Of a DNA stretch of 64,000 nt, positions 1 to 64,000 are shown piece by piece. This DNA comes from a bacterium (lineage in GTDB: Bacteria > Patescibacteriota > Saccharimonadia > CAILAD01 > BJGX01): contig JAKOQC010000187.1 of the NCBI GenBank assembly GCA_029778565.1, positions 2,615 to 66,614 of the forward strand, given 5' to 3'. Made by a program: the position numbers and the translations under genes. How positions within the stretch are numbered: position 1 is the stretch's first letter; the number at the start of each line of letters is the position of its first letter. The notes beneath the pieces are model-generated. The model had not been told where the DNA came from. It did not search any database and saw nothing but the letters and a program-made list of their open reading frames with translations.

Positions 1-1
1 A

Positions 2-415
2 ACCAAGTATCGAAAAGCCCAGAAGGGTACCAACAAAGGCCTTGCTAATAGAGGTGCCAATATTGACTTTGGCCGCTATGGGCTAAAGAGTCTCGACAAT
101 GAACGTATCACCTCACGTCAAATCGAAGCAGCTCGTCGTGCTATGACTCGTTACGTAAAACGTGGTGGTAAAATCTGGATCCGTATTTTTCCTGATGTGC
201 CAGTTACCCGTAAGCCTGCCGAAGTAAGAATGGGTTCTGGTAAAGGTGCACTCGATCACTACGTGGCGAGAGTACAAGCTGGTAAGATTCTTTTTGAAAT
301 GGATGGTGTGGACGAACCTACTGCTAAAGAAGCTATGCGACTGGCTGCCATGAAATTACCTGTAAAAACCAAGTTTATGGTAAAAGCGCACTCAGGAGAA
401 ACCCATGAAGGCTAA
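2..415 (+). CDS. rplP: 50S ribosomal protein L16 (5'-truncated by window edge)
   Basis: Frame-2 translation from nt 2 gives [13 protein letters not shown]...[21 protein letters not shown]..., typical L16; sits at the head of the L29-S17-L14 series. Confidence 0.9.
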
Positions 416-608
416 AGAATTACACAATAAATCACAGAAAGAGTTGCAAAAAGACTTAGCTGATCTGCGCGAAAAATATGCGAAGACATTAATTGATATG
501 AGAACTAAAGAAGTAAAAAACGTAAAGACGCTTCATGGCATTAAGAAAGATATTGCCAGAGTATTAACTGTACTCAAAGAGCAAGAATTGCAAGGAGAAA
601 AGAAATGA
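405..608 (+). CDS. rpmC: 50S ribosomal protein L29
   Basis: 67 aa, K/E-rich helical protein in conserved position after L16. Confidence 0.85.
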
Positions 609-850
609 ATCGCGTACTAACCGGCACAGTAGTGTCAGATAAGATGGACAAAACCGTTGTTGTTGAAGTAGTTCGCAGCAAAACCCATCCAATTTATAAA
701 AAACGCTACTCGGTCACCACTAAATTTAAAGCTCACGACGAAAAAAATGCCTGCAAAGTAGGAGATAGTGTTGAGATAGTAGAAACTCGACCAATGAGCC
801 ATGATAAGCATTTTGCTGTCAGCAAAGTGTTAAGTAAGGTAGGAGCATAG
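605..850 (+). CDS. rpsQ: 30S ribosomal protein S17
   Basis: 81 aa; [18 protein letters not shown]...[19 protein letters not shown] matches S17; 4-nt overlap with rpmC. Confidence 0.9.
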
Positions 851-852
851 CT

Positions 853-1221
853 ATGATACAGGCTGAAACCCGATTACGAGTAGCTGATAATACTGGAGCA
901 AAAGAAATTGCTTGTATTAAGGTACTCGGCGGTAGTCGCCGTCGTTATGCCCGAGTGGGTGACATTATAGTGGCTTCGGTAAAGACCGCTACTCCAACTG
1001 GTACGGTAAAGAAAAAAGAAGTTGTACAAGCTGTAGTGGTTCGTACCACAAAGCAGATTGTACGCCGCGATGGTAGTGTGATTCGTTTTGACGAAAATGC
1101 TGCAGTTATTATTGATAAAGCCAAGCTACCACGAGGCACTCGCATTTTTGGTCCTGTCTGCCGTGAGTTGCGCGAAGCTGGTTATATGAAGATTATTTCA
1201 CTCGCACCGGAGGTACTCTAG
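853..1221 (+). CDS. rplN: 50S ribosomal protein L14
   Basis: 122 aa; [18 protein letters not shown]...[14 protein letters not shown] is the canonical L14. Confidence 0.95.
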
Positions 1222-1223
1222 CT

Positions 1224-1580
1224 ATGAAACTTCAGAAGAAAGATAAAGTAATGGTTATCTCGGGCCGCGATAAAGGTAAAACCGGTACTGTGAGTGTTGT
1301 TTTGCCAAAAACCAACCAGGTGATTGTGGAAGGCGTTAATGTTGCGAAACGACACACCAAGCCAAGCCAATCAAACCCTAAAGGTGGTATTGTTGAACTA
1401 ACCAAACCCATCTTGGCTGCAAAAGTTATGGTACTTGATCCTACCAGTGGCAAGCCAGCGAGAATTGGCTATAAAGTTGGTAAAGATGGTAATAAAGAGC
1501 GGATATTCAAGGTTTCGAAGTTTAAAAACACCAAGAATGCTACTAAGAAGCCGGTAGCCAAAAAAGGAGCAAACAAATGA
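1224..1580 (+). CDS. rplX: 50S ribosomal protein L24 (KOW)
   Basis: 118 aa; KKDKVMVISGRDKGKTGTV KOW motif; position after L14. Confidence 0.9.
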   Translation: MKLQKKDKVMVISGRDKGKTGTVSVVLPKTNQVIVEGVNVAKRHTKPSQSNPKGGIVELTKPILAAKVMVLDPTSGKPARIGYKVGKDGNKERIFKVSKFKNTKNATKKPVAKKGANK

Positions 1581-2125
1581 ATCGTTTAGCTCAAACTTAT
1601 CAGACTAAAGTACGTGGTGATTTGCAAACTCAGTTGGGGCTCGATAATGTTCACCAAATACCAAAAATTGAAAAAATTGTGGTAAATGTTGGTGTTGGTA
1701 AAGCTGTTGCAGATAGTAAGTATCTCGATATGGCAGTCGAAAACCTTACCGCTATTACTGGTCAAAAACCAGTAATTACCAAGGCTCGTCACTCAATCGC
1801 ATCATTTAAACTTCGCGAAGGTATGCCAATTGGTGCCAAAGTAACGTTGCGTGGTGAGTATATGTGGAACTTCTTAGACCGACTCATTTCTATTGTTATT
1901 CCTCGAATGCGCGATTTTCGTGGTTTATCAGTAAAAAGTTTCGATCCTCAAGGCAATTACAGTATTGGTTTTTCAGATCAGACAGTATTTCCAGAATTAA
2001 GCCAAGACGATAATGCCGCAGGAGGAAGTTTGCAAGTAACAATAACAACAAGTGCAAAAAACCCAGAACAAGCTGAAGCACTCTTACGGGGATTGGGTTT
2101 CCCACTTGAGAAAGGAACAAAGTAA
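1577..2125 (+). CDS. rplE: 50S ribosomal protein L5
   Basis: 182 aa; conserved L5 core ([23 protein letters not shown]...). Confidence 0.95.
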
Positions 2126-2394
2126 TGGCCAGAAAAGCACTTATAGAACGAGAAAAGAAAAGAGAAGCTATGGCTGCAAAATATGCTGCCAAGCGAGCTC
2201 AATTAAAAGCCGAAGGCGACTTAGAAGGTTTGGCCAAATTGCCACGCAATGCTAACCCTATTCGTCACCACAATCGCTGTGCACAAACTGGACGTAGCAA
2301 GGGTTATATACGAGACTTTGGCCTTTCTCGCATTACGTTCCGTGAGCAAGCCAGCAAGGGTAATATACCAGGTTTAACGAAGTCGAGTTGGTAG
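2125..2394 (+). CDS. rpsN: 30S ribosomal protein S14 (long, non-zinc form)
   Basis: 89 aa ending ...[11 protein letters not shown]; no CxxC motif; position between L5 and S8. Confidence 0.9.
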
Positions 2395-2404
2395 GAGAAT
2401 TATT

Positions 2405-2794
2405 ATGATGACAACAGATCCAATTGCAGATATGCTTACTCGAATCCGAAACGGATTGCATTCAGGTAAAGAAACCGTCTTGGTACCAAGTTCTAAGATG
2501 AAGCTTTCGATTGCCCAAATTCTTCTAAACGCTGGTTATATTTCTGATGTAAAAGAAGTTAAACAAGACAACTTCACTTACATTGCTCTTAAGCTAAATC
2601 AGCCCAAAAAACCAATCACTAAGTTACAACGAGTTTCTAAACCTGGGCGACGTATGTATACACCAAAAAGTGAAATTCCATCAGTCTTAGGTGGTCGTGG
2701 TATTGTTATTCTTTCTACCCCAGCTGGAGTTTTAACCGGTAGTGATGCACGCAAAAAAGGCGTGGGTGGCGAATTAATTTGTAAGGTATGGTAG
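2405..2794 (+). CDS. rpsH: 30S ribosomal protein S8
   Basis: 129 aa; MTTDPIADMLTRIRNG... S8 signature. Confidence 0.9.
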   Translation: MMTTDPIADMLTRIRNGLHSGKETVLVPSSKMKLSIAQILLNAGYISDVKEVKQDNFTYIALKLNQPKKPITKLQRVSKPGRRMYTPKSEIPSVLGGRGIVILSTPAGVLTGSDARKKGVGGELICKVW

Positions 2795-2798
2795 AGCT

Positions 2799-3362
2799 AT
2801 GAGTAGAATAGGCAAACAACCAATTGAATTACCAGAAAATGTTACTGTCACTATTGATGGTTTAAGTGTTAGTGTTGCTGGTCCTAAGGGCGAGCTAAAG
2901 CAAAAATTAATGAATGGTTTTGTAATTGAACAAAAAGAAACCCGTCTTGAACTAACGATTGCAGACAAAGAAAAAGAAGCCGAGCTTGGCCAGTATTATG
3001 GACTAATGCGCACACTGGTAGCTAATATGGTAGCCGGTGTTTCTGAAGGTTTTACTAAAGTATTAGAAGTAAATGGTGTTGGCTTTAGGGTAAACCTACA
3101 AGGTCAGAAACTCGAACTTAATCTTGGTTTTTCTCACCCGATTGTTTACACTGCACCAGAAGGAATAGAACTGGCAGTTGATCAAAACCAAAATACTATT
3201 ACTGTGAGTGGTATCGATAAACAACTTGTAGGTGAAGTTGCCGCTCAGATACGATCGTTTAAAAAGCCAGAACCATACAAAGGAAAAGGTATTAAATATC
3301 AGGGCGAGCACATTCGACGCAAAGCCGGTAAAGCTGCCGCCAAAGCCGGAGCAGGAGCATAA
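2799..3362 (+). CDS. rplF: 50S ribosomal protein L6
   Basis: 187 aa; MSRIGKQPIELPENVTVTIDG... two-domain L6. Confidence 0.9.
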   Translation: MSRIGKQPIELPENVTVTIDGLSVSVAGPKGELKQKLMNGFVIEQKETRLELTIADKEKEAELGQYYGLMRTLVANMVAGVSEGFTKVLEVNGVGFRVNLQGQKLELNLGFSHPIVYTAPEGIELAVDQNQNTITVSGIDKQLVGEVAAQIRSFKKPEPYKGKGIKYQGEHIRRKAGKAAAKAGAGA

Positions 3363-3366
3363 TACT

Positions 3367-3726
3367 ATGAATAAACAAGTTTTACTTCAAGACAGACGCA
3401 GACGAGCGAGAAACAGAGTACGCTCAACTATTAGCGGTACAAGCAAACGACCTCGTTTGAATGTGAGTATTAGCCTGGTTAATGTTACTGCTCAACTGAT
3501 AGATGATACTAAGGGTGTAACATTACTATCAGCTACATCAATAGGAAAAAAAGAAATGCACGGTAAAAATTTAACCGAAAAAGCCCACTTAGTAGCTGAG
3601 CTTATTGCAAAAGATGCTAAGACGAAAAAAATTAGTGAAGTTGTTTTTGACAGGGGCCCACGCAGTTATCATGGTCGAGTACAAGCATTTGCCGAAACAG
3701 CCCGTAAAAACGGATTAAAATTTTAA
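3367..3726 (+). CDS. rplR: 50S ribosomal protein L18
   Basis: The track ORF starts at 3232 and overlaps rplF. The internal ATG at 3367 gives MNKQVLLQDRRRRARNRVRS..., the usual L18 N-terminus. This start is 5 nt after the rplF stop. Confidence 0.85.
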   Translation: MNKQVLLQDRRRRARNRVRSTISGTSKRPRLNVSISLVNVTAQLIDDTKGVTLLSATSIGKKEMHGKNLTEKAHLVAELIAKDAKTKKISEVVFDRGPRSYHGRVQAFAETARKNGLKF

Positions 3727-3735
3727 AGGATATCT

Positions 3736-4266
3736 ATGAACGATAATAGACAAAATCAATTCCAAGCTGGCCGAGAGGCCTCAGAGTACGAAGAAAAGAT
3801 CTTAGCTCTTGATAGGGTTACACGTGTTGTAAAGGGTGGTCGTCGTTTCCGTTTTCGAGCAACTGCCGTAATTGGTGATGGTAAAGGAAAAGTAGGCGTT
3901 GGCGTTGGTAAGGGTGGTGATGCCCCTAGCTCGATTGTTAAAGCTGTGGCTAAGGCTAAGCGAGCGATGATAGAATTTCCTCTACAAGATACAACTATCC
4001 CACACGAAATCCAGGTAAGTTATGGTGGGGCAACCGTATTTATGAAACCAGCTGCTCCAGGTACTGGAGTAATTGCTGGCGGAACTGTCCGAGCGGTTTT
4101 AGAAGCTGCCGGCGTAAGTGATATTCTTACCAAATCACTCGGTTCGAGTAGTAAAATTAACAATGCCTATGCCACAATCGAAGCACTTAAACAGCTTCAG
4201 CAACCAACTTCTACAGTTGAAAAAGCACAGAAATCAGCTAAGAAAAAAGAAGGTAGTAACGTATGA
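3736..4266 (+). CDS. rpsE: 30S ribosomal protein S5
   Basis: 176 aa; dsRBD plus S5 C-terminal domain ([23 protein letters not shown]...). Confidence 0.9.
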
Positions 4267-4760
4267 AACTCCATGAATTAAGCATAGAAGCAAAACCTGC
4301 CAAACGCCGACGTGGTCGAGGTATCGCTGCTGGTCTTGGTAAAACCTCTGGTCGTGGAACCAAAGGACAAAATTCTCGTACTGGTGGTGGAGTAAAACTC
4401 GGATTCGAAGGTGGACAGACCAAATTTAGCATGCGCTTGCCAAAAAACCGAGGTTTTAAAGCGAAAAATCCTACAAATTACCAGATAGTTACAACCGATC
4501 AACTAGCTAAGATTGGTAAAGTTAGTGTAGGTGTTGATGATTTTGTTGCTGCTGGTATGGCTCGCAAAAACCAAAAAATCAAACTCTTGTTTGCCTCTAC
4601 GCCAGAAAAGAAATATACTGTTTCCGTAGATGCTGCAAGCCAGAAAGCTATTACTGCAGTAGAAAAAGCTGGTGGAAAAGTTGTATTGCCAGAAAAAAAA
4701 CCAGTAGCTACCAAACAAGCTCAAACTTCTACACAAGAGAGTAAAACAGCAAAAAATTAG
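4263..4760 (+). CDS. rplO: 50S ribosomal protein L15
   Basis: 165 aa; [36 protein letters not shown]... It follows rpsE directly with a 4-nt overlap, so no L30 gene lies between them. Confidence 0.9.
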
Positions 4761-4777
4761 ACAACTAAGGAGGATAT

Positions 4778-6094
4778 TTGAACCCACGGGTGCTGTCGCA
4801 GCTGTATAAGAACAAATCTTTACGCAACCGATTACTGGTAGTATTGGTAGTTTTGGCTGTATATAGTTTATTAGCTCACTTGCCAGTGCCAGTGCCAGAT
4901 ACCGCTAAATTACAAACTTTCTTATTACGTCTGTTTCAAAGCAATCCACTTCTTGGTTTTGCTAACTTATTTACTGGTGGTGCACTCTCTAGCTTCTCAA
5001 TATTACTCATGGGGCTAGGGCCTTACATTAATGCCTCGATTATTCTGCAGCTACTTGGTCAGGTGGTTCCGCAGTTAGAAGCGCTGCAAAAAGAGGGTGA
5101 AGCCGGTCGTCAAAAGCTTAATCACTACACACGTCTTCTAACTCTCCCTTTAGCACTTATTCAGTCGGTTGCAATGATAACTCTAGCCAGAACATTATCG
5201 GTACAAATTGCCGGTGTAGACCTTATTGGTAGCCCAAGCGCCCTACAATGGGTGCTAATGGTGTCCTCTATAACAGCTGGGAGTATGTTGCTCATGTGGC
5301 TGGGTGAGATTATTAGTGATAAAGGTATTGGTAACGGTATTAGTATTCTTATTCTTGCTGGTATCGTCTCAAATCTGCCTACTCAATTGGCTCAACAATT
5401 TAGTATTGCTTCTGCTGATTCGACTCGCGTTTTTTCACTTATTGGCTTCGCTATTTTTGCAGTTGCCATGGTTTTCTTTGTGGTGATGCTCAACGAAGGT
5501 CAGCGTAATATTCCAATCTCATATGCCAGGCGAGCTTCAGCTACGAGCCAATACGCCGGGGTAGATACACATCTACCTATAAAGCTTATTACTGCTGGTG
5601 TAATTCCAATTATCTTTGCTCTTGCATTTCTTTCGATTCCTGGCTTTCTTGGCCAGTTGTTAGCAAATGCAAAAACTGCTTGGGTGGCCAACGCTGCTCA
5701 CTTTATGCAGCAGAACTTTCAGGCTACAAAACCACTCTACACGGTAGTCTACTTTATTTTGGTGTTTGTGTTTACGTACTTTTACACCGCAGTGGTCTTT
5801 AAGCCGGCCGAAATTGCCGAAAACCTACAAAAACAGGGTGGATTTATTCCGGGTGTGCGACCAGGCAATGAAACTGCGCGTTATTTAAAAAAGATTATTA
5901 CCCGTTTGACGCTTTTTGGAGCCCTTTCGCTCGGTTTCTTGGCTATTCTGCCATTTATACTTGAAAGAGCCTTTAATACCTCTACAATCTTGAGTATAGG
6001 GGGCACAGGCTTACTGATTATCGTTTCGGTAATCATCGAAACCTTAAAACAGATAGAATCACATGCTCTCATGGCAACGTATGAAAATTATTAG
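4778..6094 (+). CDS. secY: preprotein translocase SecY
   Basis: 438 aa with 10 predicted TM segments. TTG start, preceded by AAGGAGG at about 4765-4771. Confidence 0.9.
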   Translation: MNPRVLSQLYKNKSLRNRLLVVLVVLAVYSLLAHLPVPVPDTAKLQTFLLRLFQSNPLLGFANLFTGGALSSFSILLMGLGPYINASIILQLLGQVVPQLEALQKEGEAGRQKLNHYTRLLTLPLALIQSVAMITLARTLSVQIAGVDLIGSPSALQWVLMVSSITAGSMLLMWLGEIISDKGIGNGISILILAGIVSNLPTQLAQQFSIASADSTRVFSLIGFAIFAVAMVFFVVMLNEGQRNIPISYARRASATSQYAGVDTHLPIKLITAGVIPIIFALAFLSIPGFLGQLLANAKTAWVANAAHFMQQNFQATKPLYTVVYFILVFVFTYFYTAVVFKPAEIAENLQKQGGFIPGVRPGNETARYLKKIITRLTLFGALSLGFLAILPFILERAFNTSTILSIGGTGLLIIVSVIIETLKQIESHALMATYENY

Positions 6095-6134
6095 TAAATA
6101 ATATGGGTTTTATGCGAGAAAATCGAAAAAAAGG

Positions 6135-6166
6135 CTTTACTTTTACAGATAGACCCTCTATAATAC
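6135..6166 (+). promoter_or_regulatory. putative sigma70-like internal promoter (TTTACT-N17-TATAAT) upstream of infA
   Basis: Hexamers read directly in the 92-nt secY-infA spacer. No adk/map are present here. Confidence 0.3.
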
Positions 6167-6186
6167 AAACCTGATACGCAATTCTC

Positions 6187-6417
6187 ATGAATCAAACAAA
6201 GGAAGACAAAGGTGTTATTGAAGTCGAGGGCGAAGTCTTAGAGGCTCTGCCCAATGCTACTTTTAAAGTTCGACTAGAAAACAATCATGAAATATTGGCT
6301 CATATCTCGGGCAAGATGCGTATGCATTACATCAAAATCTTACCGGGCGACACCGTAACGGTCGAAATGAGCCCATATGATTTAAACAAAGGCCGCATAA
6401 CATATCGGCATAAATAA
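6187..6417 (+). CDS. infA: translation initiation factor IF-1
   Basis: 76 aa; S1-like OB fold sequence [29 protein letters not shown]. Confidence 0.9.
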
Positions 6418-6429
6418 CGAAGGAAGTTC

Positions 6430-6543
6430 ATGAAAGTACGAGCTGGTGTAAAAAAAATGTGTGAAAAGTGCAAGATTATCCGTCGCAAAGGTCGAGTGAC
6501 GGTAATTTGTGATAACCCACGACATAAGCAGAGACAAGGGTAA
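6430..6543 (+). CDS. rpmJ: 50S ribosomal protein L36
   Basis: Translated by hand because it falls below the ORF-track cutoff. The product is [37 protein letters not shown] (37 aa) with the C-x2-C...C-x-H zinc ribbon. It sits between infA and rpsM. Confidence 0.8.
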
Positions 6544-6545
6544 AG

Positions 6546-6932
6546 ATGGCACGTATAGCAGGTACTAACATTCCAGAACAAAAACGTGTTGAGGTATCAC
6601 TAACCTACATTTATGGTATTGGTCTTTCAACTAGCCAAAAGATTTTAGAACAACTCAAGATTAATCCAGACACTCGCGTAAAAGATCTTAACGAAAAAGA
6701 ACTAGGCGCAATTCGAGAATATATCGACAAAAACCTAACTGTTGAAGCCGACCTTTCTCGTGTTGTTACCGGAAATATAAAGCGTTTAAAAGAAATTGGT
6801 GCCTATAGAGGCTTACGACACAAAGCTAGCCTGCCAGTACGAGGTCAACGTACCAAAACCAATGCCCGTACCAAGCGTGGTAAAAAAGTAACCGTTGGTT
6901 CAGGACGTAAAAAGGCAGCAGCTAAGACTTAA
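6546..6932 (+). CDS. rpsM: 30S ribosomal protein S13
   Basis: 128 aa; [26 protein letters not shown]. Confidence 0.9.
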
Positions 6933-6947
6933 GAGGAAAATTAACCT

Positions 6948-7340
6948 ATGGCAACTACATCAACCAAAACCCGAAGAAAGAAAACAAAGCGCAATCTACC
7001 TAAAGGTACATTGCATATTCAAGCAACGTTTAATAACACTATTGTAACTGTTACAGACGAAGCTGGTAATGTAGTGGCTTGGAAATCTTCAGGTTCGGTT
7101 GGTTTTAAGGGTAGCCGAAAGAGCACACCATATGCAGCTCAAATCGCTACCGAAAAAGTTTTAGAAAAAGCCAAAGAATTTGGCCTCAGCAAGATAGAAG
7201 TAATTGTTAAGGGTATTGGTTCTGGTCGTGACTCAGCTATTCGAGCACTTATGGCTTCAGGTATCGAAATTTCGGCCATTCGCGATGTTACCGGCCTTGC
7301 TCATAATGGTTGTCGACCAAGAAAGGCACGGAGAGTCTAA
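6948..7340 (+). CDS. rpsK: 30S ribosomal protein S11
   Basis: 130 aa; [18 protein letters not shown]...[11 protein letters not shown]. Confidence 0.9.
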
Positions 7341-7954
7341 TGGCACGAACACTTACTCCAGTTGGTAAACTCTCACGCCGCGAAGGCATCGAGCTTCACC
7401 CTAAAGCCGTAAAGATTATGACCCGTCGACCCTATGGCCCAGGGCAGCACGGACAAGGTCGCCGCAGTAAGCCAAGCGATTATGCCTTGCAGCTTCGAGA
7501 GAAGCAAAAAGTAAAACGCCTTTATGGTATCTTAGAAAAACAATTCCGTCGCTACGTTAACCAGGCCGAACGTATGCAGGGTGTAAGCGGCGAAAATCTC
7601 TTGCAGCTACTCGAACGACGTCTTGATAATGTAGTATATCGAGTTGGTTTAGCCCCCAGCCGCCAAGCAGCTCGACAATTAGTAACACACGCTCACATTA
7701 CCCTCAATGACAAAAAAGTGGACGTGCCATCAATTCTTGTTAAGCCGGGCGATAAAATCGCCGTTAAATCTAGCTCTCTGAAAAAACCATATTTTGTTTC
7801 GATTGCTGAAACACTTAATGCCAATAGCGTTGCAGCTAGCTGGCTGAAGTTTGACAGCAAGAAGATGAGTGCCGAAATCACTGGTTTGCCACTTCGCGAA
7901 GAAGTTGGTGTAGAGATACACGAACAATTAATTATTGAATATTATTCACGCTAA
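7340..7954 (+). CDS. rpsD: 30S ribosomal protein S4
   Basis: The track ORF starts at 7310 inside rpsK. The ATG at 7340 gives [16 protein letters not shown]..., the usual S4 N-terminus. Confidence 0.85.
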   Translation: MARTLTPVGKLSRREGIELHPKAVKIMTRRPYGPGQHGQGRRSKPSDYALQLREKQKVKRLYGILEKQFRRYVNQAERMQGVSGENLLQLLERRLDNVVYRVGLAPSRQAARQLVTHAHITLNDKKVDVPSILVKPGDKIAVKSSSLKKPYFVSIAETLNANSVAASWLKFDSKKMSAEITGLPLREEVGVEIHEQLIIEYYSR

Positions 7955-7977
7955 CATTAAGTAAAAGGAGCCCCACC

Positions 7978-8928
7978 GTGCTATACGATATCAACTTACC
8001 AGAAATAAAAGAAACTGAGAATGCAGCCAATGCATCGACCTTTGTGGTTGAGCCGCTGTTTCCTGGCTATGGTATGACTTTAGGTAACTCAATGCGCCGA
8101 GTTTTACTTTCGAGTCTTGCTGGTGCAGCTATTACAGCTGTTAAAATAGAAGGTGCAAGTCATGAATTTTCTACCATTTCTGGTGTTCGTGAAGATGTAA
8201 TCGAAATTATTCTTAATCTCAAGCAGATTCGCTTAAAAAGCACTCATGAAGAACCAGTAATGGTTACTCTAAAGAAAACCGGTAAGGGTGAAGTAACAGC
8301 TGGTGATATTTCGGTTCCTGCAGGCGTAGAAATTGCTAACCCAGATCTTGTTATTGCAAGTCTCGATAATTCAAAAAGTAAAATTGAGATGGAATTGCAA
8401 GTTGAACAGGGCCGAGGATACGCTCCTGTAGAAAACCGCGCTGCAGAGAAACTACCAGTAGGTATGATTGCGATTGATGCTATTTATACTCCAATTAAGC
8501 GTGTACGGTATTCAGTAGAAAACACCCGTGTTGGTCAGATGACCGATCTTGATAAACTTGTTTTAGAAGTTGAAACCGACGGTACAGTAAGCCCACGTGA
8601 TGCAGTTTCTGCTGCCGCCGAAGTACTTGTTGGTCATTTTCAGGTTCTTGCAGGACACGATGTAGTAAGTGTTGGTGCTTCTGGCATTGTTACTGCTGCC
8701 GAAAAGCAAGAAGCCGATATGGCACAGATTTCTATTGACGAAGTTAACTTTAGCCCACGAACCACCAATGCTTTAATGAATAATGATATTAAGACTATCA
8801 AAGACATTATGGATCTCAAGCCAGGTGAGCTTAAAGAGCTTAAAGGTTTTGGGCAAAAAGCTTTTGAAGAAGTGCTTGATAAACTCGAAGAGCTTGGTGT
8901 AAGTCGTAATGCAGGGGGCCAGGAGTAA
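7978..8928 (+). CDS. rpoA: DNA-directed RNA polymerase subunit alpha
   Basis: 316 aa with GTG start. NTD dimerisation region and a C-terminal domain (FSPRTTNALMNNDIKTIKD...). Confidence 0.9.
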   Translation: MLYDINLPEIKETENAANASTFVVEPLFPGYGMTLGNSMRRVLLSSLAGAAITAVKIEGASHEFSTISGVREDVIEIILNLKQIRLKSTHEEPVMVTLKKTGKGEVTAGDISVPAGVEIANPDLVIASLDNSKSKIEMELQVEQGRGYAPVENRAAEKLPVGMIAIDAIYTPIKRVRYSVENTRVGQMTDLDKLVLEVETDGTVSPRDAVSAAAEVLVGHFQVLAGHDVVSVGASGIVTAAEKQEADMAQISIDEVNFSPRTTNALMNNDIKTIKDIMDLKPGELKELKGFGQKAFEEVLDKLEELGVSRNAGGQE

Positions 8929-8934
8929 TACCTA

Positions 8935-9459
8935 ATGCATTTTCACGGTACAAAACTTAACCACAAGAAACTCTCGCGCACAGCTGGTGCTCGTCGAGCG
9001 CTTTTGCGTGGCTTGCTTGATAGTTTAATTTTGTACGAGCGAATTGAAACTACCGAAACCAAAGCGAAGGCGTTGGCCCCATACTTTGAAGCTCAAGTAA
9101 CCCGTGCTAAAAAACAAACTCTTGCTGCTTATCGACAGATTTTAGCCGAAACCATTAACCCAGTTGCAGCACAAAAATTATATTATGATTTGGTAAATGG
9201 ATTTAGTAGCCGACAGGGTGGATACACTAGAATTATTAAGACTGCTCCTCGACTTGGTGATGGTGCCAAAATGGCAGTTATTGAACTTGTTTTAGACGAA
9301 GGCTACAAGCCAAAAGAACAACCAAAACAAGAAGCAGATAGTACAACTGCTAAACCTACACAAGCAAAAAAACCAGCCAAGAAAGCCACTAAAGCTAAAG
9401 AAGCTGTAACAACCAAAATTACTACTGGGAAAAAAGCTAAAAAAGAGGCCAAGAAATGA
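8935..9459 (+). CDS. rplQ: 50S ribosomal protein L17 with Lys/Ala-rich C-terminal extension
   Basis: 174 aa. The L17 core ends near ...KMAVIELV and is followed by about 55 aa of K/A/T-rich tail. Confidence 0.85.
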   Translation: MHFHGTKLNHKKLSRTAGARRALLRGLLDSLILYERIETTETKAKALAPYFEAQVTRAKKQTLAAYRQILAETINPVAAQKLYYDLVNGFSSRQGGYTRIIKTAPRLGDGAKMAVIELVLDEGYKPKEQPKQEADSTTAKPTQAKKPAKKATKAKEAVTTKITTGKKAKKEAKK

Positions 9460-9893
9460 TAAAGACCTACTCACAAAAACCAGCCGAAGTAGACCAGAAA
9501 TGGTATATTATTGATGCCAAAAACCAAACTCTAGGACGACTAGCTACGCAAATTGCTACACTCTTAACCGGTAAAGACAAACCAAGCTATAGCCCACACG
9601 TAGTTGGTGGTGATGTGGTTGTGGTTATTAATGCAAAAAATATTGCAGTTACCGGTAAAAAATTAACCGATAAGATGTATTATCGCCACTCCGGATATCC
9701 GGGTGGTATTAAAGAAGAAAGTCTTGCAGAAGCTCTAGAAAAGCATCCAAATCGAGTTATTGAACATGCTGTGGCCGGTATGTTGCCTAAGAACAAATTG
9801 CAGGCAGTAATGTTAAAAAATCTTAAGGTTTATGCAGACGATCAGCATCCCCATGCCCCACAAAAACCAATTGAATTGAAACTGGAGAAATAA
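9456..9893 (+). CDS. rplM: 50S ribosomal protein L13
   Basis: 145 aa; KWYIIDAKNQTLGRLATQIA... Confidence 0.9.
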   Translation: MIKTYSQKPAEVDQKWYIIDAKNQTLGRLATQIATLLTGKDKPSYSPHVVGGDVVVVINAKNIAVTGKKLTDKMYYRHSGYPGGIKEESLAEALEKHPNRVIEHAVAGMLPKNKLQAVMLKNLKVYADDQHPHAPQKPIELKLEK

Positions 9894-9894
9894 G

Positions 9895-10302
9895 ATGGCA
9901 GAAGCAACTAAAGCAAAAAATTATTATCCTGGAGTAGGTCGCCGAAAAGAATCGGTAGCCACCGTTAGAGTAAGTAATGGTAAAGGAATTATTACCGTTA
10001 ATGACATGCCTGCCGAAAAATACTTTACTAATCCAACGTATCTTCAGACCATCAAATCAGCCCTAGTTTTACTTAATAAAGAAAAAACTCTCGATGTTTC
10101 TGTACGCGTAAGAGGTGGTGGTTCTACTGGTCAAGCAGAAGCTGTACGTCTCGGCATTGCCCGTGCACTTGTTGAAATGAGCGAAGATTTTCGTACTAGC
10201 TTACGCAAAGAAGGTCTCCTAACTCGCGATGCACGTGTAAAAGAACGCAAAAAATACGGACTTAAGAAAGCACGTAAAGCTCCACAATTTAGCAAACGAT
10301 AA
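9895..10302 (+). CDS. rpsI: 30S ribosomal protein S9
   Basis: 135 aa ending ...KKARKAPQFSKR. Confidence 0.9.
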   Translation: MAEATKAKNYYPGVGRRKESVATVRVSNGKGIITVNDMPAEKYFTNPTYLQTIKSALVLLNKEKTLDVSVRVRGGGSTGQAEAVRLGIARALVEMSEDFRTSLRKEGLLTRDARVKERKKYGLKKARKAPQFSKR

Positions 10303-10310
10303 CCTTACAA

Positions 10311-10345
10311 ATAACCTCTTCCTAAAAAAGAAGAGGTTATTTGTT
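10311..10345 (+). terminator. rho-independent terminator after rpsI
   Basis: Perfect inverted repeat AACCTCTTC ... GAAGAGGTT followed by a T-rich tract. Confidence 0.6.
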
Positions 10346-10392
10346 TTGAGCAAGTATACCCAAGATTATTTCGCTTGGGGTATAATAGGGCT

Positions 10393-11379
10393 ATGCTTAT
10401 TTCCAAAAAGACACTGTTTTGGCTGATAGTTATTATTATACTTATTTTTGGTACTTCTGTTGTAGTTTTGAGTATATTTGAAAATATTGCACCTTCTGAG
10501 GCGCTCTATCGGACAGTCTATATAAGTGTTTCTCATCATGATGCGTTTGATATGCAAGATTGGGTGGGTAGGGCAGTAGTAATTAGCCTGATTGTTTCGA
10601 GCCTGGTCATTATAGCCTATTTGCTCAAAACTATTGGAGAATATATCATTAATATAGGAGACGGTCTCAACCGTAATAAAGTAAAGGCGAAACTCGTAAA
10701 TATGAAAGATCACTACATTATTTGTGGACTCGGGAGAGTTGGGCATAATATTGCCAAAGAATTAGCACTAGAAGGAGTAAAATTTGTTGGTATTGATAGC
10801 GACCCAGAACGCGTTAAAGATGCAGTAGCGCGTGGCTACACGGCTTTTGTAGGTGATGCTACACAAGATGAGGTACTCAAAAAAGCTAAAGTCGACAAAG
10901 CCAGGGGTTTGGTAGCTAGTCTTGGCCAAGATTCTAATAATTTGTTTGTAACCCTCAGTGCGCGCCAACAAAACCCAGACCTATACATTGTTTCTCGCTC
11001 TAATCACAGTGAGAATGTGGCGCATATGCAGCGTGCAGGTGCCGATAAGGTGGCTCAGCCTAATCAAATTGGTGGTTTTCATATGGCAACCATGTTAACC
11101 CGCCCCGGGGTAGTTGATTATTTAGAGGTAATTAACAAAAATCATGCCGGCGAGTTAGAGGTAGAAGAAATAATTGTTGCTAAACACTCTAAAGTAGTTG
11201 GTGACAAACTTGGACAGCTCTTAAAAGAATCTGACTATAGCGTGACCGTGTTAGCGATTAATACAGTAGAGGGCAAGAGTATCGTTAGCCCTCCTGCTCA
11301 TACACGCATTAATGCAGGTGATAAATTAATTGTAATGGGTAAATCTAATCAGTTGGCTGGACTGGGTAAAATAATATAG
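10393..11379 (+). CDS. RCK/TrkA-domain membrane protein (two N-terminal TM helices, then TrkA-N and TrkA-C)
   Basis: Rossmann motif ICGLGRVGHNIAKEL...VGIDSD. No GYG selectivity filter was seen. The ATG at 10393 is preferred over the track's TTG at 10375. Confidence 0.65.
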   Translation: MLISKKTLFWLIVIIILIFGTSVVVLSIFENIAPSEALYRTVYISVSHHDAFDMQDWVGRAVVISLIVSSLVIIAYLLKTIGEYIINIGDGLNRNKVKAKLVNMKDHYIICGLGRVGHNIAKELALEGVKFVGIDSDPERVKDAVARGYTAFVGDATQDEVLKKAKVDKARGLVASLGQDSNNLFVTLSARQQNPDLYIVSRSNHSENVAHMQRAGADKVAQPNQIGGFHMATMLTRPGVVDYLEVINKNHAGELEVEEIIVAKHSKVVGDKLGQLLKESDYSVTVLAINTVEGKSIVSPPAHTRINAGDKLIVMGKSNQLAGLGKII

Positions 11380-11382
11380 ACC

Positions 11383-12279
11383 ATGAAGCAAGTTGAATAT
11401 TTAACGGGGGAAGTTGATTCTGGATTGCGTTTAGATGCGGTATTAGCCAGGAATTTTTCTGATATTTCTCGCTCTGCCTGGCAACAAAGCCTAAAATTGC
11501 ATCCGGCTGTTGTAGACAATCAGACCGTGAATGGTAGCTATAAAGTAAAGCCAAACCAAAGAATATTGGTTAATATACCAATCCTCAAAACAACCCAAAT
11601 TAGTCTAGTATCTCCAAAAGTAATACCCGACATTATCTACCAAGATGATGACGTTATTGTTATTAACAAACCAGCTGGTCTTATAACACACCCTACAGAC
11701 ACTCAACCAACTCTACCATCTGTGGCCGGTGCTTTTGCTGATAGTATTACAGATAGCGACCCTATGCGGCCTGGTATTGTTCACCGGCTAGATAAAGACA
11801 CGAGTGGGGTGATGATTTTGGCGCGTAATGAAGCAGCCAAAACATATTTGCAAAAACAGTTTCACGATCGCAAAGTGAGTAAACACTATATTGCTCTGGT
11901 ACAGGGCAGGCTCGAGCGACCCTCGGCCCGAATAGATCTTCCATTGAGAAAAAGTAATCAACGACCTAATACGATGCAGGTTCATGCTGGTGGTCGCACA
12001 GCGGTGAGCGAATACCATGTGACTGCAGAGTATACAAATGCAACCTTAGTCAATGTTACAATTCTGACTGGGCGAACACATCAAATTCGCGCTCACTTTG
12101 CGCATATTGGCCACCCCGTTGTTGGTGATACAAGATACGGTAAGCATTCTCGGCCAAACGGGCTTTCGCGTCAGTTTTTGCACGCTAGCAGCCTAGTGTT
12201 GGTGTTACCATCAGGAAAAACACAGACATTTACAAGCGATTTACCTATAGATTTAAAAAATTACTTAGAGCAACTATGA
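11383..12279 (+). CDS. RluA-family 23S rRNA pseudouridine synthase (RluD-like)
   Basis: S4-like N-terminus and the catalytic motif HRLDKDTSGVMILA. Confidence 0.8.
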   Translation: MKQVEYLTGEVDSGLRLDAVLARNFSDISRSAWQQSLKLHPAVVDNQTVNGSYKVKPNQRILVNIPILKTTQISLVSPKVIPDIIYQDDDVIVINKPAGLITHPTDTQPTLPSVAGAFADSITDSDPMRPGIVHRLDKDTSGVMILARNEAAKTYLQKQFHDRKVSKHYIALVQGRLERPSARIDLPLRKSNQRPNTMQVHAGGRTAVSEYHVTAEYTNATLVNVTILTGRTHQIRAHFAHIGHPVVGDTRYGKHSRPNGLSRQFLHASSLVLVLPSGKTQTFTSDLPIDLKNYLEQL

Positions 12280-13070
12280 ATACTATGTGGCCAACCAACT
12301 CCCAAGTAGGTAAACGATTAGATTTAGCAGCGCAGAATCCGGCACATGCCTATATCTTTAGTGGTCAGAAGGGGTATGGTGCGCGGGTTTTGGCAGATGT
12401 ATTTGCAGCCAAACTACTCAGTTTAGAATATGTTTCTTCTACCGCACCATTACACCACCCCAATATTGTTTATATAGCACCACAAGAAGGTAAGAAGAAA
12501 ATTAGCATTAGCCAGATTCATAGCCTTATTCATAATGCCTCGCAGACAAAGTTTAGCCAGAATCTGCCCAGAATTTTTATTATCGACAGGGCTGAGCAAC
12601 TTAGCCTAGAGGCGTCAACTGCCCTCTTAAAGACTCTAGAAGAACCAAGTTTGGGTACAATTTTTATTCTAACAACCTATAGTCTGCATAGCATATTACC
12701 AACAATTCGCTCTCGGGCTGTTACTATAACCCTCCCTAAGCTGAGTAATGCTGAAATGCAGCAATACCTAAGTAATAACTCGGCAATTTCAGAGCAAGAC
12801 TCCATAGATCAGTTTAAAAATAGTAGTGAAGAAGCTCGCCAATTTGCGACTGGTACAGTATCAGAAAAATTGGCCGTTGCCAAGCAGGTGGCAGAAAAGC
12901 AAGAAGCATCAGATTTTCTCGATAGGCTATGCTATACTTTACCCACAGAATCGTCTATACTTGTTAGAGCATTTAACCAAGAGAGGATAATGGAGGCCGA
13001 AAAACAAATCGGCTCTAATGTCAACCAACGTTTCGTACTCGAAAACTTGGCTCTGCAGTGGAGTAACTAG
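12276..13070 (+). CDS. holB: DNA polymerase III delta' subunit-like AAA+ protein
   Basis: Degenerate Walker A (YIFSGQKGYG), box VII-like motif ...IRSRA, and LLKTLEEP. Confidence 0.7.
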   Translation: MNTMWPTNSQVGKRLDLAAQNPAHAYIFSGQKGYGARVLADVFAAKLLSLEYVSSTAPLHHPNIVYIAPQEGKKKISISQIHSLIHNASQTKFSQNLPRIFIIDRAEQLSLEASTALLKTLEEPSLGTIFILTTYSLHSILPTIRSRAVTITLPKLSNAEMQQYLSNNSAISEQDSIDQFKNSSEEARQFATGTVSEKLAVAKQVAEKQEASDFLDRLCYTLPTESSILVRAFNQERIMEAEKQIGSNVNQRFVLENLALQWSN

Positions 13071-13071
13071 T

Positions 13072-13761
13072 ATGATTGCCGAAGTTATTATTATATTTCT
13101 TATCGCCGGAGTTACCCTTGGTGCAATTTTGTATCGTAAGAATGCCCTGGCTACCTTTTTAATTAACAACCTTTCGGCTACTCCACCCAGCCAAGACGTT
13201 GCACTTGATACTTTGCTTGAGATAGCAGGACGATATTATGCTGAAAAAAATTATCTTTCAGCAGAAAAAGCGTATCTTAAAGTGCTAAAAGTAGATCATA
13301 AGAATAGTCTGGCATATAGCCGACTAGGGTTTATATATTCGCATCTTGGCAATACCGATGATGCAATTGAGTGTTTTAAGATTGTTGCCGATACCTATCC
13401 AAACGCAGCTAGTTACCATAATCTAGCCATGATGTATTTTAAGAATCGGGATTTTGCTCATTCGGCCGAAGCCCTAGAAAAATCACTCAGTATGGAGGAA
13501 CACTTTAGCCGACTGATTAATCTAGCACGGATATACCGTGCCATGAACAAATATGACAAGCAAATAGAAACCCTAAAACGAGCACATGATATAGAACCAA
13601 ACAATATCGAGGCAATGCAACTTTTAGCCGAAGCCTACTTGCATGAAAAAGATGAAAAATCGGCTCGAGTGCTGTTTCGCAAAATTCTTAAGGTAGAACC
13701 AGACAATATGCGTGCCCGTGCTGGTTTACAACCTTCTAGACAATTGAAAAAAGCGCGTTAG
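13072..13761 (+). CDS. membrane-anchored TPR-repeat protein
   Basis: N-terminal TM helix followed by several 34-aa TPR-like repeats (AYSRLGFIYSHLGNTDDAIECFK...). ATG at 13072 preferred over the overlapping 13018. Confidence 0.55.
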   Translation: MIAEVIIIFLIAGVTLGAILYRKNALATFLINNLSATPPSQDVALDTLLEIAGRYYAEKNYLSAEKAYLKVLKVDHKNSLAYSRLGFIYSHLGNTDDAIECFKIVADTYPNAASYHNLAMMYFKNRDFAHSAEALEKSLSMEEHFSRLINLARIYRAMNKYDKQIETLKRAHDIEPNNIEAMQLLAEAYLHEKDEKSARVLFRKILKVEPDNMRARAGLQPSRQLKKAR

Positions 13762-13838
13762 TTTGCTAAGATATAATCTGATTTTAAGCTTTAAAAGCGT
13801 TTGCTTTAGATTTTAAAATTACTTTGTAACTTATATAT

Positions 13839-13925
13839 GCAGGGATACCGAAGTGGTCAAACGGGGCAGACTGTAAATCTGCTGGCTTTATGCCTTCGGG
13901 GGTTCGACTCCCTCTCCCTGCACCA
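13839..13925 (+). tRNA. tRNA-Tyr (anticodon GTA), long variable arm, CCA encoded
   Basis: Acceptor stem GCAGGGA/TCCCTGC. Anticodon loop CTGTAAA. Variable arm 13 nt. 3' end ...ACCA. Confidence 0.85.
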
Positions 13926-14000
<75 letters not shown>

Positions 14001-14075
14001 CGTCGATTTGTTGCTTTCACTTTCGTAGAACACCTAGCGGTATTCTGCTTCAGTTCTCACTACAAATCTCCTTAT

Positions 14076-14101
14076 CGAAAGAAAATCAGGATTTTCTTTC
14101 G
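14076..14101. repeat. perfect 11-bp inverted repeat (CGAAAGAAAAT cagg ATTTTCTTTCG) in the tRNA spacer
   Basis: Read directly. There is no flanking T-run, so it may be a processing or regulatory hairpin. Confidence 0.4.
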
Positions 14102-14205
14102 TAACAATTCAAATCTTTGGATTTGAATTGAAAAAGAGAAACACAGCGAAAGCTGATATAATAATTTTCAGAATTATTATGCAAGCTGGAGCTTTGTTTG
14201 GATGT

Positions 14206-14282
14206 GCCGGCGTAGCTCAATTGGTTAGAGCAGCTGTTTTGTAAACAGCAGGTTGCGGGTTCGAGTCCCATCGCCGGCTCCA
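14206..14282 (+). tRNA. tRNA-Thr (anticodon TGT), CCA encoded
   Basis: Acceptor GCCGGCG/CGCCGGC. Anticodon arm GCTGT-TTTGTAA-ACAGC. The T-stem has one C-A mismatch. Confidence 0.7.
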
Positions 14283-14300
14283 TAAAAATGTTATCTACTT

Positions 14301-14486
14301 ATGTGGGAAAAAATTGACTCTAGTCTGAATATTCTCCCAGAAAATAATCCACCAGCGTATTTGGCGGACTGTTTTTTGCGAGAAGACCCACGTGTTAGAT
14401 CTATGAGTCTAGTAGTGGGTTTGGCATTGATTGTAGCTAAGCTAACGGTAGTGTCATTAATAATACTTTTTGCGTTTTATAGATGA
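14301..14486 (+). CDS. small hypothetical membrane protein (61 aa)
   Basis: The ORF stop overlaps the next gene's ATG, and the C-terminus is hydrophobic. No homology was recognised. Confidence 0.3.
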   Translation: MWEKIDSSLNILPENNPPAYLADCFLREDPRVRSMSLVVGLALIVAKLTVVSLIILFAFYR

Positions 14487-14704
14487 GCAAAAGCAAACAA
14501 TCAAAACCAAAAGAGCTAGTGCTCGATACAAAAGACAAGAAGTTTGCCGGCGTTGCGGGTGGTATTGCCAAATATTTTGATGCCGACCCGGCTTTGGTAC
14601 GCGTAGTAGCAGTAATTTTAGTAATACTAACCGGAATTATTCCAGGAATAATTATCTATGGTGTATTTTATTTACTCATGAAAAACACCGACACAAAACA
14701 GTAG
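14483..14704 (+). CDS. PspC-domain membrane protein
   Basis: 73 aa. FAGVAGGIAKYFDADPALVRVVAVIL matches the PspC domain and is followed by a TM helix. Confidence 0.6.
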   Translation: MSKSKQSKPKELVLDTKDKKFAGVAGGIAKYFDADPALVRVVAVILVILTGIIPGIIIYGVFYLLMKNTDTKQ

Positions 14705-14706
14705 GC

Positions 14707-15123
14707 TTATTGGCTGAGATTACCAATATAGTAGTCTTTTAGCATTTCGTCAGCAGTTGGTGAATGGGACTTACCTCTACCACCCTGTGTATCAAAGGCC
14801 CTGGTGGCTTCTTTACCGCAATAAGGTATTATTTGTGAAACTCCACCCGGGTGGTCGGGAATAAATTTAGTTACATCATACACTTTGTTATTAATAAGCA
14901 GCCAACAGTTACTTTCTGATGAGTGTTTGGCAATCTCTGCGATGGTATAGGTTGTAGTAGTTTGGCTTGTGGAAGGTGTAGTAGACCCGCCAGTAGTATT
15001 GGTATCGATTGGTTTGGTAGCCGAATCAGACTCTTTTAGTTGTTTTTGTAAAAAGCCCAAGACAAATATTCCACCGAGAATGAGGGTACATATGGCTACA
15101 ACAACAAAAACGGTCTTTTTCAT
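14707..15123 (-). CDS. membrane-anchored cytochrome b5-like heme-binding protein
   Basis: N-terminal TM helix, Thr-rich linker, and a C-terminal cyt-b5 fold with the HPGG motif (KFIPDHPGGVSQI...ATRAFD). 4-nt overlap with the upstream gene. Confidence 0.7.
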   Translation of the reverse strand: MKKTVFVVVAICTLILGGIFVLGFLQKQLKESDSATKPIDTNTTGGSTTPSTSQTTTTYTIAEIAKHSSESNCWLLINNKVYDVTKFIPDHPGGVSQIIPYCGKEATRAFDTQGGRGKSHSPTADEMLKDYYIGNLSQ

Positions 15124-16403
15124 GATAAAGCAAACTCCTCAGATGTAATTAAGTTGTTATTAATGCCCGCACGGACAAAATCTTTACGCACAGTCTTCAT
15201 CATTGGTGGTGGCCCACATATCCAAATTGCAGCATGAGAGTCTTTTGTTTGCGCAGCTATACTACTGGCGCTAAACTGGGGTTGTTTTTCACTGTTAATA
15301 AGATGCAAGCGAAAATTTGTTTTTGTTTTTGCGATAGCTTTTAGCTCGTCTATAAAATATGCTTGAGACTCAGAGCGAAAACTATAATACAAATCAACAG
15401 TTTGATTGTTTAGAGCCTTTGCCATCGCAATAAACGGTGTTATGCCTATACCACCAGCTATCCAAACTTGGTGTGTATATTTATCAATATCACGTCCAAA
15501 CTCGCCGTAAGGCCCTTCTACACTAACAATATCTCCAGCCCGCACATTACTTAGTGCATTGGTGTAGTCACCAAGCTGTTTTATACCAAATTGAAGAGTT
15601 TTTTCACTCGGTATAGAAGTTAGGCTAAAGGGATGATATTGCTTAGGCAAATTACTATTATTAATCTTAATAAAAGCAAATTGTCCTGGCACATATTGCT
15701 TAATGCCATTATCTGAAGACAAGCTAAGCTTTATTATATCGGCTTCTTTTTTTGTCGACTGAACAGTATACTGCCAGCGTTTACGAAAACTTTTATGAAA
15801 AATAGAACGATAGCCAATAACAGTAAGTGCCAACAGCACCCAAATAGTGCCAAAAATAATCAGTGGAGTAGATTGGCTTATATCGCTGCCAGCTATAAAA
15901 AAGCCATGGTATGCACCCAAAAAGAAAACCAAGCCAATGATAATTTGCAGTTTTACAAACCATTCATGTTTGATGCTGATATATATACTAATTAACACTG
16001 CAATGTACACTATACCTAGTGTTGCTTCGCCGGCTAATTGCGGAAGATTTAGAGATGGTTTTAAGAATTGATACCCCTGAGCAAGAGAAATGGTTGAGTA
16101 CCGCAGGGTAATAAGGGTTGGGTGAATCAGTAAGAGCATAAATGCCCAACTGCCAGTTATGTGGTGCCAGCGGTATAGATTAGGTAGGCCGCCATAAATT
16201 TGCTCAAAGACTTTAAGTCTTGTACTGAGGAATATATTCCAACCAAATAGTGAGAAACCTGCAATAGCACAGAGCTTACCTAAGGTATTTAGTGTTTCAC
16301 CGGTAGTGGCAAATGCCAATGGTTGAGTTACAAGCCATAAACCAACAGGAAACAGCGCAACTATAAATGTAACAATAGTAGGTCGTATATTCCTTTTTTG
16401 CAT
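15120..16403 (-). CDS. NOX/ferric-reductase-like flavocytochrome (FRD transmembrane domain plus FAD/NAD(P)H-binding FNR-like domain)
   Basis: Six TM helices with His pairs (WHHITGSWAFMLLLIHP). HPFS FAD motif. GGIGITP NAD(P)H motif. C-terminal CGPPPM. Confidence 0.75.
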   Translation of the reverse strand: MQKRNIRPTIVTFIVALFPVGLWLVTQPLAFATTGETLNTLGKLCAIAGFSLFGWNIFLSTRLKVFEQIYGGLPNLYRWHHITGSWAFMLLLIHPTLITLRYSTISLAQGYQFLKPSLNLPQLAGEATLGIVYIAVLISIYISIKHEWFVKLQIIIGLVFFLGAYHGFFIAGSDISQSTPLIIFGTIWVLLALTVIGYRSIFHKSFRKRWQYTVQSTKKEADIIKLSLSSDNGIKQYVPGQFAFIKINNSNLPKQYHPFSLTSIPSEKTLQFGIKQLGDYTNALSNVRAGDIVSVEGPYGEFGRDIDKYTHQVWIAGGIGITPFIAMAKALNNQTVDLYYSFRSESQAYFIDELKAIAKTKTNFRLHLINSEKQPQFSASSIAAQTKDSHAAIWICGPPPMMKTVRKDFVRAGINNNLITSEEFALS

Positions 16404-16540
16404 GTAATATAATGATACCAGTATTTCGGTCCTTTTTTATAGTATTACTATGAATGCTGAAATATCGCTGAATGGTTAGCATAACTATAAATATTAATCA
16501 TTTTCTGATAAAATGAGCTAGTTCGACAGATAGAATATCG

Positions 16541-16586
16541 TTAGCCATTAAACCAATTACACTAAAGGGGTGTAGCTCAGTTGGCT
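16541..16586 (+). repeat. direct repeat copy A (leader plus first 21 nt of tRNA-Trp)
   Basis: 46 nt identical, bar one T/C, to 16667..16712: TTAGCCATTAAACCAAT(T/C)ACACTAAAGGGGTGTAGCTCAGTTGGCT. Confidence 0.8.
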
Positions 16587-16636
16587 GTCGAGCGTTAGTG
16601 AGCACAATAGATAATTCTAGTCGGTATCCGACGCTC
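16566..16636 (+). pseudogene. degenerate tRNA-Trp remnant
   Basis: Starts as tRNA-Trp (AGGGGTGTAGCTCAGTTGGCT) then diverges. The anticodon arm is replaced by an insertion and a GTCGG-tat-CCGAC hairpin, with no T-arm or CCA. Confidence 0.5.
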
Positions 16637-16666
16637 AAAGATAGAACATTCAAAAAACAAATATTA

Positions 16667-16712
16667 TTAGCCATTAAACCAATCACACTAAAGGGGTGTA
16701 GCTCAGTTGGCT
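16667..16712 (+). repeat. direct repeat copy B (leader plus 5' part of the intact tRNA-Trp)
   Basis: See copy A. Confidence 0.8.
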
Positions 16713-16768
16713 AGAGCGTCGGTCTCCAAAACCGAAGGCCGCGGGTTCGACTCCTGCCACCCCTGCCA
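16692..16768 (+). tRNA. tRNA-Trp (anticodon CCA), CCA encoded
   Basis: Acceptor AGGGGTG/CACCCCT. Loop CTCCAAA. T-arm GCGGGTTCGACTCCTGC. Confidence 0.85.
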
Positions 16769-18340
16769 TTGTGAAATTACAGCCGAAATAGCGGCTGTTT
16801 TCGCTTTTATAGAAGGGAATTCTTTAGTTCTAACCAACTCTAATTCTTTCTCCAGTGCGGGGTATGCTTTTGCGATTGGTACAAGCCATGGATGAGGTGT
16901 AATAGTAAGTTTTTTATCTTTTAGTTGTAATTCTGTGCCCAGTTCTAACATTATTTGTTTGCGCTTTGAGCTATCACCAAATTTGAAGTTTGAATGTGCG
17001 TGAGTGGCAAAATTAATGGCAGTTGTAGCAATATCCGCCCAATCTTTAGAGCGTTGCTCTGTATCTCTAAGCTTTATAGTTAATTGTTCAATCTTTTCTT
17101 CTAGTATTTCTTTCTTCTCAATAAATTTGGATTCTGTTATTAAATTGCGTGTTGCTAAGTCTATTAAGCTATCTAATTGGTTTTGGGCGGCCAATATGCT
17201 CTTATGTTGCATTTCATATATATCAGTTCTTTTATTTGATTCCTCACTATTTAATCTCTGGATTACCTTAAGAGCCCATTGTTCGAACTCTGGCAAAATA
17301 GTATACTCCGATAATATTTTCTCCATTTCTATTTCAAGTACAGATTCTTCAATAAATCTAGTTTGACTACAGTTGAGCTTTCGTTTTTTCCGAGTACAAT
17401 GGTAATACTTATAAGTCTTAAGTTTGTTACTTGATTTTATTAGCTTAGTTTTTTCTTCAGCGGTAATTGCACATCCACATTCTCCACATTTCATTAAACC
17501 TGAATAGGCGAAGTCATGGCTACTTGCTCTTGGCTTTCCTTTTTTACCCAGTATAATTTGCGCTCGATCGAATTCTTCTAAAGAAATCATAGCTTTGTGC
17601 TTGCCCTCGTAAACAACATCATTTCGCACAAGTTTGCCTGCATAAAATTGATTAGTAAAAATTTTGTAAACAGTGCTTAAGGCAATTGGTTTACCACCAC
17701 TTTTTCTGTGCTTTGGCGTAATGTAACCCCATTCATTTACAGCAATGTCCCAAATTTTATGCACGGGTAATTGATCAATTAATAAAAGATCCCACATTCT
17801 TCTTATAAGAGGGAACCTAACCTTATCAATGTCGGCCATTTTAGTTACTAGGTTATTTGTATATCCTTGAGGTACAAGGCCCGTAGGGCCTCCCAAGGAG
17901 AGTTTTGTGTCATTGCCGCGCTTTACATCCCTACTAAGCTTTGCAGACTCGTATTGCCCCTGCGAAAGTGCCATTTGTAACATCCAAATGCCTTCTGGTG
18001 AGTTATCAAAATGGTAAGAACAAAATTTGAGATCTTTGATAATTGATTTTCTAACCCTAGATGTTATTCGGGCTGCATCTACTTCGTTACGAGATAAGCG
18101 ATTAGGGTGCCATGCAATAATAGCATCGGCTTCGCCATTATCAATAACCTCTAGCATTTGGTAAAAATCATCTCTAACATCTTCTGTAAACGCAGATTTG
18201 TGTTCCTCAAAGTGTTTTACAATGTGTAAATCAGAAAACTGCTCTTGTATCTTTTGTTTTTGCGCATATGTAGATAGAACCTGTCTTTCAGGATCTTCTG
18301 TTGATTTGCGCGTATAAGCTATGTATCGTAGTTTTTTCAT
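16703..18340 (-). CDS. large serine recombinase (resolvase/invertase catalytic domain, recombinase domain, zinc ribbon, coiled coil)
   Basis: N-terminal YTRKSTEDPERQ with the Ser nucleophile. Central recombinase domain. CGECGC...YYHCTRKK zinc ribbon. The start is taken at MKKLRYIAYTRKST (18340). The 3' end runs antisense across tRNA-Trp. Confidence 0.85.
   Translation of the reverse strand: MKKLRYIAYTRKSTEDPERQVLSTYAQKQKIQEQFSDLHIVKHFEEHKSAFTEDVRDDFYQMLEVIDNGEADAIIAWHPNRLSRNEVDAARITSRVRKSIIKDLKFCSYHFDNSPEGIWMLQMALSQGQYESAKLSRDVKRGNDTKLSLGGPTGLVPQGYTNNLVTKMADIDKVRFPLIRRMWDLLLIDQLPVHKIWDIAVNEWGYITPKHRKSGGKPIALSTVYKIFTNQFYAGKLVRNDVVYEGKHKAMISLEEFDRAQIILGKKGKPRASSHDFAYSGLMKCGECGCAITAEEKTKLIKSSNKLKTYKYYHCTRKKRKLNCSQTRFIEESVLEIEMEKILSEYTILPEFEQWALKVIQRLNSEESNKRTDIYEMQHKSILAAQNQLDSLIDLATRNLITESKFIEKKEILEEKIEQLTIKLRDTEQRSKDWADIATTAINFATHAHSNFKFGDSSKRKQIMLELGTELQLKDKKLTITPHPWLVPIAKAYPALEKELELVRTKEFPSIKAKTAAISAVISQWQGWQESNPRPSVLETDALAN
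16778..16810 (+). terminator. hairpin (ACAGCCG-aaata-GCGGCTGT) plus T-tract after tRNA-Trp
   Basis: Read directly. A near-identical stem recurs at 20486. Confidence 0.5.
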
Positions 18341-18481
18341 TGTTATACCAAAATGGACGGCTCTGGTAGATCCAATCACATACTGAAACAGCTGTTTACT
18401 GGCAGAGCCGCCCATTAAGGCAGCAAAAAAGCCGTTTCAATGTATTATGTTTTGGATCTACATAACCATTATCCTCCTATG

Positions 18482-18613
18482 TTATTCATTTATCAATTCG
18501 ATCATCCTAATCATATGTTCAGCCTGCTCATTTGCTTCCTGCAAAGATAGAACAGTGCCATATTCTCTATAGTGTATGTCTATGTATTTCTCTAATTCTT
18601 CGTCCGTTAACAT
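18482..18613 (-). CDS. hypothetical 43-aa protein (MLTDEELEKYIDIHYREYGTVLSLQEANEQAEHMIRMIELINE)
   Basis: Hand-translated. Its ATG lies 2 nt after the stop of the upstream RHH gene. It is acidic and helical, so a recombination directionality factor is one possibility. Confidence 0.3.
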   Translation of the reverse strand: MLTDEELEKYIDIHYREYGTVLSLQEANEQAEHMIRMIELINE

Positions 18614-18615
18614 TG

Positions 18616-18783
18616 TTATTCTCCAGTGTCATCGTTTGCGTATATATCTAAGTTATTAACATCGATATAATTTGCTACAAGTTCATTAATAATTTGTGTC
18701 ATAGAAACATTCGTATTAGCTGAATGTATTTTTAATATTCTATGTAGCTCTGTATTTAACCTAGCGTATTTGCTCTTTTTCAT
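18616..18783 (-). CDS. ribbon-helix-helix (CopG/Arc-like) DNA-binding protein, 55 aa
   Basis: Hand-translated: MKKSKYARLNTELHRILKIHSANTNVSMTQIINELVANYIDVNNLDIYANDDTGE. A basic beta-strand is followed by two helices. RBS GGAGAAAG lies 6 nt upstream. Confidence 0.5.
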   Translation of the reverse strand: MKKSKYARLNTELHRILKIHSANTNVSMTQIINELVANYIDVNNLDIYANDDTGE

Positions 18784-18799
18784 TGTTCTTTCTCCTTAC

Positions 18800-19035
18800 A
18801 GTGTTTATTTGTTGTGCCTAATAGCTCCACTGAGTAGCTACCCTCCCTTCTCTCCAATCCCTCTGCCCGAATGCGGGTGTCTAGTGCCTGCCCTATCAAA
18901 AGGTGATAGTTCCTGCCAGTACCCATTCGGTATAGAGTAAATTGTCGGTTGGTCGGTTCGTAGTCCCTGGAATTAACCACCTGCTACGACTCAGGCCCGA
19001 AGCGATTACTCGCTCTATAACCTAGTATGTATAGG
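18800..19035. other. GC-rich, hairpin-dense non-coding block (candidate structured RNA or long leader)
   Basis: Clearly higher G+C than its flanks. Several perfect local hairpins (CCCG-aatg-CGGG; CTATCA-aaagg-TGATAG; AGCGA-ttact-CGCT). No convincing ORF. Lies upstream of the RHH gene on the minus strand. Confidence 0.25.
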
Positions 19036-19244
19036 GCTTGACAAGTTGTTAGGTTAATTTGGAAGAAAATTAATAAATAGTAAAAATACCTTTATAAAGG
19101 CAAAATAAATACACATAAGCCTCTAACTGTCAGTTTTTTTTTTATGTTAATTTATATCTGTTAAGATATAAAAAGTAGTAATTATATATGTTCTAAAAAG
19201 CATATATTTTACAGAGTGAAAGGGTACTAATAGGTGTACTAGGA

Positions 19245-19273
19245 GAATAAAAAAAGCCCCCAGTAGGGGCTAG
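19245..19273 (-). terminator. rho-independent terminator for the 19317..20033 gene
   Basis: AGCCCC-cagta-GGGGCT stem with an A8 tract on the plus strand (T-run on the minus strand). Confidence 0.6.
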
Positions 19274-19316
19274 CAAAATTTATTGACTGGACTATTAGAT
19301 CAACCTACATCAATGG

Positions 19317-20033
19317 CTAGTTCTTAACATAGAAGTCCATAAGTTTTCCACCGCGATATCTTAAGTCCATATTAACGCTATCCGCTGGCCAGACTTCGTA
19401 ATTGATGATGTAATGGCCTGCTACAGGAAAATCTAAAGCCCCACCACAAACTGGCACGCCAGCGTCTGGATAAACTGTAGGGTTTGCCGAGAAACTACCA
19501 CCAGGTATCGAGAAGGTTCCATCTGGACCAGCAGTTATGGAACAATCCTTTAGTGGTAGAAATGTGCCTGTTACATTATCCTTAGCGACTATAGATAGTA
19601 CTAGGCCTGCAGGCAGAGGGCAGGGATTGCTCGCTGTTCCACAGGTTGTTATATTCTTCTGGTAAATATAAACTCCCCAATTTGTTACTTTTGGAGCTGG
19701 GGCGGAAGGTGATGGCTGTGCCTGATTACCACCCTTATTTGAACTAGTACTTGCAGAGCCTGTATTTGAACCCGTACTAGAACTAGGATTGGTGCTATTT
19801 GGATCTGGGTTATTAGCTAATAATGATTTGTCTTGAGAATTATTAGAAGTATCACCTCCAGATTTGTTTTCTGCATTCTGCTTATTGATAGAGGCGTGAG
19901 TATGATTTCGTCTAGCGTAAATTGCGCCAGTAGTTAATAATGCGGCTACTGACACCAACCCTATAAAAGCGAGCGACGATAAAATAAGATGACCTTTTGC
20001 AGAAACAATGACCTTACTAATAAATGTTTTCAT
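19317..20033 (-). CDS. membrane-anchored hypothetical protein with S/T/N/G-rich linker and Cys-containing C-terminal domain
   Basis: N-terminal TM helix, about 80 aa of low-complexity linker, then a domain of about 120 aa with 6 Cys. No family recognised. Confidence 0.55.
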   Translation of the reverse strand: MKTFISKVIVSAKGHLILSSLAFIGLVSVAALLTTGAIYARRNHTHASINKQNAENKSGGDTSNNSQDKSLLANNPDPNSTNPSSSTGSNTGSASTSSNKGGNQAQPSPSAPAPKVTNWGVYIYQKNITTCGTASNPCPLPAGLVLSIVAKDNVTGTFLPLKDCSITAGPDGTFSIPGGSFSANPTVYPDAGVPVCGGALDFPVAGHYIINYEVWPADSVNMDLRYRGGKLMDFYVKN

Positions 20034-20280
20034 GTTAGTTGAATCTTGCTCTATTTCTTATTATTTGTCAATATACGTACTCCTTCTATGCCTTGTTAAT
20101 AACCAGTTGACAAGTGTGCTAAAATAACATACAATCTTGATGATATAAAAATCAAAACATCCCTCAAGGATGTTTTTTATATTCAAACAAGAATAAATTA
20201 GTTGTACAATAATGTTTACATACGTAGTATTACGCTGTAATATATAAGCATAAGCATATAAGCTTACTGGCAGGTGATAC

Positions 20281-20310
20281 AAAAAAAGCCCCTAATAGGG
20301 GCTTTTTTTG
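20281..20310. terminator. bidirectional hairpin A7-AGCCCC-taat-AGGGGCT-T7
   Basis: Read directly. Same stem family as 19255. No obvious gene ends here. Confidence 0.4.
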
Positions 20311-20319
20311 TTAAGAAGA

Positions 20320-20348
20320 TTGTAAGCATATCCGAAATGTGATATTAT
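20320..20348 (+). promoter_or_regulatory. sigma70-like promoter TTGTAA-N17-TATTAT upstream of the tRNA-like gene
   Basis: Hexamers and 17-nt spacer read directly. The hexamers end about 35 nt before the tRNA 5' end. Confidence 0.4.
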
Positions 20349-20383
20349 GGTTCCAATCTTGTGGTATCTGGCGTCTCATTGGG

Positions 20384-20459
20384 GCGTTAGTACAGCGGCA
20401 GTACAGGTAGCTTTATCACCTGCCAGACAGGAGTTCGAATCTCCTACGCTCCACCAAGT
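20384..20459 (+). tRNA. non-canonical tRNA-like gene (76 nt, CCA encoded, aberrant anticodon arm)
   Basis: Acceptor GGGGCGT/ACGCTCC. D-arm GTAC-agcggca-GTAC. T-arm AGGAG-ttcgaat-CTCCT. The only good anticodon-region helix (CAGGT/ACCTG) encloses a 9-nt loop AGCTTTATC and collides with the D-stem, so no 7-nt loop with a standard anticodon can be drawn. Confidence 0.5.
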
Positions 20460-20485
20460 GGGGCCGCCCAGACTCACGAGGTAGC

Positions 20486-20512
20486 AAACAGCCGCGAAAG
20501 CGGCTGTTTTGC
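20486..20512 (+). terminator. terminator hairpin AAACAGCCGC-gaaa-GCGGCTGTTT plus T-run
   Basis: Read directly. Paralogous to the hairpin after tRNA-Trp. Confidence 0.55.
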
Positions 20513-20621
20513 ATATAAAAGTATAATTGCTATAAAATTATGTCTACCAATCAGATTGGCCTATTGTTAAGGTTCTATGTGTGCCTTATAATCTACATAT
20601 AACAAATTTAATTTTTATCCA

Positions 20622-21269
20622 ATGATATATTGTACTAACTGTGGTAAACAGATTGATGATGATAGTAAATTTTGCCCTTTTTGTGGTGCCGCGGTAGTAG
20701 AAAATGAACAGGCAGACGTAGAAGATAACACTCAACAGAATAGTCCGCTTTGGGATAAGTTTGTCGAGATTAGAGATGCCAAGGGTGAGAAGCGAGAGAA
20801 ATACCTAAACTTTATTCCAGATGCCACCTGGACAGTTATGAAAAACATGCGTGAGAACGTATTAGACGAGCTGAAACAGGCATATCCTGAAGAAATCGGC
20901 AATTTGCCTTATAAAGACGTAGAAATTATTCTTAGCTTCTTCTCAATTGCCCAAAGAGATGGATATATAGTAAAACTATCAAACAGGCTTCTCAAAGACT
21001 CAAGAATCAAAAAAGCCAAAGACTTAACCGTAGACCATCTTGTCTCTCGTTGGCAGAGAGAGCTTGATATGGATGTTGAAAAAGTTACTGAGCCAGAAGA
21101 GCTAAACATATTGAATCTTATTAGTGTGTTTGATATTGACCAAGTTCTAGAGGACGAGAAAATAAAAGAACTTCCAAATAAAGTTATTGAGTCAATCAAA
21201 ACGGACTTTTATAAACTGACTTACTGGGGGTTCATTTTGGCACTTGTTGAGGAGAAACTTCAAAAATGA
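20622..21269 (+). CDS. zinc-ribbon-domain protein (N-terminal CxxCG...CPFCG), cytoplasmic
   Basis: 215 aa. First of four translationally coupled genes with ATGA overlaps. Confidence 0.55.
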   Translation: MIYCTNCGKQIDDDSKFCPFCGAAVVENEQADVEDNTQQNSPLWDKFVEIRDAKGEKREKYLNFIPDATWTVMKNMRENVLDELKQAYPEEIGNLPYKDVEIILSFFSIAQRDGYIVKLSNRLLKDSRIKKAKDLTVDHLVSRWQRELDMDVEKVTEPEELNILNLISVFDIDQVLEDEKIKELPNKVIESIKTDFYKLTYWGFILALVEEKLQK

Positions 21270-21868
21270 CATCAAAGTATTGTCCAAAGTGTGGTGCTAA
21301 ACTTGCACCTGGTGCAAAGTTTTGTGCTAAATGTGGGCATCCAGTTAAGCAAGAGGAAACAAACGTCGTAAAAAAAGAGCCAGAAGACACCAAGTCAGTT
21401 GCTAGTTCCACGGATAGTACCCAGAATAAGTATGAAGGTGTAAATGGCTGGCTGTTGTTATATACAATTGGTCTAGTAGCAGGCATTGGATTCAGTATCT
21501 TTAACTTTATATCTTATGTTGCATTGGCATTAAAGTTTGACGTAAATGCTGAGGGTGCGAGTGTCGTTATTGGAATATACCTTATACTTGGTTTTGGTTT
21601 CGCAATTTTGCTTGCTATCCAAAGCATTGCACTAGTTCAAATTATCCGTAGGAAGAAGTCAGCTAAGATTTTTGTAGTAATATCATTGGTTTACGGTTTT
21701 CTATTATATCTTGCTGATGCTGGGATTGCGGGCTGGGCGTACGAGCTTGCAAAAGAGACCGCTCCATCTGACCTTTATGGTGGTGCGGGAAGAGCATTTT
21801 TCGCTTTAGCTATTTGGCTACCTTACTTCTTGGTTTCGAAACGAGTTAAACAAACCCTAGTAAAATGA
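21266..21868 (+). CDS. zinc-ribbon-domain membrane protein
   Basis: 200 aa. N-terminal CPKCG...CAKCG followed by 4 to 5 TM helices. Confidence 0.55.
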   Translation: MTSKYCPKCGAKLAPGAKFCAKCGHPVKQEETNVVKKEPEDTKSVASSTDSTQNKYEGVNGWLLLYTIGLVAGIGFSIFNFISYVALALKFDVNAEGASVVIGIYLILGFGFAILLAIQSIALVQIIRRKKSAKIFVVISLVYGFLLYLADAGIAGWAYELAKETAPSDLYGGAGRAFFALAIWLPYFLVSKRVKQTLVK

Positions 21869-22479
21869 AAAAATGTGGTCACTGTGGGGCAGAAAACCCC
21901 GATTCTGCCAAATTCTGCAAGAAATGTGGCGAGTCTCTGGATGATGCTGTAGAGGGTGAGATTGTTGATGCCCCAAAAGCAATAAAGAAAGAGAGCAAAG
22001 TAAAGACCATCTTTGAAGGTATAGGCGGCTTCCTGATTATGTTGGTTGTCTTTGCGGCACTAATTTTTCTAATCTTTGCATTTATAAAAGGTGCAACTTT
22101 CCTTAGTGAAAAGCTGTTGCCGATTCTAGTAAAAATAGTTATTCCACTTTTAATAATAGAGTTATGTGTTGTTTTACCTTTAGCCTTATCAAAAAAACTA
22201 AAAGGTACAGCGGGAGTAATCGTTTATATTGGCTCATATGTATATGGCTTAACAGCATGGTTAATAGGCTTTATTGTGACCTTATACTATTGGGGAGTTT
22301 TCTGGGTGATAGTCGGCCTTTTCATAGCTGGAATTGGGGTAGCGCCTTTTGGGATAGTGGCAGGAGGCCTTAATGGCCAGTGGGCAGTAGTATTTAACTT
22401 AATTGTACTAATTGTGTTAACCTACGGCTCCAGAATGCTTGGTGCGAAGCTAGCCGAAGATGCTGACGAAGGTGTATGA
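21865..22479 (+). CDS. zinc-ribbon-domain membrane protein
   Basis: 204 aa. N-terminal CGHCG...CKKCG followed by multiple TM helices. Confidence 0.55.
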   Translation: MKKCGHCGAENPDSAKFCKKCGESLDDAVEGEIVDAPKAIKKESKVKTIFEGIGGFLIMLVVFAALIFLIFAFIKGATFLSEKLLPILVKIVIPLLIIELCVVLPLALSKKLKGTAGVIVYIGSYVYGLTAWLIGFIVTLYYWGVFWVIVGLFIAGIGVAPFGIVAGGLNGQWAVVFNLIVLIVLTYGSRMLGAKLAEDADEGV

Positions 22480-22775
22480 AGAAGACAGACACAACTCTTT
22501 GGGTATCTATTGGAATAATTGCATCTGTAATTGTTATTATCTTTGTTGTCGTTATTCTAGTAATTGCGAGCAAAGGGTCAAGTACTGATTCGATAACCGA
22601 TACTTGTTCAAATCCACAAATTAAGGGCAACATTAGCAAATCTGGTGAAAAAATCTATCACAAGCCTGGTGATATGTATTACTCACAAACCGAGATAAAC
22701 GAAAGTGCTGGTGAAAAAATGTTTTGTACTGAAAAAGACGCCCAAGACGCTGGCTGGCGACATTCTAAGATTTAA
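22476..22775 (+). CDS. small membrane-anchored protein with conserved C-terminal module (GNISKSGEKIYHKPGDMYY...FCTEKDAQDAGWR)
   Basis: 99 aa: TM helix plus a 60-aa domain. From memory, the motif resembles a short module found at the C-termini of some Firmicutes secreted nucleases. This is unverified. Confidence 0.45.
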   Translation: MKKTDTTLWVSIGIIASVIVIIFVVVILVIASKGSSTDSITDTCSNPQIKGNISKSGEKIYHKPGDMYYSQTEINESAGEKMFCTEKDAQDAGWRHSKI

Positions 22776-22839
22776 GAAATAAAAACATTAGACTATTTTT
22801 TGGTATACTAATGTTAATAATACTTATCTAGGAGAGTGT

Positions 22840-23760
22840 ATGGATAAAGAAAACCATAAGTTAGAAAAGGCTGAAGATAAACAAGTAAAACTAGATGAAC
22901 AGGGGAATAAGTCTGAAGATGGAATTGATAAACTTCAAACGAAACCATGGTATAAAAAAACCTGGGTAATAATACTAGCCTTGGTATTATTTTTCCCGTT
23001 AGGCCTTTTGCTGACTTGGCTATCCGATTGGAAATTATCAATGAAAATACTCGCAACTGGTATAGTGATTGTCTTATTTTCACTACTTATTTACTCAAGC
23101 ATCACAGCAAAACCTCTTATTACAGTTAATAGTCCGAATAATGGTCAAGAAATAGAAACAGAAAGTATTGATATTACTGGTAACGTCAATCCCGCTTGGT
23201 CCAAGCTCCAAGTTAACGATATGAACGTAGAATTAAAACCCGATGGTACGTTTAGTTCCAATGTTAAATTGCAACAGGGACAAAATACAATCAAATTATC
23301 AGCAATAAACTCTGGTAAGACAACAGAGTTAACAGTAGGGGTTAAACGATTAACTGCTGCAGAAATCGCAGCTCGAAAAGTTGCTGAAACTCCAAAACAA
23401 GCAACCCCAACTCCCACAGAAAAAGAACTAAGCTACAGCGTAATCAGTGAAAATAAACGAGGAACCTTAAATCGAGTAGAGGTTTATACTACGGAAACAT
23501 CAGATGACAGATTGATTAAACTAAATGATAAACTATTAGATCAATATAAACCTGGCCTAACCATACTATATATTGATTACTTTAATGATAAAACGGTTGC
23601 AAGCGATTATTTTAGTAAGCAAAACGACCCGAATATTAGTGAAGCAGAGAAGGATCAACTCTATACACATTACATTGCTAACTTGGTCTATAATACTAAT
23701 AGTGGGTTAAAAGAATTAGTTAGACAGGGTGATAATCAGAAAGTATTGAAAACATACTAA
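22840..23760 (+). CDS. membrane-anchored hypothetical protein with Ig-like beta domain
   Basis: 306 aa. Basic N-terminus, two TM helices, then a beta-rich segment (ITVNSPNNGQEIETESIDITGNV...) and an alpha/beta C-terminal domain. Confidence 0.5.
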   Translation: MDKENHKLEKAEDKQVKLDEQGNKSEDGIDKLQTKPWYKKTWVIILALVLFFPLGLLLTWLSDWKLSMKILATGIVIVLFSLLIYSSITAKPLITVNSPNNGQEIETESIDITGNVNPAWSKLQVNDMNVELKPDGTFSSNVKLQQGQNTIKLSAINSGKTTELTVGVKRLTAAEIAARKVAETPKQATPTPTEKELSYSVISENKRGTLNRVEVYTTETSDDRLIKLNDKLLDQYKPGLTILYIDYFNDKTVASDYFSKQNDPNISEAEKDQLYTHYIANLVYNTNSGLKELVRQGDNQKVLKTY

Positions 23761-23849
23761 GCCAGTACTTGTGGCTTTGTTAGTATAATTGCGTTTCTAA
23801 CTTCTTCTATAGTGCCCTGCCAAAGTACTAAAGTACTTATGCTTAAATC

Positions 23850-24356
23850 ATGAAAAATAATACAACGGTTAAATGCCCAAGTTGCGGGAAAGAAGTAATT
23901 GGCCTCGAGCGTGAGGTTCGTACTGTATATCCAGACGATGCTGCAGAGATTATCAAAGATGACCCAGACAGCAAAAAGATTGAAACGTGGGGCCCAGATT
24001 TTATACGTCTCGGCAAACAACGCTACTTTGTACGCGTTATGTTACCAGTAAAATTAGATGTTGGTCATGAGTTTAGGTTTGGCGTTTGGATGGAGGTTGG
24101 TCAAGAGACAATTACTGATTTAAAAAAGGTCTGGAATAGCTCTGAATATGTAAAGGTTAGCTTTGAAGGAATACTTGCAAACGCTGTTCCCCCATGGGGA
24201 GATACAATCCTTGGTGCTGAATGTAAGGCAGAAGTTCGTGATGCTAAAAGTGTACCCTTTATTAAATCTTCTAATAATTTAGAGCTTTCAGAAATACTAA
24301 GCAAGCCTACGTCAGTTCATGAAATAGAAACAGTTATAGCGGATGTTTGGAAATAA
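23850..24356 (+). CDS. DUF2199-like protein (N-terminal CPSCG zinc knuckle)
   Basis: 168 aa. The pattern VKCPSCGKE...RFGVWMEV recalls the DUF2199 family. Assigned from memory. Confidence 0.45.
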   Translation: MKNNTTVKCPSCGKEVIGLEREVRTVYPDDAAEIIKDDPDSKKIETWGPDFIRLGKQRYFVRVMLPVKLDVGHEFRFGVWMEVGQETITDLKKVWNSSEYVKVSFEGILANAVPPWGDTILGAECKAEVRDAKSVPFIKSSNNLELSEILSKPTSVHEIETVIADVWK

Positions 24357-24505
24357 TTCCTAAACTGTTAAAATACATATAGTAGTCCTAATATTGTCCA
24401 AAACGCCGTTCCAAGATAAAACCAGCATATGCCTGGTTTTTTATTACTTTTATGGCAATAAATTGCAAACAAAAATATGTTAAGATATAAGTTAATATAA
24501 GCTTT

Positions 24506-25564
24506 ATGAAACAAAAGAAGAATACAGATAGTTCTACAATAACTAGGTTATGTATTGTAATAAGTTGTTTTGTGTTGGCAGCTGTAAGCTTTTCGGTTTG
24601 GTACCAGCGCAATACTCAATTGGCAACATATAATTTAGTACAGTCAAAAATTAGTGAGCTCGAGGCACTACAAAAAGAAAACGAATTACAAACTGTTGAT
24701 ACACAAAAGCTACATCAGCAAGCAGAAACTGCCAAACAACAGATAAATAAGTTTGATTTTATTGCATCGTATCGAAATCTAGAACAATTAAAAAGCCTAA
24801 CCACTACCGATCAAGCTTTGCTTGATGAGGCAATATATAAACGCCAGGCCGAAGAGGCTGCACAGGCAGCCCTGGCCAAAAAAAGAGAAAGTGCGGTTGC
24901 TGCCAGCGGTAGCACCAATCAGCCGGGAACATTTGTACTGCCAATAGTTATGTATCATAAGCCACCAGCTAATTTTGCCGAACAAATGGAGGTGCTTAAG
25001 AATAAAGGCTATACAACGGTCCATATGAATGATGTAGCCAGTTTTATTGCTGGTCGAGCAAAACTACCACCAAAAGCTGCGGTTATTACATTTGATGATG
25101 GCTTTGCGGTGCAAAAAGATGTGATGGGTATATTACAAAAGAACAATCAAAAGGCTACACTTTATCTTATTGAAGGGGGTGGCATGAGCCATTATTGTAT
25201 TGGTCTTTTACGCAAAAACACTGCCTGTGGTGATGCTTATCTGTCTGTTCAGGATGTAAAGAATATGTTGAGTTCTAACTTGATCGAAATTGGTGACCAC
25301 ACCGTCGACCATCCCAACATGGCAGCGTTATCTCAGGCTGATCAACAGTTTCAGATAATAACCAACAAAGCTTTTTTAGAACAGACATTTGGGGTGCCAA
25401 TTACCACCTTTGCTTATCCATATGGTAATTATAATGGCACAACTGTTCGCTTACTGAAACAAGATGGGTTTTTGACAGCAGTAACAACCCAACCCGGTGT
25501 AGTACAAAGCTTTGATGAGCCATTATTGTTACGAAGAATACGTTCGACACTAGAGCTTCCCTAG
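24506..25564 (+). CDS. polysaccharide deacetylase (NodB homology domain) with N-terminal TM and coiled coil
   Basis: TFDDG, HTVDHP and FAYPYG motifs. Confidence 0.75.
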   Translation: MKQKKNTDSSTITRLCIVISCFVLAAVSFSVWYQRNTQLATYNLVQSKISELEALQKENELQTVDTQKLHQQAETAKQQINKFDFIASYRNLEQLKSLTTTDQALLDEAIYKRQAEEAAQAALAKKRESAVAASGSTNQPGTFVLPIVMYHKPPANFAEQMEVLKNKGYTTVHMNDVASFIAGRAKLPPKAAVITFDDGFAVQKDVMGILQKNNQKATLYLIEGGGMSHYCIGLLRKNTACGDAYLSVQDVKNMLSSNLIEIGDHTVDHPNMAALSQADQQFQIITNKAFLEQTFGVPITTFAYPYGNYNGTTVRLLKQDGFLTAVTTQPGVVQSFDEPLLLRRIRSTLELP

Positions 25565-25606
25565 ACAAGCGGTTAACCAACTTTCCCTTATGATATAATT
25601 ATACTT

Positions 25607-26284
25607 ATGCTTAAGACAGAGGGCCTGAAAAAGATTTATCATATGGGCGAGGTTATTGTACCGGCGCTGAATAATGTCTTTTTAGAGGTAGAAGATGGTG
25701 AAATGCTTTGTATTATGGGTAAATCTGGTTCTGGCAAGAGTACTTTGCTCCATATGCTTGGGCTGATTGATTCACCTACTAAGGGAAAGGTACTTTTTAA
25801 AGACCAAGATGTTAGTAAATTGTCTGAGTCTCGACGGTCTAAGATTCGTTTAAGTCAGATGGGCTTTGTGTTTCAGGAATATGCCTTGTTACCAGAGCTA
25901 ACAGCTGTAGAAAATGTGTATTTGCCAGCTAAAATGTTAGGTCGTTGGCCAAGTGAGTATCAAGACAGAGCCGCAACCTTGCTCGAATCGCTAGGTCTGC
26001 TCGATAGAATGCACCATCGCCCTCGTGAGCTTTCGGGCGGACAGCAGCAACGCGTGGCGATTGCTCGAGCAATGGTAAACAAACCCGAAATAATCTTTGC
26101 TGACGAACCAACTGCAAACTTAGATACAGCATCGGGTAAACAAGTAATGGATGCTCTGCGTTGGCTTAATGAGCAATTTGGTACTACAATCGTGTTTGTT
26201 TCTCACGATGCCGAAGATAAACTTTATGCCAAACGTGTTATTTATCTCTATGACGGCAAACTTTCAGAAGAGGAAGAAGATTAG
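25607..26284 (+). CDS. ABC transporter ATP-binding protein (MacB/LolD-type)
   Basis: Walker A GKSGSGKST, signature LSGGQQQRVAIARA, Walker B FADEPTANLD. Confidence 0.9.
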   Translation: MLKTEGLKKIYHMGEVIVPALNNVFLEVEDGEMLCIMGKSGSGKSTLLHMLGLIDSPTKGKVLFKDQDVSKLSESRRSKIRLSQMGFVFQEYALLPELTAVENVYLPAKMLGRWPSEYQDRAATLLESLGLLDRMHHRPRELSGGQQQRVAIARAMVNKPEIIFADEPTANLDTASGKQVMDALRWLNEQFGTTIVFVSHDAEDKLYAKRVIYLYDGKLSEEEED

Positions 26285-26286
26285 CT

Positions 26287-27492
26287 ATGCGAACCTTGCA
26301 AGTTGCATTGTTTATAGCTAGTAGATCTATCTTTCGGGGAAATTTTTGGCTTGGTGTAATGACAATTCTTATGATGGTATTGGTGTATCTAAATCTGCTG
26401 TTTGCACCATCATTATTACAGGGTGTAATTTTTCAGATGAACTCAAAATTACGTGATACGTTAGTGGGAGATATTACTGTAGAGAGCTCAACGCCCGGAG
26501 AGCTCATCTCTAACTCTTCTAAATTAGTTGATCAAATAACAACTATTGAAGGAGTAGATGCGGTAACTCAATCACGCACTCTCTCGGCCCAACTGCAACT
26601 CGCAAGCGAAAGAGGAACAGCAGAAGTATCGGGTATTGATGTTGAAAGCTTTAAAGATGTCTATTCTATTCCTAAATATATGATAGAAGGGAGTTTTTTA
26701 ACGCCCGGTGATAAAGACCAGATAGTACTTGGTGCGCAAATTGCCGGTGCTGGTAAGGCCAAGCTCGAACTGTACTCAGATAGCTTAAAAAATGCTCACG
26801 CAGGGGATGTGGTGACAGTAAAATTTGCCAATGGCGTAACTAAAAACTATACGGTAAAGGGTATTTATCAAACCGAGTTTGTACAGGCAGACTTAAAAAC
26901 ACTTATTACCGCCAGTGAGTTTACCCAGGTAATGCCAAGCAGTGTAGACAAAGCTAGTGCAATAAATGTAAAGCTCAAGCCAGGCGCTAATCAAGATAAA
27001 GTAAACCAACAAATACTCGCACTAAACTCAAATATTAAGACACGAACCTGGCAAGAGAGAGCCGGCTTTGTACAGAGCTATACCGAAAGTATACAGGTAA
27101 TTAATAAAATCTTGCGTGCAGTGGCTTTAGTAGTTGGTTTCTTAACAATCTTTATTATTACCTATGTCGATGTGGTAAACAAAAAGCGTCAAATTGGTAT
27201 AGAGAGGGCTATTGGTATTTCACCCCCAACGATTATTTTGGCTTATGAGCTTAGAGCATTGTTTTATACGTTTGTTGGCGCAGTAATTGGTGCAGTGCTG
27301 TTTATTACCGTAGTAGTTCCATTAGAGGCACGCTATCCATTCCATTTTCCTTTAGGGAATGTGTATTTAGATGTAAATACAGGCTTTATGATACGCAATG
27401 TGTTAATTTTATTACTCGTAAGTGTAGCGAGTGCCACGTTACCAGCCTGGCGAGCGGTATATGGAAAAATAGTTGAAGCCATCTGGGGATAG
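26287..27492 (+). CDS. ABC transporter permease, FtsX/MacB-like (4 TM, large periplasmic domain)
   Basis: 401 aa. One TM helix, a periplasmic domain of about 230 aa, then three TM helices. Follows the ATPase after a 2-nt gap. Confidence 0.8.
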   Translation: MRTLQVALFIASRSIFRGNFWLGVMTILMMVLVYLNLLFAPSLLQGVIFQMNSKLRDTLVGDITVESSTPGELISNSSKLVDQITTIEGVDAVTQSRTLSAQLQLASERGTAEVSGIDVESFKDVYSIPKYMIEGSFLTPGDKDQIVLGAQIAGAGKAKLELYSDSLKNAHAGDVVTVKFANGVTKNYTVKGIYQTEFVQADLKTLITASEFTQVMPSSVDKASAINVKLKPGANQDKVNQQILALNSNIKTRTWQERAGFVQSYTESIQVINKILRAVALVVGFLTIFIITYVDVVNKKRQIGIERAIGISPPTIILAYELRALFYTFVGAVIGAVLFITVVVPLEARYPFHFPLGNVYLDVNTGFMIRNVLILLLVSVASATLPAWRAVYGKIVEAIWG

Positions 27493-27516
27493 GAACCCAC
27501 GTGTTACAATACTTGC

Positions 27517-28119
27517 ATGCAAGAAAGCCAAGCCAATAACAAATCTTCTCAAAATCGATATTTTGTCGAGCTTATTGCTCGCGCACAAGACGGCGATGAA
27601 GATGCTTTTGAGGAGCTCTATAATGAATATTTTACTCGGCTATATCGATATGTTTTGATACGAGTTGGTAGTGACGACGAAGCAGACGATATTACCCAGT
27701 TGGTGTTTCTAAAGTTTTACAAAAATCTTACCAATTGGCGCGACCAGGGCTATGATCCTTCGGCATACCTCTACACCATAGCAAGGAGTGTAATTGCAGA
27801 CTATTTTCGCTCGAAAGCACGTAAGGGCAAGAAAGTAGAAAGTTCTGATGCGGTTTTGGAAATTATTGCTGATCCGTCACAAAATTTACAGGCCGGCGTT
27901 ATATCTAATGAAGAGAAGGCGAATTTATATACAGCCCTTCAGCAACTTCCCGAAAACTATCAAGAAGCATTGCTTTTGCGCTACATGGAAAATCTATCAA
28001 GCAAAGAAATAGCACAAATAATTGGCAAAAGTGATGTAGCTACGCGAAAATTGCTCAGTCGTGCTGTAGCAGCATTAACAGAAATAATGCAATTACAAAG
28101 CAAGGAAAATGAAGTATGA
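27517..28119 (+). CDS. ECF-type sigma-70 factor
   Basis: Region 2 (FEELYNEYFTRLYRYV) and region 4 HTH (LSSKEIAQIIGKSDVATRKLLSRA). Confidence 0.8.
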   Translation: MQESQANNKSSQNRYFVELIARAQDGDEDAFEELYNEYFTRLYRYVLIRVGSDDEADDITQLVFLKFYKNLTNWRDQGYDPSAYLYTIARSVIADYFRSKARKGKKVESSDAVLEIIADPSQNLQAGVISNEEKANLYTALQQLPENYQEALLLRYMENLSSKEIAQIIGKSDVATRKLLSRAVAALTEIMQLQSKENEV

Positions 28120-28592
28120 AGTCAACACAAGAAGATAGGGCCGAACAAAACGCACAACAATTGCGAGAGTTTTCTCGTATCTCGCCCAATAAGCGCTCTC
28201 TATTGCGAGATATTGTTAACTCAGCCCCAAGTAATATTAGTCGAGATAACCGACTAGACAATTATTTTGCCGCCGAAAATGAGCAACCTCAAACGACTGG
28301 TTTAGCCAAACGACCATTGTTTCGAGCGTATGCCGGTATAGCAGTAGCTCTGGTGTTGGTTGTTGGCGGTAGTATAGTTTGGTTTGGTCGACAAAGCAGA
28401 ACTTCAGACACACAAAATCAGTCATCACAAGTTGCGGCAAATGGTAAGGTAGCCAATGCTATTAATGCAATTACTCAGCAGGCACAAACAGAATTACAAA
28501 CGGCTCAAACTGCAACTATAGACACTGCAAATTTGGATGCAGTTAATACACAGCTTGGGCAAATGCAGGAGGCAGTAAATGAAAAATTTTAG
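28116..28592 (+). CDS. putative anti-sigma factor (single-pass membrane protein)
   Basis: Coupled by a 4-nt overlap to the ECF sigma. Cytoplasmic N-terminus, one TM helix, Q/T-rich ectodomain. Confidence 0.4.
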   Translation: MKSTQEDRAEQNAQQLREFSRISPNKRSLLRDIVNSAPSNISRDNRLDNYFAAENEQPQTTGLAKRPLFRAYAGIAVALVLVVGGSIVWFGRQSRTSDTQNQSSQVAANGKVANAINAITQQAQTELQTAQTATIDTANLDAVNTQLGQMQEAVNEKF

Positions 28593-29367
28593 TAAAAAAT
28601 TAGTAACCAGTATAGTGACTATTCTAATTACTTTATCTAGCGGTATGACTGCTGCACTACCCGTAAGGGCTGCTAATTCCGAAACCATTCCCGCTGCGCC
28701 ACTGTTTTGCAGTAGTCTAAATACTATTGGTTCACAGATAGAATTAAAACTAAATAACGTTTCTAAACAGTCGCTACCAAATATATATGATCCCACACGT
28801 TTGTCTAACCGTCATTCTGCTATAAAAAAAGAGCTGGCAGAAAAACGTGCGCAGTGGGATAACCAACGAGATGAGCAGTACAACAAGATGTTATCGTTAG
28901 CACAAAATGATGCACAAAAAGCCGCTATTGAGTCATTTAAAACAAGCGTAGAGACTGCAATACTTGTGAGACGTAATAGTGTAGACAATGCAATTAGTGT
29001 ATATTTTAGTCAGACGTCAGATGAGTTAAGTAGTGAGTCTACACAACCCACTAAAGATCGCCAAGATTTTATAACTGCTGTTAAAAATGCTATAACTACT
29101 GCTCAGTCAGATTGTCAAACTAACAAGCCAGCCAGTGAAATTCGTTCGACATTTCAGACGAATCTTTCAGCTGCTCGTACTCGGCTTCAAACCTCAAGAC
29201 AAAATATAGGTGAGATTAAGACACAACTCGAAAATATTCGTAAGCAAGAGGTGCAGAGTATCAATGAAGCAGTTACTGTGTTTCAAGAAAGTATGACTAA
29301 GGCTCGCCAAACACTTATAGATGAATTAAAAAAATCAGGGGCTAACACGGACCAGTTTGCTATTTAA
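28579..29367 (+). CDS. secreted hypothetical protein (signal peptide, helical, Q/S/T-rich)
   Basis: Signal peptide ...ALPVRA-AN. No recognisable domain. Confidence 0.45.
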   Translation: MKNFSKKLVTSIVTILITLSSGMTAALPVRAANSETIPAAPLFCSSLNTIGSQIELKLNNVSKQSLPNIYDPTRLSNRHSAIKKELAEKRAQWDNQRDEQYNKMLSLAQNDAQKAAIESFKTSVETAILVRRNSVDNAISVYFSQTSDELSSESTQPTKDRQDFITAVKNAITTAQSDCQTNKPASEIRSTFQTNLSAARTRLQTSRQNIGEIKTQLENIRKQEVQSINEAVTVFQESMTKARQTLIDELKKSGANTDQFAI

Positions 29368-29412
29368 ATCTGATAACCGGCATAATTTTGTTTTTTACGC
29401 TACAATAAGGAT

Positions 29413-29976
29413 ATGAAGAACCGTATTGTGATTGGAATAGCTGGTCATCCCTCTGGAGGAAAGGATACTGTTGCACGGTATTTAGTAAAAAAATATGGCT
29501 TTGTACATATTTCTACAAGCGATATTTTGCGCCAATATATAAAAGATCATCAATTAGGTGATCTCAGTCGCGAAAATATGAACAAGGTTGTTACAAAACT
29601 GCGCCAGCAATTTGGGACCGATTTTTTAGTACGCGACATTTTAGATACTAATAAAGATAGTAAGCTGGTTTTGAGCGGATTGCGCAGTAGTGGAGAAGCC
29701 AAGGCTATTATTGCTGTTGGTGGAATTTTGGTAGCGGTGGATGCCAGCTTACAAGTTCGGTATAAACGGGCGCTGCAACGGGGTAGAATTGGTGAGAACA
29801 TTAGCTTTGATGAATTTGTAAAAGAACAAGAAAAAGAAGATAATCCTCATAATCCAAATGCACCAAGTGTTGCATCAGTAACTTCGGTAGCACAAGAACA
29901 TATCGATAATTCTAGTACTCGGGCGCATACGCACGCACAGGTTGATGCATTAATGAAGCGTTTAAACATTTCATAA
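29413..29976 (+). CDS. P-loop kinase of the dephospho-CoA-kinase/adenylate-kinase-like (archaeal UPF0200-type) family
   Basis: IGIAGHPSGGKDTVARYL P-loop and overall pattern resemble archaeal UPF0200 proteins. Assigned from memory. Confidence 0.5.
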   Translation: MKNRIVIGIAGHPSGGKDTVARYLVKKYGFVHISTSDILRQYIKDHQLGDLSRENMNKVVTKLRQQFGTDFLVRDILDTNKDSKLVLSGLRSSGEAKAIIAVGGILVAVDASLQVRYKRALQRGRIGENISFDEFVKEQEKEDNPHNPNAPSVASVTSVAQEHIDNSSTRAHTHAQVDALMKRLNIS

Positions 29977-30028
29977 ACAGGTTCCTCACTTGCTTCTATA
30001 GTGCTAATGGTTATACTAGGTAGTAAGT

Positions 30029-31348
30029 ATGAAACCCCAAAATAATTCAATACTGCGAATTTATGGCATATTTATTGCTGTATCGATAATTTGTTTTGGG
30101 GGAATAATTGCAGGATTTGTATTTCAGAGCCAAGTAATTTTTTGGCTGTCATTATTGTTTTTCGCAACACTGGGGATTGTGCGCATACTTATTATTATTC
30201 ATTCCTTACAATTAGCCAACAAAAACCAAGAGCAGCGTAACAATAACCTCAGTAAAGAACAGGCACAGCTACAAGCTCTTATAAATAGTCTAGGAGAGGC
30301 AATCTTAGCGGTTAATACAAGTGGCGAGGTTACGTTGTTTAACGCTGCAGCACTAGAACTGATTGACTCGCACACAGAGCTTATAGGTAAAAAAATCAAT
30401 TCGGTTTTTCCCCTAATTGATAGTAAAAACCAGCCAGCGGATGTACTCGATTCGGTAATGACAGCAGGCAAAATTAGTGTACGTGATGATTTACGTGTGG
30501 TGCTACCCAAGGCAGATCCAATCGAAGTGTATACCATGGTTACACCAATTAATCAGTCTGGTGAGATAGTTGGGGCAATTATTCTGGCGCGCGATGTTTC
30601 GCAACAAAAGTCATTACAAGCCCAAAAAGACGAATTCTTAAGCGTGGTTAGCCACGAATTACGCACACCAGTAGCGATAGTTGAGGCTGATTTGTCTACA
30701 GTACTTTTACCGGGGTATGCCGATTTACCAGAAAAAGCGAAAAAACTCCTTCATTCTGCAGCTCAGAATATTACGTATCTTTCGGGGCTGTTACAAGATA
30801 TTTCCGATCTTTCTCATGCGGAGCGACATATGTTGGATGTTGAATTACAAACTGTTGACATCCAAAAACTTGCCAAAGAGTTAGCTGATGATTTTTCTAC
30901 TCGCGCTCAAAAAGCCAAGCTCGAATTTAAACTTGATATTGATCCAAATACACCATCAATCGTTAGTTCGACGCAGAGAATTACTGAGATTATTGTTAAC
31001 TTTTTGACCAATGCTATTAAGTATAGTAGCGGAGTTGGAAAAACAGTTACATTACATGTAGGGCCATCTAACCAACTCCCGGGTGGAGTGGTTGTTGAAG
31101 TGAAAGATGAGGGTTTGGGTATTTCAGAGGCTGATCAAGCCAAATTATTTACCAAATTCTTTCGATCTAGCAGTGACGCCGTACAGGCAATAAAAGGTAC
31201 CGGTATGGGGCTATATATTACCACTCAGCAGGCGAAAAAAATTGGTGGAGAAATACACCTAGAAAGTCAGCTAGGAAAAGGAAGTACGTTTTACCTCGTA
31301 TTACCAAGCAAGGTACCGGCTAACCTCATTAGTAGGACGATGAGTTAA
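30029..31348 (+). CDS. sensor histidine kinase (2 TM, PAS, HisKA, HATPase_c)
   Basis: H-box VSHELRTPV. G-boxes KDEGLGIS and GTGMGLYI. Confidence 0.8.
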   Translation: MKPQNNSILRIYGIFIAVSIICFGGIIAGFVFQSQVIFWLSLLFFATLGIVRILIIIHSLQLANKNQEQRNNNLSKEQAQLQALINSLGEAILAVNTSGEVTLFNAAALELIDSHTELIGKKINSVFPLIDSKNQPADVLDSVMTAGKISVRDDLRVVLPKADPIEVYTMVTPINQSGEIVGAIILARDVSQQKSLQAQKDEFLSVVSHELRTPVAIVEADLSTVLLPGYADLPEKAKKLLHSAAQNITYLSGLLQDISDLSHAERHMLDVELQTVDIQKLAKELADDFSTRAQKAKLEFKLDIDPNTPSIVSSTQRITEIIVNFLTNAIKYSSGVGKTVTLHVGPSNQLPGGVVVEVKDEGLGISEADQAKLFTKFFRSSSDAVQAIKGTGMGLYITTQQAKKIGGEIHLESQLGKGSTFYLVLPSKVPANLISRTMS

Positions 31349-33360
31349 AATGCCTCGGTTCTATTTTGCCAACGTGGTTTTAAGAGTTCATACTCTATCA
31401 TAGAACCAAAAAGTAGTAATAACTCTATGGTGCAGCCCAGCGGAAACAGGAGAGTAGAGACAATGCTCTGCCGAGAAGAGATCGTAATAATTAATCGATT
31501 AATATAACTTAATAAAACTGCAGCCGCTAGAATAAATACACCCTCATACATACCAAATATTAAGAGTATAACAAGCAGCAGGGTGGGTAATACAAATGCA
31601 ATAAAGCCGCCCAAAAGCAAACACACCGTAAGTGGCATAGAAAAATGTAGAGCTGGGTAAAATCGGCGAAGATTACCACTGACAATCAAACGACTACTGG
31701 CATGATTCTGACTCGTAGCTACATCAGACCCAAGATAAAAACCGGTATCGAGTTTTTTCATTTTAGCTGCCGCAGCTAGATCAAAATCTTCTAAAGGACT
31801 CTTGCGAACTAGAGAGAATCCTCCCATGGCTTCAATGCTCGAGCGTAAAAAAGCTACCAAGCTCGAGCTAGCATTGGCGACTTTCGGATGGGTACGGGCA
31901 AGTAGGGCAGAAGGATATGCTCCAAGCATAAAGAAATGATTTTGACTAAGGATAAGTTGTTGGCCAAGACTCTTGTTTTGATCTGCCGGCAAGACCGAAA
32001 CCAAACTTTTCTTTTGTTCATTAATAAGTCCTACCAAAATAGAGAGAGCTTTTGGTAGAAGTACAGTATCTGCAGAAATTAAGACTATTACTTCACCACT
32101 AGCCTTTTCTAGTAACGCCTCGGCAGCCCAAGAGTGGATTGTCCAGCCTGGCTTGCGAGGTGGAATATCAATAATTTGCAAACGGGGGTCTTGAAATCCT
32201 TCAAGTATTTTTGCGGTATTATCACTCGAGCCAAGATCGGCCATAATAATTTCAAAGTTAGGATAATCTTGTCCTACTGCTGCAAGCAAAGTAGAAGATA
32301 TATTATCTGCTTGGTTGTAGGTGTAGGCAAGAATAGATACCATGGGGAGTTCGCTGTGCGGTTTGGTTTTTGGCCGGCGGAATTTTACTAAATTATATAT
32401 AGTAAGAACTAATTGGAGTATAAACAAACAGAGCAAAAAGCCACCAAAAAGAGTTATATATTTATCACTCACATTAAAGGGGTCATAGACATATAAGAGT
32501 AGTTGAGATAAAAAGAATCCAACCAAAATATTAAGCCACATAAAATTCTTCCACGCTCTCCGAAATTGCATACTGTGGGCATCAGATCGGAACTTATAAA
32601 AAAAGCTCATATTTAGTGCATAGAGCGAGAGAAAGATAGCGGCAACAAGGCCATAAGGGAAATATGCAATAGCTACAATAAGACAGGTTAGAACGTAGAG
32701 CCAAAAGCTGTAACGGGTTGTTCTTTTAGCACCCATTACCGTGGCAATTGAGGCAATATTGGCAGCTCTATCTGGCTTGATATCTTGAATAGAACCCATC
32801 GCTTGCGATGCCATACCCCATAACATAAAGGCTATAATTGCTGGCCAATACATATTGGTTGTATTACCATACAGCAATCCAAAGATGAGCGGGCTTACAA
32901 AATGCAAAGCAGAGTTAATAGAATCTAAAAACGGAATTTCTTTAAACCTGAATGGTTTGGCAGAGTAGGTAAAACAAAAAAGAACAGTTAAGCCCAACAT
33001 TATTCTGGCGACGTTGCTGCTTGAATACAGCAAGTAACCAAGAAATGGAATATTCGCTGCAGCTATTACCAGCCACAGGGCTTGATGTTTTTTCTTATCA
33101 ACCAGACCTCCTTCGACAGAATTTTTCCGTGGATTTTTAATATCCGATTCGTAGTCATATATATCATTGATACCATAGAGTAGTAAATTGTAAGCAAACA
33201 AAAAATAGAGTGTGCCAAGAATAAATTCAAGATTGATAGTTCTGGCCGCCAGTAAATATCCAACCGCAAATGGTGCAGCAGTATTTATCCAGCTAACCGG
33301 ACGACTGGTAGCAAAAATCTCACGTATGGTAAGCTGAGAGTTATTTTTTTCGCTCTTCAT
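31345..33360 (-). CDS. fusion protein: UbiA-family prenyltransferase (lycopene elongase CrtEb-like) plus family-2 glycosyltransferase (CrtX-like) plus C-terminal TM helices
   Basis: N-terminal 290 aa carries NDIYDYESD (NDxxDxxxD) and DIKPD, with about 8 TM helices. Residues 340-560 show GT2 motifs (VSILAYTYNQ...EIIMADLGSSDNT). It is last in the crtYe-crtYf-crtEb order. Confidence 0.6.
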   Translation of the reverse strand: MKSEKNNSQLTIREIFATSRPVSWINTAAPFAVGYLLAARTINLEFILGTLYFLFAYNLLLYGINDIYDYESDIKNPRKNSVEGGLVDKKKHQALWLVIAAANIPFLGYLLYSSSNVARIMLGLTVLFCFTYSAKPFRFKEIPFLDSINSALHFVSPLIFGLLYGNTTNMYWPAIIAFMLWGMASQAMGSIQDIKPDRAANIASIATVMGAKRTTRYSFWLYVLTCLIVAIAYFPYGLVAAIFLSLYALNMSFFYKFRSDAHSMQFRRAWKNFMWLNILVGFFLSQLLLYVYDPFNVSDKYITLFGGFLLCLFILQLVLTIYNLVKFRRPKTKPHSELPMVSILAYTYNQADNISSTLLAAVGQDYPNFEIIMADLGSSDNTAKILEGFQDPRLQIIDIPPRKPGWTIHSWAAEALLEKASGEVIVLISADTVLLPKALSILVGLINEQKKSLVSVLPADQNKSLGQQLILSQNHFFMLGAYPSALLARTHPKVANASSSLVAFLRSSIEAMGGFSLVRKSPLEDFDLAAAAKMKKLDTGFYLGSDVATSQNHASSRLIVSGNLRRFYPALHFSMPLTVCLLLGGFIAFVLPTLLLVILLIFGMYEGVFILAAAVLLSYINRLIITISSRQSIVSTLLFPLGCTIELLLLFGSMIEYELLKPRWQNRTEAF

Positions 33361-33646
33361 TTTGTATAAATCTTTCCAGTAAGGCCGGGCCTAGTAAAAC
33401 AACGACCAACAAATAGCCAAAGTCTTCGATTGGTATCGAGCCAATTCGAATGCCCAAAACCAAGTTCTTATTATACTCTACAATTGGTAATGCAGTCAGG
33501 TAAGTATCGAAAATCAGCATTGCGATTGTTAGTATCAGCACTAATAACAACAAAACATTTCGCTTGGGTAGTTGAAGTTTTAGCAATAAAAAAAGTGATA
33601 CAGAAAAGAGTAGAAGAATAATAATAAGACTACTATATTTAAACAT
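33341..33646 (-). CDS. lycopene cyclase-domain protein (heterodimeric CrtYf/CrtYd-like subunit)
   Basis: 101 aa, three TM helices, and the PxE(D/E) motif IPIEDFGY. Confidence 0.55.
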   Translation of the reverse strand: MFKYSSLIIILLLFSVSLFLLLKLQLPKRNVLLLLVLILTIAMLIFDTYLTALPIVEYNKNLVLGIRIGSIPIEDFGYLLVVVLLGPALLERFIQNEERKK

Positions 33647-33974
33647 TACTACCTTTCTGCTGTAGGCTTATCAAGCGATAAACTATTAAGGTTACATAAC
33701 TTAATAAGAAAAGGAAAACCAGCTCTTCTATTGGTAGGTTTGGCGAGATAATATGTAACCCAGTTACATAGCGTTGATTGGTGAAAAAAATGTCCAGTTT
33801 TATACCGGCTATGTCGGCCAAAAGGAGAATAGTAATGAGAATAAGAATGGTTTTTATGGCAGCTTTGGCGTGATAAAAGAATACAAGTTTGTATTTGGCA
33901 TCAGCGAAAAATAATCCACATACCCCGACTAACAAAAAGACAAGATAAAACCAATGTCTAGAGACAATATTCAT
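33639..33974 (-). CDS. lycopene cyclase-domain protein (heterodimeric CrtYe/CrtYc-like subunit)
   Basis: 111 aa, three TM helices, and the motif LPIEELVFLFL. Confidence 0.55.
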   Translation of the reverse strand: MNIVSRHWFYLVFLLVGVCGLFFADAKYKLVFFYHAKAAIKTILILITILLLADIAGIKLDIFFTNQRYVTGLHIISPNLPIEELVFLFLLSYVTLIVYRLISLQQKGSNV

Positions 33975-34028
33975 ATTAGTAATTATACGCTACCTAACTT
34001 TGTATAAGAGACGTGTTATGATAATTAA

Positions 34029-35516
34029 ATGAAAAAATCGGTTGCTATTATAGGTGGAGGTATAGGTGGGCTGTGCACTGCTGCACGCCTGCTTAAGAAC
34101 GGCTATGAGGTTACTATTTATGAAAAAGAAGACAAGGTGGGTGGCCGAGCCCATAGAATAGAAAAAGATGGTTACATCTTTGATACTGGACCGACACTGT
34201 TAATGATGACAGATGTACTTTACGATACCTTTGCCTATTGTGGCAAAAATTTTGATGACTATATTACACTGCTACAGCTCGAGCCGAATTACCGCGTAGC
34301 GTTTGGAGATAAAAGTACAATAACTGTCAGTAGTAATTTACCAAAATTTCAGGCAGAACTTGCTAAGTTTGATCCAAAAGCACCAGAACAATTTTTGCGC
34401 TTTTTTTCTGATATAGCCGAAATGTATCGAATTTCACGTGCTGACTTTATCGATAAAAATTTTAATTATATAACCGACTTTCTCAATCTTCGCTCGGGTA
34501 CTCAGCTCTTACGAAAACGTGGTTTATCAAAACTCTACCCATTCGTTTCGCGCTATTTTACCGATGAGCGTTTGCGACAATTATTTAGTTTTCAGAGCAT
34601 GTATCTTGGCGTGAGTCCATATGAGGCACCAGCAATTTATTCAATAGTGAGCTATATGGAAACCGGCCTGGGCATTTGGTACCCGAAAGGCGGTATGTAC
34701 TCGCTTAGTCTAGCATTACAAAAGCTAGTAAAAGATTTGGGAGGCAAGATAGAACTTACATCGCCAGTGAAACAGGTATGTATAGAAAACAAACGAGCGG
34801 TTGGTGTAGAACTAGAGACAGGTAAAATACAAAAAACCGATATTGTAATAGCCAATGCCGATCTGATTTATGCGTATAAAAATCTTATTCCTGCTAGCGC
34901 ACGTAAAAAAATGCCAGATACTCGTCTGGATAACTACAAACAAGCTAGTTCGGCGCTATTGTTCTACTGGGGTGTAGATGATGAATGCAAGGATATGTTG
35001 CATCATAATGTTTATCTGTGCAAAGATTTCAAGGCTAATCTAGAGGAAATTCTAACACAAAAGGTATTACCCAAAAACCCATCTTTTTATACATATATAC
35101 CAACCAAGACCGACCCCAGTCTGGCGCCAAAAGGCAAACAAGTATTTTATGTTTTAGTACCTGTACCTAATTTAGAGAGTAATGTTAATTGGGAAAAAGG
35201 GATCGCTAGAATTCGTAAACAAGTGTTGGCGCGTTTAAAGAGCGAATTTAACCTTGATATTGCAAATAAAATTACCACCGAAACCATCTTTACCCCCGAA
35301 GATTTTGCCCAGAAATTTAATCTCAGTAATGGTTCGGCGTTTGGATTGAGCCACCATTTCTTTCAATCGGGTGCTTTTCGCCCTCTTAACTTTAGTAAAG
35401 AGATAGCCGATATGTACTTTGTGGGTGCCAGTACATACCCCGGAGGCGGCATTCCAATGGTTACACTTAGCGCTAAGCTTGTAACAGAAAGAATTCTAAG
35501 CGATAATGGTCATTAA
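34029..35516 (+). CDS. crtI: phytoene desaturase
   Basis: FAD dinucleotide fold VAIIGGGIGGLCTAARL and CrtI-family length and pattern. Divergent from the crtY operon. Confidence 0.85.
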   Translation: MKKSVAIIGGGIGGLCTAARLLKNGYEVTIYEKEDKVGGRAHRIEKDGYIFDTGPTLLMMTDVLYDTFAYCGKNFDDYITLLQLEPNYRVAFGDKSTITVSSNLPKFQAELAKFDPKAPEQFLRFFSDIAEMYRISRADFIDKNFNYITDFLNLRSGTQLLRKRGLSKLYPFVSRYFTDERLRQLFSFQSMYLGVSPYEAPAIYSIVSYMETGLGIWYPKGGMYSLSLALQKLVKDLGGKIELTSPVKQVCIENKRAVGVELETGKIQKTDIVIANADLIYAYKNLIPASARKKMPDTRLDNYKQASSALLFYWGVDDECKDMLHHNVYLCKDFKANLEEILTQKVLPKNPSFYTYIPTKTDPSLAPKGKQVFYVLVPVPNLESNVNWEKGIARIRKQVLARLKSEFNLDIANKITTETIFTPEDFAQKFNLSNGSAFGLSHHFFQSGAFRPLNFSKEIADMYFVGASTYPGGGIPMVTLSAKLVTERILSDNGH

Positions 35517-35522
35517 TAAATT

Positions 35523-36599
35523 ATGGTAGATAAAAACTTAGTTGAGTTTATTGGCTATGTAAAAGACGAGACAGACAAACGTCTGGAGGAGATTTTTAAT
35601 ACTAAAATAGCTCGTGCTGCCGAGTTAGACAGTGAATATAAAAAATTATTGATCGAAACAAAAAAGCAAGTTTTACGTGGTGGTAAACGCTTACGGCCAG
35701 CCCTGGCTGTACTGGGCTACAAAATTGCCGGTGGCAAAAAAGTAGAGACCATGATTGATGCTGCTGTTGCCCTCGAGATTTTTCATAACTATTTGTTAAT
35801 ACATGACGATTTTATGGATAGAGATGACAGACGTCATGGTGGCCCCAATATTACCGGTGTATATAAGAAAAAACTCCAAAAAGTTGTTCAGCCGAGTAAC
35901 TTACAGCACATTGCTGACAGCCAAGCAATTCTAGCTGGTGATATTTGTTGCGGACTTAGTTATGAGGTTATAACCCAGACAGATTTTGACGCAGAGAGTA
36001 AGTTGCGTGCGGTTGATCGATTAAACCAGGCAGTTTTTGAAGTAGCCGCCGGCCAACAGCTCGATATTTTGGCAAGCTTTATGCAAAAAGTTTCAATGCG
36101 TCATATTCTTAAAATTAACTATTACAAAACAGCTGGCTATTCAGTAATAATGCCATTACAGTTTGGGGCAATTATGGCAGGTAATGGTAGTAAACTCCAT
36201 CCAATTATTGAAGAATATGGAGAGGGAGTAGGGATTGGGTATCAATTAGTTGATGACGTTATTGGAATGTTTGGGAGTGAAAGAGTAATAGGTAAGCCGG
36301 TAATTTCTGATTTGCGTGAAGGCAAACAAACATTGTTGTATTTTTATGGCATGGCACTCAGTGACGATACGCAAAAAGCATTTCTAGAAAAGTCTTTCCG
36401 TAACCCGAATGCGAATATGGCTATGCTAAAACAGGTTCGCGCTATTTTAGAAGATAATGGTGCTAAGGCTAAGACGCTTTTGCTAGCCAAATCTAAAGCC
36501 GATGAGGCCACGAAAATAGCACCCAAACTAACTAGCAATCCAGAGCTACAAAAGCTTCTTATCTCGTTTGCTAATTATTGTGTCGAGCGAAATTATTGA
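35523..36599 (+). CDS. crtE: polyprenyl (geranylgeranyl) diphosphate synthase
   Basis: First DDxxD (IHDDFMDRDD) and second (LVDDVIG) aspartate-rich motifs. Confidence 0.85.
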   Translation: MVDKNLVEFIGYVKDETDKRLEEIFNTKIARAAELDSEYKKLLIETKKQVLRGGKRLRPALAVLGYKIAGGKKVETMIDAAVALEIFHNYLLIHDDFMDRDDRRHGGPNITGVYKKKLQKVVQPSNLQHIADSQAILAGDICCGLSYEVITQTDFDAESKLRAVDRLNQAVFEVAAGQQLDILASFMQKVSMRHILKINYYKTAGYSVIMPLQFGAIMAGNGSKLHPIIEEYGEGVGIGYQLVDDVIGMFGSERVIGKPVISDLREGKQTLLYFYGMALSDDTQKAFLEKSFRNPNANMAMLKQVRAILEDNGAKAKTLLLAKSKADEATKIAPKLTSNPELQKLLISFANYCVERNY

Positions 36600-36600
36600 T

Positions 36601-37440
36601 ATGGACAACCAAAAAGTTTACAACCAGCTAGCCTATCAGACCAGCGGGCGAGTTACGGCTGCGTATTCTACATCGTTTTCTCTGGCTATAACCTTGGTAG
36701 ACAAATCTATGAGAGCGCATATTTATGCAGTATATGGCCTCGTTCGGCTGGCTGATGAAATAGTCGATAGTTTTCGTCCTCACGATGCACGACAATTACT
36801 CGAAAAACTTGAGCATGAATTATATGCTGCCTTAGATAGCGGGTATAGTACTAATCTCCTTATTCATTCATTTGCGAAGACTGCCAAAGCTTATCACTTC
36901 GAGCTTGGTCTCATTCGAGCATTTTTTGCAAGTATGCGTATGGATCTTACCAAAACAGAGTATACCCAAAAAGAATACCAAGACTATATTTATGGATCGG
37001 CCGAGGTAATTGGGCTTATGTGTCTGCATATTTTTACTGATAATGATAGTAAGCTGTATTCCAAGCTTCAACCATCTGCGCGGGCACTAGGTTCAGCATT
37101 TCAAAAAATTAATTTTTTGCGAGACATGGCTGCCGATCATAATCAGCTAGGGCGAATGTATTTTCCTGGAGTTAACTTTAAAACTATGAGCAATACTGAC
37201 AAACGAGCAATAGTTAGCGACATATCGCGAGATATTCAAAAAGCCAGACGTGGCTTGATAGGTTTGCCAAAAACAAGTCGCTATGGAGTATTGTTGGCGC
37301 TCTATTACTATGAAGCCTTAATAAAGAAGCTCGAGAGCAATTCAATAGAAATTATTAAGGCTAAACGCCTTCGCATAGCAAGTCTACACAAGCTTTGGCT
37401 ATATTCTTTAGTTCGGATACAAAAAGTCTTTAATATCTAA
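36601..37440 (+). CDS. crtB: phytoene synthase
   Basis: Squalene/phytoene synthase motifs YAVYGLVRLADEIVD and RDMAADHNQLGRMYFP. ATG at 36601 preferred over the overlapping 36568. Confidence 0.8.
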   Translation: MDNQKVYNQLAYQTSGRVTAAYSTSFSLAITLVDKSMRAHIYAVYGLVRLADEIVDSFRPHDARQLLEKLEHELYAALDSGYSTNLLIHSFAKTAKAYHFELGLIRAFFASMRMDLTKTEYTQKEYQDYIYGSAEVIGLMCLHIFTDNDSKLYSKLQPSARALGSAFQKINFLRDMAADHNQLGRMYFPGVNFKTMSNTDKRAIVSDISRDIQKARRGLIGLPKTSRYGVLLALYYYEALIKKLESNSIEIIKAKRLRIASLHKLWLYSLVRIQKVFNI

Positions 37441-37461
37441 GAAACCGAGTATAATGTAGCT

Positions 37462-38808
37462 ATGAAAACCCCTCATTCTGATGAAGAAATAATTGTGGAC
37501 GGTATTCGTTATAATGTTGCTAACGGTAAGGTAATAGAAGATCAGAATGTGCGTCAACAGGGGCGTGGTCTAGACAGTATACACAAGCAACAGGTTAGTG
37601 TTTCGTCTGCTAGACAAAATGGGCCAGTTAGGCTTACTGATAGAGCTGCAATTATTGATTTGCCACAACGTAGACGCAAAAAAACACAGCGAGCTAAAAA
37701 GGCTATCTCCGTAGATGCGACCGGGCCAAGTTATGCTAATTACTTTGTCAGCGCACTTTTGCCTCGTAGTTTTTCGTCAGCAGCTTGGATATTTAGTGTG
37801 TTACGGGGAATATCTAGTCCGCTCGCCTGGTTACTAATTGCATTACCAATTTTTATCTTACAGACCCAAAATCTTGTTAATGAAAACATCAATCAACTCC
37901 TAGACCGCACTCATCAATTAACCCAAAATGGGGTGGTTTTTCATGCAACCGGGGCCATTATTTTTGCAGTGGTAGTATCGGCCGTTATTCTATTTGTTCG
38001 TGTTGTTTGTAATGCAATCGCACTCCATTTACGTATTACAACGCTTTCTGGTAAGCCAGCACGATTATGGCCAGCCACTAAGTTAGTTTTTCATAATAGT
38101 CTCAAGATGTTATTTCATGGCAGTATACAGATCTTATTGCTCAGCCTGGTTAGTTTACTAGCACTGATAAGTATTTTCTGGGCAGTGTTTATACCACATG
38201 GTCACACACTGACTGTTTTTTCTCCATATATCGTAGGAATGATTGTTTTTGTTTGGATAGCAATACTGTGTTTGCTTCATGCTAAGCACTGGTTACAGTC
38301 TGCAATACTCAGTAGTAGTTTACAGACTAAGTCAATTCAGCAACGAAGTTGGCAAGCGGTAACAGCTTATCCACTACGAGGCGGAATTCTTGCTGCAAGT
38401 AGTGTATTATTATCTTTCGGTATTATTGTTTATGGTGTATGGGCAGCACTCAAAGCTATTAATTGGCTAAGTCGAGCTACTGTACCTTCGAATACTCGAT
38501 TTATTTTATTGATGAGTAGTATATTTATTGGGGTAGTACTGGTGGGGTATATTCAGCAAACTCTCTGGAGCGCCTACGCCAGTTGGCTAAATACGCGCTA
38601 CACTCCAAGCTTATTTGTTTTAGCGACAGAGTCAAACATTAAGAAAACTACCTGGTGGCCTATATGGGTATCAACCTATCTTTTTGTTATGTTACTTTCT
38701 CTCTTTGCGTTGGGTATATTATTTGTTTTACCCACAATTAATGTCTGGGCAGTAACACTTTCTCAGAAAATACCGACCAAGATTGAAATTCCGCGGGTGA
38801 ATAGATAA
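37462..38808 (+). CDS. hypothetical polytopic membrane protein (R/Q-rich cytoplasmic N-terminus, about 10 TM helices)
   Basis: No recognised family. Directly downstream of crtB. Confidence 0.5.
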   Translation: MKTPHSDEEIIVDGIRYNVANGKVIEDQNVRQQGRGLDSIHKQQVSVSSARQNGPVRLTDRAAIIDLPQRRRKKTQRAKKAISVDATGPSYANYFVSALLPRSFSSAAWIFSVLRGISSPLAWLLIALPIFILQTQNLVNENINQLLDRTHQLTQNGVVFHATGAIIFAVVVSAVILFVRVVCNAIALHLRITTLSGKPARLWPATKLVFHNSLKMLFHGSIQILLLSLVSLLALISIFWAVFIPHGHTLTVFSPYIVGMIVFVWIAILCLLHAKHWLQSAILSSSLQTKSIQQRSWQAVTAYPLRGGILAASSVLLSFGIIVYGVWAALKAINWLSRATVPSNTRFILLMSSIFIGVVLVGYIQQTLWSAYASWLNTRYTPSLFVLATESNIKKTTWWPIWVSTYLFVMLLSLFALGILFVLPTINVWAVTLSQKIPTKIEIPRVNR

Positions 38809-38825
38809 CGAATAGAAAAATTGGG

Positions 38826-38855
38826 TTGACAAATAAGGACTATTTAGGCTACAAT
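38826..38855 (+). promoter_or_regulatory. putative promoter TTGACA-N18-TACAAT for secE-nusG-rplK-rplA
   Basis: Hexamers read directly in the 120-nt spacer. Confidence 0.3.
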
Positions 38856-38928
38856 AACAGGGTAGAAAGCCACCGAACACCGGGCTTTTTTAAATTACAC
38901 GCAATTTCTTGATATAATATAAACAAGT

Positions 38929-39117
38929 ATGAAAAAGTTTACCGATTATTTAACTGCGTCTTGGGCAGAACTTCGTAAAGTAGTTTGGCCTAGTCGCAAG
39001 CAAGCTATCCAGCTGACAGGTGCTGTTATTATTGGCGCTTTCTTAATCGGTATATACCTTACAGTATTCGGGTATATTTATCAGTCTATATTGCAAAAAT
39101 TGTTATTTAAATCATAA
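38929..39117 (+). CDS. secE: preprotein translocase SecE
   Basis: 62 aa, single TM helix, upstream of nusG. Confidence 0.8.
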   Translation: MKKFTDYLTASWAELRKVVWPSRKQAIQLTGAVIIGAFLIGIYLTVFGYIYQSILQKLLFKS

Positions 39118-39133
39118 AGAACAAAGGGACCCC

Positions 39134-39673
39134 ATGAAAAGCTCAAACAAGCAAGCAAATTGGTATGTTATTCACACCTACTCAGGCTATGAAGACCAAG
39201 TTGCTGATCAACTAAAACAGCGTATCGAGTCGATGGATATGCAAGATAAGATTTTTAGTATTACCGTACCAAAAGAAAAGCAAATAGAAATTAAAAATGG
39301 TAAGCGTCGTACCGTAGAGCGCAAAATCTTTCCAGGTTACATCTTAGTAGAAATGATTGTTACCGAAGATAGTTGGTTCGTAGTGCGTAACACTCCTAAC
39401 GTAACCGGCTTTGTTGGTACCTCTACAACTCCGTCGCCACTAAGCGATGAAGAAGTAGCAGCTATCCAGAAACGTATGGGTATAGAAGAGCCTAAGTTTA
39501 GTATCGACTTTTCTATTGGAGAATTGGTAAATATTACCGATGGACCATTTAAGGGCTTTGATGGTACCGTTAACGAAATAGATGAGCAAAAAGGTAAGAT
39601 TAAGGTGTTGGTGAGTATGTTTGGCCGTGAAACCCCTGTAGAACTCGACTCACTTCAAGTAAACAAATTGTAA
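39134..39673 (+). CDS. nusG: transcription termination/antitermination factor NusG
   Basis: NGN domain (WYVIHTYSGYEDQV) and KOW (GELVNITDGPFKGFDGTV). Confidence 0.9.
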   Translation: MKSSNKQANWYVIHTYSGYEDQVADQLKQRIESMDMQDKIFSITVPKEKQIEIKNGKRRTVERKIFPGYILVEMIVTEDSWFVVRNTPNVTGFVGTSTTPSPLSDEEVAAIQKRMGIEEPKFSIDFSIGELVNITDGPFKGFDGTVNEIDEQKGKIKVLVSMFGRETPVELDSLQVNKL

Positions 39674-39681
39674 TAATAACA

Positions 39682-39752
39682 CGTGGGACCCGCTTAAAAA
39701 TGCCGGGGCTAGTACCACAAAGGAGATAATTATGGCAGAAGCAAAAAAAGCA
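39682..39752 (+). repeat. leader repeat 1 (about 71 nt; includes SD and first 7 codons of rplK)
   Basis: CGTGGGACCCGCTTAAAAATGCCGGGGCTAGTACCACAAAGGAGATAATTATGGCAGAAGCAAAAAAAGC. Confidence 0.75.
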
Positions 39753-40166
39753 ATCGCAAAAGTAAAGATGGTATTACCAGGTGGAGGTGCAACACCTGCG
39801 CCACCAGTTGGCTCTAACTTGGGTCAACACGGGGTAAACATGATGGATTTTATTAATCCATTTAATGAGCAAACTCAAGATAGAAAAGGTCAACCAACAC
39901 CAGTATTGGTAACAATTTACGAAGATAAGTCGATGACCTTTGTTATTAAAGGTACCCCTGCAAAAGTACTTATTAAAGAAGCCCTAAAGCTGAAAAAAGG
40001 TTCTGGTGTACCGAATAAAGAAAAGGTCGGTAAACTAACCGATGCACAACTTACCCAAATTGCCGAAGCAAAAATGGCCGATCTTAATGCCAACGACATT
40101 GAAGCCGCCAAGAAGATCATTGCTGGCACCGCTCGTGCGATGGGTGTAGAAGTAGAGAAAAAATAA
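39732..40166 (+). CDS. rplK: 50S ribosomal protein L11
   Basis: 144 aa; PGGGATPAPPVGSNLGQHGVN. Confidence 0.9.
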   Translation: MAEAKKAIAKVKMVLPGGGATPAPPVGSNLGQHGVNMMDFINPFNEQTQDRKGQPTPVLVTIYEDKSMTFVIKGTPAKVLIKEALKLKKGSGVPNKEKVGKLTDAQLTQIAEAKMADLNANDIEAAKKIIAGTARAMGVEVEKK

Positions 40167-40175
40167 TCTAACAAG

Positions 40176-40246
40176 CGTGGGACCCTCCTAAAAAGGTTGG
40201 GGTTAGTACCACAAAGGAGATAGTTATGGCAGAAGCAAAAAAAGCT
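40176..40246 (+). repeat. leader repeat 2 (about 71 nt; includes SD and first 7 codons of rplA)
   Basis: CGTGGGACCCTCCTAAAAAGGTTGGGGTTAGTACCACAAAGGAGATAGTTATGGCAGAAGCAAAAAAAGC. About 85% identical to repeat 1. Confidence 0.75.
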
Positions 40247-41167
40247 AAAACCGAAGAAGTAGCTGAAAAAGCTGAAGACAAAAAAGTTATAGCAAAGTCA
40301 AAAGTTAAACCAACCGAGGTATTGGCCAAGGCTGGCAAACGCAGTAAAAAAGTGCAAGAAGCAGAAGCAGAAAAAGCAGCCAAAGAAGCAAAAAAGGCTG
40401 AAGGTAAAGTAAAAACTGCTGCCGAAGCCGAAAAACCAAAGCCAGTACAAAAACCTCACGTGGTACGGTACAGCAAGAATCAAAAAGCTGCTCGTGAGCT
40501 ATTAGAAAAAGATAAACTCTATTCTCTTAACGAAGCTGTAGAGCTATTACCAAAGCTTTCTAAAGTAAAATTTGACGCCACTGCTGAGTTGCACGCAACG
40601 CTTAACATTGACCCTAAACAAGCCGACCAAATGGTACGGGCTGCTGCTGCTCTGCCAGCAGGTACTGGTAAGACTGTACGCGTTGCCGTACTGGCCGGCG
40701 ATAAAGATTCTGCCGACGCTAAAAAAGCTGGTGCCGATATAAGCGATGCCGCTGAGCTACTCAGTGCTATTAGTAAAGGCAAATTCGACTTTGATATTTT
40801 AGTAGCCACACCAGAAAAAATGCCAGAACTTGGTCGCTATGCTAAAACTCTCGGACCAAAAGGCTTAATGCCATCACCAAAAAGCAATACAGTTACCGCC
40901 AAGCCGGCCGAAGTAATTGCCGAAATTAAAAAAGGTCGAGTAGAGCTGAAGAATGATCCGAACGGAATTGTACATGTAAGCTTTGGTAAACTAAGTTTTT
41001 CTAGCAAAGACTTGCTTGCCAATCTTAAATCTGTTTTGGCAGCCTTGCAAAATGCTCGCCCAACCGGTGTAAAAGGTGTCTATATTAAATCTCTCTTCGT
41101 TACTTCATCTATGAGTCCATCAATTAAACTTGATGTTACTGAGGCTATTAAAGAAGCCAAAAGCTAA
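40226..41167 (+). CDS. rplA: 50S ribosomal protein L1 with about 80-aa K/A/E-rich N-terminal extension
   Basis: 313 aa. The L1 core begins near ...ARELLEKDKLYSLNEAVELLPKL. The N-terminus is low-complexity (AEKAEDKKVIAKSKVKPTE...). Confidence 0.85.
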   Translation: MAEAKKAKTEEVAEKAEDKKVIAKSKVKPTEVLAKAGKRSKKVQEAEAEKAAKEAKKAEGKVKTAAEAEKPKPVQKPHVVRYSKNQKAARELLEKDKLYSLNEAVELLPKLSKVKFDATAELHATLNIDPKQADQMVRAAAALPAGTGKTVRVAVLAGDKDSADAKKAGADISDAAELLSAISKGKFDFDILVATPEKMPELGRYAKTLGPKGLMPSPKSNTVTAKPAEVIAEIKKGRVELKNDPNGIVHVSFGKLSFSSKDLLANLKSVLAALQNARPTGVKGVYIKSLFVTSSMSPSIKLDVTEAIKEAKS

Positions 41168-41187
41168 GAGTAAAAATAATACAAAAA

Positions 41188-41218
41188 AACAGCCCAATCT
41201 TTGGGGCTGTTTTTTTGT
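41188..41218 (+). terminator. rho-independent terminator after rplA
   Basis: ACAGCCC-aatcttt-GGGGCTGT plus T7. Confidence 0.55.
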
Positions 41219-41286
41219 TATGCTTGGTAGTTACTTGTTTTGTTTGCTAAGCTAGTAAAGACCTCGTACCTTACCAAGGAGCCAAA

Positions 41287-41904
41287 ATGGCTATCGAAGC
41301 AGGAATTTTTAGTAATGGTTCATGTTTTGATCAACGATATATTCCAGATTTTGAACAGCTAGCAAGACTTGTTGCACATATGAAAGGTATTGGCCTTAGA
41401 ATTGTTCTTACATCAGGGTCGTTCGACTTCTTTCATCTTGGTCACGCCTTTTATCTAGAGAAGGCACGGGAACAGGGTGATGTGTTGATCGTTGGTGTTG
41501 ATAGTGATGCAAAAATCGCCCGCAAGAAGGGACCAAATCGGCCACTATATCCTCAGGATGAGCGTTTGCAAATTCTTGTTCGTCAACGATCTGTTGATAT
41601 TGTTACTCTTAAAGAAGCTACTGACGAAAAATGGGTATTGATTAAAACGCTTAAGCCTGATGTTTTGGTTGCTACACAAGAAACATACACCGATGCTGAG
41701 ATAGAAGAACTTCAGCAATATTGTGGCGAGGTAAAGGTTTTGGAGCCTCAAGCCCAAACTTCTACTAGTAAGCGACTGCGAGATCTTAATCTGGAGCTTG
41801 CGAGTGACATTGGTGAGCGTCTTGCAGAGCGAATCCCTGGCTTGCTCCAAGAAGTCCTCGACGAGGCAGTTGGCCGTCATGACAAGCCAAAGGTGAATCC
41901 ATGA
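41287..41904 (+). CDS. cytidylyltransferase-like nucleotidyltransferase (RfaE domain II / TagD family, HxGH)
   Basis: GSFDFFHLGH motif and IVGVDSDAKIARKKGPNRPLYPQDER. Confidence 0.6.
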   Translation: MAIEAGIFSNGSCFDQRYIPDFEQLARLVAHMKGIGLRIVLTSGSFDFFHLGHAFYLEKAREQGDVLIVGVDSDAKIARKKGPNRPLYPQDERLQILVRQRSVDIVTLKEATDEKWVLIKTLKPDVLVATQETYTDAEIEELQQYCGEVKVLEPQAQTSTSKRLRDLNLELASDIGERLAERIPGLLQEVLDEAVGRHDKPKVNP

Positions 41905-42740
41905 GTACTGTATTGGTTCTATATATGCCAGTTATTCATGAAACCTACCTAGAGTTAATTGATAGCCAACGTTGGGATGAGATATTTATTATCGAAAATA
42001 GTTTGGCAATTGAGCTTGTAGATAGTCTCCGCAAAGACCTTCGTGCTCTTAATGCAGAGACAGTAAAGTCGATATTGGTCCGTCGCGATGGTGCTCGACC
42101 TGCATTTGTAGTGTCTGGGGCCACGGCAATTTTTGATCAATCGACACAATTTGTTTTGCCCGATGAAGATGTAAGTCATGCTTTTGCAAAGAGATTTTTA
42201 CATGGCAGAGAAGTAGAGTTTAGAAATGTGTTTTTGCGATACGATAGAAAACGAACTACCGAACCGTTTGAGCCAAACCCAGATGAGGTTATCACAACCG
42301 ATCAGTTTGCTCGAGACATGATAGCTCGTTGTGATGAACTGGCAACCAAAAGCCCCGACTGGTGGCGTCAAATTGGTGGTCTTATTGTTAAAGAAGGCAA
42401 GATCATAGAAGAGCTACAAATGTTTAACGAGGCCAAACCGTTTGGTATGGTACCATACGAACTTGGTGATCCACGTAGTAACTTTAAGAAGGGTCTTCAT
42501 CCAGACTTGACCCTGGTATTGCATGTCGAACAGGGCCTGGTAAGTGAGGCTGCCCGACTGGGGATTGCTCTCGAAGGCGCGGATCTCTATGTGAGTACTT
42601 TTCCGTGCCCTTGGTGCGCCACAGCTGTGGCCTATAGTGGTATTGGTAGAGTCTATTACCGTGATGGCTATGCTATGCTCGATGGAGAAGAGATTCTCAA
42701 GAGCAACGGTGTCGAGCTCATTCGCGTTGTGGAGCCATAA
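41901..42740 (+). CDS. CMP/dCMP-deaminase-domain protein with about 140-aa unassigned N-terminal domain
   Basis: The C-terminal half carries the zinc motifs HVEQ and PCPWC. 4-nt overlap with the upstream gene. Confidence 0.6.
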   Translation: MSTVLVLYMPVIHETYLELIDSQRWDEIFIIENSLAIELVDSLRKDLRALNAETVKSILVRRDGARPAFVVSGATAIFDQSTQFVLPDEDVSHAFAKRFLHGREVEFRNVFLRYDRKRTTEPFEPNPDEVITTDQFARDMIARCDELATKSPDWWRQIGGLIVKEGKIIEELQMFNEAKPFGMVPYELGDPRSNFKKGLHPDLTLVLHVEQGLVSEAARLGIALEGADLYVSTFPCPWCATAVAYSGIGRVYYRDGYAMLDGEEILKSNGVELIRVVEP

Positions 42741-42751
42741 AAATACCCCGA

Positions 42752-43735
42752 TCAATCGAATTGATCGGGGCTTTTGTTATCTTGAGGTACAGAACTCATT
42801 TTGAATCTAACTGGTGTGTGATTGGGATTATCGACATCACCAACTTTAATGTGCGCATGCAGATGTGCAACGCTGCCACCAGTGCGGCTCATGTCGCCAA
42901 AACGCATACCAAGGGCACCATAGTCTAGGCCGTAACTATGTATTACCCAAGAAATCATCAGTCCAAAGTCGGTTTTGGCGGCTAGACTAAGTTCATCGAA
43001 ATTTTCAACATGACTTTTTGGAATAAGCAGTAAATCTTCAATAGTGCCCTTATAAGGGTTATCATTTTTAGTTACTATCCAGTGTGGTGATTGATTTGCA
43101 ATTGGGTTCTGATGGTACCAAGCCAGCCACTGTGGACAGAAAGGGCAGATACCATCATTCAGAATCTCTTCCATATACCCGGCTTGGTTGTCGAACCGGG
43201 CAGCTGGTAAGTATAGGAGCGGCGGTGAGGGTGGATATTCACTTGCCGGGCTGTAACGTAGAAATACATACTCCAGACCACTTACGTCATCTTTTTGGAT
43301 ATTACCAGCTTCTGTAACAATCCAGTCGCTGGGCGAAGTAAACGGAAAAACGGCATCACCGTTTTCAATATGAGTATTTACCAGAGTTAGCTCAATAGCG
43401 TCTACCACACCAGCATCAAATGCTGCCTGGTAGATTTGCTGCCCACCAATAATGAAAATCGGTTTGTTCCAGTCAGAGGCAACTTCAAGTGCTTTCTCGA
43501 AGTTACTGACCGTCCAAACATCTTCTGGTGCTGTAGCAAGAGAACTTGAGACCACAATATTTACTCTATTAGGCAAAGGTTTGCCAATACTTTCATAGGT
43601 CTTGCGACCCATAATAACAACATTACCAGTCGTTAACTCTTTAAACCTCTTAAGATCGGCAGGTATATGCCAAGGAATCTGTCCGTCTTTACCGATTACG
43701 CGATTACGGCTGCGGGCCGCGATTACGGTAATCAT
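42752..43735 (-). CDS. folA: dihydrofolate reductase fused to a C-terminal HIT (histidine-triad) domain
   Basis: Residues 1-160 form a typical DHFR (MITVIAARSRNRVIGKDGQIPWHIPADLKRFKELT...). Residues 170-327 carry CPFC and the triad HLHAHI. Confidence 0.75.
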   Translation of the reverse strand: MITVIAARSRNRVIGKDGQIPWHIPADLKRFKELTTGNVVIMGRKTYESIGKPLPNRVNIVVSSSLATAPEDVWTVSNFEKALEVASDWNKPIFIIGGQQIYQAAFDAGVVDAIELTLVNTHIENGDAVFPFTSPSDWIVTEAGNIQKDDVSGLEYVFLRYSPASEYPPSPPLLYLPAARFDNQAGYMEEILNDGICPFCPQWLAWYHQNPIANQSPHWIVTKNDNPYKGTIEDLLLIPKSHVENFDELSLAAKTDFGLMISWVIHSYGLDYGALGMRFGDMSRTGGSVAHLHAHIKVGDVDNPNHTPVRFKMSSVPQDNKSPDQFD

Positions 43736-44691
43736 GGCAACACCGGAATTTCGCTAATTGGCTCATGCGGATCATAATCGGAGAGTACAAACAGCTCTCC
43801 ATGTAGTTTATGAATCGCATCGGAATCGTGTGGCACAGGTGGGCTCCATTCGAAGACATCGGGGCCGAAATGTATAGTCGGTAAACGTCGAGGTTCGCGC
43901 TCTAACATCTGCTCGACATACTTCATTTGCCCTTCGTAAATATGTGCATCGACGATGTAGTGAATATATTCGCCTGGCTCGAAGCCAGTAATATCACAAA
44001 GCAGTAGCATGAGAGCAGCATATTGCACCAAGTTAGATGGCACACCAATCGGCACATCACCGCTACGTTGCTTCATGTGCAGATTGAGCTTGCCATTGAG
44101 AATTCGCACTTGCACCCAGCCATGACACGGGGCAATAGTAGCTTTGTTAACTCTACCAGAATCACGCGCTAGCCCAGCACTATGCCAGGGGCTAACCACA
44201 TGTGTTCTGTCATTTGGAAATTCACTAATTTGCTGTACTAAATGGGCAAACTGATTATATGGGGTACCATCAAAGTCTGGCCAATCATGAAACATTGGTC
44301 CATAACTGGCAGGACCAATATCACCGGTGGGCAAGCCACGCTTGCTGCACTTGGCCTCGGTACCCCAATCACCCCACCAGGTAACACCCCAGCGTTCGAA
44401 ATCTTCGATGGTATGTACACCATTTATCATAGCGCCAAGCTCGTTGATAGCTTTGCGCCAAAAAGCAATTTTACGTTCGGTAATAAGTGGAAATCCATCA
44501 CGCAAAATATCAAAGCGCATTTGTACACCAAGCAGTGTTTTAGCACGCTCACCTTGGCGGGTAACCTCGCTCCACTGACCTCGATCCATAATTGCTGCTA
44601 AGACATCTCTGTATTGTGTATTTGGTTCACGTTCTTCATAGGGCAAATAATCGAGCTTTAGGTATCCCATGCAAGAAACCCTTTCTGTCAA
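43732..44691 (-). CDS. thyA: thymidylate synthase ThyA-family enzyme (divergent, 319 aa)
   Basis: Catalytic APCH. QRSGDVPIGVPSNLVQYA corresponds to QRSCDVFLGLPFNIASYA in E. coli ThyA, with the Asn retained. DAHIY. Several insertions. 4-nt overlap with folA. Confidence 0.75.
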   Translation of the reverse strand: MTERVSCMGYLKLDYLPYEEREPNTQYRDVLAAIMDRGQWSEVTRQGERAKTLLGVQMRFDILRDGFPLITERKIAFWRKAINELGAMINGVHTIEDFERWGVTWWGDWGTEAKCSKRGLPTGDIGPASYGPMFHDWPDFDGTPYNQFAHLVQQISEFPNDRTHVVSPWHSAGLARDSGRVNKATIAPCHGWVQVRILNGKLNLHMKQRSGDVPIGVPSNLVQYAALMLLLCDITGFEPGEYIHYIVDAHIYEGQMKYVEQMLEREPRRLPTIHFGPDVFEWSPPVPHDSDAIHKLHGELFVLSDYDPHEPISEIPVLP

Positions 44692-44786
44692 AGACCACCT
44701 CTGTAGGTCTGCTCGATTGTACTATATAGACCACAAACCTGTAAAGTGATAGAATTGTGCCAGCACCTACTAAAATGTGAGGGAAC

Positions 44787-45269
44787 ATGACCGATACTCA
44801 AATAGTTCCAGTGGTCTCGTGGGATGAAATTCAAAAATTCTTGCCAAGAATTCAAATGGGTGTAAGTGGTGAAGCAATAATGCCGGTTTTCGTACAAGAT
44901 CTTACATTGAGCTTTGATCTAGATAGACAAGAATTTGTACTAAGTCGGGATAGGTTTGGTTATTTGCCGGCTGATGAAGTTCGTCGTAATGACATTCATC
45001 AGCTTGAAGTAGGATTAACAAAATTTCTGATTCAGTATTACCAAGGCGAGCTCGAAGCTGCTGTACGGGCTGCAACATATCAAATGTTTTTGCAGCTTTG
45101 TAAGCAGATTCCTTACCCTCAAGGCTGCCAATGTGGAAATTATCCCCATGGCCAGGCACTCGACTGTCACGTGCATATGGATAATCCGTGCCACTTCTTT
45201 GGCGACTTCAACTTCACCTGCACCTGCGACGAGCAGAAAGAGGCCAAAAATGCCGCACATTCATCCTGA
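44787..45269 (+). CDS. hypothetical protein with C-terminal Cys/His cluster
   Basis: 160 aa with C-x-C...C-H-x-H...C-H...C-x-C near the C-terminus. No family recognised. Confidence 0.4.
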   Translation: MTDTQIVPVVSWDEIQKFLPRIQMGVSGEAIMPVFVQDLTLSFDLDRQEFVLSRDRFGYLPADEVRRNDIHQLEVGLTKFLIQYYQGELEAAVRAATYQMFLQLCKQIPYPQGCQCGNYPHGQALDCHVHMDNPCHFFGDFNFTCTCDEQKEAKNAAHSS

Positions 45270-45747
45270 GCTTGATTTTTGCGCCGTAACTTACATTGTG
45301 AATGATAACAAAGTGTTGCTATGTCATCACATCAAACTTGGGGTCTGGGTTCCGCCAGGTGGGCATGTTGAACCTGGTGAAACCATTGATGCTGCCCGTG
45401 ACCGAGAAATCAAAGAAGAGACTGGGCTCGATGTCACCATCATCGGGCCAAAACCAGGCTTTGTAATTGCAGGTATGGAGTCGCTAGTGGCACCGCGTTA
45501 CACTGATGTGCACCCAATTGCTTGCGAGTTTCCTAATCACCGCCACCAGGCATTTGTGTACTTTGGCACAGTCGATGTGCGTAACGAAGTTTTGCAAGAA
45601 GACGAGCACCATGAACTACGCTGGTTTTCTATGCACGATCTCGAGCGCTATCATGACCCAGAAGCGCCGATTCCAGACAATGTTTCTTGGTATGCAAGCG
45701 TTGCCCTCGAAGAGCTGGGGTACCATGGGGCGACGAGGATTTTTTAG
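45250..45747 (+). CDS. NUDIX hydrolase
   Basis: Nudix box GGHVEPGETIDAARDREIKEETGL. Start taken at MPHIHPE (45250). Confidence 0.75.
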   Translation: MPHIHPELDFCAVTYIVNDNKVLLCHHIKLGVWVPPGGHVEPGETIDAARDREIKEETGLDVTIIGPKPGFVIAGMESLVAPRYTDVHPIACEFPNHRHQAFVYFGTVDVRNEVLQEDEHHELRWFSMHDLERYHDPEAPIPDNVSWYASVALEELGYHGATRIF

Positions 45748-45787
45748 CCAGATAGGCAACTATCTGGTTTTTTTATATAATAAAGCT

Positions 45788-47023
45788 ATGAATCAAATTC
45801 AAAAACTTACGGACACCGAAAACGAGCGGCAAAAAAGTACTCTAAATTTAATTGCGTCAGAAAATTATCCAAGCCCCAAGGCTTTGACTCTCCTTGGCTC
45901 TATTTGGAATGATAAGTATGCCGAGGGTTATCCTGGTAAACGCTATTACGCAGGTAATGTAAATGCCGACAGTCTCGAAGAATTTGTTCAGGCTAAGGCA
46001 CTAGAAGTGTTTAATGCCCGAGAAGATTATGGTGTAAATGTACAGGTACTCTCTGGTAGTCCTGCGAATGCAATGGTGTATTTTACTGTTTTAGAACCTG
46101 GTGATACAGTACTTAGCCTTAATTTGAATAGTGGTGGACATCTTAGTCATCTGCATACCACTAGCAGCTACGTAAAATTCTTTAAGCACTTTACCTATAG
46201 CTTGCGTGGAGGTAAGTTACACGAAGCTGAGTTCGAACAAGCCCTAAAAGAGCATAAACCGCGTTTGGTAGTGATTGGTTATAGTAGCTATCCAGCCCAA
46301 TACGAATTTACACGACTGTGCCAGTTGGCTCATGCATATGGGGCGCTTGTTTTGGCCGACATTAGCCATATCGCTGGGCTCGTAGCTGCCGGTCAGCACT
46401 CTTCGCCATTTCATAGTGGTGCTAGCGGAGCAGATTTTGTAACTACTACTACTCACAAAACTTTGCGAGGACCTCGTTCTGCACTAGTGTTTGCCAAAAA
46501 AGAGTATATGCCAGCAGTAAATAAAACTGTATTTCCCGGAACAAGTGGGGGTCCGCACCTTAATCAAATAGCTGCAGTTGGCCAGAGTCTACTAGAGGTA
46601 TTGGGCGAGGAAACTTATCCCGATAAAACCCCATTTAATGAATATATACAAGATGTTTTAAAAAATGCCAAAGCCCTCGAGTCTGGACTGAAACAGGCTG
46701 GTGTGCATGTAACTATACCGACTGCAACCCACTTGGTATTGGCTAAATTACCAGAAGAAGTAGATAGCCTTACCTTGCAAAACGATCTCGAAGAGGTGGG
46801 AATTATTACTAATCGCAATGCAATACCTGGTGATGAAAAATCTCCCTGGCGACCAGGCGGTCTGCGACTTGGTAGTGCTGCACTTACTTCTAGAGGAATG
46901 AAGCATGATGACTTTTTAATGCTTGGTGAAGCTATAGGGAGCTTTATTATGGGTAAAAAAGATAAGGCAGAACTTAGCATTGTTACAAAAGACCTACAGA
47001 AAAGCCTGAAGTGGTATTATTAA
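45788..47023 (+). CDS. glyA: serine hydroxymethyltransferase
   Basis: 411 aa; YAEGYPGKRYYAG and TTTTHKTLRGPR (PLP lysine). Start at 45788. Confidence 0.9.
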   Translation: MNQIQKLTDTENERQKSTLNLIASENYPSPKALTLLGSIWNDKYAEGYPGKRYYAGNVNADSLEEFVQAKALEVFNAREDYGVNVQVLSGSPANAMVYFTVLEPGDTVLSLNLNSGGHLSHLHTTSSYVKFFKHFTYSLRGGKLHEAEFEQALKEHKPRLVVIGYSSYPAQYEFTRLCQLAHAYGALVLADISHIAGLVAAGQHSSPFHSGASGADFVTTTTHKTLRGPRSALVFAKKEYMPAVNKTVFPGTSGGPHLNQIAAVGQSLLEVLGEETYPDKTPFNEYIQDVLKNAKALESGLKQAGVHVTIPTATHLVLAKLPEEVDSLTLQNDLEEVGIITNRNAIPGDEKSPWRPGGLRLGSAALTSRGMKHDDFLMLGEAIGSFIMGKKDKAELSIVTKDLQKSLKWYY

Positions 47024-47207
47024 TTGAATAATACCCCAAAAGCTGCTATAAATAAGATTGCACCTTTAGTATAAACACACAGAGGAGAGTGCAATGCAGT
47101 GGAGATACATGTGGAAAGAAGTTGTCTGCGATCTCTTTGCTGGTGAATGGAAGTTGTGGAGTTGGCGATAAGCCACGTCACGAATTCGGCTCACGAGGGA
47201 GGAGTTA

Positions 47208-47624
47208 ATGAGCACAAAAGGCTCTGTATACGTAGCAGGTAAAGTTGGTGCTGGCACTGATGGAGTAAAGTACCTTCTCGCAGACTTGCGTAATCTTGGG
47301 TATGAAGTAACGTACGATTGGACCGATGCTTCTGGGGTTAAAAAGCCCTACCTTGCAAATGCAGCGAGGAATCGACCGTTTGCCGAAAATATGCTGCAGG
47401 GTGCTCACGACTGTGACATCTTTATTTTACTGGTGGCAGATAACCAACTCGGTGCACTTATCGAGCTTGGTATTGCCCTTGGCTCTTCATTAGAACGAAA
47501 AAATTTTCGGGCCTTTATTGTAACCGAAGGCATGGAGACATATCGCGAATCGATATTCTATTGCCTCGATTCCGTCACAATCGTTCATTCTCTAGATGAG
47601 TTAATGGCTTTGCTCAAAGATTAG
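47208..47624 (+). CDS. nucleoside 2-deoxyribosyltransferase-like (NDT/SLOG-fold) protein
   Basis: 138 aa; VYVAGKV...CDIFILLVADNQLGALIELGIALG fits the NDT family. Confidence 0.5.
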   Translation: MSTKGSVYVAGKVGAGTDGVKYLLADLRNLGYEVTYDWTDASGVKKPYLANAARNRPFAENMLQGAHDCDIFILLVADNQLGALIELGIALGSSLERKNFRAFIVTEGMETYRESIFYCLDSVTIVHSLDELMALLKD

Positions 47625-47640
47625 TCTTTGAGTTTTTTTA

Positions 47641-47669
47641 TTGACTAAATCTCTAATATTTGCTATTAT
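47641..47669 (+). promoter_or_regulatory. sigma70-like promoter TTGACT-N17-TATTAT ahead of the rplJ leader
   Basis: Hexamers read directly. Confidence 0.4.
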
Positions 47670-47828
47670 TACTACTGATTACCAAAGACTGTAGCTGTGT
47701 AAAACACTTAATTTGCTGCAAGAGGTTACGATCAATATAGATTGTTTACAAACCAGAGGTCTTTGGCATGTGTCCAAAGATTTTTTGTTTGGTAATCAAG
47801 TACATTAACTAAATAAGGTGTTATACAT
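47670..47828 (+). promoter_or_regulatory. rplJ leader with attenuator-like hairpin (TCTTTGG-catgtgt-CCAAAGA-T6)
   Basis: 160-nt untranslated leader with a strong hairpin plus U-run about 45 nt before rplJ. Consistent with L10-leader autoregulation. Confidence 0.35.
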
Positions 47829-48365
47829 ATGGCAAAAACACGAGAGCAGAAAGAACAGGCTGTTAGCTCGCTAACAGAGGCTTTTTCTGCAAGTAAACTT
47901 GCTGTGTTAACAGATTACCGTGGCTTGAATGTACCAGAAATTTCTGCGTTGCGTGCCAACTTGCGCGAAGCAGGCATTCCATTTACGGTAGCCAAAAACA
48001 CACTGGTAAAAATAGCGCTTGTCAATGCCGATAAGAAGGTAGAAGACACCTCAGTCCTAGTAGGTCCGGTAGCAATTGCTTTTGGCCCTGACGAAGTTGA
48101 GGCCGCACGAATCGTTTTTGAATATGCCAAAACGAATCCTGCCCTAGAAATACTTGGTGCCATCGACGAAAGCGGTAACGTATTAAGTACCGAAGACGTT
48201 GTAGCCCTAGCCAAACTACCAAGTCGCGAACAATTGCTAGCACAAGTAGTTGGTACAATTGCCGCTCCACTAAGTGGATTTGTACGAGTGCTCAATGGTA
48301 ATGTTTCGGGCTTAGTCTATGCATTACAGGCTGTGGCAGATAAAAAAGCACAAGAAGCTAGTTAA
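47829..48365 (+). CDS. rplJ: 50S ribosomal protein L10
   Basis: 178 aa. Confidence 0.9.
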   Translation: MAKTREQKEQAVSSLTEAFSASKLAVLTDYRGLNVPEISALRANLREAGIPFTVAKNTLVKIALVNADKKVEDTSVLVGPVAIAFGPDEVEAARIVFEYAKTNPALEILGAIDESGNVLSTEDVVALAKLPSREQLLAQVVGTIAAPLSGFVRVLNGNVSGLVYALQAVADKKAQEAS

Positions 48366-48396
48366 AAATTATTAAGATACTCTAAGGAGAATAAAA

Positions 48397-48870
48397 ATGG
48401 CAGAAGAAACTGCAAAACCAGAAGTAAAAGAAGAAGCACCAGCTGTAGAAGCTGCTGCAGAAACAACTGAAGACAAAAAAGAAGTACCTGCTAAGTTTAA
48501 AAGCTTGGTAGACGAAATTGATAAACTCAGCGTGCTCGATCTTTCAGAATTCGTTAGTGTTTTAGAAGATCACTATGGCGTTAGCGCTGCTGCTCCAGTA
48601 GCTGTTGCTGCTGCAGGTGCTGCTGCTGGCGGTGGCGAAGAAGCTGCCGAAGAAGGCAAGAGTAGCTATAACATTATGCTAACTGCAGCTGGTGATAAGA
48701 AGATTGATGTAATTAAGGCTGTTCGAGAAATCTCTGGCCTTGGTTTAGCCGAAAGTAAAGAAGTAGTTGACGGTGCTCCTAAGATGGTAAAAGAAGATGT
48801 TCCAGCCGAAGAAGCTGAAGCAGCCAAAAAGACCCTCGAAGAAGCCGGTGCTACTGTAGAACTTCAATAA
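48397..48870 (+). CDS. rplL: 50S ribosomal protein L7/L12 with about 30-aa acidic N-terminal extension
   Basis: 157 aa. C-terminal domain [24 protein letters not shown]. Confidence 0.9.
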
Positions 48871-48889
48871 TTTCATTCATTTGAATGCA

Positions 48890-48918
48890 AAAAGACCCTA
48901 AGAAGGGTCTTTTTGTTT
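48890..48918 (+). terminator. rho-independent terminator after rplL
   Basis: AAGACCCT-aaga-AGGGTCTT plus T-run. Confidence 0.65.
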
Positions 48919-48999
48919 GGCTTTTGTTTTATGTTTTGTTACAATAAAGGCAAGTAATTTTGAGTAATTTTAGTAAAAATACAAAAAGGGGCTTTAAAA

Positions 49000-49569
49000 A
49001 TGAACAAAAAAGACGAAGAAAAATTACAAGCACTCTCAGACCAGATGCATGCAGCGCAAGAGAGCTTGCAGCAAGTAACAGAAATGTTAAAACAAATGGG
49101 GTTAAATGCCAAAGATCTACCAGCTCCGCGCGAAGATGGCGCTCCTTCTGTTGGTGTAAGTGTGCCACGGGCTGCAGATACCGCCGATACTGTTGCGGGT
49201 AAGATTATAGAAGGGCATTTTGATGGTCAGAATATGATTGGCCCAGATGGCAAAACCTACCCGGTGCCAGCTAACTATGCTTCTAAATCAAAGCTTGTTG
49301 AAGGCGACTTACTTAAGCTAACCATTGCTGTAGATGGGAGCTTTATCTATAAGCAAATTGGCCCTGTCGAACGTAAAAAACTTATTTCTAAAATTGGTTT
49401 GGATAATGGTCAGTATGTTGCTATAGTGGGCGATCATCACTATAGAGTTCTTTATGCGAGCGTAACGTATTTTAAAGCCCAAGTAGGCGATGAAGTGACT
49501 ATAGTAGTTCCAGCTACTGGTGGAGATGAAGCTAATTGGGCAGCTATAGAAGCTGTTATTGGCTCTTAG
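49000..49569 (+). CDS. hypothetical protein (coiled-coil N-terminus, beta-rich C-terminus)
   Basis: 189 aa. No family recognised. Confidence 0.45.
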   Translation: MNKKDEEKLQALSDQMHAAQESLQQVTEMLKQMGLNAKDLPAPREDGAPSVGVSVPRAADTADTVAGKIIEGHFDGQNMIGPDGKTYPVPANYASKSKLVEGDLLKLTIAVDGSFIYKQIGPVERKKLISKIGLDNGQYVAIVGDHHYRVLYASVTYFKAQVGDEVTIVVPATGGDEANWAAIEAVIGS

Positions 49570-49730
49570 CTTATAGCCTTTGTTTAGAGCGAATCACTTC
49601 GTTGAATTCTGTACGAACAAAATCTCACGAGTGATAGGTAGAATTGCCAAAATCTAAAATCAAAAAACCTATAATCAAGCTAAGCGCGTAGTATAATAAA
49701 TGAATAGATAAAAAGAGGGGATAGTTTTTT

Positions 49731-51170
49731 GTGTCGCAATTAGCTTTGTATCGCAAATATCGTTCTGGCGACCTAAGCGATGTGGTGGGTCAGAAACATA
49801 TTACACAAACCTTAGACGCTGCACTAAAGCAGGGTAAACTCTCACATGCTTATCTTTTTACTGGTCCGAGAGGAGTAGGTAAGACCTCGGTGGCACGTAT
49901 TTTGGCCCGAGCTATTAATGGGCTTGATAAATTAGATGATAATCCTAACTATTTAGACATAATCGAAATAGATGCAGCCAGTAATAGAGGTATCGATGAG
50001 ATTCGAGCTTTGCGTGAAAAAGTGGCAGTGGCACCGGCAAAACTACAATACAAAGTCTATATTATTGATGAAGCCCATATGCTTACCCGCGAAGCTTTTA
50101 ATGCGTTACTAAAAACCCTCGAAGAGCCACCTGCCCATGTCGTGTTTATTTTGGCAACTACTGAAGCACATAAATTACCCCAAACTATTATTTCACGCAC
50201 CCAGCGGTATGATTTTCATGCTATAAGCGAAGATGAAATTGTTGCTCGTCTAAAGTACATTGCCGCGCAAGAAAAGATACAGATTACCGAACCTGCCTTG
50301 CGGTTAGTTGCACAAATGGCAAATGGCGGAATGCGTGATGCAGTTAGTCTGCTTGATCAGCTTTCCGTACTGACAGAAAAAATCGATGAGAAAATTACTA
50401 GTCAGTTTTTGGGGTTAGCCCTTAGCTCTGAGCTTGGTGAGGTATTAGATTTAGCTTGGCAAAACAAGCCCGAATTGGCATTACAAAAAGTATCAGCAAT
50501 AACTGTGAATGGCGTTGCTCCTGGTGAGCTAATTTTGCAGTTACAGCGCATGGCACGAGAACACTTGATAGCAGAAGTGCAAAAACCGGCCAATCAGAAA
50601 AAGATTCAGTTTTACACTAACGCACTCGAGGTACTGCATACCGCCATGAATCAGCTAATCTATACAGCTAACAGTGCTATTCCGCTAGAACTCGCGATTG
50701 TAAAAATGGGTTACAATCTTAATTCTACACAGGCCAAACCAGCACAGTCGGCGGCTAAAGCCCCACAGACTATCAGCCAGACTCACGCAGCCAGCCAAAC
50801 AGTGTTGCCAGAGCAAAAATCAGCCTCAACGACAACGAATACCGATGCAGTTGCACTGTGTGATAAAGCCCTGAGCGCAATTAAAGAACATAACAATTCA
50901 CTGTATGCTCTCTTACGCTCGGGCGGGGCACATGTAGAGGGCAATAAACTCTTGGTAAATTGCCGATTTGCATTTCACCAAAATCGTATCGAAGAACACC
51001 ACAACCGAGCTTTAATAGAAAAAGTTATGAGCAAAACATTTAATAGAACCATTCAGCTGAGTTGCAGTTTAGATAATAAGCCAGAAGTAGCACCAAAAGC
51101 AGATGCCAGTAGTGAGCTGGTAAACTCGGCAATGGCAATACTTGGTGGGGAGCTTGTTGATGGCCAATAA
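49731..51170 (+). CDS. dnaX: DNA polymerase III subunit gamma/tau
   Basis: GTG start. Walker A GPRGVGKTS, plus IIDEAHML and ISRTQRYDF. Confidence 0.85.
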   Translation: MSQLALYRKYRSGDLSDVVGQKHITQTLDAALKQGKLSHAYLFTGPRGVGKTSVARILARAINGLDKLDDNPNYLDIIEIDAASNRGIDEIRALREKVAVAPAKLQYKVYIIDEAHMLTREAFNALLKTLEEPPAHVVFILATTEAHKLPQTIISRTQRYDFHAISEDEIVARLKYIAAQEKIQITEPALRLVAQMANGGMRDAVSLLDQLSVLTEKIDEKITSQFLGLALSSELGEVLDLAWQNKPELALQKVSAITVNGVAPGELILQLQRMAREHLIAEVQKPANQKKIQFYTNALEVLHTAMNQLIYTANSAIPLELAIVKMGYNLNSTQAKPAQSAAKAPQTISQTHAASQTVLPEQKSASTTTNTDAVALCDKALSAIKEHNNSLYALLRSGGAHVEGNKLLVNCRFAFHQNRIEEHHNRALIEKVMSKTFNRTIQLSCSLDNKPEVAPKADASSELVNSAMAILGGELVDGQ

Positions 51171-52509
51171 TACTACTACCAATCGGGCCGACAAACTACC
51201 ACCACAAAATGTAGAGGCCGAGCAAAGCGTGTTAGGATCGCTACTTATAGATAAAGACGCCATTATTAAAGTAGCTGATATTGTATCGAGCGAAGATTTT
51301 TATATTACTAAGAATGGTCAGATATTTGAAACTGTTCTTGGTCTTTACGAACGAAGAGAACCAATAGATGTAGTTACACTTTCTGATGCGCTGGCCAAGA
51401 AAAAGATTCTCAAGCAAATTGGTGGTGCCAGTTATTTAACCGATTTAGCTAATGGAGTTCCGAGTAGTGCCCATGCCGCACAATATGCCAAGATTGTAGC
51501 CGACAAAGCAACTTTGCGCCGACTCATAGAGGCTGCCAATTCTATTAACAACCTTGCTTACGAAGAAACAGCTGCTCTTGATAGTGTGCTTGATGAAGCT
51601 GAGCAAAATTTATTTGGCGTGAGCCAAAAACACCTTAAGCAAAACTTTACTCCAATTTCTGATGTGTTAACCGAAAGCTTTGAGCGCCTCGATGGTTTGC
51701 ATAAAGACAAGCAAACACTTCGAGGTGTACCTACAGGCTATAAGAGTTTGGATAATTTGCTGGCCGGGTTACAAAAATCAGATTTAATTATCTTGGCAGC
51801 ACGTCCTAGTATGGGTAAAACGAGCTTTGCTCTAAATATTGCTCAACACGTTGCTACCAAAGAGGGGATACCTGTGGGGATTTTTAGTTTAGAAATGAGT
51901 AAAGAGCAGCTCATTGACCGGCTATTATCATCAGAAGCAGGCATAGATAGCTGGAAGTTACGCACAGGCAACCTAGAAGATAGGGATTTCGAAAAAATTA
52001 ATAAAGCTATGGGGGTATTGGCTGATGCACCTATTTTTATTGATGACTCGCCCATGGCGAATGTTATGGAGATGCGTACCAAAGCACGTCGTCTACAGTC
52101 TGAACACGATCTTGGTTTGATTGTGATTGACTATTTGCAGCTAATGAGTGGTCGAAATAGTGGAGGCGACAACAGGGTACAAGAGATTTCTGAAATCTCT
52201 CGTGGACTGAAAGGTTTAGCTCGTGAAATTAATGTACCCGTTATTGCACTTTCTCAGCTAAGCCGTACGGTAGAAATGCGTTCACCTAAAATACCGCAGC
52301 TTTCTGACTTACGTGAATCGGGTAGTATTGAGCAAGATGCAGATGTAGTAATGTTTATTTATCGTGAAGATTATTATGAAAAAGATTCTGAGAGAAAAAA
52401 TATTGCAGATATCTTAGTAAAAAAACATCGTAATGGTCCAACAGGCGAAGTAGAACTGTTCTTTGTACCAGAGCAAATGTTATTTAAGAATCTCGATAAA
52501 ACACATTAA
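51160..52509 (+). CDS. dnaB: replicative DNA helicase DnaB
   Basis: Walker A ARPSMGKTSFALN, plus IVIDYLQLM and RESGSIEQDAD. Confidence 0.9.
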   Translation: MANNTTTNRADKLPPQNVEAEQSVLGSLLIDKDAIIKVADIVSSEDFYITKNGQIFETVLGLYERREPIDVVTLSDALAKKKILKQIGGASYLTDLANGVPSSAHAAQYAKIVADKATLRRLIEAANSINNLAYEETAALDSVLDEAEQNLFGVSQKHLKQNFTPISDVLTESFERLDGLHKDKQTLRGVPTGYKSLDNLLAGLQKSDLIILAARPSMGKTSFALNIAQHVATKEGIPVGIFSLEMSKEQLIDRLLSSEAGIDSWKLRTGNLEDRDFEKINKAMGVLADAPIFIDDSPMANVMEMRTKARRLQSEHDLGLIVIDYLQLMSGRNSGGDNRVQEISEISRGLKGLAREINVPVIALSQLSRTVEMRSPKIPQLSDLRESGSIEQDADVVMFIYREDYYEKDSERKNIADILVKKHRNGPTGEVELFFVPEQMLFKNLDKTH

Positions 52510-52563
52510 TTTCGCCTCAGCTAGACGCAGACAGGTATTTTTGGGTATACTAGCATAAGTACT

Positions 52564-53100
52564 ATGAGCAACAAGACACCCCAGAAACCCAAACACAATG
52601 AGGCAATGCAGGTTGGCCGATTTGGATTAGTAGGAATACTGAATACCGTTGTAGATTTTGTTGTTTTAAACATCTTGGCAGCAACGGTTTTACCAAAGAG
52701 TCTAGTGCTAGGGTCGGTAACAATTTTTGGCACAAATTATACTGTTACTGGTCTGATAGTGGCAGGGTTGATTTCTGGAACTATTGCGATGATTAATAGT
52801 TTTATTTTCAATATGCGTTTTACTTTTCGAGCGCGTAAGGTAGATGCCTTGCATGCCACGTACTTCTTTGTGCTGACAATGATTGGTGTGTATGTTTTTC
52901 GCCCCATCTTGTTAAAGTTCTTCACTGATGTCTGGACGTGGCCAGTACTTACGGCTGACCATATCTCTACCTTCTTACATCTGCCACTTAGCCAGCTATT
53001 CGTAGAGCGTAATGTAGCACTTGCCGTAACTATTCTCTTGGTGTTGGTGTATAATTATTTGGTATACAAATATATCGTCTTTACCAAAGATAATAAATGA
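52564..53100 (+). CDS. GtrA-family membrane protein (polyprenol-P-sugar flippase-like)
   Basis: 178 aa, 4 TM helices; RFGLVGILNTVVDFVVLNIL. Confidence 0.65.
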   Translation: MSNKTPQKPKHNEAMQVGRFGLVGILNTVVDFVVLNILAATVLPKSLVLGSVTIFGTNYTVTGLIVAGLISGTIAMINSFIFNMRFTFRARKVDALHATYFFVLTMIGVYVFRPILLKFFTDVWTWPVLTADHISTFLHLPLSQLFVERNVALAVTILLVLVYNYLVYKYIVFTKDNK

Positions 53101-54659
53101 AATCTAAATCTTCGCCATTTCTGACATTCTTCCGCTCACATGCAGGCCTTCTGCTTTTAATTGCTGTACTCCTCATAGCTACGGTATTTCGTCTGTATCA
53201 CCTCAATACCTTACCACCCGGTCTTCATCCTGATGAGGCTGCGAATGGGCTCGATATTGTGCAGCGTATATTTCACCACGACTGGCGAGTAATTTATGCA
53301 ACTAATGGGCCGAGAGAAGCGCTGTTCTTTTATTTGCAAGCACTATTTGTATGGGCGCTCGGTAATTCAATCTTTGCGCTCAGACTAGCACCGGCATTAC
53401 TGAGTATTGCAACAGTGGTGATGGTATATCTTTATACTAAAGATTGGTTTGGCCGACGTACTGGATTACTCGCAGCTTTCTTAATTGCTGTAAATCCTTG
53501 GGTGGTTACAATAGGAAGAGATGGTTTTAGGGCTGGAATGACGCCCCTTATTATAGCTGCAGTTGCCTTTCTTGGGGGGAGAGCATATACCCGCCAAAAA
53601 GTAGGGTATTTTATTGCTGCCGGAGCTGTGTTTGGTCTTGGATTTTATACCTACACAGCGTTTTTAATGTTCTCACTGGTGCCGATTGGGGGCCTCGGCT
53701 ATCTGGCAATTCGCAATCGTGCTTGGTTAAAGACAAATTGGAAAAATCTACTTATTTCTGCTGCAGTTGCCCTAGTAGTACTATTGCCACTTGGTATAAC
53801 TATTGTTCGCAACCCTGGTGCCTCTACTGCCCGAGCTGGTGGCACTAGCTTCTTAAATAAAGACCTCAATGGTGGTAAACCGGTGCAGACATTATTTATT
53901 GGCGCTGGCAAAACACTCATGCAATATAATTTTGTTGGCGATCAGAATAGCCGCCATAATCTACCTGGTGAACCATTAGTGAATACGTTTGTGGGTATTA
54001 TGCTAATTCTTGGGTTGCTCGTAGCTTTTAGTAGGATTGGCAGAGCCAAATATGCTGCAGTAATTGCAATGTTTTTTGTAATGATGTTTCCAGCGATTCT
54101 TACCGCCGAAGGCTTACCTCATGCCTTGCGTAGTATTGGTACGGCCGCCAGCGTATTTACTCTAGCTGCTATCGGTATAGATTATCTATTAACTCGTTGG
54201 TATAAAACATTTCCTATTAACGCCCCTGCTCGCTCGGCAGGCGCAATAATGATCGCCCTGTTGCTGTTTCTTACCCTCGTGCAGGGATGGCGCCAATATT
54301 TTGTTGCTTGGGCACAAGACCCAGCCACTTATCAGGCTTACAGTGAAAATATGGTGCAAATTGGTAGGTATGTACTTCTTAGTGGTAAGAATAAGACCAA
54401 CTATATTATTGCCGGTGGTTACGAAACTATGCCGGCTGAATATTTACTTGCTAATAAACAGTCGTATACGCTACTCGATAAGAATGGTTTACAAAGCTTA
54501 CCTTTGCAGGCTTCACCACAGCTATATGTATTCCCAGCTGGCGATAATAGTGGCGGCATAATTGAAGTTTTAAAAGCAAAATATCCCAACGGAACCCTAA
54601 CGCCACATTATTCGAGCTTTAATAATGCATTGCTATTTTATAGTTTTGAGGTACAGTAA
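53097..54659 (+). CDS. GT-C fold membrane glycosyltransferase (ArnT/PMT-like)
   Basis: 520 aa, more than 10 TM helices, first-loop motif LHPDEAANG. Confidence 0.6.
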   Translation: MKSKSSPFLTFFRSHAGLLLLIAVLLIATVFRLYHLNTLPPGLHPDEAANGLDIVQRIFHHDWRVIYATNGPREALFFYLQALFVWALGNSIFALRLAPALLSIATVVMVYLYTKDWFGRRTGLLAAFLIAVNPWVVTIGRDGFRAGMTPLIIAAVAFLGGRAYTRQKVGYFIAAGAVFGLGFYTYTAFLMFSLVPIGGLGYLAIRNRAWLKTNWKNLLISAAVALVVLLPLGITIVRNPGASTARAGGTSFLNKDLNGGKPVQTLFIGAGKTLMQYNFVGDQNSRHNLPGEPLVNTFVGIMLILGLLVAFSRIGRAKYAAVIAMFFVMMFPAILTAEGLPHALRSIGTAASVFTLAAIGIDYLLTRWYKTFPINAPARSAGAIMIALLLFLTLVQGWRQYFVAWAQDPATYQAYSENMVQIGRYVLLSGKNKTNYIIAGGYETMPAEYLLANKQSYTLLDKNGLQSLPLQASPQLYVFPAGDNSGGIIEVLKAKYPNGTLTPHYSSFNNALLFYSFEVQ

Positions 54660-55444
54660 TGTCGGTTGTAGAGAAAACGTCATCACAACCTGATTTAACG
54701 ATTGTCATTCCTGCATATAAAGAAGCTAAACGAATTGGTCCGACATTAGAGAAACTCGCCGAGTTTTTGCACAGTTACTCACCAAGTGTGGAAGTGATTG
54801 TAGTAGATAGAGGTAGTAGTGATGATACTCAAAAAGTAGCGATGAGTTATGCTAAAAAATTCAAATGGTTTTCTGTGCTTGACATTGGTCCCCAAACTGG
54901 CAAAAAGTCATATAAAGGAGAACAGGTAAAGAAAGGTATGTTGGCAGCCCAGGGTGAGTATGTGATGTTTATGGATGCCGATTTAGCTACACCGCTAAAA
55001 TATCTTAATACTGTCGAAAGCCTGATGAAGAAAAAGCAGGCGGTGGGAATATGTGTCAGAAATTTACATAGCAGCCACAAAGGGTTGAGAAAACTCATCT
55101 CATCAAGCGGAAACTTCTTGGTTCAATTAATGATTCTACCGGGTATTAATGACACCCAGTGCGGATTTAAAGTATTTTCGAATGAAGCTACCAAAAAGAT
55201 TTTTCCTTTACAAACTCTTAAGGGCTGGGGATTTGATATGGAAGTTTTAGCTATTGCTCGTCAACAAGGCTATCAGATAGAACAGTTTGATGTGCCGGAC
55301 TGGCAAGATGTAGAGGAGGGTAGTAAGGTTTCGGGTGGTAGTAAATTCTCAGCAGCCAAAGCTGCTCTACAAACTTTGCCAGACGTTTTTCATATTAAAT
55401 GGGGTTTAATTCGTGGTCGTTACAAAAAAGCTCCCCAATCATAA
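54659..55444 (+). CDS. polyprenol-phosphate glycosyltransferase (GT2; GtrB/ArnC/DPM1-like)
   Basis: IVIPAYKEA...VEVIVVDRGSSDDT and FMDADL. Confidence 0.8.
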   Translation: MSVVEKTSSQPDLTIVIPAYKEAKRIGPTLEKLAEFLHSYSPSVEVIVVDRGSSDDTQKVAMSYAKKFKWFSVLDIGPQTGKKSYKGEQVKKGMLAAQGEYVMFMDADLATPLKYLNTVESLMKKKQAVGICVRNLHSSHKGLRKLISSSGNFLVQLMILPGINDTQCGFKVFSNEATKKIFPLQTLKGWGFDMEVLAIARQQGYQIEQFDVPDWQDVEEGSKVSGGSKFSAAKAALQTLPDVFHIKWGLIRGRYKKAPQS

Positions 55445-56885
55445 GTGGTTGTGGCTAGTTTTAGTCACAATACTCGGCGGAATTATTCGACTAAGTTTTA
55501 TTGCTAAATCAAGTATTTGGCACGACGAAGGCTTTTCTATAATGCTTGCTAAGCGATCAACCCAAGAGATATGGGTTGGTTCGGCAAGAGATGTTCATCC
55601 ACCATTGTATTACGAGCTACTACATATTTGGATGAAACTGTTTGGTAGTAGCGAAGTAGCCATTCGAAGTCTTAGCACACTCGCAGGTGTGTTGATAATT
55701 CCTTTAGGGTACGTAATTGTAAAGAAGATTGCTGGTTTGCGAGCGGCAGTTTTGGCAAGCTTTGTACTAGCACTAGCTCCTTTTCTAATTCGCTATAGCC
55801 AAGAGGCTCGTATGTATGGTCTACTTGGTTTATTCTTACTCTTGGCATTGTATGCGGTAATGCAGATTGCAGAGAGACCCAAACGCACCTGGCCGTATGT
55901 GCTCTACGTCGCAACAATTGCGGCCGGTCTTTACACACACTACTTTACAGTATTGGCGGTGTTAGCTTTTTGGCTGTATTTTGTATTACTCGACAAACCA
56001 AAGACTAGGCAGATAGGGAAAACTATTTGGCTTTCACTGCGGTGGTGGTTGGCCAATCTTGCCGCAGTAGTGTTGTTTTTGCCCTGGGTGCCAAACCTAC
56101 TAGCACAATTACGTCGCGGGCAAGGTCTGAGTTGGTTACCACCAGCTACCTTACGCACTCTTCCAGATACTATTTGGCAGTTCTTTAGTTTTACCGATGG
56201 GAGAGCATTATTTGTTTTACTCTATTGGCTGGTTCCATTAATAGTACTTGTGGCTGGTGTTTACATTTGGCTGCGTGACAAAACTGAGCATAAATTTTCA
56301 CGGCTGTTAGTACTATACAGCTTTTTGCCAATTGCAATTGGGCTCTTAATATCAATCAAAAAACCAATCTTTCACGAACGTTACTTTGCCTTTGCTGCTA
56401 TTGGTATCTATTTAATTCTGGTTGTGGCTCTCGATTGGCTAGCAGGTAAGCGCACATGGTTGTTTGCGGTATTATCTAGCTTAATAGTACTTATTGAATG
56501 TATTGGTGTACGTAATGTTTATTTTCAGGCTAATCACCAAATGGGTAATGCAATGCAGACACTTAACCAAGGCTATCGAACAGGTGATGTATTGGTAGCC
56601 GGAGAATTATATGTCTATTTTGATGGTAGCTATTATAATACTACTGGCCAAACGATGTATCTCTATACCGCTGGTATGCCACCAAATGGATATGGCGAGT
56701 CGGGACTTTTATACAATAAAAATGTTTATCTAAACTCATTTACTTCTATACCTGCTGGCAGTAGGCTGTGGTTAATCGGTAAGACTGGCGACCATGCTTA
56801 TTACAATTCAATTCCCGCCAATTGGAAGCTTTTAGAAGAAAAAATAGCCGGGTATAGCGAGGTACGTCTGTATCAGGTACAATAG
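55413..56885 (+). CDS. second GT-C fold membrane glycosyltransferase (ArnT/PMT-like)
   Basis: 490 aa, more than 10 TM helices, motif IWHDEGFS. The start is uncertain; the 55413 ATG overlaps the previous gene by 32 nt. Confidence 0.55.
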   Translation: MVVTKKLPNHKWLWLVLVTILGGIIRLSFIAKSSIWHDEGFSIMLAKRSTQEIWVGSARDVHPPLYYELLHIWMKLFGSSEVAIRSLSTLAGVLIIPLGYVIVKKIAGLRAAVLASFVLALAPFLIRYSQEARMYGLLGLFLLLALYAVMQIAERPKRTWPYVLYVATIAAGLYTHYFTVLAVLAFWLYFVLLDKPKTRQIGKTIWLSLRWWLANLAAVVLFLPWVPNLLAQLRRGQGLSWLPPATLRTLPDTIWQFFSFTDGRALFVLLYWLVPLIVLVAGVYIWLRDKTEHKFSRLLVLYSFLPIAIGLLISIKKPIFHERYFAFAAIGIYLILVVALDWLAGKRTWLFAVLSSLIVLIECIGVRNVYFQANHQMGNAMQTLNQGYRTGDVLVAGELYVYFDGSYYNTTGQTMYLYTAGMPPNGYGESGLLYNKNVYLNSFTSIPAGSRLWLIGKTGDHAYYNSIPANWKLLEEKIAGYSEVRLYQVQ

Positions 56886-56978
56886 GGGTATTGAACATTA
56901 TTGCCCTAGCCAAACCACCCTACACAGGGTAAGAAATAGTGTTCTAAATATTCTTTAGATAACAAGAGGAGAGAAACT

Positions 56979-57287
56979 ATGTCAATGATGGATAAAGCTA
57001 AATTAGCCGGTAAGGCTATGAAGCTACAAAAAGAATTAAAACGCATGCAGATAGAAGCCGAAGCGGGTGATGGAGACGTGAAAGTTACTGCCGGTCTCAG
57101 TATTGGTCAAGCGAGCATGAATGTCGAAATTCGCTCAATCGAGTTTTCTGAAAGTGTTACCGACGACACCGATAGACTCGAAAGATTACTTATTTCGGCT
57201 ATCAATCAGGCCAACAAAGAATTAATGGCCGAAGCTACTACCAAGATGCAAGAAATTGCTGGTAATCTCAATATACCTGGAATGTAA
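56979..57287 (+). CDS. ybaB: YbaB/EbfC nucleoid-associated protein
   Basis: 102 aa, typical YbaB, located upstream of recR. Confidence 0.85.
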   Translation: MSMMDKAKLAGKAMKLQKELKRMQIEAEAGDGDVKVTAGLSIGQASMNVEIRSIEFSESVTDDTDRLERLLISAINQANKELMAEATTKMQEIAGNLNIPGM

Positions 57288-57310
57288 AAGAATCCTTTGG
57301 AGGGGAAGCG

Positions 57311-57910
57311 TTGAATTCAGATGTTTTACCAGAGAGTGTTTCGAATCTTATCGAAGAATTCTCTAAGTTGCCATCAATTGGTCCAAAATCGGCCGAGCGA
57401 TTGGTATTTTATTTGCTTAAACATGATGGCAACAAAGAACTTGGCCAAGCAGCAATCGATCTAAAAGAGGGCTTGGTGCGTTGTAGTATTTGTCAGAATT
57501 TTTCTACCGAACATATTTGTAAGCTGTGTGCCAACCCAAGTCGTGACCCTAAACTAATCTGTGTAGTAGCTCAGCCACTCGATATTGTTGCTATAGAAAA
57601 AACTGGCCTCTACCGAGGCAGGTATCATGTCTTGCACGGTGTTATTAGCCCTATCGACGGTATTGGCCCGGAAGATATTGAGATAGAAAGCTTGCTAAGT
57701 AGAGTAGAAAGTGAAAAACCTGATGAAATTATTTTGGCAACTAACCCAAATTTAGAAGGCGAGACTACCGCACTGTATATCTTAAAAAAACTGCAAGACA
57801 ATTCGGTAAAAGTGACAAAATTAGCCCATGGCCTGCCTATGGGTAGCGACGTAGAATATGCCGATCAAATGACCCTGGGCCGTGCCCTCGATAATAGACA
57901 GGCCTTTTAG
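57311..57910 (+). CDS. recR: recombination protein RecR
   Basis: HhH, C4 zinc finger CSICQNF...CKLCAN, and Toprim. Confidence 0.9.
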   Translation: MNSDVLPESVSNLIEEFSKLPSIGPKSAERLVFYLLKHDGNKELGQAAIDLKEGLVRCSICQNFSTEHICKLCANPSRDPKLICVVAQPLDIVAIEKTGLYRGRYHVLHGVISPIDGIGPEDIEIESLLSRVESEKPDEIILATNPNLEGETTALYILKKLQDNSVKVTKLAHGLPMGSDVEYADQMTLGRALDNRQAF

Positions 57911-57944
57911 ATATTTTGCTGCTTATCAGGTATAATAAGCAGAT

Positions 57945-58478
57945 ATGAAATTCAAAAAAGACATTTTAATGATCGATTTCGAGACGACAGATGGTCGCCC
58001 CGCGTTTGCCAAGCCGATTCAGCTAGCAGCAATTTTACTCGACAAAGATACCCTAAAAGAAAAGAAAGATTTCTCTACATATATTCAGCAAGATCTCACT
58101 AAAGCTGACCCTCGTAGCTTGCAAATTCATGGTATTACCCAGGATGATCTAAAAGATGCACCAGATCAAAAAGAAGTAATGCAACGATTTTTAGATCACT
58201 TTGGCACCGATGTTTTCTTAAGTTGCTGGACCACATTACTCGATGCGCGTATGCTCGAAGATATGCTGGCCTCAATTGGGAAAGATTTTATGACGTATGA
58301 TTATCATATTCTCGATGTCTGGGCTATTGCCTATGCCGAGCTAGTTAAACAGGGTAAAGGAAACATTTCTAATTCGGTTCATACCTTTGCCGAGTTTGGC
58401 TTGCCACCGAGAGGCCACCACGATGCGCTCGAAGACTGCCGCCACGCGGCTGAAGTATTACGCAAAATTATGCTCTAA
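57945..58478 (+). CDS. DEDDh 3'-5' exonuclease (DnaQ/RNase T-like)
   Basis: Exo I LMIDFETT and Exo III HHDALED. Confidence 0.7.
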   Translation: MKFKKDILMIDFETTDGRPAFAKPIQLAAILLDKDTLKEKKDFSTYIQQDLTKADPRSLQIHGITQDDLKDAPDQKEVMQRFLDHFGTDVFLSCWTTLLDARMLEDMLASIGKDFMTYDYHILDVWAIAYAELVKQGKGNISNSVHTFAEFGLPPRGHHDALEDCRHAAEVLRKIML

Positions 58479-58535
58479 GAAAATTATTACAATCACGCAC
58501 CAGTCGTCGTGATATGATACATATAAGGAAACCCC

Positions 58536-59915
58536 ATGTTAAGACTATATAATGCTCTTACTAAGAGTAAAAAACTATTCAAGCCAATAAAAGCCAAACA
58601 CGTTACCATGTATAGTTGTGGTCCTACCGTATACGACCATGCCCATATTGGTAATTTGCGAGCGTATATTTTTGCCGATACACTGCAGCGAGTGTTACGA
58701 GTAATAGAGGGTTATACTGTTGACTGGGTAATGAACATTACCGATGTTGATGACAAAATGATTGCCAGAATTCAACGTGATTACCCTAAAGAGGATCCGA
58801 ATATGGCGCTTGGTATTCTGGCCGACAAATATACCGATATTTTCGTAGATGATATCGAAAAAGTAGGCATTCATCGAGCCGACATAGCTAAGCTACCAAG
58901 GGCGACTGACCATATAAAAGGTATGCAAGCGCTTATTACCAAATTGCTACGCGAAAAGATAGCCTATGAGAGCGATGGCAGCTTTTACTTTAGTCTCGAT
59001 GCGTATAAAAAATCGGGCAAAAAATATGGAGTATTGGTAGATTTAGATTATCAGGCCAAAGCTAGGGTAACGGACGATCAAGACCAAAAAGAAGGGGTGG
59101 CCGATTTTGTACTCTGGAAAGCTGAAAAGAAGGGTGAGCCATTTTGGGATTTTGACTATCTTGGTAAAAATTATCCGGGTCGACCTGGCTGGCATATAGA
59201 ATGCTCGGTAATGAGTACCCAGTATTTAGGGCAAGTATTTGATATCCATACAGGTGGGGTAGACTTAAAGTTTCCACATCACGAAAACGAGATTGCGCAG
59301 TGTGGTGGGCACCAGGCGAACTTTTTTGTGCATAACGAGCATTTGCAAGTACAAAGTAAGAAGATGAGTAAAAGTCTTGGTAATATTACCAAACTATCAG
59401 ATATAACAGATCCACTGGCATTTCGTCTGCTTTGCTTGCAAGCGCATTACCGCAGCCAAATGGACTTTTCTGCGGACGCCTTGCAGTCAGCTCATGAGAG
59501 ACTGAACAATTTGCGCGCTTATGCCGATCAATTAGTGCTGGCGAGCGAGCATCAGCTACCAGCTGTGGATGAGTCTGGTATAACATCGCAATTTTGGCAA
59601 ATCTTTAGCGCGAGTCTCGAAGACGACCTCAATACTTCTGCTGCACTCGCAGCACTGGCAGCAATAGAGGGCAAGGTATTTAGTCGTCAAACCCTTGAGT
59701 TACTTCAAAAGGTAGATGCTGTGCTTGGTTTGCAATTAATAAACGAAGTATCAATTAGTTCAGAAGCGCGAGCCACGCTTGCAGATTATCAAAACGCTCG
59801 CGAAGCTAAAGAATATGTAGCATCAGATAAATTGCGCGAAGAGTTAAAGACAAAATATTTGTTGCAAGTTTCTGATACACCCTACGGACCTTTGGTACAT
59901 AGAGTTCGCAAATAA
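58536..59915 (+). CDS. cysS: cysteine--tRNA ligase
   Basis: HIGN (HIGNLRAY) and KMSKS (KMSKSLGN). Confidence 0.9.
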   Translation: MLRLYNALTKSKKLFKPIKAKHVTMYSCGPTVYDHAHIGNLRAYIFADTLQRVLRVIEGYTVDWVMNITDVDDKMIARIQRDYPKEDPNMALGILADKYTDIFVDDIEKVGIHRADIAKLPRATDHIKGMQALITKLLREKIAYESDGSFYFSLDAYKKSGKKYGVLVDLDYQAKARVTDDQDQKEGVADFVLWKAEKKGEPFWDFDYLGKNYPGRPGWHIECSVMSTQYLGQVFDIHTGGVDLKFPHHENEIAQCGGHQANFFVHNEHLQVQSKKMSKSLGNITKLSDITDPLAFRLLCLQAHYRSQMDFSADALQSAHERLNNLRAYADQLVLASEHQLPAVDESGITSQFWQIFSASLEDDLNTSAALAALAAIEGKVFSRQTLELLQKVDAVLGLQLINEVSISSEARATLADYQNAREAKEYVASDKLREELKTKYLLQVSDTPYGPLVHRVRK

Positions 59916-59954
59916 AAAGAAAACCACCCAAATTACTTTGAGTGGTAGGTAGGC

Positions 59955-60347
59955 CTAACGTTGGCGATAACGTCGGCAGGAACTAATTCCGATATGAAAA
60001 GAAGAAAACCACAGCAGGTTAGCTTCGACAATATGAGCACAAGAAGGCACAACTTCTACGAGAACGAGTTGTGGTAAGTGCTCGGTAAGCTCATCGAACA
60101 TTCTGCACGAAAAAGAGGTGCTAATATGTACAAAGTCTCTGTCGGGAGGAATTCTATCCAAAGACTGTTCAGTAGGTGTCCACATATACATTTGCTTCTT
60201 TGGTGAACGTTCTGTGGGAATAATGATTCGCTCTTCCCCGAGCGAATATTTTCCTCTGCTACGTCCCATACAGATAGAACATGTCCGTTTCAGGACTGGT
60301 TCGAAGAAATGAGTTTCACACATTTCTTCAGATTCAACCAGGCTCAT
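59955..60347 (-). CDS. hypothetical Cys-rich protein (130 aa)
   Basis: Longest ORF in a locally GC-rich segment. Eight Cys in total. No family recognised. Confidence 0.35.
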   Translation of the reverse strand: MSLVESEEMCETHFFEPVLKRTCSICMGRSRGKYSLGEERIIIPTERSPKKQMYMWTPTEQSLDRIPPDRDFVHISTSFSCRMFDELTEHLPQLVLVEVVPSCAHIVEANLLWFSSFHIGISSCRRYRQR

Positions 60348-60416
60348 TCATGTCTCCTGAATCTGTCAGTGAACCTAGATATATTAACATATTTAAATAT
60401 TAATGTAAATATAATT

Positions 60417-60446
60417 AAAAACCCCAATCTTTCGATTGGGGTAAAT
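60417..60446 (-). terminator. rho-independent terminator (CCCCAATC-tttc-GATTGGGG) for the small zinc-finger gene
   Basis: Read directly. A-run on the plus strand gives a T-run on the minus strand. Confidence 0.5.
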
Positions 60447-60599
60447 TCAACCCTTGCCAGAGCCCTTGCACTTCTGGCACTTGCCAGAACCGTTGCAGTG
60501 GCTGCAGTTTCTGGCAGCCGGGGTGTAGAAGATGCCCTTGCCGCCGCAGTTGTCACACTTTCCAGTGCCATCACACTTCTCACATGCATGGTATGCCAT
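60447..60599 (-). CDS. 50-aa peptide composed of four CxxCxGxG repeats (DnaJ CR-type zinc-finger-like)
   Basis: Hand-translated: MAYHACEKCDGTGKCDNCGGKGIFYTPAARNCSHCNGSGKCQKCKGSGKG. GC-rich codons. Terminator immediately downstream. Confidence 0.4.
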   Translation of the reverse strand: MAYHACEKCDGTGKCDNCGGKGIFYTPAARNCSHCNGSGKCQKCKGSGKG

Positions 60600-60618
60600 G
60601 TTTCCGTTCCTTTTCAGC

Positions 60619-60636
60619 TAGGTGGGGTGGGTGGGT
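60619..60636 (+). other. G-tract element GGTGGGGTGGGTGGGTTT (potential G-quadruplex)
   Basis: Four G-runs of 2 to 4 separated by single T. Read directly. Confidence 0.3.
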
Positions 60637-60813
60637 TTCTGGTGTAGCGCTTATAGCGCCATCTTAGGCCAAACCAACAAAAGCAAATCCAGAGAATTCC
60701 GCCGATAATATTACTCATCGTCGGGCAGGTCTCTAAACCGTTTGCGCACAGGCGATAAGACCAGAGCAAACAAGAGAACCACAAAAACAATAAAGAGTAG
60801 TATAGAATACCAA

Positions 60814-60936
60814 CTACTCATCACTCTCAACCTTTTCCTTCTTACGAGGAATTCTTACGTCACTACGGATTGCAATCCAGACAGCCGGAATAACCATCAG
60901 CCAGACCACAATCATAATTACACGGGCCTCAATCAT
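60814..60936 (-). CDS. 40-aa hydrophobic micro-protein (MIEARVIMIVVWLMVIPAVWIAIRSD...)
   Basis: Hand-translated. Its ATG overlaps the upstream stop as ATGA. Two further overlapping micro-ORFs of 36 aa and 18 aa follow. Confidence 0.3.
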   Translation of the reverse strand: MIEARVIMIVVWLMVIPAVWIAIRSDVRIPRKKEKVESDE

Positions 60937-61247
60937 CTTTGCCGCCTTCGCTCTCTTTGGTACTCTTGTTCGGCTACAATCAGGTCAACATCAAGATCGA
61001 TAGCCCTCACTACATCATCCTTAGCCGCTTCGCGATCAAACCGGCCACCAGGCGTAATAGGTTTAGTATTGTTGCCAATGTAACTAAACCAAATGTTGCA
61101 TGCAGATCCTTCACCAAGCTGTACATGGCCAAGCTCCATACCAACTTCGCTAAGGTAGCGACAAGTTCTTGGGGTGTTCAACCAATAAGGCTCATTATGA
61201 ACAGCAGGAGCAAATTCGTAATCAGGTGTATCTGGTGTACTCGACAT
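60933..61247 (-). CDS. hypothetical soluble protein (about 104 aa)
   Basis: Start taken at MSSTPDTPD with GGAGGG upstream. No family recognised. GC-rich. Confidence 0.4.
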   Translation of the reverse strand: MSSTPDTPDYEFAPAVHNEPYWLNTPRTCRYLSEVGMELGHVQLGEGSACNIWFSYIGNNTKPITPGGRFDREAAKDDVVRAIDLDVDLIVAEQEYQRERRRQR

Positions 61248-61353
61248 CAACCCTCCAATATGTGAGGTGCAAAAACTAGGCATAATTATACAAAAAAAAT
61301 ATTAATCTGACAAGTTTTATTACTCAAATTACTATAAGCGGTATAATATAGGT

Positions 61354-62574
61354 ATGCATAAGATAAAACTATCTAATACTGAGCATATAGATAATTACAA
61401 AAAACTCCTTCCAGCAGAAGATATCGATAGTTTATATTCTCTAGCCGCCAAACTAAAAGGTAAGAAAATTGTCGAGATTAATGCGACGAGTTTTGGTGGA
61501 GGAGTAGCCGAGTTGCTACGTAGCCAAATACCGCTTATGCGAGAGCTCGGTCTAGATATTGATTGGTATGTATTACCAGCCAACGATCAGTTTTTTAATA
61601 TCACCAAGCAACTGCACAACTGTTTACAGGGAATATGCCCGCTTCACCCAAATGTCGATATAGAATATTACCAAGCCTACTTAGATGATGTTGCCAAGAA
61701 CCTACCCGAGGCCGACATATATATATTGCACGATCCACAAACACTTGGTCTCGCACAACATTTACAAAATAAAAAAGTAATTTGGCGCTGTCACATCGAT
61801 CTCACTGCCGCCGAAGACTCTACGCACAACTGGCTAACACAACATTATCAATACTTCTCTAAAGTTATTTTCTCGCTCGAATCGTATATGGCTGGTATAG
61901 AAAAAAACAAGGCAGCTATTGTCTACCCAGCTATTGACCCATTTAGCAAAAAAAATTACCTACTCAGCGACCAAGAGTGTCAAAAAATTATTACCCAGCA
62001 CCCTATCGATATAAATAAGCCATATATATTACAAGTTTCTCGATTTGATAAGTTTAAAAATCCACTCGGGGTGTTACATATATTTTCTGAGCTACAAAAA
62101 CAAATGCCAGAGATGCAATGTATATTAATGGGAAACTATGCCACTGACGACCCCGAGGGCCAAGAGTATTATAAATCGGTGCATAAGCTAGCAAAACAGA
62201 TTGATCCTTATAATATTCATATTATTGTGCAAACTGACGATATAACCATTAATGCTTTTCAGCGTCGGGCGGCCGCAGTTATACAAAACTCTAACAAAGA
62301 AGGGTTTGGCTTGACCGTTACTGAAGCTCTCTGGAAACAGAAAATCGTGTTTTCTCGGCCGGTGGGTGGCATAACATTGCAGATACTTAACAATAAAACA
62401 GGCTATTATCTGGTGGATGAAGATAGTCTATCGGCCAACGAAATTGTTAAGGTTTTAAGAGGTGGTGAAAAACATTCAGCAATAGTTACTCGTGCTGGTC
62501 ATGAGTTAGTAAAAAAGAAATTTATTACCCCAATAATGGTACGAGATTATTTACGTGCCTACACGTCTATCTAG
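61354..62574 (+). CDS. GT4-family glycosyltransferase, trehalose-synthase (TreT)-like
   Basis: N-terminal INATSFGGGVAELL and a C-terminal GT-B domain (EGFGLTVTEA). Confidence 0.65.
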   Translation: MHKIKLSNTEHIDNYKKLLPAEDIDSLYSLAAKLKGKKIVEINATSFGGGVAELLRSQIPLMRELGLDIDWYVLPANDQFFNITKQLHNCLQGICPLHPNVDIEYYQAYLDDVAKNLPEADIYILHDPQTLGLAQHLQNKKVIWRCHIDLTAAEDSTHNWLTQHYQYFSKVIFSLESYMAGIEKNKAAIVYPAIDPFSKKNYLLSDQECQKIITQHPIDINKPYILQVSRFDKFKNPLGVLHIFSELQKQMPEMQCILMGNYATDDPEGQEYYKSVHKLAKQIDPYNIHIIVQTDDITINAFQRRAAAVIQNSNKEGFGLTVTEALWKQKIVFSRPVGGITLQILNNKTGYYLVDEDSLSANEIVKVLRGGEKHSAIVTRAGHELVKKKFITPIMVRDYLRAYTSI

Positions 62575-62749
62575 ACACAGCAGTAGAGACGCAACCACTA
62601 GTATTTTTAGCTAGGATATGCTATATTAAGGGCACTAGAAAGCCGCCATAGAAAGCTAGTTTAATATTAATAAGTCAGTGCAAAAGAGGAGCGGCAGACT
62701 TTTAACAGTTTACCTCTAGCCAAGACAGAAGAAAAAGGTAAATAGTTAG

Positions 62750-63007
62750 ATGTCAAAAAAATTATTTGTAGGAAATCTTTCTTACGGAGTTACCGACGAA
62801 TCATTAAAAGAATTTTTTGAAGGTGTTGGTACCGTAGAATCAGCCAAAGTAATAACTGATCGCGAAACTGGCCGCTCACGTGGCTTTGGTTTTGTAGAAA
62901 TGAGCAACGAAGATGAAGCTAAAAAAGCTATCGATGAGCTCAACGAAAAAGAACTAGACGGACGCGCTATTAGCGTTAACGAAGCTCGACCACAAGAAGA
63001 ACGCTAA
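62750..63007 (+). CDS. RRM-type RNA-binding protein
   Basis: RNP-2 KLFVGNL and RNP-1 RGFGFVEM. Confidence 0.85.
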   Translation: MSKKLFVGNLSYGVTDESLKEFFEGVGTVESAKVITDRETGRSRGFGFVEMSNEDEAKKAIDELNEKELDGRAISVNEARPQEER

Positions 63008-63030
63008 AAAGCTTTCTTTCTTATTAAAAA

Positions 63031-63056
63031 ACCGACTGTTAAAAGTCGGTTTTTTA
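63031..63056. terminator. bidirectional terminator ACCGACT-gttaaa-AGTCGGT flanked by A and T runs
   Basis: Lies between convergent genes. Confidence 0.65.
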
Positions 63057-63063
63057 GTACTAA

Positions 63064-63483
63064 TTATTTTTTCTTTTTACCAAGCTTTTCTTGAAGTTCT
63101 TTAATACTTGGTTTTGGTTCGTCTAAGACTTCTAGCCTCATTGATTGACGCGAAAACCCAATTTGCAACATACCAATGGGAGAGCCAGGAATAAGCCAAA
63201 ATGTTGAGTAGGCAAAACTTTTACGAAAAACCCTGCCTAAGCGATACGCCACCGCAACAGAATAAACCGCTCCTACACCCGGAGTAAGAGAGAGTGCAAA
63301 CCAACTTTGTGGTAAACGTAATACCCTAATTAAGCAAGCAAAATTATACATAGGCACTATGGCATGCCAGGCCGGTTCTCCAAGCTTACGAAAAACCATG
63401 CTTAAGCCAAGTGCATAACAGAGGTAGAGAAAAATAGCGATAATAATAACAGCTATACTGGCATTAATAAGGGCTTGGATCAT
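63064..63483 (-). CDS. hypothetical membrane protein (3 to 4 TM, K-rich C-terminus)
   Basis: 139 aa. No confident family. Confidence 0.5.
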   Translation of the reverse strand: MIQALINASIAVIIIAIFLYLCYALGLSMVFRKLGEPAWHAIVPMYNFACLIRVLRLPQSWFALSLTPGVGAVYSVAVAYRLGRVFRKSFAYSTFWLIPGSPIGMLQIGFSRQSMRLEVLDEPKPSIKELQEKLGKKKK

Positions 63484-63529
63484 GTATTAATAGTAGCACA
63501 AGCAGAGGGTAATGGTGATTTAAACAATA

Positions 63530-63558
63530 TTGATAACCAGATAAAAGAGAGGTATAAT
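63530..63558 (+). promoter_or_regulatory. sigma70-like promoter TTGATA-N17-TATAAT for tRNA-Gln
   Basis: Hexamers read directly. The -10 ends 10 nt before the tRNA. Confidence 0.45.
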
Positions 63559-63568
63559 ATAGCCTTAT

Positions 63569-63643
63569 TGGGGAGTGGCCAAGTGGTAAGGCAGCGGCTT
63601 TTGGTGCCGCCATTCGGGGGTTCGAATCCCTCCTCCCCAGCCA
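63569..63643 (+). tRNA. tRNA-Gln (anticodon TTG), CCA encoded
   Basis: Acceptor TGGGGAG/CTCCCCA. Loop TTTTGGT. Closely resembles E. coli tRNA-Gln in its D-arm GCCAAGTGGTAAGGC. Confidence 0.85.
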
Positions 63644-63650
63644 ACAAAAG

Positions 63651-63673
63651 AGACCTAGTAAGGTCTTTTTTGT
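63651..63673 (+). terminator. terminator AGACCT-agta-AGGTCT-T6
   Basis: Read directly. Confidence 0.6.
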
Positions 63674-63704
63674 TATACTACATACAGAAAGAACGATTTA
63701 GACT

Positions 63705-64000
63705 ATGAACCCGACTGAACAAATAGACAATTTAATAACATCACTAAAAGACTGGCGTGGACCAATGCTTGCCAAGTTTCGCCAACTTATTCACGAAGCT
63801 GACCCTGATGTTGTAGAAGAGTGGAAATATATGGGTTCGCCTTGCTGGTATCATAATGGCAAATTAATTTCTGTTGGTAATGCTTTTAAGACGAGCGTTA
63901 AAATAGGTTTCTTATACGGCGCTAGCCTGTCAGACCCAGAAAAAGTGTTTAATGATGAACTCGCTGGAAACCAACGCCGAGCTATTAAACTTTTTGAAGG
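63705..64000 (+). CDS. hypothetical protein, 3'-truncated by window edge (possibly DUF1801-like)
   Basis: Open frame from the ATG at 63705 to the window end: MNPTEQIDNLITSLKDWRGPMLAKFRQLIHEADPDVVEEWKYMGSPCWYHNGKL... Confidence 0.4.
   Translation, partial: MNPTEQIDNLITSLKDWRGPMLAKFRQLIHEADPDVVEEWKYMGSPCWYHNGKLISVGNAFKTSVKIGFLYGASLSDPEKVFNDELAGNQRRAIKLFE

Follow-up and report, generated by a model that had tools for sequence, protein, structure and literature searches.

A long-resident carotenoid gene cluster of Saccharibacteria with a cyclic C50 carotenoid glycoside as its most likely product

Does the carotenoid gene cluster carried by this Saccharibacteria genome belong to its bearer, and what would it make? 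We addressed these questions in a 64,000-nt window, i.e. the whole stretch of DNA analysed, which covers positions 2,615–66,614 of the forward strand of contig JAKOQC010000187.1 (GCA_029778565.1). Positions 31345–37440 contain two back-to-back operons with six ORFs. The plus-strand operon consists of crtI, a short-chain prenyl-diphosphate synthase gene and crtB, and the minus-strand operon encodes a pair of small subunits with lycopene-cyclase domains and a UbiA–GT2 fusion protein of 671 aa. All six ORFs matched the expected family far beyond chance in profile searches against Pfam and NCBIfam. The original prediction of a complete gene set in a genuine Saccharibacteria genome, from the prenyl-diphosphate synthase to elongase, cyclase and glycosyltransferase, was therefore borne out. 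Its claim that every step is present holds from C5 units onward, but a scan of ORFs in the window turned up no gene of the MEP or MVA routes and no idi. Freshwater CPR bacteria other than Gracilibacteria have been reported to be without C5 synthesis (PMC9166423). We consider it probable that the cluster encodes a native, long-resident pathway of the Saccharibacteria clade, with a cyclic C50 carotenoid glycoside as its most likely product.

The operons diverge from a 54-bp intergenic region (33975–34028) with a TATAAT-like box 6–7 nt upstream of each start codon. This arrangement suggests back-to-back promoters, and the operon mRNAs are possibly leaderless; the boxes are kept in loci L001 and L002 only. 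Two neighbouring genes serve as context. A PAS-HisKA-HATPase histidine kinase gene, identified by profile match (30029–31348, plus strand), is convergent with the fusion gene, overlaps it by 4 nt, and also adjoins the cluster in L001, L002, L005, L006 and L064-66. Between crtB and secE lies the gene for a 448-aa polytopic membrane protein of no family (37462–38808, plus strand). It keeps this position in L059 and in type A loci, and probably belongs to the genomic backbone and not to the pathway.

Both small membrane proteins belong to the lycopene-cyclase-domain family, as had been predicted, with TIGR03462 scores above the cut-off of 39.4 bits. The CrtYf/LbtB-like subunit B (101 aa; 33341–33646, minus strand) scored 54.5 bits and, with 51.8 bits, also passed PF18916. 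The CrtYe/LbtA-like subunit A (111 aa; 33639–33974, minus strand) scored 48.8 bits, its PF18916 score of 19 bits being below the cut-off of 27, and is 34% identical to Arthrobacter cycA. A P-I/L-E-E/D motif occurs in both subunits, as PIED in B and PIEE in A. The subunit A gene overlaps the subunit B gene by 8 nt; between the latter and the start of the fusion gene the overlap is 20 nt.

The fusion gene (31345–33360, minus strand) joins a CrtEb/LbtC-like, lycopene-elongase-type UbiA domain to a CruC/HpnB-like glycosyltransferase. The UbiA half matched PF01040 (1e-23) and, over aa 8–291 (32488–33339), NF009608 with 327 bits against a cut-off of 217. This NCBI family is also matched by elongase homologues from Dietzia, Arthrobacter and Rhodoluna (417–469 bits), the Dietzia proteins being fusions of LbtBC length and architecture. 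As MenA and UbiA quinone models gave only 27–29 bits, the predicted assignment to a CrtEb-type family outside the quinone clade was upheld. The domain contains the catalytic Asp-rich motifs NDIYDYESD (aa 65–73) and DIKPD (aa 193–197). In a set of 67 fusion proteins, conservation is at least 90% for each of N65, D66, D69, D73, D193 and D197. A tenth transmembrane helix (aa 298–326; 32383–32469), present as a helix in the AlphaFold2 model, links the two halves. With topology taken from the 9-TM UbiA fold, this helix would bring the chain back to the cytoplasmic side before the glycosyltransferase domain. An unfused relative in L059 retains an extra C-terminal transmembrane helix.

The GT2 domain, which has a GT-A fold followed by C-terminal membrane helices (aa 330–655; 31396–32373), matched PF00535 over aa 342–510 (1e-16). 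It reached no curated equivalog cut-off: the HpnB model aligned over aa 330–655 with 93.6 bits (cut-off 379) and the CruG model gave 52 bits (cut-off 600). D431 is invariant across the 67 fusion proteins. The stand-alone relatives found are all annotated as carotenoid or hopanoid glycosyltransferases, the best being a ‘chlorobactene glucosyltransferase’ (29% identity, E 7.5e-29), and structure comparison identified membrane GT2 enzymes as the closest folds. The AlphaFold2 model of the fusion (pLDDT 89.7, pTM 0.87) consists of a 9-helix UbiA half, the linker helix, the GT-A domain and C-terminal helices. Searches recovered about 100 full-length homologues, with identities from 93% down to 41%. 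In the searchable literature no description of a fused elongase–glycosyltransferase was found; this two-in-one enzyme is uncharacterised.

Could these genes instead make an ordinary C40 cyclic carotene, with the subunits forming a CrtYc/Yd-type beta-cyclase and the fusion protein acting on another lipid or decorating a C40 carotenoid? Heterodimeric lycopene-cyclase-domain proteins include true C40 beta-cyclases, which sequence alone does not separate, and both crtEb and crtY occur in aquatic Actinobacteria, Rhodoluna being an example (PMC12422013). However, translation of the cyclase genes is coupled to that of an NF009608 elongase gene, and subunit B is physically fused to the elongase in homologues from Arthrobacter, Dietzia and Microbacteriaceae. 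In addition, the two cyclase genes and the elongase gene stay together in every cyclase-bearing locus examined with the flank present, and the window ORFs scanned include no blh or rhodopsin gene. A C40 product is thus unlikely.

An acyclic, bacterioruberin-type pathway (LyeJ/CruF/CrtD) has been proposed for Lake Baikal Patescibacteria. C50 genes in this phylum are already published, with lyeJ, crtD and cruF reported in Patescibacteria, including one Saccharibacteria genome (PMC9948471). LyeJ-type clusters are present in several other CPR classes, and a LyeJ-type UbiA protein (NF009516, 217–220 bits; cut-off 205) is encoded at many other CPR loci; in L003, a relative from the fusion clade, a CruF-like gene (PF04240) lies at a distance of 2 kb. 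The window's own UbiA domain, by contrast, fails NF009516 (144 bits) while passing NF009608, and in a bootstrapped neighbour-joining tree it grouped with the CrtEb/LbtC clade (bootstrap 88), the LyeJ clade being separate (73). The window also contains cyclase subunits, with no CruF homologue and no second desaturase. We consider an acyclic product decidedly improbable.

The plus-strand genes bear on chain length. The CrtI-family desaturase (495 aa; 34029–35516, plus strand) matched TIGR02734 with 502 bits against a cut-off of 238, and it has CrtN-like affinity, being 38% identical to S. xylosus CrtN versus 29% to Arthrobacter CrtI. Its family membership and gene adjacency suggest that it would make lycopene. 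The CrtE/IdsA-like trans-prenyl-diphosphate synthase (358 aa; 35523–36599, plus strand) matched PF00348 (2e-49), and its best NCBIfam matches were GGPP/GFPP-type synthases, all under cut-off. As its FARM motif, DDFMD, has no insertion and a Tyr at −5, we read the enzyme as a presumed GGPP synthase. The crtB product is a SQS_PSY protein (PF00494, 3e-39). Although its ORF is open from a TTG at 36568, relatives carry a 279-aa call, so the ATG at 36601 is the most likely start (279 aa; 36601–37440, plus strand).

A C30, staphyloxanthin-like pathway would combine a CrtM-like synthase with a CrtN-like desaturase and a CrtQ-like glycosyltransferase. Among the references available the desaturase indeed comes closest to Staphylococcus CrtN, and one broad group of membrane GT2 enzymes takes in both the GT2 domain and CrtQ (E 3e-6). 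However, CrtB is 37% identical to Arthrobacter CrtB versus 27% to CrtM, and an Ile is aligned in it with the Phe of the S. xylosus CrtM motif. We take this Phe to be F26 in S. aureus CrtM numbering, the residue that restricts the enzyme to C30. The cluster also encodes a prenyl synthase of its own, whose FARM motif is type-I GGPPS-like, and contains neither CrtP nor CrtO. The conserved cyclase subunits speak against C30 as well, since to our knowledge diapocarotenoid ends cannot be cyclised. A C30 product is very improbable.

The cluster is flanked by Saccharibacteria housekeeping genes on one contig. Together with 13 flanking genes it is colinear with the MAG ‘Candidatus Saccharibacteria bacterium STL-PAT10’ (NusG 99% and fusion protein 93% identical), in agreement with the predicted reduced CPR/Saccharibacteria genome. 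The same arrangement occurs in independent assemblies (MAGs JAXLZU01, JAHFOQ01 and CAZMYX01, and three Logan runs), with colinearity over 19 kb at 77–81% nucleotide identity. GC content of the cluster is 0.39, and its GC3 of 0.33–0.35 equals that of the flanks. The tetranucleotide correlation between the cluster and the rest of the window is 0.953, with 16 of 58 control windows deviating more; in this usage the cluster is indistinguishable from its flanks, as an ameliorated acquisition requires. Given the Saccharibacteria flanks, their colinearity with independent assemblies and the matching composition, a chimera from assembly or binning is excluded. Even though Saccharibacteria are epibionts of Actinobacteria (PMC9296517) and several of the proteins have actinobacterial affinity, very recent transfer from such a host is scarcely credible either, the best actinobacterial identity being only 39–47%, with neither a homologue above ~70% nor deviant composition seen.

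Nor is the pathway the CPR oddity that it had been taken for. At 90% identity the fusion protein forms about 100 protein clusters, the named ones nearly all from Saccharibacteria, and the gene cluster is kept at the same secE–nusG locus across Saccharibacteria down to ~50% protein identity, including genomes with NusG only 74–83% identical. From these data we conclude that the pathway is old and widespread in the lineage and not a recent pick-up. Sequence affinities mark the cluster as a mosaic: those of the elongase, cyclases and CrtB are actinobacterial, the desaturase is nearer to CrtN, and the GT2 domain resembles CruC and HpnB. The last two components contradict en-bloc transfer from Actinobacteria. 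Acquisition from the host lineage fits the affinity of the former group, but the branching of Saccharibacteria and Actinobacteria within the elongase clade had bootstrap values <50 in a tree that under-samples Actinobacteria, its searches being seeded from the window protein, so that the tree favours no donor or direction of transfer. The elongase, cyclases and CrtB probably share common ancestry with the actinobacterial C50 cluster, with other origins for the desaturase and GT2 domain, and the cluster would since have been inherited vertically at the secE–nusG locus.

For the preferred C50 glycoside pathway, we infer chain length, ring type, glycosylation and the individual steps from family membership and gene adjacency. 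The prenyl-diphosphate synthase would convert C5 units, which probably come from the host as no C5 pathway is evident, to GGPP. CrtB would condense two GGPP to phytoene, and the single CrtI-family desaturase would produce lycopene. The UbiA domain would then add a C5 unit to each psi-end, as do CrtEb and LbtC, giving a C50 diol. A heterodimer of the two ~100-aa cyclase subunits would form rings from the elongated ends, and the GT2 domain would transfer hexose to the new hydroxyl groups. The extra transmembrane helix may tether GT2 to the elongase with both active sites facing the cytoplasm. The expected product is a bipolar pigment spanning the membrane, which may protect against light or oxidative damage or stiffen the membrane.

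The C.p.450 cluster of Dietzia sp. CQ4 has the order crtE-crtB-crtI-lbtA-lbtBC, with a glycosyltransferase gene, crtX (PMC6669644); its equivalent in our comparison is the Arthrobacter sp. StoSoilB13 locus (L057). The elongases are of the same family (NF009608: window 327, Dietzia 417 and Arthrobacter 469 bits), CrtB is related to that of Arthrobacter, and two cyclase subunits lie directly upstream of the elongase in the order A–B–elongase, which, together with the overlap of stop and start codons, agrees with lbtA-lbtBC. In all three, consecutive pathway steps are fused in one polypeptide, and a glycosyltransferase is associated with the Dietzia cluster as with that of the window. However, the elongase is fused C-terminally to GT2 in the window and N-terminally to cyclase B in Dietzia and Arthrobacter. 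The window also differs in its divergent operons, I-E-B order, GC of ~39%, CrtN-like desaturase, and bearer, an episymbiotic CPR bacterium without an evident source of C5 units.

The decaprenoxanthin operon of Corynebacterium glutamicum is crtE-cg0722-crtB-crtI-crtYe-crtYf-crtEb (PMC5401885). By gene inventory, GGPPS, CrtB, CrtI, a two-subunit C50 cyclase and a UbiA elongase are shared. The predicted identity of gene order applies only to Ye-Yf-Eb, as the other half reads I-E-B rather than E-B-I and is inverted. The neighbouring genes that were scanned include neither a MarR-type CrtR regulator nor an MmpL-like gene. The final products of C. glutamicum are glycosylated; the ring of the window product may be of the epsilon, gamma or beta type.

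Haloarchaeal LyeJ-CruF-CrtD systems (L062, Halarchaeum) and CPR loci L014-L034 likewise have a UbiA-type elongase gene in one cluster with those for CrtI, CrtB and a prenyl synthase; the LyeJ type shares with the window its occurrence in Patescibacteria. However, that system uses a separate elongase subfamily, is without cyclases, needs CruF and gives an acyclic product. Finally, the GT2 domain resembles CruC, CruG, CrtQ and HpnB in its GT-A fold, its N-terminal and C-terminal transmembrane helices and its full-length HpnB-model alignment. It passes no curated cut-off, however, is only 21% identical to Staphylococcus CrtQ, and is covalently joined to the enzyme that makes its presumed acceptor hydroxyl.

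Six open reading frames in two back-to-back operons, with 54 bp between them, occupy window positions 31345-37440. The plus-strand operon encodes a CrtI-family desaturase (TIGR02734, 502 bits), which is the only CrtI-family gene within the cluster, followed by a short-chain prenyl-diphosphate synthase (IDS; PF00348 match) and a phytoene/squalene synthase, CrtB (PF00494 match). The start codon of crtB is most likely the ATG at 36601, two bases past the synthase stop codon, and the gene is called likewise in relatives. The minus-strand operon contains two small cyclase subunits, the CrtYe/LbtA-like cycA (111 aa, 33639-33974) and the CrtYf/LbtB-like cycB (101 aa, 33341-33646), followed by a 671-aa fusion protein (31345-33360) consisting of a UbiA domain in the N-terminal 290 residues and, in the C-terminal 340 residues, a GT2 glycosyltransferase domain and then membrane helices. 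Neighbouring genes of this operon overlap, cycA and cycB by 8 nt and cycB and the fusion gene by 20 nt. Both small proteins exceeded the TIGR03462 lycopene-cyclase-domain cut-off of 39.4 bits (cycA, 48.8; cycB, 54.5), although only the 101-aa subunit, and not the 111-aa subunit, reached the PF18916 cut-off. An alignment identified a PxE(E/D) motif in each subunit (PIEE in one and PIED in the other). Both Asp-rich catalytic motifs of the UbiA domain (NDIYDYESD and DIKPD) are conserved. The prenyl synthase contains DDFMD, and CrtB contains DEIVD and DMAAD. With all six genes present and each matching its family, the completeness of the cluster and the cyclase assignment in the original prediction were upheld. 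The proposed Corynebacterium glutamicum-like order (crtE-crtB-crtI-cyclase-cyclase-elongase) was not, as the window order is crtI-IDS-crtB divergent from cycA-cycB-UbiA. We conclude from the sequence that the cluster is real, intact and native, and that its predicted product is a cyclic C50-type carotenoid.

The 54-bp divergent intergenic region (33975-34028) contains a TATAAT or TATGAT box 6-7 nt 5' of each start codon, and both boxes, which were read by eye, are conserved in two relatives (L001 and L002). This arrangement suggests back-to-back promoters that would give leaderless mRNAs. In a promoter/terminator scan, promoter-like sites were no commoner than in shuffled sequence. A PAS-HisKA-HATPase sensor kinase gene (30029-31348) is convergent with the fusion gene, their ends sharing 4 nt, and is kept in most relatives with the window's layout; no response regulator was found among the neighbouring genes scanned. 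Genes for an ECF sigma factor, an anti-sigma-like single-pass membrane protein and a secreted coiled-coil protein (27517-29367) lie 2-4 kb from the cluster. This group remains beside the cluster in L001-L003 and L064-66, and in L003 (10016-12727) it directly abuts the fusion gene, with a carotenoid gene of PF04240 (CruF-type) coming after it. In Myxococcus and Streptomyces, carotenoid synthesis in response to light is under ECF sigma factor control.

The original prediction had raised the possibility of a chimeric assembly and proposed a comparison of tetranucleotide use between the cluster and its flanks. The tetranucleotide correlation of the cluster with the rest of the window was 0.953, and 16 of 58 equal-sized control windows were more deviant. 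The GC content (0.39) and GC3 (0.33-0.35) of the cluster were those of the flanking genes. Independent assemblies were also colinear. The fusion is 93% identical to a protein encoded on a 797-kb contig of 'Candidatus Saccharibacteria bacterium STL-PAT10' (L001), in which a run of 13 genes matches the window in order, 13 of 13 (NusG, 99%; SecE, 97%), identifying the genome as Saccharibacteria. Four further assemblies, one of them a MAG and three from unrelated sequencing runs, have the same arrangement; one of the four, GCA_964570715.1, contains 19 kb colinear with window positions 24420-43222 at 77-81% nucleotide identity. Composition and colinearity thus exclude both a chimera and a recent import. 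The exact fusion protein of the window had no database record, the nearest being P0001 (93%).

The remainder of the window encodes housekeeping functions (ribosomal protein operons, DnaB, DnaX, CysRS, ThyA, DHFR and SHMT). Synteny with the nearest relative (L064) ends at about 24420. The segment from 14700 to 24420, with GC content down to 0.37-0.38 and deviant tetranucleotide use, probably represents a variable or integrated island; it contains a minus-strand serine recombinase gene (16703-18415) overlapping tRNA-Trp (16692-16768), a tRNA-Ile (20381-20456) whose anticodon, TAT, is rare, and a tandem array of three genes for zinc-ribbon membrane proteins (20622-22479). The region from 40000 to 48000 (thyA, DHFR, SHMT) had the highest GC content (0.44-0.46) and the lowest tetranucleotide correlation (0.85), and was more deviant than the carotenoid cluster; its DHFR is 327 aa, with a weak HIT-domain match in the relatives' copies. 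A ribosomal protein L10 leader (RF00557, 47.6 bits) at 47664-47795 lies 5' of rplJ, as expected.

The UbiA domain was assigned with two families, NF009608 and NF009516, which are both titled only 'prenyltransferase' and were therefore calibrated with reference proteins. Dietzia cyclase-elongase fusions, the Arthrobacter equivalent and Rhodoluna CrtEb scored 417-469 bits with NF009608. In length and architecture, the matching Dietzia proteins correspond to LbtBC from Dietzia sp. CQ4 (PMC6669644). NF009516 was the best match, above cut-off, for a separate set of CPR proteins that are 33-41% identical to LyeJ of the Halarchaeum crtB-crtI-lyeJ-cruF cluster. The UbiA domain of the window scored 327 bits with NF009608 (cut-off 217). 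In a neighbour-joining tree of 106 UbiA-domain sequences with 200 bootstraps, this domain fell inside a CrtEb/LbtC-type clade (bootstrap 88) distinct from a LyeJ-type clade (bootstrap 73). Arthrobacter, Halarchaeum (lyeJ-cruF) and Staphylococcus xylosus (crtOPQMN) references were taken from a plasmid collection, and Haloferax and Halomontanus UbiA paralogues, which have no carotenoid context, were used as tree leaves only.

Two UbiA genes from other CPR MAGs contain in-frame stops under table 11, seven in a Peribacteria MAG (L026 7992-8846) and one in a Paceibacteria MAG (L022 8007-8867), indicating either recoded stop codons or pseudogenes. Five proteins of the elongase family to which the fusion belongs, P0334, P0335 and P0342 (514-519 aa), P0352 (852 aa) and P0321 (567 aa), have N-terminal extensions of at least about 230 aa, which may correspond to both cyclase subunits or to further fusions.

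Other assignments were also considered. A C30 staphyloxanthin pathway is suggested by the desaturase, which is 38% identical to S. xylosus CrtN and only 29% to Arthrobacter CrtI. The synthase is CrtB-like rather than CrtM-like (37% to Arthrobacter CrtB versus 27% to S. xylosus CrtM), with Ile at the position of a Phe in the S. xylosus CrtM motif, which we take to be F26 of S. aureus CrtM, the residue that restricts this enzyme to C30. CrtP and CrtO homologues were also not found in the comparison with S. xylosus crtOPQMN, and this pathway is very unlikely. The bacterioruberin route through LyeJ, CruF and CrtD is likewise very unlikely, since the UbiA domain scored only 144 bits with the LyeJ subfamily model NF009516 (cut-off 205) and lay outside the LyeJ clade, and the cluster has neither CruF nor a second desaturase, CrtD; tblastn with Halarchaeum CruF and the CruF-like protein of L003 gave no PF04240-type match in the window. 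Placement of the UbiA domain among quinone enzymes had been set beforehand as grounds for discarding the original prediction, and the claim survived, as the MenA (NF004751) and UbiA (TIGR01474) models gave only 29 and 27 bits against cut-offs of 264 and 275.

A C40 backbone is favoured. The FARM motif of the prenyl synthase has no insertion and has an aromatic residue at -5, which by classical chain-length rules fits a C20 product, and cyclases of the conserved pair require psi-ends. Together with the Ile at the CrtM Phe position, these sequence features point to C40.

The GT2 half of the fusion matched PF00535; it scored 52 bits with CruG (cut-off 600) and 94 with HpnB (cut-off 379), and is 21% identical to CrtQ. 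The stand-alone GT2 relatives found were a protein annotated as chlorobactene glucosyltransferase (CruC; 29%, E 7.5e-29), which was the best match, and HpnB-like proteins only. A stand-alone GT2 gene, from which the fusion could have arisen by joining of neighbouring genes, was not found next to the unfused elongases of L007-L011, the same-locus relative L059 or Arthrobacter (L057). Fusions of consecutive steps recur in the elongase family, as cyclase B-elongase in Actinobacteria and as longer N-terminal extensions in other homologues. The AF2 model, which is confident (pLDDT 89.7, pTM 0.87), comprises nine UbiA-fold helices, a tenth helix that acts as linker (aa 298-326), a GT-A domain spanning aa 340-550 and C-terminal helices. 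In a PDB fold search the GT-A domain matched membrane GT2 enzymes, a match of generic fold only. Given the usual UbiA topology, the model would place the Asp-rich loops and the GT domain all on the cytoplasmic side. This shared side fits a hand-over in which the UbiA half would make a hydroxylated C5 end and the GT domain would receive it.

The premise that CPR genomes should lack a pigment pathway did not hold, as the full-length fusion formed about 100 clusters at 90% identity (93% down to 41% identical to the window protein), and nearly all of the named ones are Saccharibacteria. Clustering at 50% gave about 19 full-length representatives, down to 28% identity and including some Chloroflexi. 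Four layouts were distinguished among one-genome-per-species contigs. Type A, that of the window, always adjoins secE-nusG and occurs in genomes whose fusions are 50-93% identical. Type B, found at a different genomic site in the Saccharimonadales loci L007 and L011, is colinear in the actinobacterial order (IDS-crtB-crtI-cycA-cycB-UbiA). Type C has crtI divergent from cycA-cycB-UbiA. Type D, which occurs in Saccharibacteria, Paceibacteria, Peribacteria and Absconditabacterales, lacks cyclases and has a LyeJ-type UbiA gene divergent from crtI-crtB-IDS. A more distant relative (NusG, 74%) encodes the closest unfused elongase (51% identity), which retains an extra C-terminal helix; its gene, too, lies beside secE-nusG in the divergent arrangement of the window, indicating that the cluster is old in this lineage and has been inherited vertically.

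The cluster is unusual in the literature only, not in the databases. Patescibacteria C50 genes were mentioned in one report, where they were read as bacterioruberin genes (PMC9948471), and no other mention was found in the searchable literature. Rhodopsin-bearing Saccharibacteria were said to lack blh, the final retinal-forming enzyme, with their own carotenoid genes unmentioned (PMC9296517). No description of the cyclase-containing CPR type or of the fusion was found in the searchable literature. This corrects the published picture: Patescibacteria have at least two C50 systems, one of LyeJ type that lacks cyclases and one of CrtEb type that has them, rather than 'bacterioruberin genes' alone.

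The original prediction also held that the cluster was acquired horizontally from Actinobacteria, and this account was borne out only in part. Proteins of Dietzia, Arthrobacter, Rhodoluna and Microbacteriaceae share 39-47% identity with the elongase, the Arthrobacter subunit shares 34% with cycA, and CrtB shows this affinity as well. The CrtN-like desaturase does not; by sequence it is not the actinobacterial orthologue. Every other CPR cluster type, the unfused same-locus relative included, has a CrtI with 36-43% identity to that of Arthrobacter, so the desaturase was replaced in the fusion clade. The phytoene synthase gene at the same position in the fusion-clade genomes L004-L006 (e.g. L004 3878-4726) is of another lineage (27% identical to Arthrobacter CrtB, versus 37% for that of the window), which shows that individual cluster genes were swapped in place. 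The cluster is a mosaic whose affinity differs gene by gene. The phylogeny proposed for the UbiA domain supported the CrtEb-type clade, whereas branching of Saccharibacteria, Chloroflexi and Actinobacteria within it had bootstrap values below 50 in this neighbour-joining, query-seeded tree with limited sampling of Actinobacteria. It is plausible that genes were exchanged with Actinobacteria long ago; with query-biased sampling and neighbour joining only, the tree does not fix the direction of this exchange.

CPR bacteria are usually described as without lipid and most secondary biosynthesis. The predicted product consumes ten C5 units per molecule, and a Pfam scan of 38 window ORFs revealed no MEP, MVA or idi genes. 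Apart from Gracilibacteria, freshwater CPR were reported to encode only C10-C20 prenyl chain extension (PMC9166423). If this lack of C5 synthesis holds for the clade, supply of precursor from the host is implied. The conserved six-gene pathway thus points to a testable host-episymbiont exchange of IPP/DMAPP or a longer prenyl diphosphate. A bolder reading, which we consider unlikely, starts from Saccharibacteria that can make neither membrane lipids nor, apparently, C5 isoprenoid units. Host-derived IPP/DMAPP would be converted into a bipolar C50 diglycoside by a previously undescribed bifunctional enzyme, with the elongase creating a terminal hydroxyl that the tethered glycosyltransferase caps immediately. 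In an ultra-small cell, this product would act chiefly as a structural 'rivet' across the membrane, rather than as a sunscreen alone. The cyclic C50 pathway would be equally old in Saccharibacteria and Actinobacteria, such that transfer could run from symbiont to host lineage.

The predicted pigment, through its colour and carotenoid resonance-Raman signal, is a possible optical marker for uncultured Saccharibacteria, and the compact elongase-glycosyltransferase fusion is offered for C50 carotenoid engineering. The chemistry is predictable; the fusion enzyme, the wide CPR distribution and the precursor question still await description. The window shares with the actinobacterial C50 cluster a CrtEb/LbtC-family elongase, two small cyclases and GGPPS, CrtB and CrtI, but not the colinear order, which is present in L007 and L011. 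Compared with known systems, four features are novel: occurrence in this phylum, a divergent layout, a CrtN-like desaturase and the fusion of elongase and glycosyltransferase.

Follow-up and report, generated by a model that had tools for sequence, protein, structure and literature searches.

Do the lycopene elongase and the glycosyltransferase of C50 carotenoid synthesis occur as one polypeptide in a member of the Saccharibacteria, and, if so, what would such a protein make? The question is raised by a gene on the reverse strand (31345..33360) of the window, i.e., the whole stretch of 64,000 nucleotides that was analysed. A first-pass annotation, made without database searches, had read it as a lycopene-elongase-like UbiA prenyltransferase joined to a "CrtX-like" GT2 glycosyltransferase, with a frameshift or an assembly artefact as the alternative.

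A conserved fusion gene

In the ORF listing of the window the gene is a single unbroken reading frame with an ATG start, coding for 671 aa, which we read as a CrtEb-type lycopene elongase, a linker transmembrane (TM) helix and a CruC/HpnB-like membrane GT2. Pfam places UbiA at residues 29-276 (E 1.1e-23) and Glycos_transf_2 at residues 342-510 (E 1.2e-16), and the NCBIfam prenyltransferase model NF009608 matches residues 8-291 with 327 bits against a cutoff of 217. The proposal that one chain holds both halves is thereby borne out. A 2-kb open frame in DNA of 40% GC, with two independently significant domain matches, is not a product of chance.

The two Pfam domains are found together in about 100 clusters (90% identity clustering) of 640-710 aa, with 32-93% identity. 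Related genomes, where the first-pass annotation had suggested looking for the same architecture, do contain it: the full-length fusion ORF is present in independent assemblies of about 40 Patescibacteria species genomes, and beyond them in about 25 metagenome-assembled genomes (MAGs) of Chloroflexota, Dormibacterota and Actinomycetes, among which the Chloroflexota and Dormibacterota fusions are a deeper clade. The protein clusters come from assemblies of NCBI, JGI, ENA and Logan, and the independent species genomes with this architecture number about 65. The domain junction (DPF...YN..FRRPKT in the alignment) is conserved across fusions, and the trees of the UbiA and GT2 halves (neighbour-joining, without outgroup or bootstraps) are congruent within the Saccharibacteria. 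A frameshift, an overlooked stop codon or a chimeric assembly had been an a priori possibility only; the recurrence of the full-length architecture, the conserved junction and the congruent half-trees refute it and leave it virtually no chance. The fusion gene is genuine and evolutionarily conserved.

The two halves are connected by residues 298-334 (32359..32469, reverse strand), which hydropathy, AlphaFold (AF2) and alignment resolve into a tenth TM helix (298-326) and a basic patch (KFRRPKTKP). The AF2 model of the fusion has a pLDDT of 90.8 and a pTM of 0.88, and predicts the linker helix confidently (pLDDT above 90), which supplies the linker prediction that the first-pass annotation had proposed. 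The helix is collinear with the N-terminal TM segment of stand-alone GT2 relatives and, judging from these alignments, is the GT2 module's native membrane anchor. An internal start at M341, giving a separate GT2, was considered and rejected; M341 is not conserved, and the TM anchor would be lost. The charged loops of the fusion obey the positive-inside rule by hydropathy. Because the UbiA fold ends outside and the first GT2 helix recrosses the membrane, a head-to-tail fusion puts both active sites on the cytoplasmic face, as hydropathy and the AF2 model predict.

The elongase half and the carotenoid gene cluster

Residues 1-295 (32476..33360, reverse strand) make up the lycopene-elongase-type half, a UbiA fold with nine TM helices in the AF2 model. 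Both aspartate-rich motifs noted earlier (NDxxDxxxD and DxxxD) are located on basic loops. The first, N65-D66-x-x-D69-x-x-x-D73 (NDIYDYESD, 33142..33168, reverse strand), is at least 90% conserved across fusions, and the second, D193-x-x-x-D197 (DIKPD, 32770..32784, reverse strand), was located by motif search and alignment. This half shares 42% identity over 289 aa with the elongase part of Dietzia LbtBC (E 8e-81) and matches the AfUbiA structure 4tq3 in a profile search (E 2.8e-6). Also above the NF009608 cutoff are the Dietzia LbtBC homologue (417 bits), Labedella (464), an unfused Saccharibacteria elongase (371) and a Chloroflexi fusion (291), whereas the elongase half scores below the cutoffs of the related prenyltransferase models NF010119 (149 vs 248) and NF009516 (144 vs 205). 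By these sequence criteria the N-terminal half falls within the CrtEb/LbtC family of lycopene elongases.

The neighbouring genes are those of a carotenoid pathway. Directly upstream on the reverse strand lie two genes for lycopene-cyclase-domain subunits: cycA (33341..33646, 101 aa; PF18916 E 1.3e-13, TIGR03462), the counterpart of LbtB/CrtYf, and cycB (33639..33974, 111 aa; TIGR03462 E 7.8e-13), the counterpart of LbtA/CrtYe. The end of cycA overlaps the start of the fusion gene by 20 nt, and cycB, the first gene of the operon, overlaps cycA by 8 nt. On the forward strand, divergent from this operon across a 54-bp intergenic region, follow crtI for phytoene desaturase (34029..35516; TIGR02734, 502 bits vs cutoff 238), a polyprenyl (geranylgeranyl) diphosphate synthase gene (35523..36599; PF00348 E 1.7e-49) and crtB for phytoene synthase (36568..37440; PF00494 E 2.8e-39). 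CycA shares 29% identity over 79 aa with the N-terminal part of LbtBC (E 2e-7) and CycB 34% over 89 aa with Dietzia LbtA (E 3e-13); comparison of CycA and CycB with the opposite Lbt subunits gave no significant match. The cycB-cycA-fusion operon corresponds to Dietzia lbtA-lbtB-lbtC in every gene and in their order, the fusion being last, and the synteny of cyc-cyc-fusion with crtI, IDS and crtB extends to more than 50 genomes of three or more phyla. A rhodopsin, which might link the carotenoids to an antenna or retinal function, was sought within the window and is not present there, and the conserved neighbour TM448 has no Pfam or NCBIfam match.

Taken with the structural model, the sequence evidence makes it fairly likely that the gene product is a bifunctional enzyme, integral to the membrane, that belongs to a C50 carotenoid pathway and carries out both the elongation of lycopene and the glycosylation of the C50 product. 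In the pathway that we propose, GGPP would be converted to phytoene and then to lycopene by CrtB and CrtI, and the elongase half would add C5 units at C-2 and C-2' of lycopene. A CycA/CycB heterodimer would cyclise the ends, as in the biosynthesis of decaprenoxanthin, sarcinaxanthin and C.p.450, and the GT2 half would move a sugar from an NDP-sugar onto a hydroxyl of the elongated carotenoid. The product would be a C50 carotenoid glycoside retained in the membrane. The channelling that the first-pass annotation suggested would, in its simple form, bring no obvious advantage, because in the known pathways the cyclase acts between the two fused activities. Most likely, the fusion keeps the first and the last tailoring activity close together and in a fixed ratio within a membrane complex.

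The same bifunctional enzyme could instead serve an acyclic pathway. LyeJ is the haloarchaeal bifunctional lycopene elongase/1,2-hydratase, which together with CrtD and CruF leads to acyclic bacterioruberin. A LyeJ-like half would add a C5 unit and hydrate C-1; the tertiary hydroxyl at C-1 would receive a sugar from the GT2 half, in the way that CruC glycosylates OH-chlorobactene, and the products would be bacterioruberin-like glycosides. In favour of this, the named proteins most closely related to the GT2 half, CruC and CruG, work on hydroxyls of acyclic psi-end groups. Bacterioruberin synthesis in Patescibacteria has moreover been proposed, and the homologous gene of MAG Baikal-deep-G192 (our locus L017) annotated as lyeJ, in a study that mentions neither the cyclases nor the GT2 domain (PMC9948471). 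Against it stand the two cyclase-domain subunits, tightly coupled within the fusion operon and corresponding one-to-one to LbtA and LbtB, the NF009608 match shared with Dietzia and Labedella together with the failure of NF010119 and NF009516, and the lack of a CruF-like hydratase among the neighbours scanned. We regard the acyclic route as unlikely, and the fusion and cyclase context would correct the lyeJ reading of these genes.

The glycosyltransferase half and its acceptor

The catalytic domain of the GT2 half, with a GT-A fold, spans residues 341-550 (31711..32340, reverse strand) according to PF00535, PF13641, PDB profile matches and Foldseek, which finds PcManGT, BcsA and HAS as structural matches. 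It is followed by an interface helix and three C-terminal TM helices (residues 556-660; 31381..31695, reverse strand; hydropathy, alignment and AF2) and a conserved KPRWQxRT tail. The TM helices noted earlier behind this domain are therefore confirmed as three to four hydrophobic helices, with one more in front of it. Alignments place the DxD equivalent at S429-A-D431-T (32065..32076, reverse strand) and the GT2 "ED" motif, with the putative catalytic base, at E524-D525 (31786..31791, reverse strand). D431 shows no variation among the 24 aligned fusions or the stand-alone relatives, and in the Saccharibacteria clade Ser or Gly takes the place of the first Asp of DxD. The motif D375...D380-N-T is present; the second Asp of the DD pair in DD.S.D.T is Leu. 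Several motifs that are strongly conserved in the stand-alone relatives are altered (DAD to SAD, GW.GK to GWTIH, CRMY to SQNH), so the donor, the acceptor or even the activity of the GT2 half could differ.

In NCBIfam the GT2 half scores best with HpnB (94 bits, over model positions 34-369 of 386) and with CruG, a carotenoid 2'-O-glycosyltransferase. CruC is the chlorobactene glucosyltransferase, CruG the myxol 2'-O-glycosyltransferase and HpnB a hopene-associated GT2. Both curated cutoffs are missed (TIGR03469 for HpnB, 94 vs 379; NF045692 for CruG, 52 vs 600), which makes the GT2 half a divergent relative and a member of neither equivalog. An exhaustive HMMER search found the GT2 half collinear from end to end with stand-alone proteins of about 380 aa (query 10-373 on about 7-372); IMG gives two of these the name chlorobactene glucosyltransferase, and every one of them has HpnB and CruG as its best matches. 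The nearest stand-alone GT2 in a word-indexed search (P0127) lies among B12-binding, PdaC and GntR genes, a context uninformative on function. These comparisons group the GT2 half, a complete membrane GT2, with the CruC/CruG/HpnB-like terpenoid glycosyltransferases.

A catalytically dead GT2 half, serving the elongase in a structural or regulatory way only, would be consistent with the substitution of the first DxD Asp and of several family motifs in the Saccharibacteria clade, and with the additional loss of the ED motif in a few fusions (P0056, P0068, P0093 and P0096). But D431 is invariant, ED is kept in the window protein and most members, and the whole half is conserved, including the nucleotide-binding D375/D380-N-T. 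Furthermore, in the orphan fusions described below purifying selection is stronger on the GT2 half than on the UbiA half. A dead GT2 is accordingly very improbable.

The GT2 half might also be active on a membrane acceptor other than a carotenoid, the fusion then serving co-regulation or membrane anchoring only. Candidate acceptors would be polyprenyl phosphate, a diacylglycerol or ceramide-like lipid, or a hopanoid-like terpenoid. The failure of all curated carotenoid-glycosyltransferase cutoffs fits such a role, as do the PDB relatives, namely the polyprenyl-phosphate mannosyltransferase-like PcManGT and ceramide glucosyltransferase. So does the constraint that persists on the GT2 half of orphan fusions (dN/dS about 0.11) after loss of the crt genes and the UbiA motifs. 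However, the fusion lies within crt clusters of at least three phyla, and the closest stand-alone family is the terpenoid group named above. Among the loci sampled, no member of this GT2 subfamily stands apart from an elongase, and a profile search (E below 1) found no separate gene for it within 8 kb of unfused Saccharibacteria elongases. In addition, a canonical GtrA/GtrB-like GT2/PMT_2 module is encoded separately in the window and already covers polyprenyl-phosphate glycosylation, which favours a carotenoid role of the GT2 half. A non-carotenoid acceptor is, in our assessment, decidedly unlikely. In Saccharibacteria that have the fusion, a single bifunctional enzyme probably serves to produce glycosylated C50 pigments.

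The orphans are fusion relatives without crt genes and prenyltransferase motifs, in lineages that have deleted their own crt genes (L027, L030, L032 and L018). Their constrained GT2 half is evidently useful without endogenous elongation. Conceivably, the UbiA half doubles as a carotenoid-binding module, so that in the orphans the decayed UbiA half would be a scaffold with which an epibiont glycosylates C50 carotenoids scavenged from its host; the carotenoids would come from an actinobacterial host and be presented to the GT2 site by the UbiA half. We consider this a long shot; if true, members of the candidate phyla radiation would exchange lipids with their hosts in a novel way. Orphan fusions whose prenyltransferase motifs have decayed offer a natural experiment that separates both functions.

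Relation to known systems

We found no description of an elongase-glycosyltransferase fusion in the open-access full-text literature. Each activity is known, and it is their combination in one polypeptide that is new relative to the characterised C50 clusters checked (C. glutamicum and Dietzia). The fusion suggests that C50 tailoring enzymes operate as a membrane complex, and such a conserved natural fusion would be a compact part for engineering glycosylated C50 carotenoids. It also indicates that many Saccharibacteria, ultra-small episymbionts usually called biosynthetically minimal, keep a full carotenoid tailoring pathway.

With LyeJ the elongase half would have in common the UbiA-family C5 elongation of lycopene, but the partners of LyeJ are CrtD and CruF, whereas here they are two cyclase subunits and a fused GT2. 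CrtEb of Corynebacterium glutamicum and the LbtC part of LbtBC of Dietzia sp. CQ4 share with it the UbiA fold, both aspartate-rich motifs, NF009608 and the same place in the operon, after two cyclase subunits and near crtE/B/I. CrtEb is a stand-alone protein of about 290 aa, while the present elongase is fused at its C-terminus to a membrane GT2 of about 375 aa. The Dietzia elongase carries a cyclase subunit fused at its N-terminus (PMC6669644). Unlike this cyclase-elongase fusion, LbtBC, the 671-aa protein lacks the PF18916 cyclase domain in Pfam, and its cyclase subunits are separate ORFs.

CruC of Chlorobaculum, CruG of Synechococcus and HpnB have the same arrangement of N-terminal TM helix, GT-A domain and C-terminal TM bundle as the GT2 half, and share with it the second Asp of DxD, the ED motif and a C-terminal W-x-x-R. 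They differ in standing alone, in acting on C40 carotenoids or being linked to hopanoids, and in several family motifs that are substituted in the GT2 half, the identity being only 25-30%. The CrtX proteins of Pantoea and of actinobacterial C50 clusters presumably share its role, the late glycosylation of a carotenoid hydroxyl. Pantoea CrtX is a GT1 enzyme with a GT-B fold, and the GT2 half matches only GT2 GT-A families and GT2 structures. In Dietzia a separate 240-aa GT2 gene, probably the C50 crtX, lies beside lbtBC; it shares only 25% identity with the GT2 half over 146 aa of the GT-A core, has different best NCBIfam matches and is an analogue, not an orthologue. The label "CrtX-like" is hence better replaced by "CruC/CruG/HpnB-like". 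As the first-pass annotation had said of known C50 pathways, elongase and glycosyltransferase are separate in both characterised clusters checked, in Dietzia and in C. glutamicum, where crtEb (cg0717) and crtX (cg0730) are distinct genes (PMC5401885).

The fusion gene and its genomic setting

A single ATG-initiated ORF in the ORF listing (31345..33360, minus strand) codes for a 671-aa protein with a UbiA domain at residues 29-276 (Pfam, E 1.1e-23) and a Glycos_transf_2 domain at residues 342-510 (Pfam, E 1.2e-16). Both prenyltransferase motifs (NDIYDYESD, 65-73, and DIKPD, 193-197) are present in the UbiA half, as are D375...D380-N-T, S-A-D431-T and E524-D525 in the GT2 half. Because the ORF, the Pfam and NCBIfam matches and the motifs all agree, the first-pass annotation was correct in describing one ORF with a lycopene-elongase-like and a glycosyltransferase domain, but it overlooked a hydrophobic helix (298-326) between the two. 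We assessed topology from hydropathy, the Lys/Arg distribution and an AlphaFold2 model built on an 87-sequence alignment (mean pLDDT 90.8, pTM 0.88). Hydropathy and the model together predict that the UbiA half spans the membrane with nine TM helices and is followed by a short outer loop (residues 293-297) and then by a tenth TM helix (298-326) with KFRRPKTKP after it. The GT-A domain (341-550) comes next, and an interface helix and three further TM helices lie at the C-terminal end. On this prediction the GT-A domain shares the basic, cytoplasmic side with the Asp-rich loops, and the high pTM suggests fixed interdomain packing. Because the UbiA fold ends outside and a stand-alone GT2 starts with an out-to-in TM anchor, the halves can be joined head to tail without any added element; such matching topologies may be the reason for fusion in two deep clades.

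The fusion gene closes a compact operon whose stop and start codons overlap; ahead of it on the same strand lie the lycopene-cyclase-domain genes, first cycB (33639-33974) and then cycA (33341-33646). crtI, a polyprenyl diphosphate synthase gene and crtB are transcribed divergently from this operon across a 54-bp spacer. The window has a GC content of ~40% and carries the core genes secY, nusG, L1, L10 leader, dnaX, dnaB and cysS; the nearest public locus is Candidatus Saccharibacteria MAG STL-PAT10 (798-kb contig), whose fusion protein shares 93% amino acid identity. A PAS-domain histidine kinase gene (30029-31348, plus strand) converges on the fusion gene, the 3' ends overlapping by 4 nt, and this adjacency is kept in many loci of other genomes (L001, L002, L004, L016, L019-L021 and also L027). 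Between crtB and nusG lies the gene for a 448-aa protein with ~7 TM helices (37462-38808, plus strand) that has no match in Pfam or NCBIfam; it adjoins crtB in the closest Saccharibacteria clade (L001, L003, L005, L006, L008, L009, L022, L038, L039) and has only a weak N-terminal motif, IIVDGxxYNxxNG, in common with its positional counterpart in L027. Its loose similarity to the mmpL-like gene of the C. glutamicum crt operon is one of position alone. At 27517-28592 (plus strand), some 3 kb away from the carotenoid genes, are two overlapping ORFs: the first codes for a 200-aa ECF-type sigma factor, the second for a 158-aa protein with a single TM segment, possibly an anti-sigma factor. Light-induced carotenogenesis is under ECF sigma factor control in some bacteria.

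Elsewhere in the window, a large serine recombinase gene (16703-18415, minus strand) abuts and overlaps tRNA-Trp on the opposite strand (16692-16768, plus), and GC dips to 0.36-0.39 over ~14-26 kb (14000-26000). This region may be an integrated element, in which case its cargo would include a membrane flavoprotein resembling ferric reductases (15120-16403). At 20381-20456 (plus strand) is a tRNA-Ile whose anticodon, TAT (UAU), is unusual for bacteria; at 48.6 bits it is the weakest of six tRNA matches. Three tandem, paralogous-looking proteins of ~200 aa (20622-22479, plus strand) each have an N-terminal zinc ribbon, and one of the three has a DUF2569 membrane domain. The dihydrofolate reductase ORF adjoining thyA (42752-43735, minus strand) is 327 aa long, with the DHFR domain confined to residues 1-161 and ~165 unassigned aa following. 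In the window (40226-41167, plus strand), L027 (4082-5065) and L032 (4146-5231), the L1 ORFs measure 313-361 aa and the L1 domain begins only at about residue 110-130; either the N-terminus carries a conserved extension or the first start codon lies upstream in each case.

Distribution of the fusion

Among 5.8 billion proteins searched, ~100 clusters (90% identity) from NCBI, JGI, ENA and Logan assemblies have the same architecture, being 640-710 aa long with both Pfam domains and 93% down to 32% identical. Scanning 185,579 species genomes gave 343 relatives; among the best 79 of these, the full-length fusion occurs in ~40 Saccharibacteria/Patescibacteria genomes and, at 30-36% identity, in ~25 MAGs of Chloroflexota, Thermomicrobiales, Limnocylindrales, Dormibacterota and Actinomycetes. 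The junction is conserved in the alignment (DPF, YN, FRRPKT), and the UbiA-half and GT2-half trees are congruent within Saccharibacteria. The annotation's alternative, a frameshift or assembly artefact, is thus refuted: architecture and junction are conserved across ~100 clusters and independent genomes and the half-trees agree, so that a frameshift or chimera is excluded as the origin.

In 13 loci (11 from Saccharibacteria and other Patescibacteria, one Berkelbacteria MAG and Labedella) the same cluster contains an unfused elongase of ~300 aa, with no fusion-type GT2 within 8 kb. In a rough NJ tree, these unfused Saccharibacteria elongases cluster with those of Dietzia and Labedella, and the fused ones form a separate clade. 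Database names for the fusion proteins are plain 'prenyltransferase' or 'glycosyltransferase', and no description of an elongase-GT2 fusion was found in open-access full text. Each activity is already known, as is the type of pathway; the bifunctional architecture is real, widespread and previously unremarked. Its main interest lies in its presence in CPR bacteria and in the clean target that it offers for engineering and enzymology.

The glycosyltransferase half and its acceptor

The label 'CrtX-like' in the first-pass annotation fits neither established sense of CrtX. Pantoea CrtX is a GT1 enzyme, and the 240-aa Dietzia GT2 encoded beside lbtBC is only 25% identical to the GT2 half across a 146-residue stretch of the GT-A core, with different best family matches. 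The best NCBIfam matches of the GT2 half are HpnB (94 bits, model positions 34-369 of 386) and the carotenoid 2'-O-glycosyltransferase CruG, both under their curated cutoffs. Searched exhaustively with HMMER, 1.84 billion representatives gave 24,152 matches at E <= 0.001, only 20 of them below 1e-30. Ranked behind the fusions are stand-alone proteins 365-400 aa long, which align over their full length (query 10-373) with 25-30% identity; two carry the IMG name chlorobactene glucosyltransferase (CruC), and HpnB and CruG are the best matches for all. The alignment is collinear from the N-terminal TM helix to the C-terminal W-x-x-R motif, with D431 (second Asp of DxD) invariant and ED kept; other family motifs are replaced (DAD by SAD, GK by IH, CRMY by SQNH). 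Relatives in the PDB are generic membrane GT2s (PcManGT, cellulose synthase, hyaluronan synthase and ceramide glucosyltransferase, the last aligning from the TM anchor onward). Given this collinearity, the substituted motifs and the scores under cutoff, we file the GT2 half on sequence grounds as a divergent relative of CruC/CruG/HpnB-like terpenoid GT2s, outside any curated equivalog. The same search also returned CruC/HpnB-like GT2s of other architectures (P0160, P0174, P0195, P0217, P0136, P0149), namely 492-525-aa proteins with an unassigned N-terminal extension of ~120-150 aa and proteins of >2000 aa with several GT2 repeats.

A rival reading, in which the GT2 half acts on a non-carotenoid acceptor, draws on these sub-threshold scores and on the existence of orphan fusions. 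Against it, the fusion-type GT2 subfamily is only elongase-attached in the sampled loci, crt clusters surround the fusion in several phyla, and the window has a separate canonical GtrA/GT2/PMT_2 module at 52.5-56.9 kb (52564-56885, plus strand: GtrA-like flippase, PMT_2 GT-C enzyme, 261-aa GtrB/DPMS-type GT2 and second PMT_2 enzyme); the genome therefore owns another GT2 for polyprenyl-phosphate glycosylation. The orphans (L027:7992-10004, L032:7995-9992, L030:7995-9992 and L018:7920-10013), which have no crt neighbours, are exactly the loci with degenerate or missing prenyltransferase Asp motifs, and all keep the GT2 motifs. For L027 and L032, synteny shows that the fusion occupies the chromosomal position of the window gene: the shared genes are L1, NusG, one for a membrane protein of ~400-490 aa and the fusion, joined in L027 by the PAS histidine kinase. 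Five genes (cycA, cycB, crtI, the polyprenyl diphosphate synthase gene and crtB) are absent from between these shared genes. Between the close pair L030 and L032, dN/dS is ~0.48 for the UbiA half and ~0.11 for the GT2 half, both from small counts (12 amino acid changes in 289 codons and 4 in 375, respectively). This suggests that the GT2 half retains a function once endogenous elongation is lost, which counts alike toward a non-carotenoid acceptor and toward the speculative reading that it glycosylates host-derived carotenoids. That the GT2 domain is dead is unlikely in view of its conservation. Four full-length fusions (P0056, P0068, P0093, P0096) lack the GT2 'ED' motif in alignment A1 and have intact prenyltransferase motifs; as the reverse of the orphans, they possibly reflect decay of the GT2 half in some lineages.

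Proposed pathway and comparison with known C50 systems

Residues 8-291 of the fusion score 327 bits on NF009608 'prenyltransferase' (curated cutoff 217). The cutoff is likewise exceeded by a Dietzia LbtBC homologue in its elongase part (417), Labedella (464), an unfused Saccharibacteria elongase (371) and a Chloroflexi fusion (291); P0072, a further fusion without Asp-rich motifs, scores 136 bits. This assignment, and the cyclase pair coupled to the fusion, disfavour an acyclic bacterioruberin-type pathway with a glycosylated C-1 hydroxyl, for which it can be said that the homologue in Baikal-deep-G192 (L017) was named lyeJ (PMC9948471); the cyclases and the GT2 domain go unmentioned there. 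What the analysis shows directly is the elongase-family membership of the N-terminal half, the layout of the operon, the architecture of the GT2 half, conservation and a predicted topology; we consider the cyclic route the probable one. CrtB and CrtI would make lycopene, the N-terminal half of the bifunctional fusion would elongate it, CycA/CycB would cyclise the elongated product, and the C-terminal half would use an NDP-sugar to glycosylate it on a hydroxyl, giving a C50 carotenoid glycoside resident in the membrane. Because the cyclase step lies between elongation and glycosylation in known pathways, the benefit of fusion is less likely to be direct tunnelling than co-assembly and stoichiometry within a membrane complex.

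LbtBC is a cyclase-elongase fusion in the C.p.450 pathway (PMC6669644), and CrtEb and CrtYe/f jointly yield cyclic C50 carotenoids (PMC2889829). The UbiA half is 42% identical to the elongase part of Dietzia LbtBC over 289 residues. Of the cyclase subunits, CycB aligns with LbtA of Dietzia (E 3e-13, 34% over 89 aa) and CycA with the LbtB portion of LbtBC (E 2e-7, 29% over 79 aa); swapping the two gives no significant match. With each product thus paired to its counterpart, the order cycB-cycA-fusion is collinear with lbtA-lbtB-lbtC of Dietzia and with crtYe-crtYf-crtEb.

Follow-up and report, generated by a model that had tools for sequence, protein, structure and literature searches.

A dihydrofolate reductase fused to a HIT-superfamily domain in a thymidylate gene cluster of Saccharibacteria and its candidate role

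Thymidylate synthesis is a well-charted pathway and a major drug target, yet in much of the Patescibacteria and in the soil order Solirubrobacterales a HIT protein and an HldC-like nucleotidyltransferase are locked to thymidylate synthase (ThyA), dihydrofolate reductase (DHFR) and dCMP deaminase. In the window analysed here, a stretch of 64,000 nucleotides from a Saccharimonadia genome, the HIT domain and the DHFR share one polypeptide. The question raised by this locus is whether such a protein is real and, if so, what a HIT domain contributes to the thymidylate cycle. The reading frame is organized as follows.

42752..43735, minus strand: complete DHFR-HIT ORF, with an ATG start, 327 aa plus stop and no internal stop codon.
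43253..43735, minus strand: DHFR domain, residues 1-161, recognized by Pfam PF00186 (DHFR_1), by two NCBIfam models (type 3 DHFR and Dfr) and by its conserved columns.
43220..43252, minus strand: proline-rich linker of 11 aa, SPASEYPPSPP, residues 162-172.
42755..43219, minus strand: HIT domain of 155 aa, residues 173-327, including a family-specific N-terminal helix and C-terminal strand (PVRFKMSS).

The match to PF00186 reached 168.8 bits (E 1e-49, cut-off 25) and covered 157 of the 159 profile positions. Residues W22, D27, F31, R57, GG97-98 and T117 were conserved in an alignment of homologues; together with R44, we take them to be the catalytic and NADPH-binding positions of E. coli FolA. 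With a DHFR_1 domain, the catalytic Asp and the NADPH/folate-binding residues in place, the N-terminal half is predicted to be a FolA-type DHFR. Other CPR folA genes complemented an E. coli ΔfolA strain (PMC11974145). The protein is not a DHFR-TS, in which both enzymes share one polypeptide, as thyA has its own ORF. The first-pass annotation, made from the sequence alone, had read this ORF as a complete DHFR followed by a HIT domain, and this reading was borne out by the uninterrupted frame, the PF00186 score and the HIT evidence given below.

A stop codon between the domains would have undone that reading, and none was found. Over 9161 nt, window positions 39839-48999 show 100% identity to the Logan assembly of run SRR15686344, an independent assembly that was possibly built from the same reads and so is not necessarily independent data. 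In a second Saccharibacteria MAG the fused ORF was retained at 82% DNA identity, with 116 gaps over 8.8 kb. The annotation had also proposed searching other genomes for the same fusion; about 90 full-length fused homologues from many samples (32-100% identity) keep both the frame and the linker, which stands where the split folA-HIT pairs have their stop/start overlap (a GTGA junction in one of them). In the split form, which many relatives have, a stand-alone HIT gene of about 150 aa, 45-52% identical to the domain, lies directly downstream of a separate folA with an overlap of 4-8 nt, such that one indel would fuse the two; nevertheless, an assembly or sequencing artefact, with a frameshift masking the stop between adjacent genes, is a negligible prospect in view of the identical second assembly, the in-frame homologues and a relative that stays fused despite 18% nucleotide difference. 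We are thus almost certain that the fusion of DHFR and HIT is real, and consider the protein a genuine bifunctional product of a Saccharibacteria chromosome.

The combination had been described as new. This holds for the literature searched, in which nothing relevant was found on a DHFR-HIT fusion or on the gene cluster discussed below, but not for the sequence databases, where the fusion is not rare. A word-indexed protein search with the C-terminal domain alone returned 12 proteins, and the family size comes from an exhaustive search of cluster representatives, which gave at least 300 of them at E<=1e-30. Among the best 150 representatives, about a third were DHFR-HIT fusions, one was a HIT-ThyA fusion (P0166) and the remainder were genes of about 150 aa; the stand-alone HIT genes whose context was examined came after folA or thyA. 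In a rough tree the fused and split states were interleaved, with at least 45 changes between them. By these sequences, the HIT domain has been fused to DHFR many times and to ThyA at least once, a 'Rosetta stone' type of evidence that it belongs to the pathway. A similar case is Nit-Fhit of worms and flies (PDB 1ems, which the family profile matched), where a HIT protein is fused to a metabolic enzyme and encoded by a separate gene in other lineages, and where the fusion signals a functional link without obvious chemistry. In contrast to the protein studied here, the partner in Nit-Fhit is a nitrilase and its HIT domain belongs to another branch; the Gln of Fhit is absent from the DHFR-linked family, which possesses a predicted CxxC zinc site.

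Assignment of the C-terminal domain to the HIT superfamily needed more than its own sequence. Against the Pfam HIT cut-off of 21.5 the whole protein scored 19.1 bits and the C-terminal domain alone 20.8, a borderline result (E 6e-4 to 2e-3) just under the threshold; a PDB search with the domain as a single sequence gave E 0.17 only. The profile of the family, on the other hand, matched PDB 3oj7 at E 7e-9, as well as Hint, Fhit, GalT, Ap4A phosphorylase and aprataxin, and retrieved about 55 HIT-superfamily sequences at E<=1. PF01230 was matched by 39 of 45 family members and DcpS_C by 35 of the 45. The AF2 model of the domain (pLDDT 94.5, pTM 0.88) gave Foldseek probabilities of 1.0 to ecHinT, HINT1/2, the zinc-containing HIT protein 3r6f and Rv2613c, with TM values of 0.6-0.77 on target length and 0.45-0.53 on query length. 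The triad motif H-φ-H-φ-H/Q-φ-φ is present as HLHAHIK (291-297), and the modelled fold is alpha+beta. Since the family profile, the PF01230 matches of its members and the predicted fold agree, although the domain's own score falls below the cut-off, we classify the domain as a member of the HIT superfamily, in a distinct subfamily. One locus of the family (L006) carries an ordinary HIT protein of 122 aa elsewhere, to which the family-specific profile gave no match at E<=1; its presence implies that the HIT of the thymidylate cluster is a specialized paralogue.

The candidate active-site features of the domain lie at these positions.

43136..43147, minus strand: CPFC (C197-P-F-C200), two predicted zinc ligands, from conserved columns and a translation check.
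43010..43012, minus strand: H242, invariant, predicted third zinc ligand.
42848..42865, minus strand: histidine triad H291-L-H293-A-H295-I, with H291 as candidate fourth ligand of the zinc and H293 as candidate nucleophile.

The HLHAHI motif noticed at first sight was confirmed by translation as H291-I296. The zinc knuckle reported with it needs rewording: the CPFC is present, but not as a free-standing knuckle, as the invariant H242 and H291 complete the pattern of the four-ligand site of zinc-containing HIT proteins (CxxC, one His from the central strand and another that opens the triad). We infer C197, C200, H242 and H291 to be the zinc ligands, positions that are presumably equivalent to those of GalT. 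Residues C197, F199, C200, W219, H242, R278, H291 and H293 were invariant in 86 full-length homologues and G280 was kept in 99% of them; in a 45-sequence alignment of the domain the nucleophile His293, the zinc ligands, R278 and G280 were all invariant, and no scanned locus had lost the triad or the CxxC from its primary HIT. This conservation makes it very likely that the domain is catalytically active. F199 aligned with a Phe that in Hint belongs to the nucleoside pocket motif. Other positions set the domain apart from known branches. Against HINT1 and FHIT sequences, Gly287 (Gly or Ala across the family) aligned with the Hint/Fhit Gln four residues before the triad and Asn223 with the ribose-binding Asp of Hint (HINT1 D43), while the correspondence of R278 with a Hint Asn shifted with the placement of a 2-residue gap. 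The third triad position (295) is H, Q or S in the family, and about 20% of members have one of the latter two; to our knowledge, the third His is strictly kept in Hint. The marks of the Hint branch (the Gln equivalent to HINT1 Q106, Asp D43 and a strict third His) are therefore not those of this domain, nor are those of GalT and Ap4A phosphorylase II (HxHxQ and a pseudo-dimer subunit of two HIT repeats), since its motif is HxHxH and the HIT repeat occurs only once. As HxHxQ occurs in about 20% of relatives and a few are tandem HIT-HIT proteins with a degenerate second half, the family, judged by these residues, straddles the branches of the superfamily.

The neighbours of the fused gene provide the pathway context.

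43732..44691, minus strand: thyA, thymidylate synthase (201 bits to Pfam PF00303), whose stop shares 4 nt with the start of DHFR-HIT.
41901..42740, plus strand: long dCMP deaminase of 279 aa, which converges on DHFR-HIT, the two stops being separated by 11 nt.
41287..41904, plus strand: HldC/RfaE-II/TagD/ECT-like nucleotidyltransferase of 205 aa, whose last 4 nt are shared with the start of the deaminase gene.
45250..45747, plus strand: NUDIX hydrolase of 165 aa (gene call in the Logan assembly), an accessory neighbour in some loci.
45725..47023, plus strand: glyA, serine hydroxymethyltransferase (SHMT), a frequent neighbour.

The overlap with thyA had been noted previously and was verified: the thyA stop and the DHFR-HIT start share ATGA. 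The ThyA sequence has what we take to be the catalytic Cys (in PCH), the RSGD motif and the dUMP-specifying Asn, and SHMT is the supplier of 5,10-methylene-THF. The nucleotidyltransferase matched Pfam CTP_transf_like, PDB 3elb (1e-17) and NCBIfam rfaE_dom_II (108 bits, under the cut-off of that model). In the long deaminase the C-terminal half has the dCMP deaminase fold and the N-terminal ~125 aa form an uncharacterized alpha/beta domain; its profile gave no match in PDB or Pfam, and Foldseek with the full deaminase model returned matches to the deaminase domain alone. We considered this domain as a degenerate HIGH-motif nucleotidyltransferase akin to the product of the adjacent gene and found no support for the idea, as hhalign gave a probability of 2.7% and aligned only the H-x-G-H/Y motif.

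ThyA, DHFR, HIT, the nucleotidyltransferase and the long dCMP deaminase were found within 5 kb in 74 of 88 loci; the search with a 13-sequence alignment, which found 80 loci, is biased to Saccharibacteria-like and Solirubrobacterales sequences. When the cluster was entered from the deaminase side, three of three long contigs again carried the HIT family. The hosts are Saccharibacteria, Parcubacteria and Solirubrobacterales, some of the latter with all five genes in one direction. The HIT protein is thus a fixed member of a five-gene cluster common to Patescibacteria and some soil actinobacteria, which probably share it through horizontal transfer. A phage or mobile origin was rejected: the cluster lies inside the nusG-rplKA / rplJL ribosomal cluster, tblastn with its HIT gave no match in 50,697 phage GenBank records, and no relatives were found in IMG/VR; PHROGs gave weak matches only, to entries of unknown function. 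The set does resemble that of phage T4 (td, frd, cd, gene 1 and gene 56) in joining thymidylate synthase, DHFR and dCMP deaminase, to which some loci add a dNMP kinase and a NUDIX (d)NTP pyrophosphatase, but T4 has neither a HIT protein nor an HldC-like enzyme.

Because the HIT protein travels with this cluster and is fused to DHFR or ThyA, we infer that one of the reactions of this pathway is its task, and a role tied to thymidylate or pyrimidine-deoxynucleotide metabolism is probable. Neighbourhood and fusion denote a functional link, without specifying which reaction. In the explanation that we favour, with slightly better than even confidence for the whole of it, the N-terminal DHFR would recycle the dihydrofolate made by ThyA, from a translationally coupled gene, and a zinc-stabilized HIT domain would be dedicated to the thymidylate module. 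Catalysis through a covalent nucleotidyl-His, as in HIT enzymes generally, is suggested by the invariant H293: this residue would attack a pyrophosphate-linked (deoxy)nucleotide at its alpha-phosphate, and the resulting nucleotidyl-His293 would then be resolved by water or phosphate. The first-pass annotation had proposed phosphoramidate or Ap4A hydrolysis as candidate activities; the differences from Hint in the active site speak against a plain phosphoramidase. The invariant Arg278, the absence of the Hint/Fhit Gln and the H/Q/S variation at the third triad residue make a phosphoramidate less likely as substrate than a polyphosphate or an NDP-linked compound, and the same features may also allow phosphorolysis or transfer besides hydrolysis.

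The HIT domain would most likely in this way release or convert a pyrimidine deoxynucleotide feeding the line dCMP→dUMP→dTMP. A possible product would be dCMP or dUMP; its source would be a di- or triphosphate or else an intermediate, linked to an NDP, that the neighbouring nucleotidyltransferase makes. That it specifically supplies either of these nucleotides is, however, doubtful; no HIT-deaminase fusion was seen among the fusions of the family, though a role in dCMP supply would predict one. In one locus (L007) a dUTPase and a NUDIX protein adjoin the module, which argues that the HIT is not simply a missing dUTP or dCTP pyrophosphatase; the NUDIX gene in the window likewise weakens that candidate. 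A broader proposal, to which we give somewhat more weight while still holding it as tentative, is that the HIT protein, the HldC-like nucleotidyltransferase and the N-terminal domain of the deaminase make up an undescribed pyrimidine deoxynucleotide route, the five-gene cluster being a variant of the thymidylate pathway. In such a nucleotidyl shuttle, one enzyme would make a pyrophosphate-linked intermediate and the HIT would resolve it via nucleotidyl-His293, by hydrolysis or phosphorolysis, supplying or processing the substrate of thymidylate synthase. A lack of de novo nucleotide synthesis is commonly reported for Patescibacteria (in PMC11974145, for example), and the identity of the HIT substrate could fill a gap in the dCMP/dUMP supply of these organisms.

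Among the alternatives, the one that survives best, although unlikely, is a general Ap4A/Ap3A hydrolase or phosphorylase that clears the alarmone, its link to folA and thyA reflecting co-regulation with DNA synthesis. Automatic JGI names carried by part of the family ('dihydrofolate reductase/diadenosine tetraphosphate (Ap4A) HIT family hydrolase', 'ATP adenylyltransferase') fit this idea but are COG-level labels. One member (P0121) has a weak NCBIfam match to an actinobacterial ATP adenylyltransferase (E 2e-4), and the family profile matched both Fhit and the Ap4A phosphorylase Rv2613c. The Rv2613c-type enzymes (PDB 3ano, 3wo5) share several features with the module HIT: the HxHxH triad within a HIT domain of small size, the 'N-x-x-P-Y' strand that precedes a conserved His and, four positions before the triad, where Hint and Fhit have Gln, a small residue (Ser147 in Rv2613c, Gly/Ala here). 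They differ in that the profile similarity is only E 1.5e-4, the aligned part of Rv2613c has no CxxC zinc site and its N-terminal region is different; its genomic context is presumably a phosphatidylinositol operon, unlike that of the module HIT. By this analogy a phosphorylase activity would be a lead only. In E. coli K-12, folA is convergent with apaH, encoding an unrelated Ap4A hydrolase, at 77 bp, an adjacency that is not operonic and may be due to chance. Repeated fusion to DHFR or ThyA and a five-gene module in two unrelated phyla would be unexpected for a housekeeping alarmone hydrolase, and L006 has its second, ordinary HIT elsewhere.

It is considerably less probable that the HIT domain is mainly non-catalytic, either a nucleotide-sensing regulator or a dimerization scaffold that docks DHFR on the ThyA dimer and allows channelling as in DHFR-TS. 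HIT proteins are obligate dimers, as is ThyA a dimer, the domain is fused to one or the other enzyme, and second HIT copies without the triad occur in some loci (L018, L025, L033 and L048; also P0171). Yet in the primary copy none of the 86 fused homologues deviates at His293, at the zinc ligands or at R278, the pattern expected of an active enzyme. The likeness to the bifunctional DHFR-TS of protozoa and plants lies in a DHFR within a multidomain protein and in tight coupling to the thymidylate cycle; here, by contrast, TS is a separate gene with a 4-nt overlap, the order is DHFR-HIT, and the fused partner has no known role in the cycle.

Slightly more remote still is the prospect that the domain is an ordinary enzyme of the Hint type, acting as nucleoside phosphoramidase or acyl-adenylate hydrolase, that was joined to folA by accident. 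The best structure and sequence matches are indeed Hint-like (ecHinT 3n1s, E. histolytica HIT 3oj7/3oxk and HINT1/2), and the zinc-containing Hint-like proteins (E. cuniculi 3r6f, 3oj7 and 3n1s) share the overall fold and the pattern CxxC…H…HxHxH. However, the TM values on query length are modest, and the module HIT departs from these proteins in its extra N-terminal helix and C-terminal strand, Gly/Ala for Gln, Asn for the ribose-binding Asp, the invariant Arg278, a third triad residue that varies in a fifth of members, and its dedication to the thymidylate module. Its profile failed to match the ordinary HIT of L006, and a conserved module speaks against chance.

A thymidylate-linked function, as favoured here, would give a physiological role to one subfamily of the HIT proteins, whose functions in the cell are in many cases unclear, and knowing the substrate could improve annotation. 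Since the Solirubrobacterales include cultivable genera, the role of the HIT protein is directly testable. Of note, proteins of this family are currently annotated only as 'dihydrofolate reductase' or 'hypothetical'.

A dihydrofolate reductase (DHFR) and a catalytically intact-looking HIT (histidine-triad) enzyme share one chain in this Saccharimonadia bacterium, encoded within a group of thymidylate genes:

41287..41904, plus strand: nucleotidyltransferase, HldC/RfaE-domain-II/TagD/ECT-like, coupled in translation to the long deaminase by a 4-nt overlap
41901..42740, plus strand: long dCMP deaminase, ~280 aa, a form widespread in CPR (Patescibacteria) and Solirubrobacterales
42752..43735, minus strand: DHFR-HIT ORF, ATG start, 327 residues, uninterrupted
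42848-42865, minus strand: HLHAHI, within the 155-residue C-domain
43136-43147, minus strand: CPFC, within the 155-residue C-domain
43732..44691, minus strand: thyA (Pfam Thymidylat_synt, 201 bits)
Between DHFR and C-domain: Pro-rich linker SPASEYPPSPP, 11 residues

The first-pass annotation had described a complete DHFR of about 160 aa followed in the same ORF by a domain of about 150 aa with a CxxC and HLHAHI, overlapping thyA, and each of these elements was recovered. Residues 1-161 match Pfam DHFR_1 (168.8 bits, E 1e-49), the NCBIfam DHFR models concur, both motifs lie in the C-domain, and thyA ends with the same ATGA that opens the DHFR-HIT ORF. W22, D27, F31, R57, the GG pair and T117, which we take to be the catalytic or cofactor-binding positions of E. 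coli FolA, are all present and are kept among homologues.

The proposed membership of the C-domain in the HIT superfamily is secure, even though the single sequence falls below the Pfam HIT cut-off (19.1-20.8 vs 21.5 bits) and reaches a best E of only 0.17 against the PDB. A profile from a 45-sequence alignment of the domain, also used for AlphaFold2, matched HIT proteins of known structure at E values as low as 7e-9, as well as Hint, Fhit, GalT, Ap4A phosphorylase and aprataxin; of the 45 members, PF01230 recognises 39 and DcpS_C 35. The AlphaFold2 model (pLDDT 94.5) gave Foldseek probability 1.0 to ecHinT, HINT1/2, the zinc-containing HIT 3r6f and Rv2613c. C197, F199, C200, W219, H242, R278, H291 and H293 are invariant in both the 86 fused homologues and the 45-sequence alignment, while G280 is present in 99% of the former and invariant in the latter. 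From what is known of HIT and GalT structures, C197, C200, H242 and H291 presumably form a zinc site, with H293 as the predicted nucleophile.

The domain fits no known HIT branch. Four residues before the triad, Hint and Fhit carry a Gln and the Ap4A phosphorylase Rv2613c carries Ser147 (PDB 3wo5 is its S147Q mutant), whereas this HIT family has Gly or Ala. Asn replaces the Asp with which Hint contacts the ribose hydroxyls, and is held in a strand 'W-x-V-T-x-N-x-x-P-Y' similar to 'LNLYPYNPGH' of Rv2613c; this Rv2613c segment was checked against the PDB, and several other residue equivalences draw on general sequence and structural knowledge of HIT proteins. The loop that binds phosphate carries the invariant Arg278, ~80% of members have H as the third triad residue and the others Q or S, and the predicted model has an additional N-terminal helix and C-terminal strand. 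In the branch of the transferases and phosphorylases, Q is usual at the third triad position. Together, these features suggest a pyrophosphate-linked substrate, possibly cleaved by phosphorolysis, more than phosphoramidase activity. The closest analogues are protozoan DHFR-TS, the Nit-Fhit Rosetta-stone fusion, Rv2613c-type Ap4A phosphorylases, zinc-containing Hint-like proteins and the phage T4 deoxynucleotide gene set.

This HIT subfamily is bound to a thymidylate module. Scanning a single genome for each GTDB species found 130 relatives, and the 80 loci retained came, in a sampling of lineages biased by the search patterns, from Saccharibacteria, Parcubacteria, Paceibacterota, Kaiserbacteria, Vogelbacteria and, unexpectedly, many Solirubrobacterales (Baekduia, Conexibacter, Patulibacter and Solirubrobacteraceae; Actinomycetota of 3-4.5 Mb and ~70% GC). 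When the five families were mapped on stop-to-stop ORFs, which give spurious overlaps at high GC, ThyA, DHFR, HIT, a CTP_transf_like nucleotidyltransferase and a long (~280-aa) dCMP deaminase occurred within 5 kb in 74 of 88 loci; most of the other 14 are truncated contigs. ThyA>DHFR>HIT may face <deaminase<nucleotidyltransferase, as in the window, with 11 nt between the stops; all five genes may run in the same direction (many Solirubrobacterales); or ThyA>HIT(>HIT2) may be found with DHFR beyond the nucleotidyltransferase (some CPR). With the deaminase as the entry point instead, all five genes appeared again on three of three long contigs, where the HIT genes were called 'no Pfam' yet scored E 1e-45 against the family profile.

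ThyA makes dTMP and DHF from dUMP and methylene-THF, DHFR regenerates THF, and dCMP deaminase supplies dUMP. The HIT domain probably has a role in this thymidylate or pyrimidine-deoxynucleotide pathway, its substrate being, we infer, part of it. H293 would take up the nucleotidyl group of a pyrophosphate-linked (deoxy)nucleotide in a covalent enzyme intermediate, and the domain would then release a nucleoside monophosphate, or a diphosphate with phosphate as acceptor. Two economical guesses are that it might free dCMP or dUMP from higher phosphates, or might resolve an NDP-linked intermediate from the adjacent HldC-like enzyme; that it specifically supplies dCMP or dUMP is a tentative proposal, to which we give perhaps one part in four of our belief. 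The nucleotidyltransferase, nearest to RfaE domain II/HldC heptose-1-phosphate adenylyltransferase, ethanolamine-phosphate cytidylyltransferase and TagD, is kept alongside the long deaminase in nearly every locus and has no obvious substrate within thymidylate metabolism; enzymes of these types convert an NTP and a phosphorylated acceptor to NDP-X. The C-half of the deaminase is a normal dCMP deaminase (HxE and PCxxC motifs; Foldseek matches to the S-TIM5, S. mutans, T4 and human enzymes). The N-terminal ~125 aa form an alpha/beta domain in which Y8, P10, H13, Y16 ('Y-x-P-V-x-H-x-G-Y') and F111-L-R113 are invariant and for which no Pfam or PDB sequence relatives were detected.

A general enzyme that hydrolyses or phosphorolyses Ap4A and is co-regulated with DNA synthesis has in its favor the profile match to Ap4A phosphorylase and the loss of the Gln before the triad, as in Rv2613c; the recurrent five-gene neighbourhood and the repeated fusions speak against it, and we consider it unlikely. 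A non-catalytic scaffold or sensor is quite improbable for a domain with an invariant predicted nucleophile and zinc site. A plain Hint phosphoramidase has the fold match to ecHinT in its favor and the Gln and Asp replacements against it, and seems marginally less probable still.

An assembly or sequencing artefact was excluded, and we give it practically no weight. The same fusion was found elsewhere, as the first-pass annotation had proposed to check: a search of 5.8 billion proteins returned ~90 full-length homologues (32-100% identity, at least 90% query coverage) from Saccharibacteria and Parcubacteria metagenomes, and a different Saccharibacteria MAG keeps the fused frame at 82% DNA identity with 116 gaps over 8.8 kb (locus L009). 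Window positions 39839-48999 recur at 100% identity in a Logan assembly of run SRR15686344 (L008), the same reads possibly lying behind both. An exhaustive search of 1.84 billion cluster representatives with the family profile matched 3651 proteins at E<=1e-3, of which 300 reached E<=1e-30. In about one third of the best 150, HIT is the C-terminal domain of a 300-340-aa protein, and most others are stand-alone (~150 aa). The stand-alone genes examined lie directly downstream of a separate 165-aa folA with a 4-8 nt overlap (a GTGA junction in L001). The fusion is present in one Saccharibacteria clade, in Parcubacteria (L006, L007, L092) and on a 71% GC contig (L005). A rough NJ tree built from 238 HIT domains mixes fused and split states and requires at least 45 changes under Fitch parsimony, a figure raised by errors in the tree and perhaps also in gene calling; fusion and fission at the overlapping stop/start evidently come about easily and repeatedly. 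The 464-aa metagenome representative P0166 (triad HLHGQ) is a second, independent fusion, HIT-ThyA, linking this family to the thymidylate cycle.

A few representatives are tandem HIT-HIT proteins with a degenerate second half. A second HIT-like paralogue directly follows the first in L018 (5436-6146), L025 (5448-6035), L033 (5466-6038) and L048 (5509-6036), and an adjacent or fused second copy also occurs among proteins P0171, P0214, P0261 and P0268; in several cases it lacks the histidine triad, reminiscent of the one-active-site pseudo-dimer of GalT. L054 and L073 have one HIT gene on either side of thyA.

The first-pass annotation called DHFR-HIT a combination not described before. This stands for the literature searched in full text, where no paper turned up on the fusion, on its HIT subfamily or on the module of five genes, but not for public databases, which already hold the architecture auto-named 'dihydrofolate reductase' and, at JGI, 'dihydrofolate reductase/diadenosine tetraphosphate (Ap4A) HIT family hydrolase'. 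A 2025 study expressing CPR folA genes in E. coli ΔfolA mentioned no second domain (PMC11974145). Known folds and chemistry thus meet here in a combination that is undescribed in that literature, widespread and evidently under selection.

Accessory neighbours vary by locus (NUDIX, SHMT, dNMP-kinase-like, Tmk, ThyX, Dcd, dUTPase, FolC, FolD). Between thyA and the NUDIX gene, a 160-aa ORF (44787..45269, plus strand) whose 3' end overlaps the NUDIX ORF had no Pfam, NCBIfam or PHROG match; it has a Cys/His-rich C-terminus (…CQCGNYPHGQALDCHVHMDNPCHFFGDFNFTCTCDEQ…), and the ORF is conserved in L008 and L009. A 138-aa ORF (47208..47624, plus strand) with a weak, sub-threshold nucleoside 2-deoxyribosyltransferase match (PF05014, E 0.01) may be a further deoxynucleotide-salvage gene beside the module. 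In L005, a 527-aa ThyX (1886..3472, minus strand), roughly double the normal size and matching Thy1 over two stretches, adjoins the ThyA/DHFR-HIT module, so that ThyA and ThyX coexist. In L003, which also encodes ThyX, Dcd and Tmk, a 309-aa protein without Pfam match (2562..3491, plus strand) and with no match to the ThyA profile occupies the usual thyA position directly upstream of folA-HIT. In E. coli K-12 (L089, NC_000913.3, 49823..51222), folA and apaH are convergent and 77 bp apart; the diadenosine tetraphosphatase ApaH degrades Ap4A with a fold unrelated to HIT, and the adjacency is possibly coincidence.

Within 39732..48870, the entire module is inserted between rplK-rplA (L11, L1) and the L10 leader (47664..47795) with rplJ-rplL, splitting a normally contiguous ribosomal protein cluster, and it occupies the same site in the CPR loci L003, L004, L006, L090 and L092. 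AUA is read in most bacteria by a lysidine-modified CAU tRNA; ARAGORN found an uncommon tRNA-Ile with anticodon UAU at 20381..20456 (plus strand). Ribosomal protein L1 (40226..41167, plus strand, 313 aa) has a Lys/Ala/Glu-rich N-terminal extension of ~80 residues, atypical for bacterial L1.
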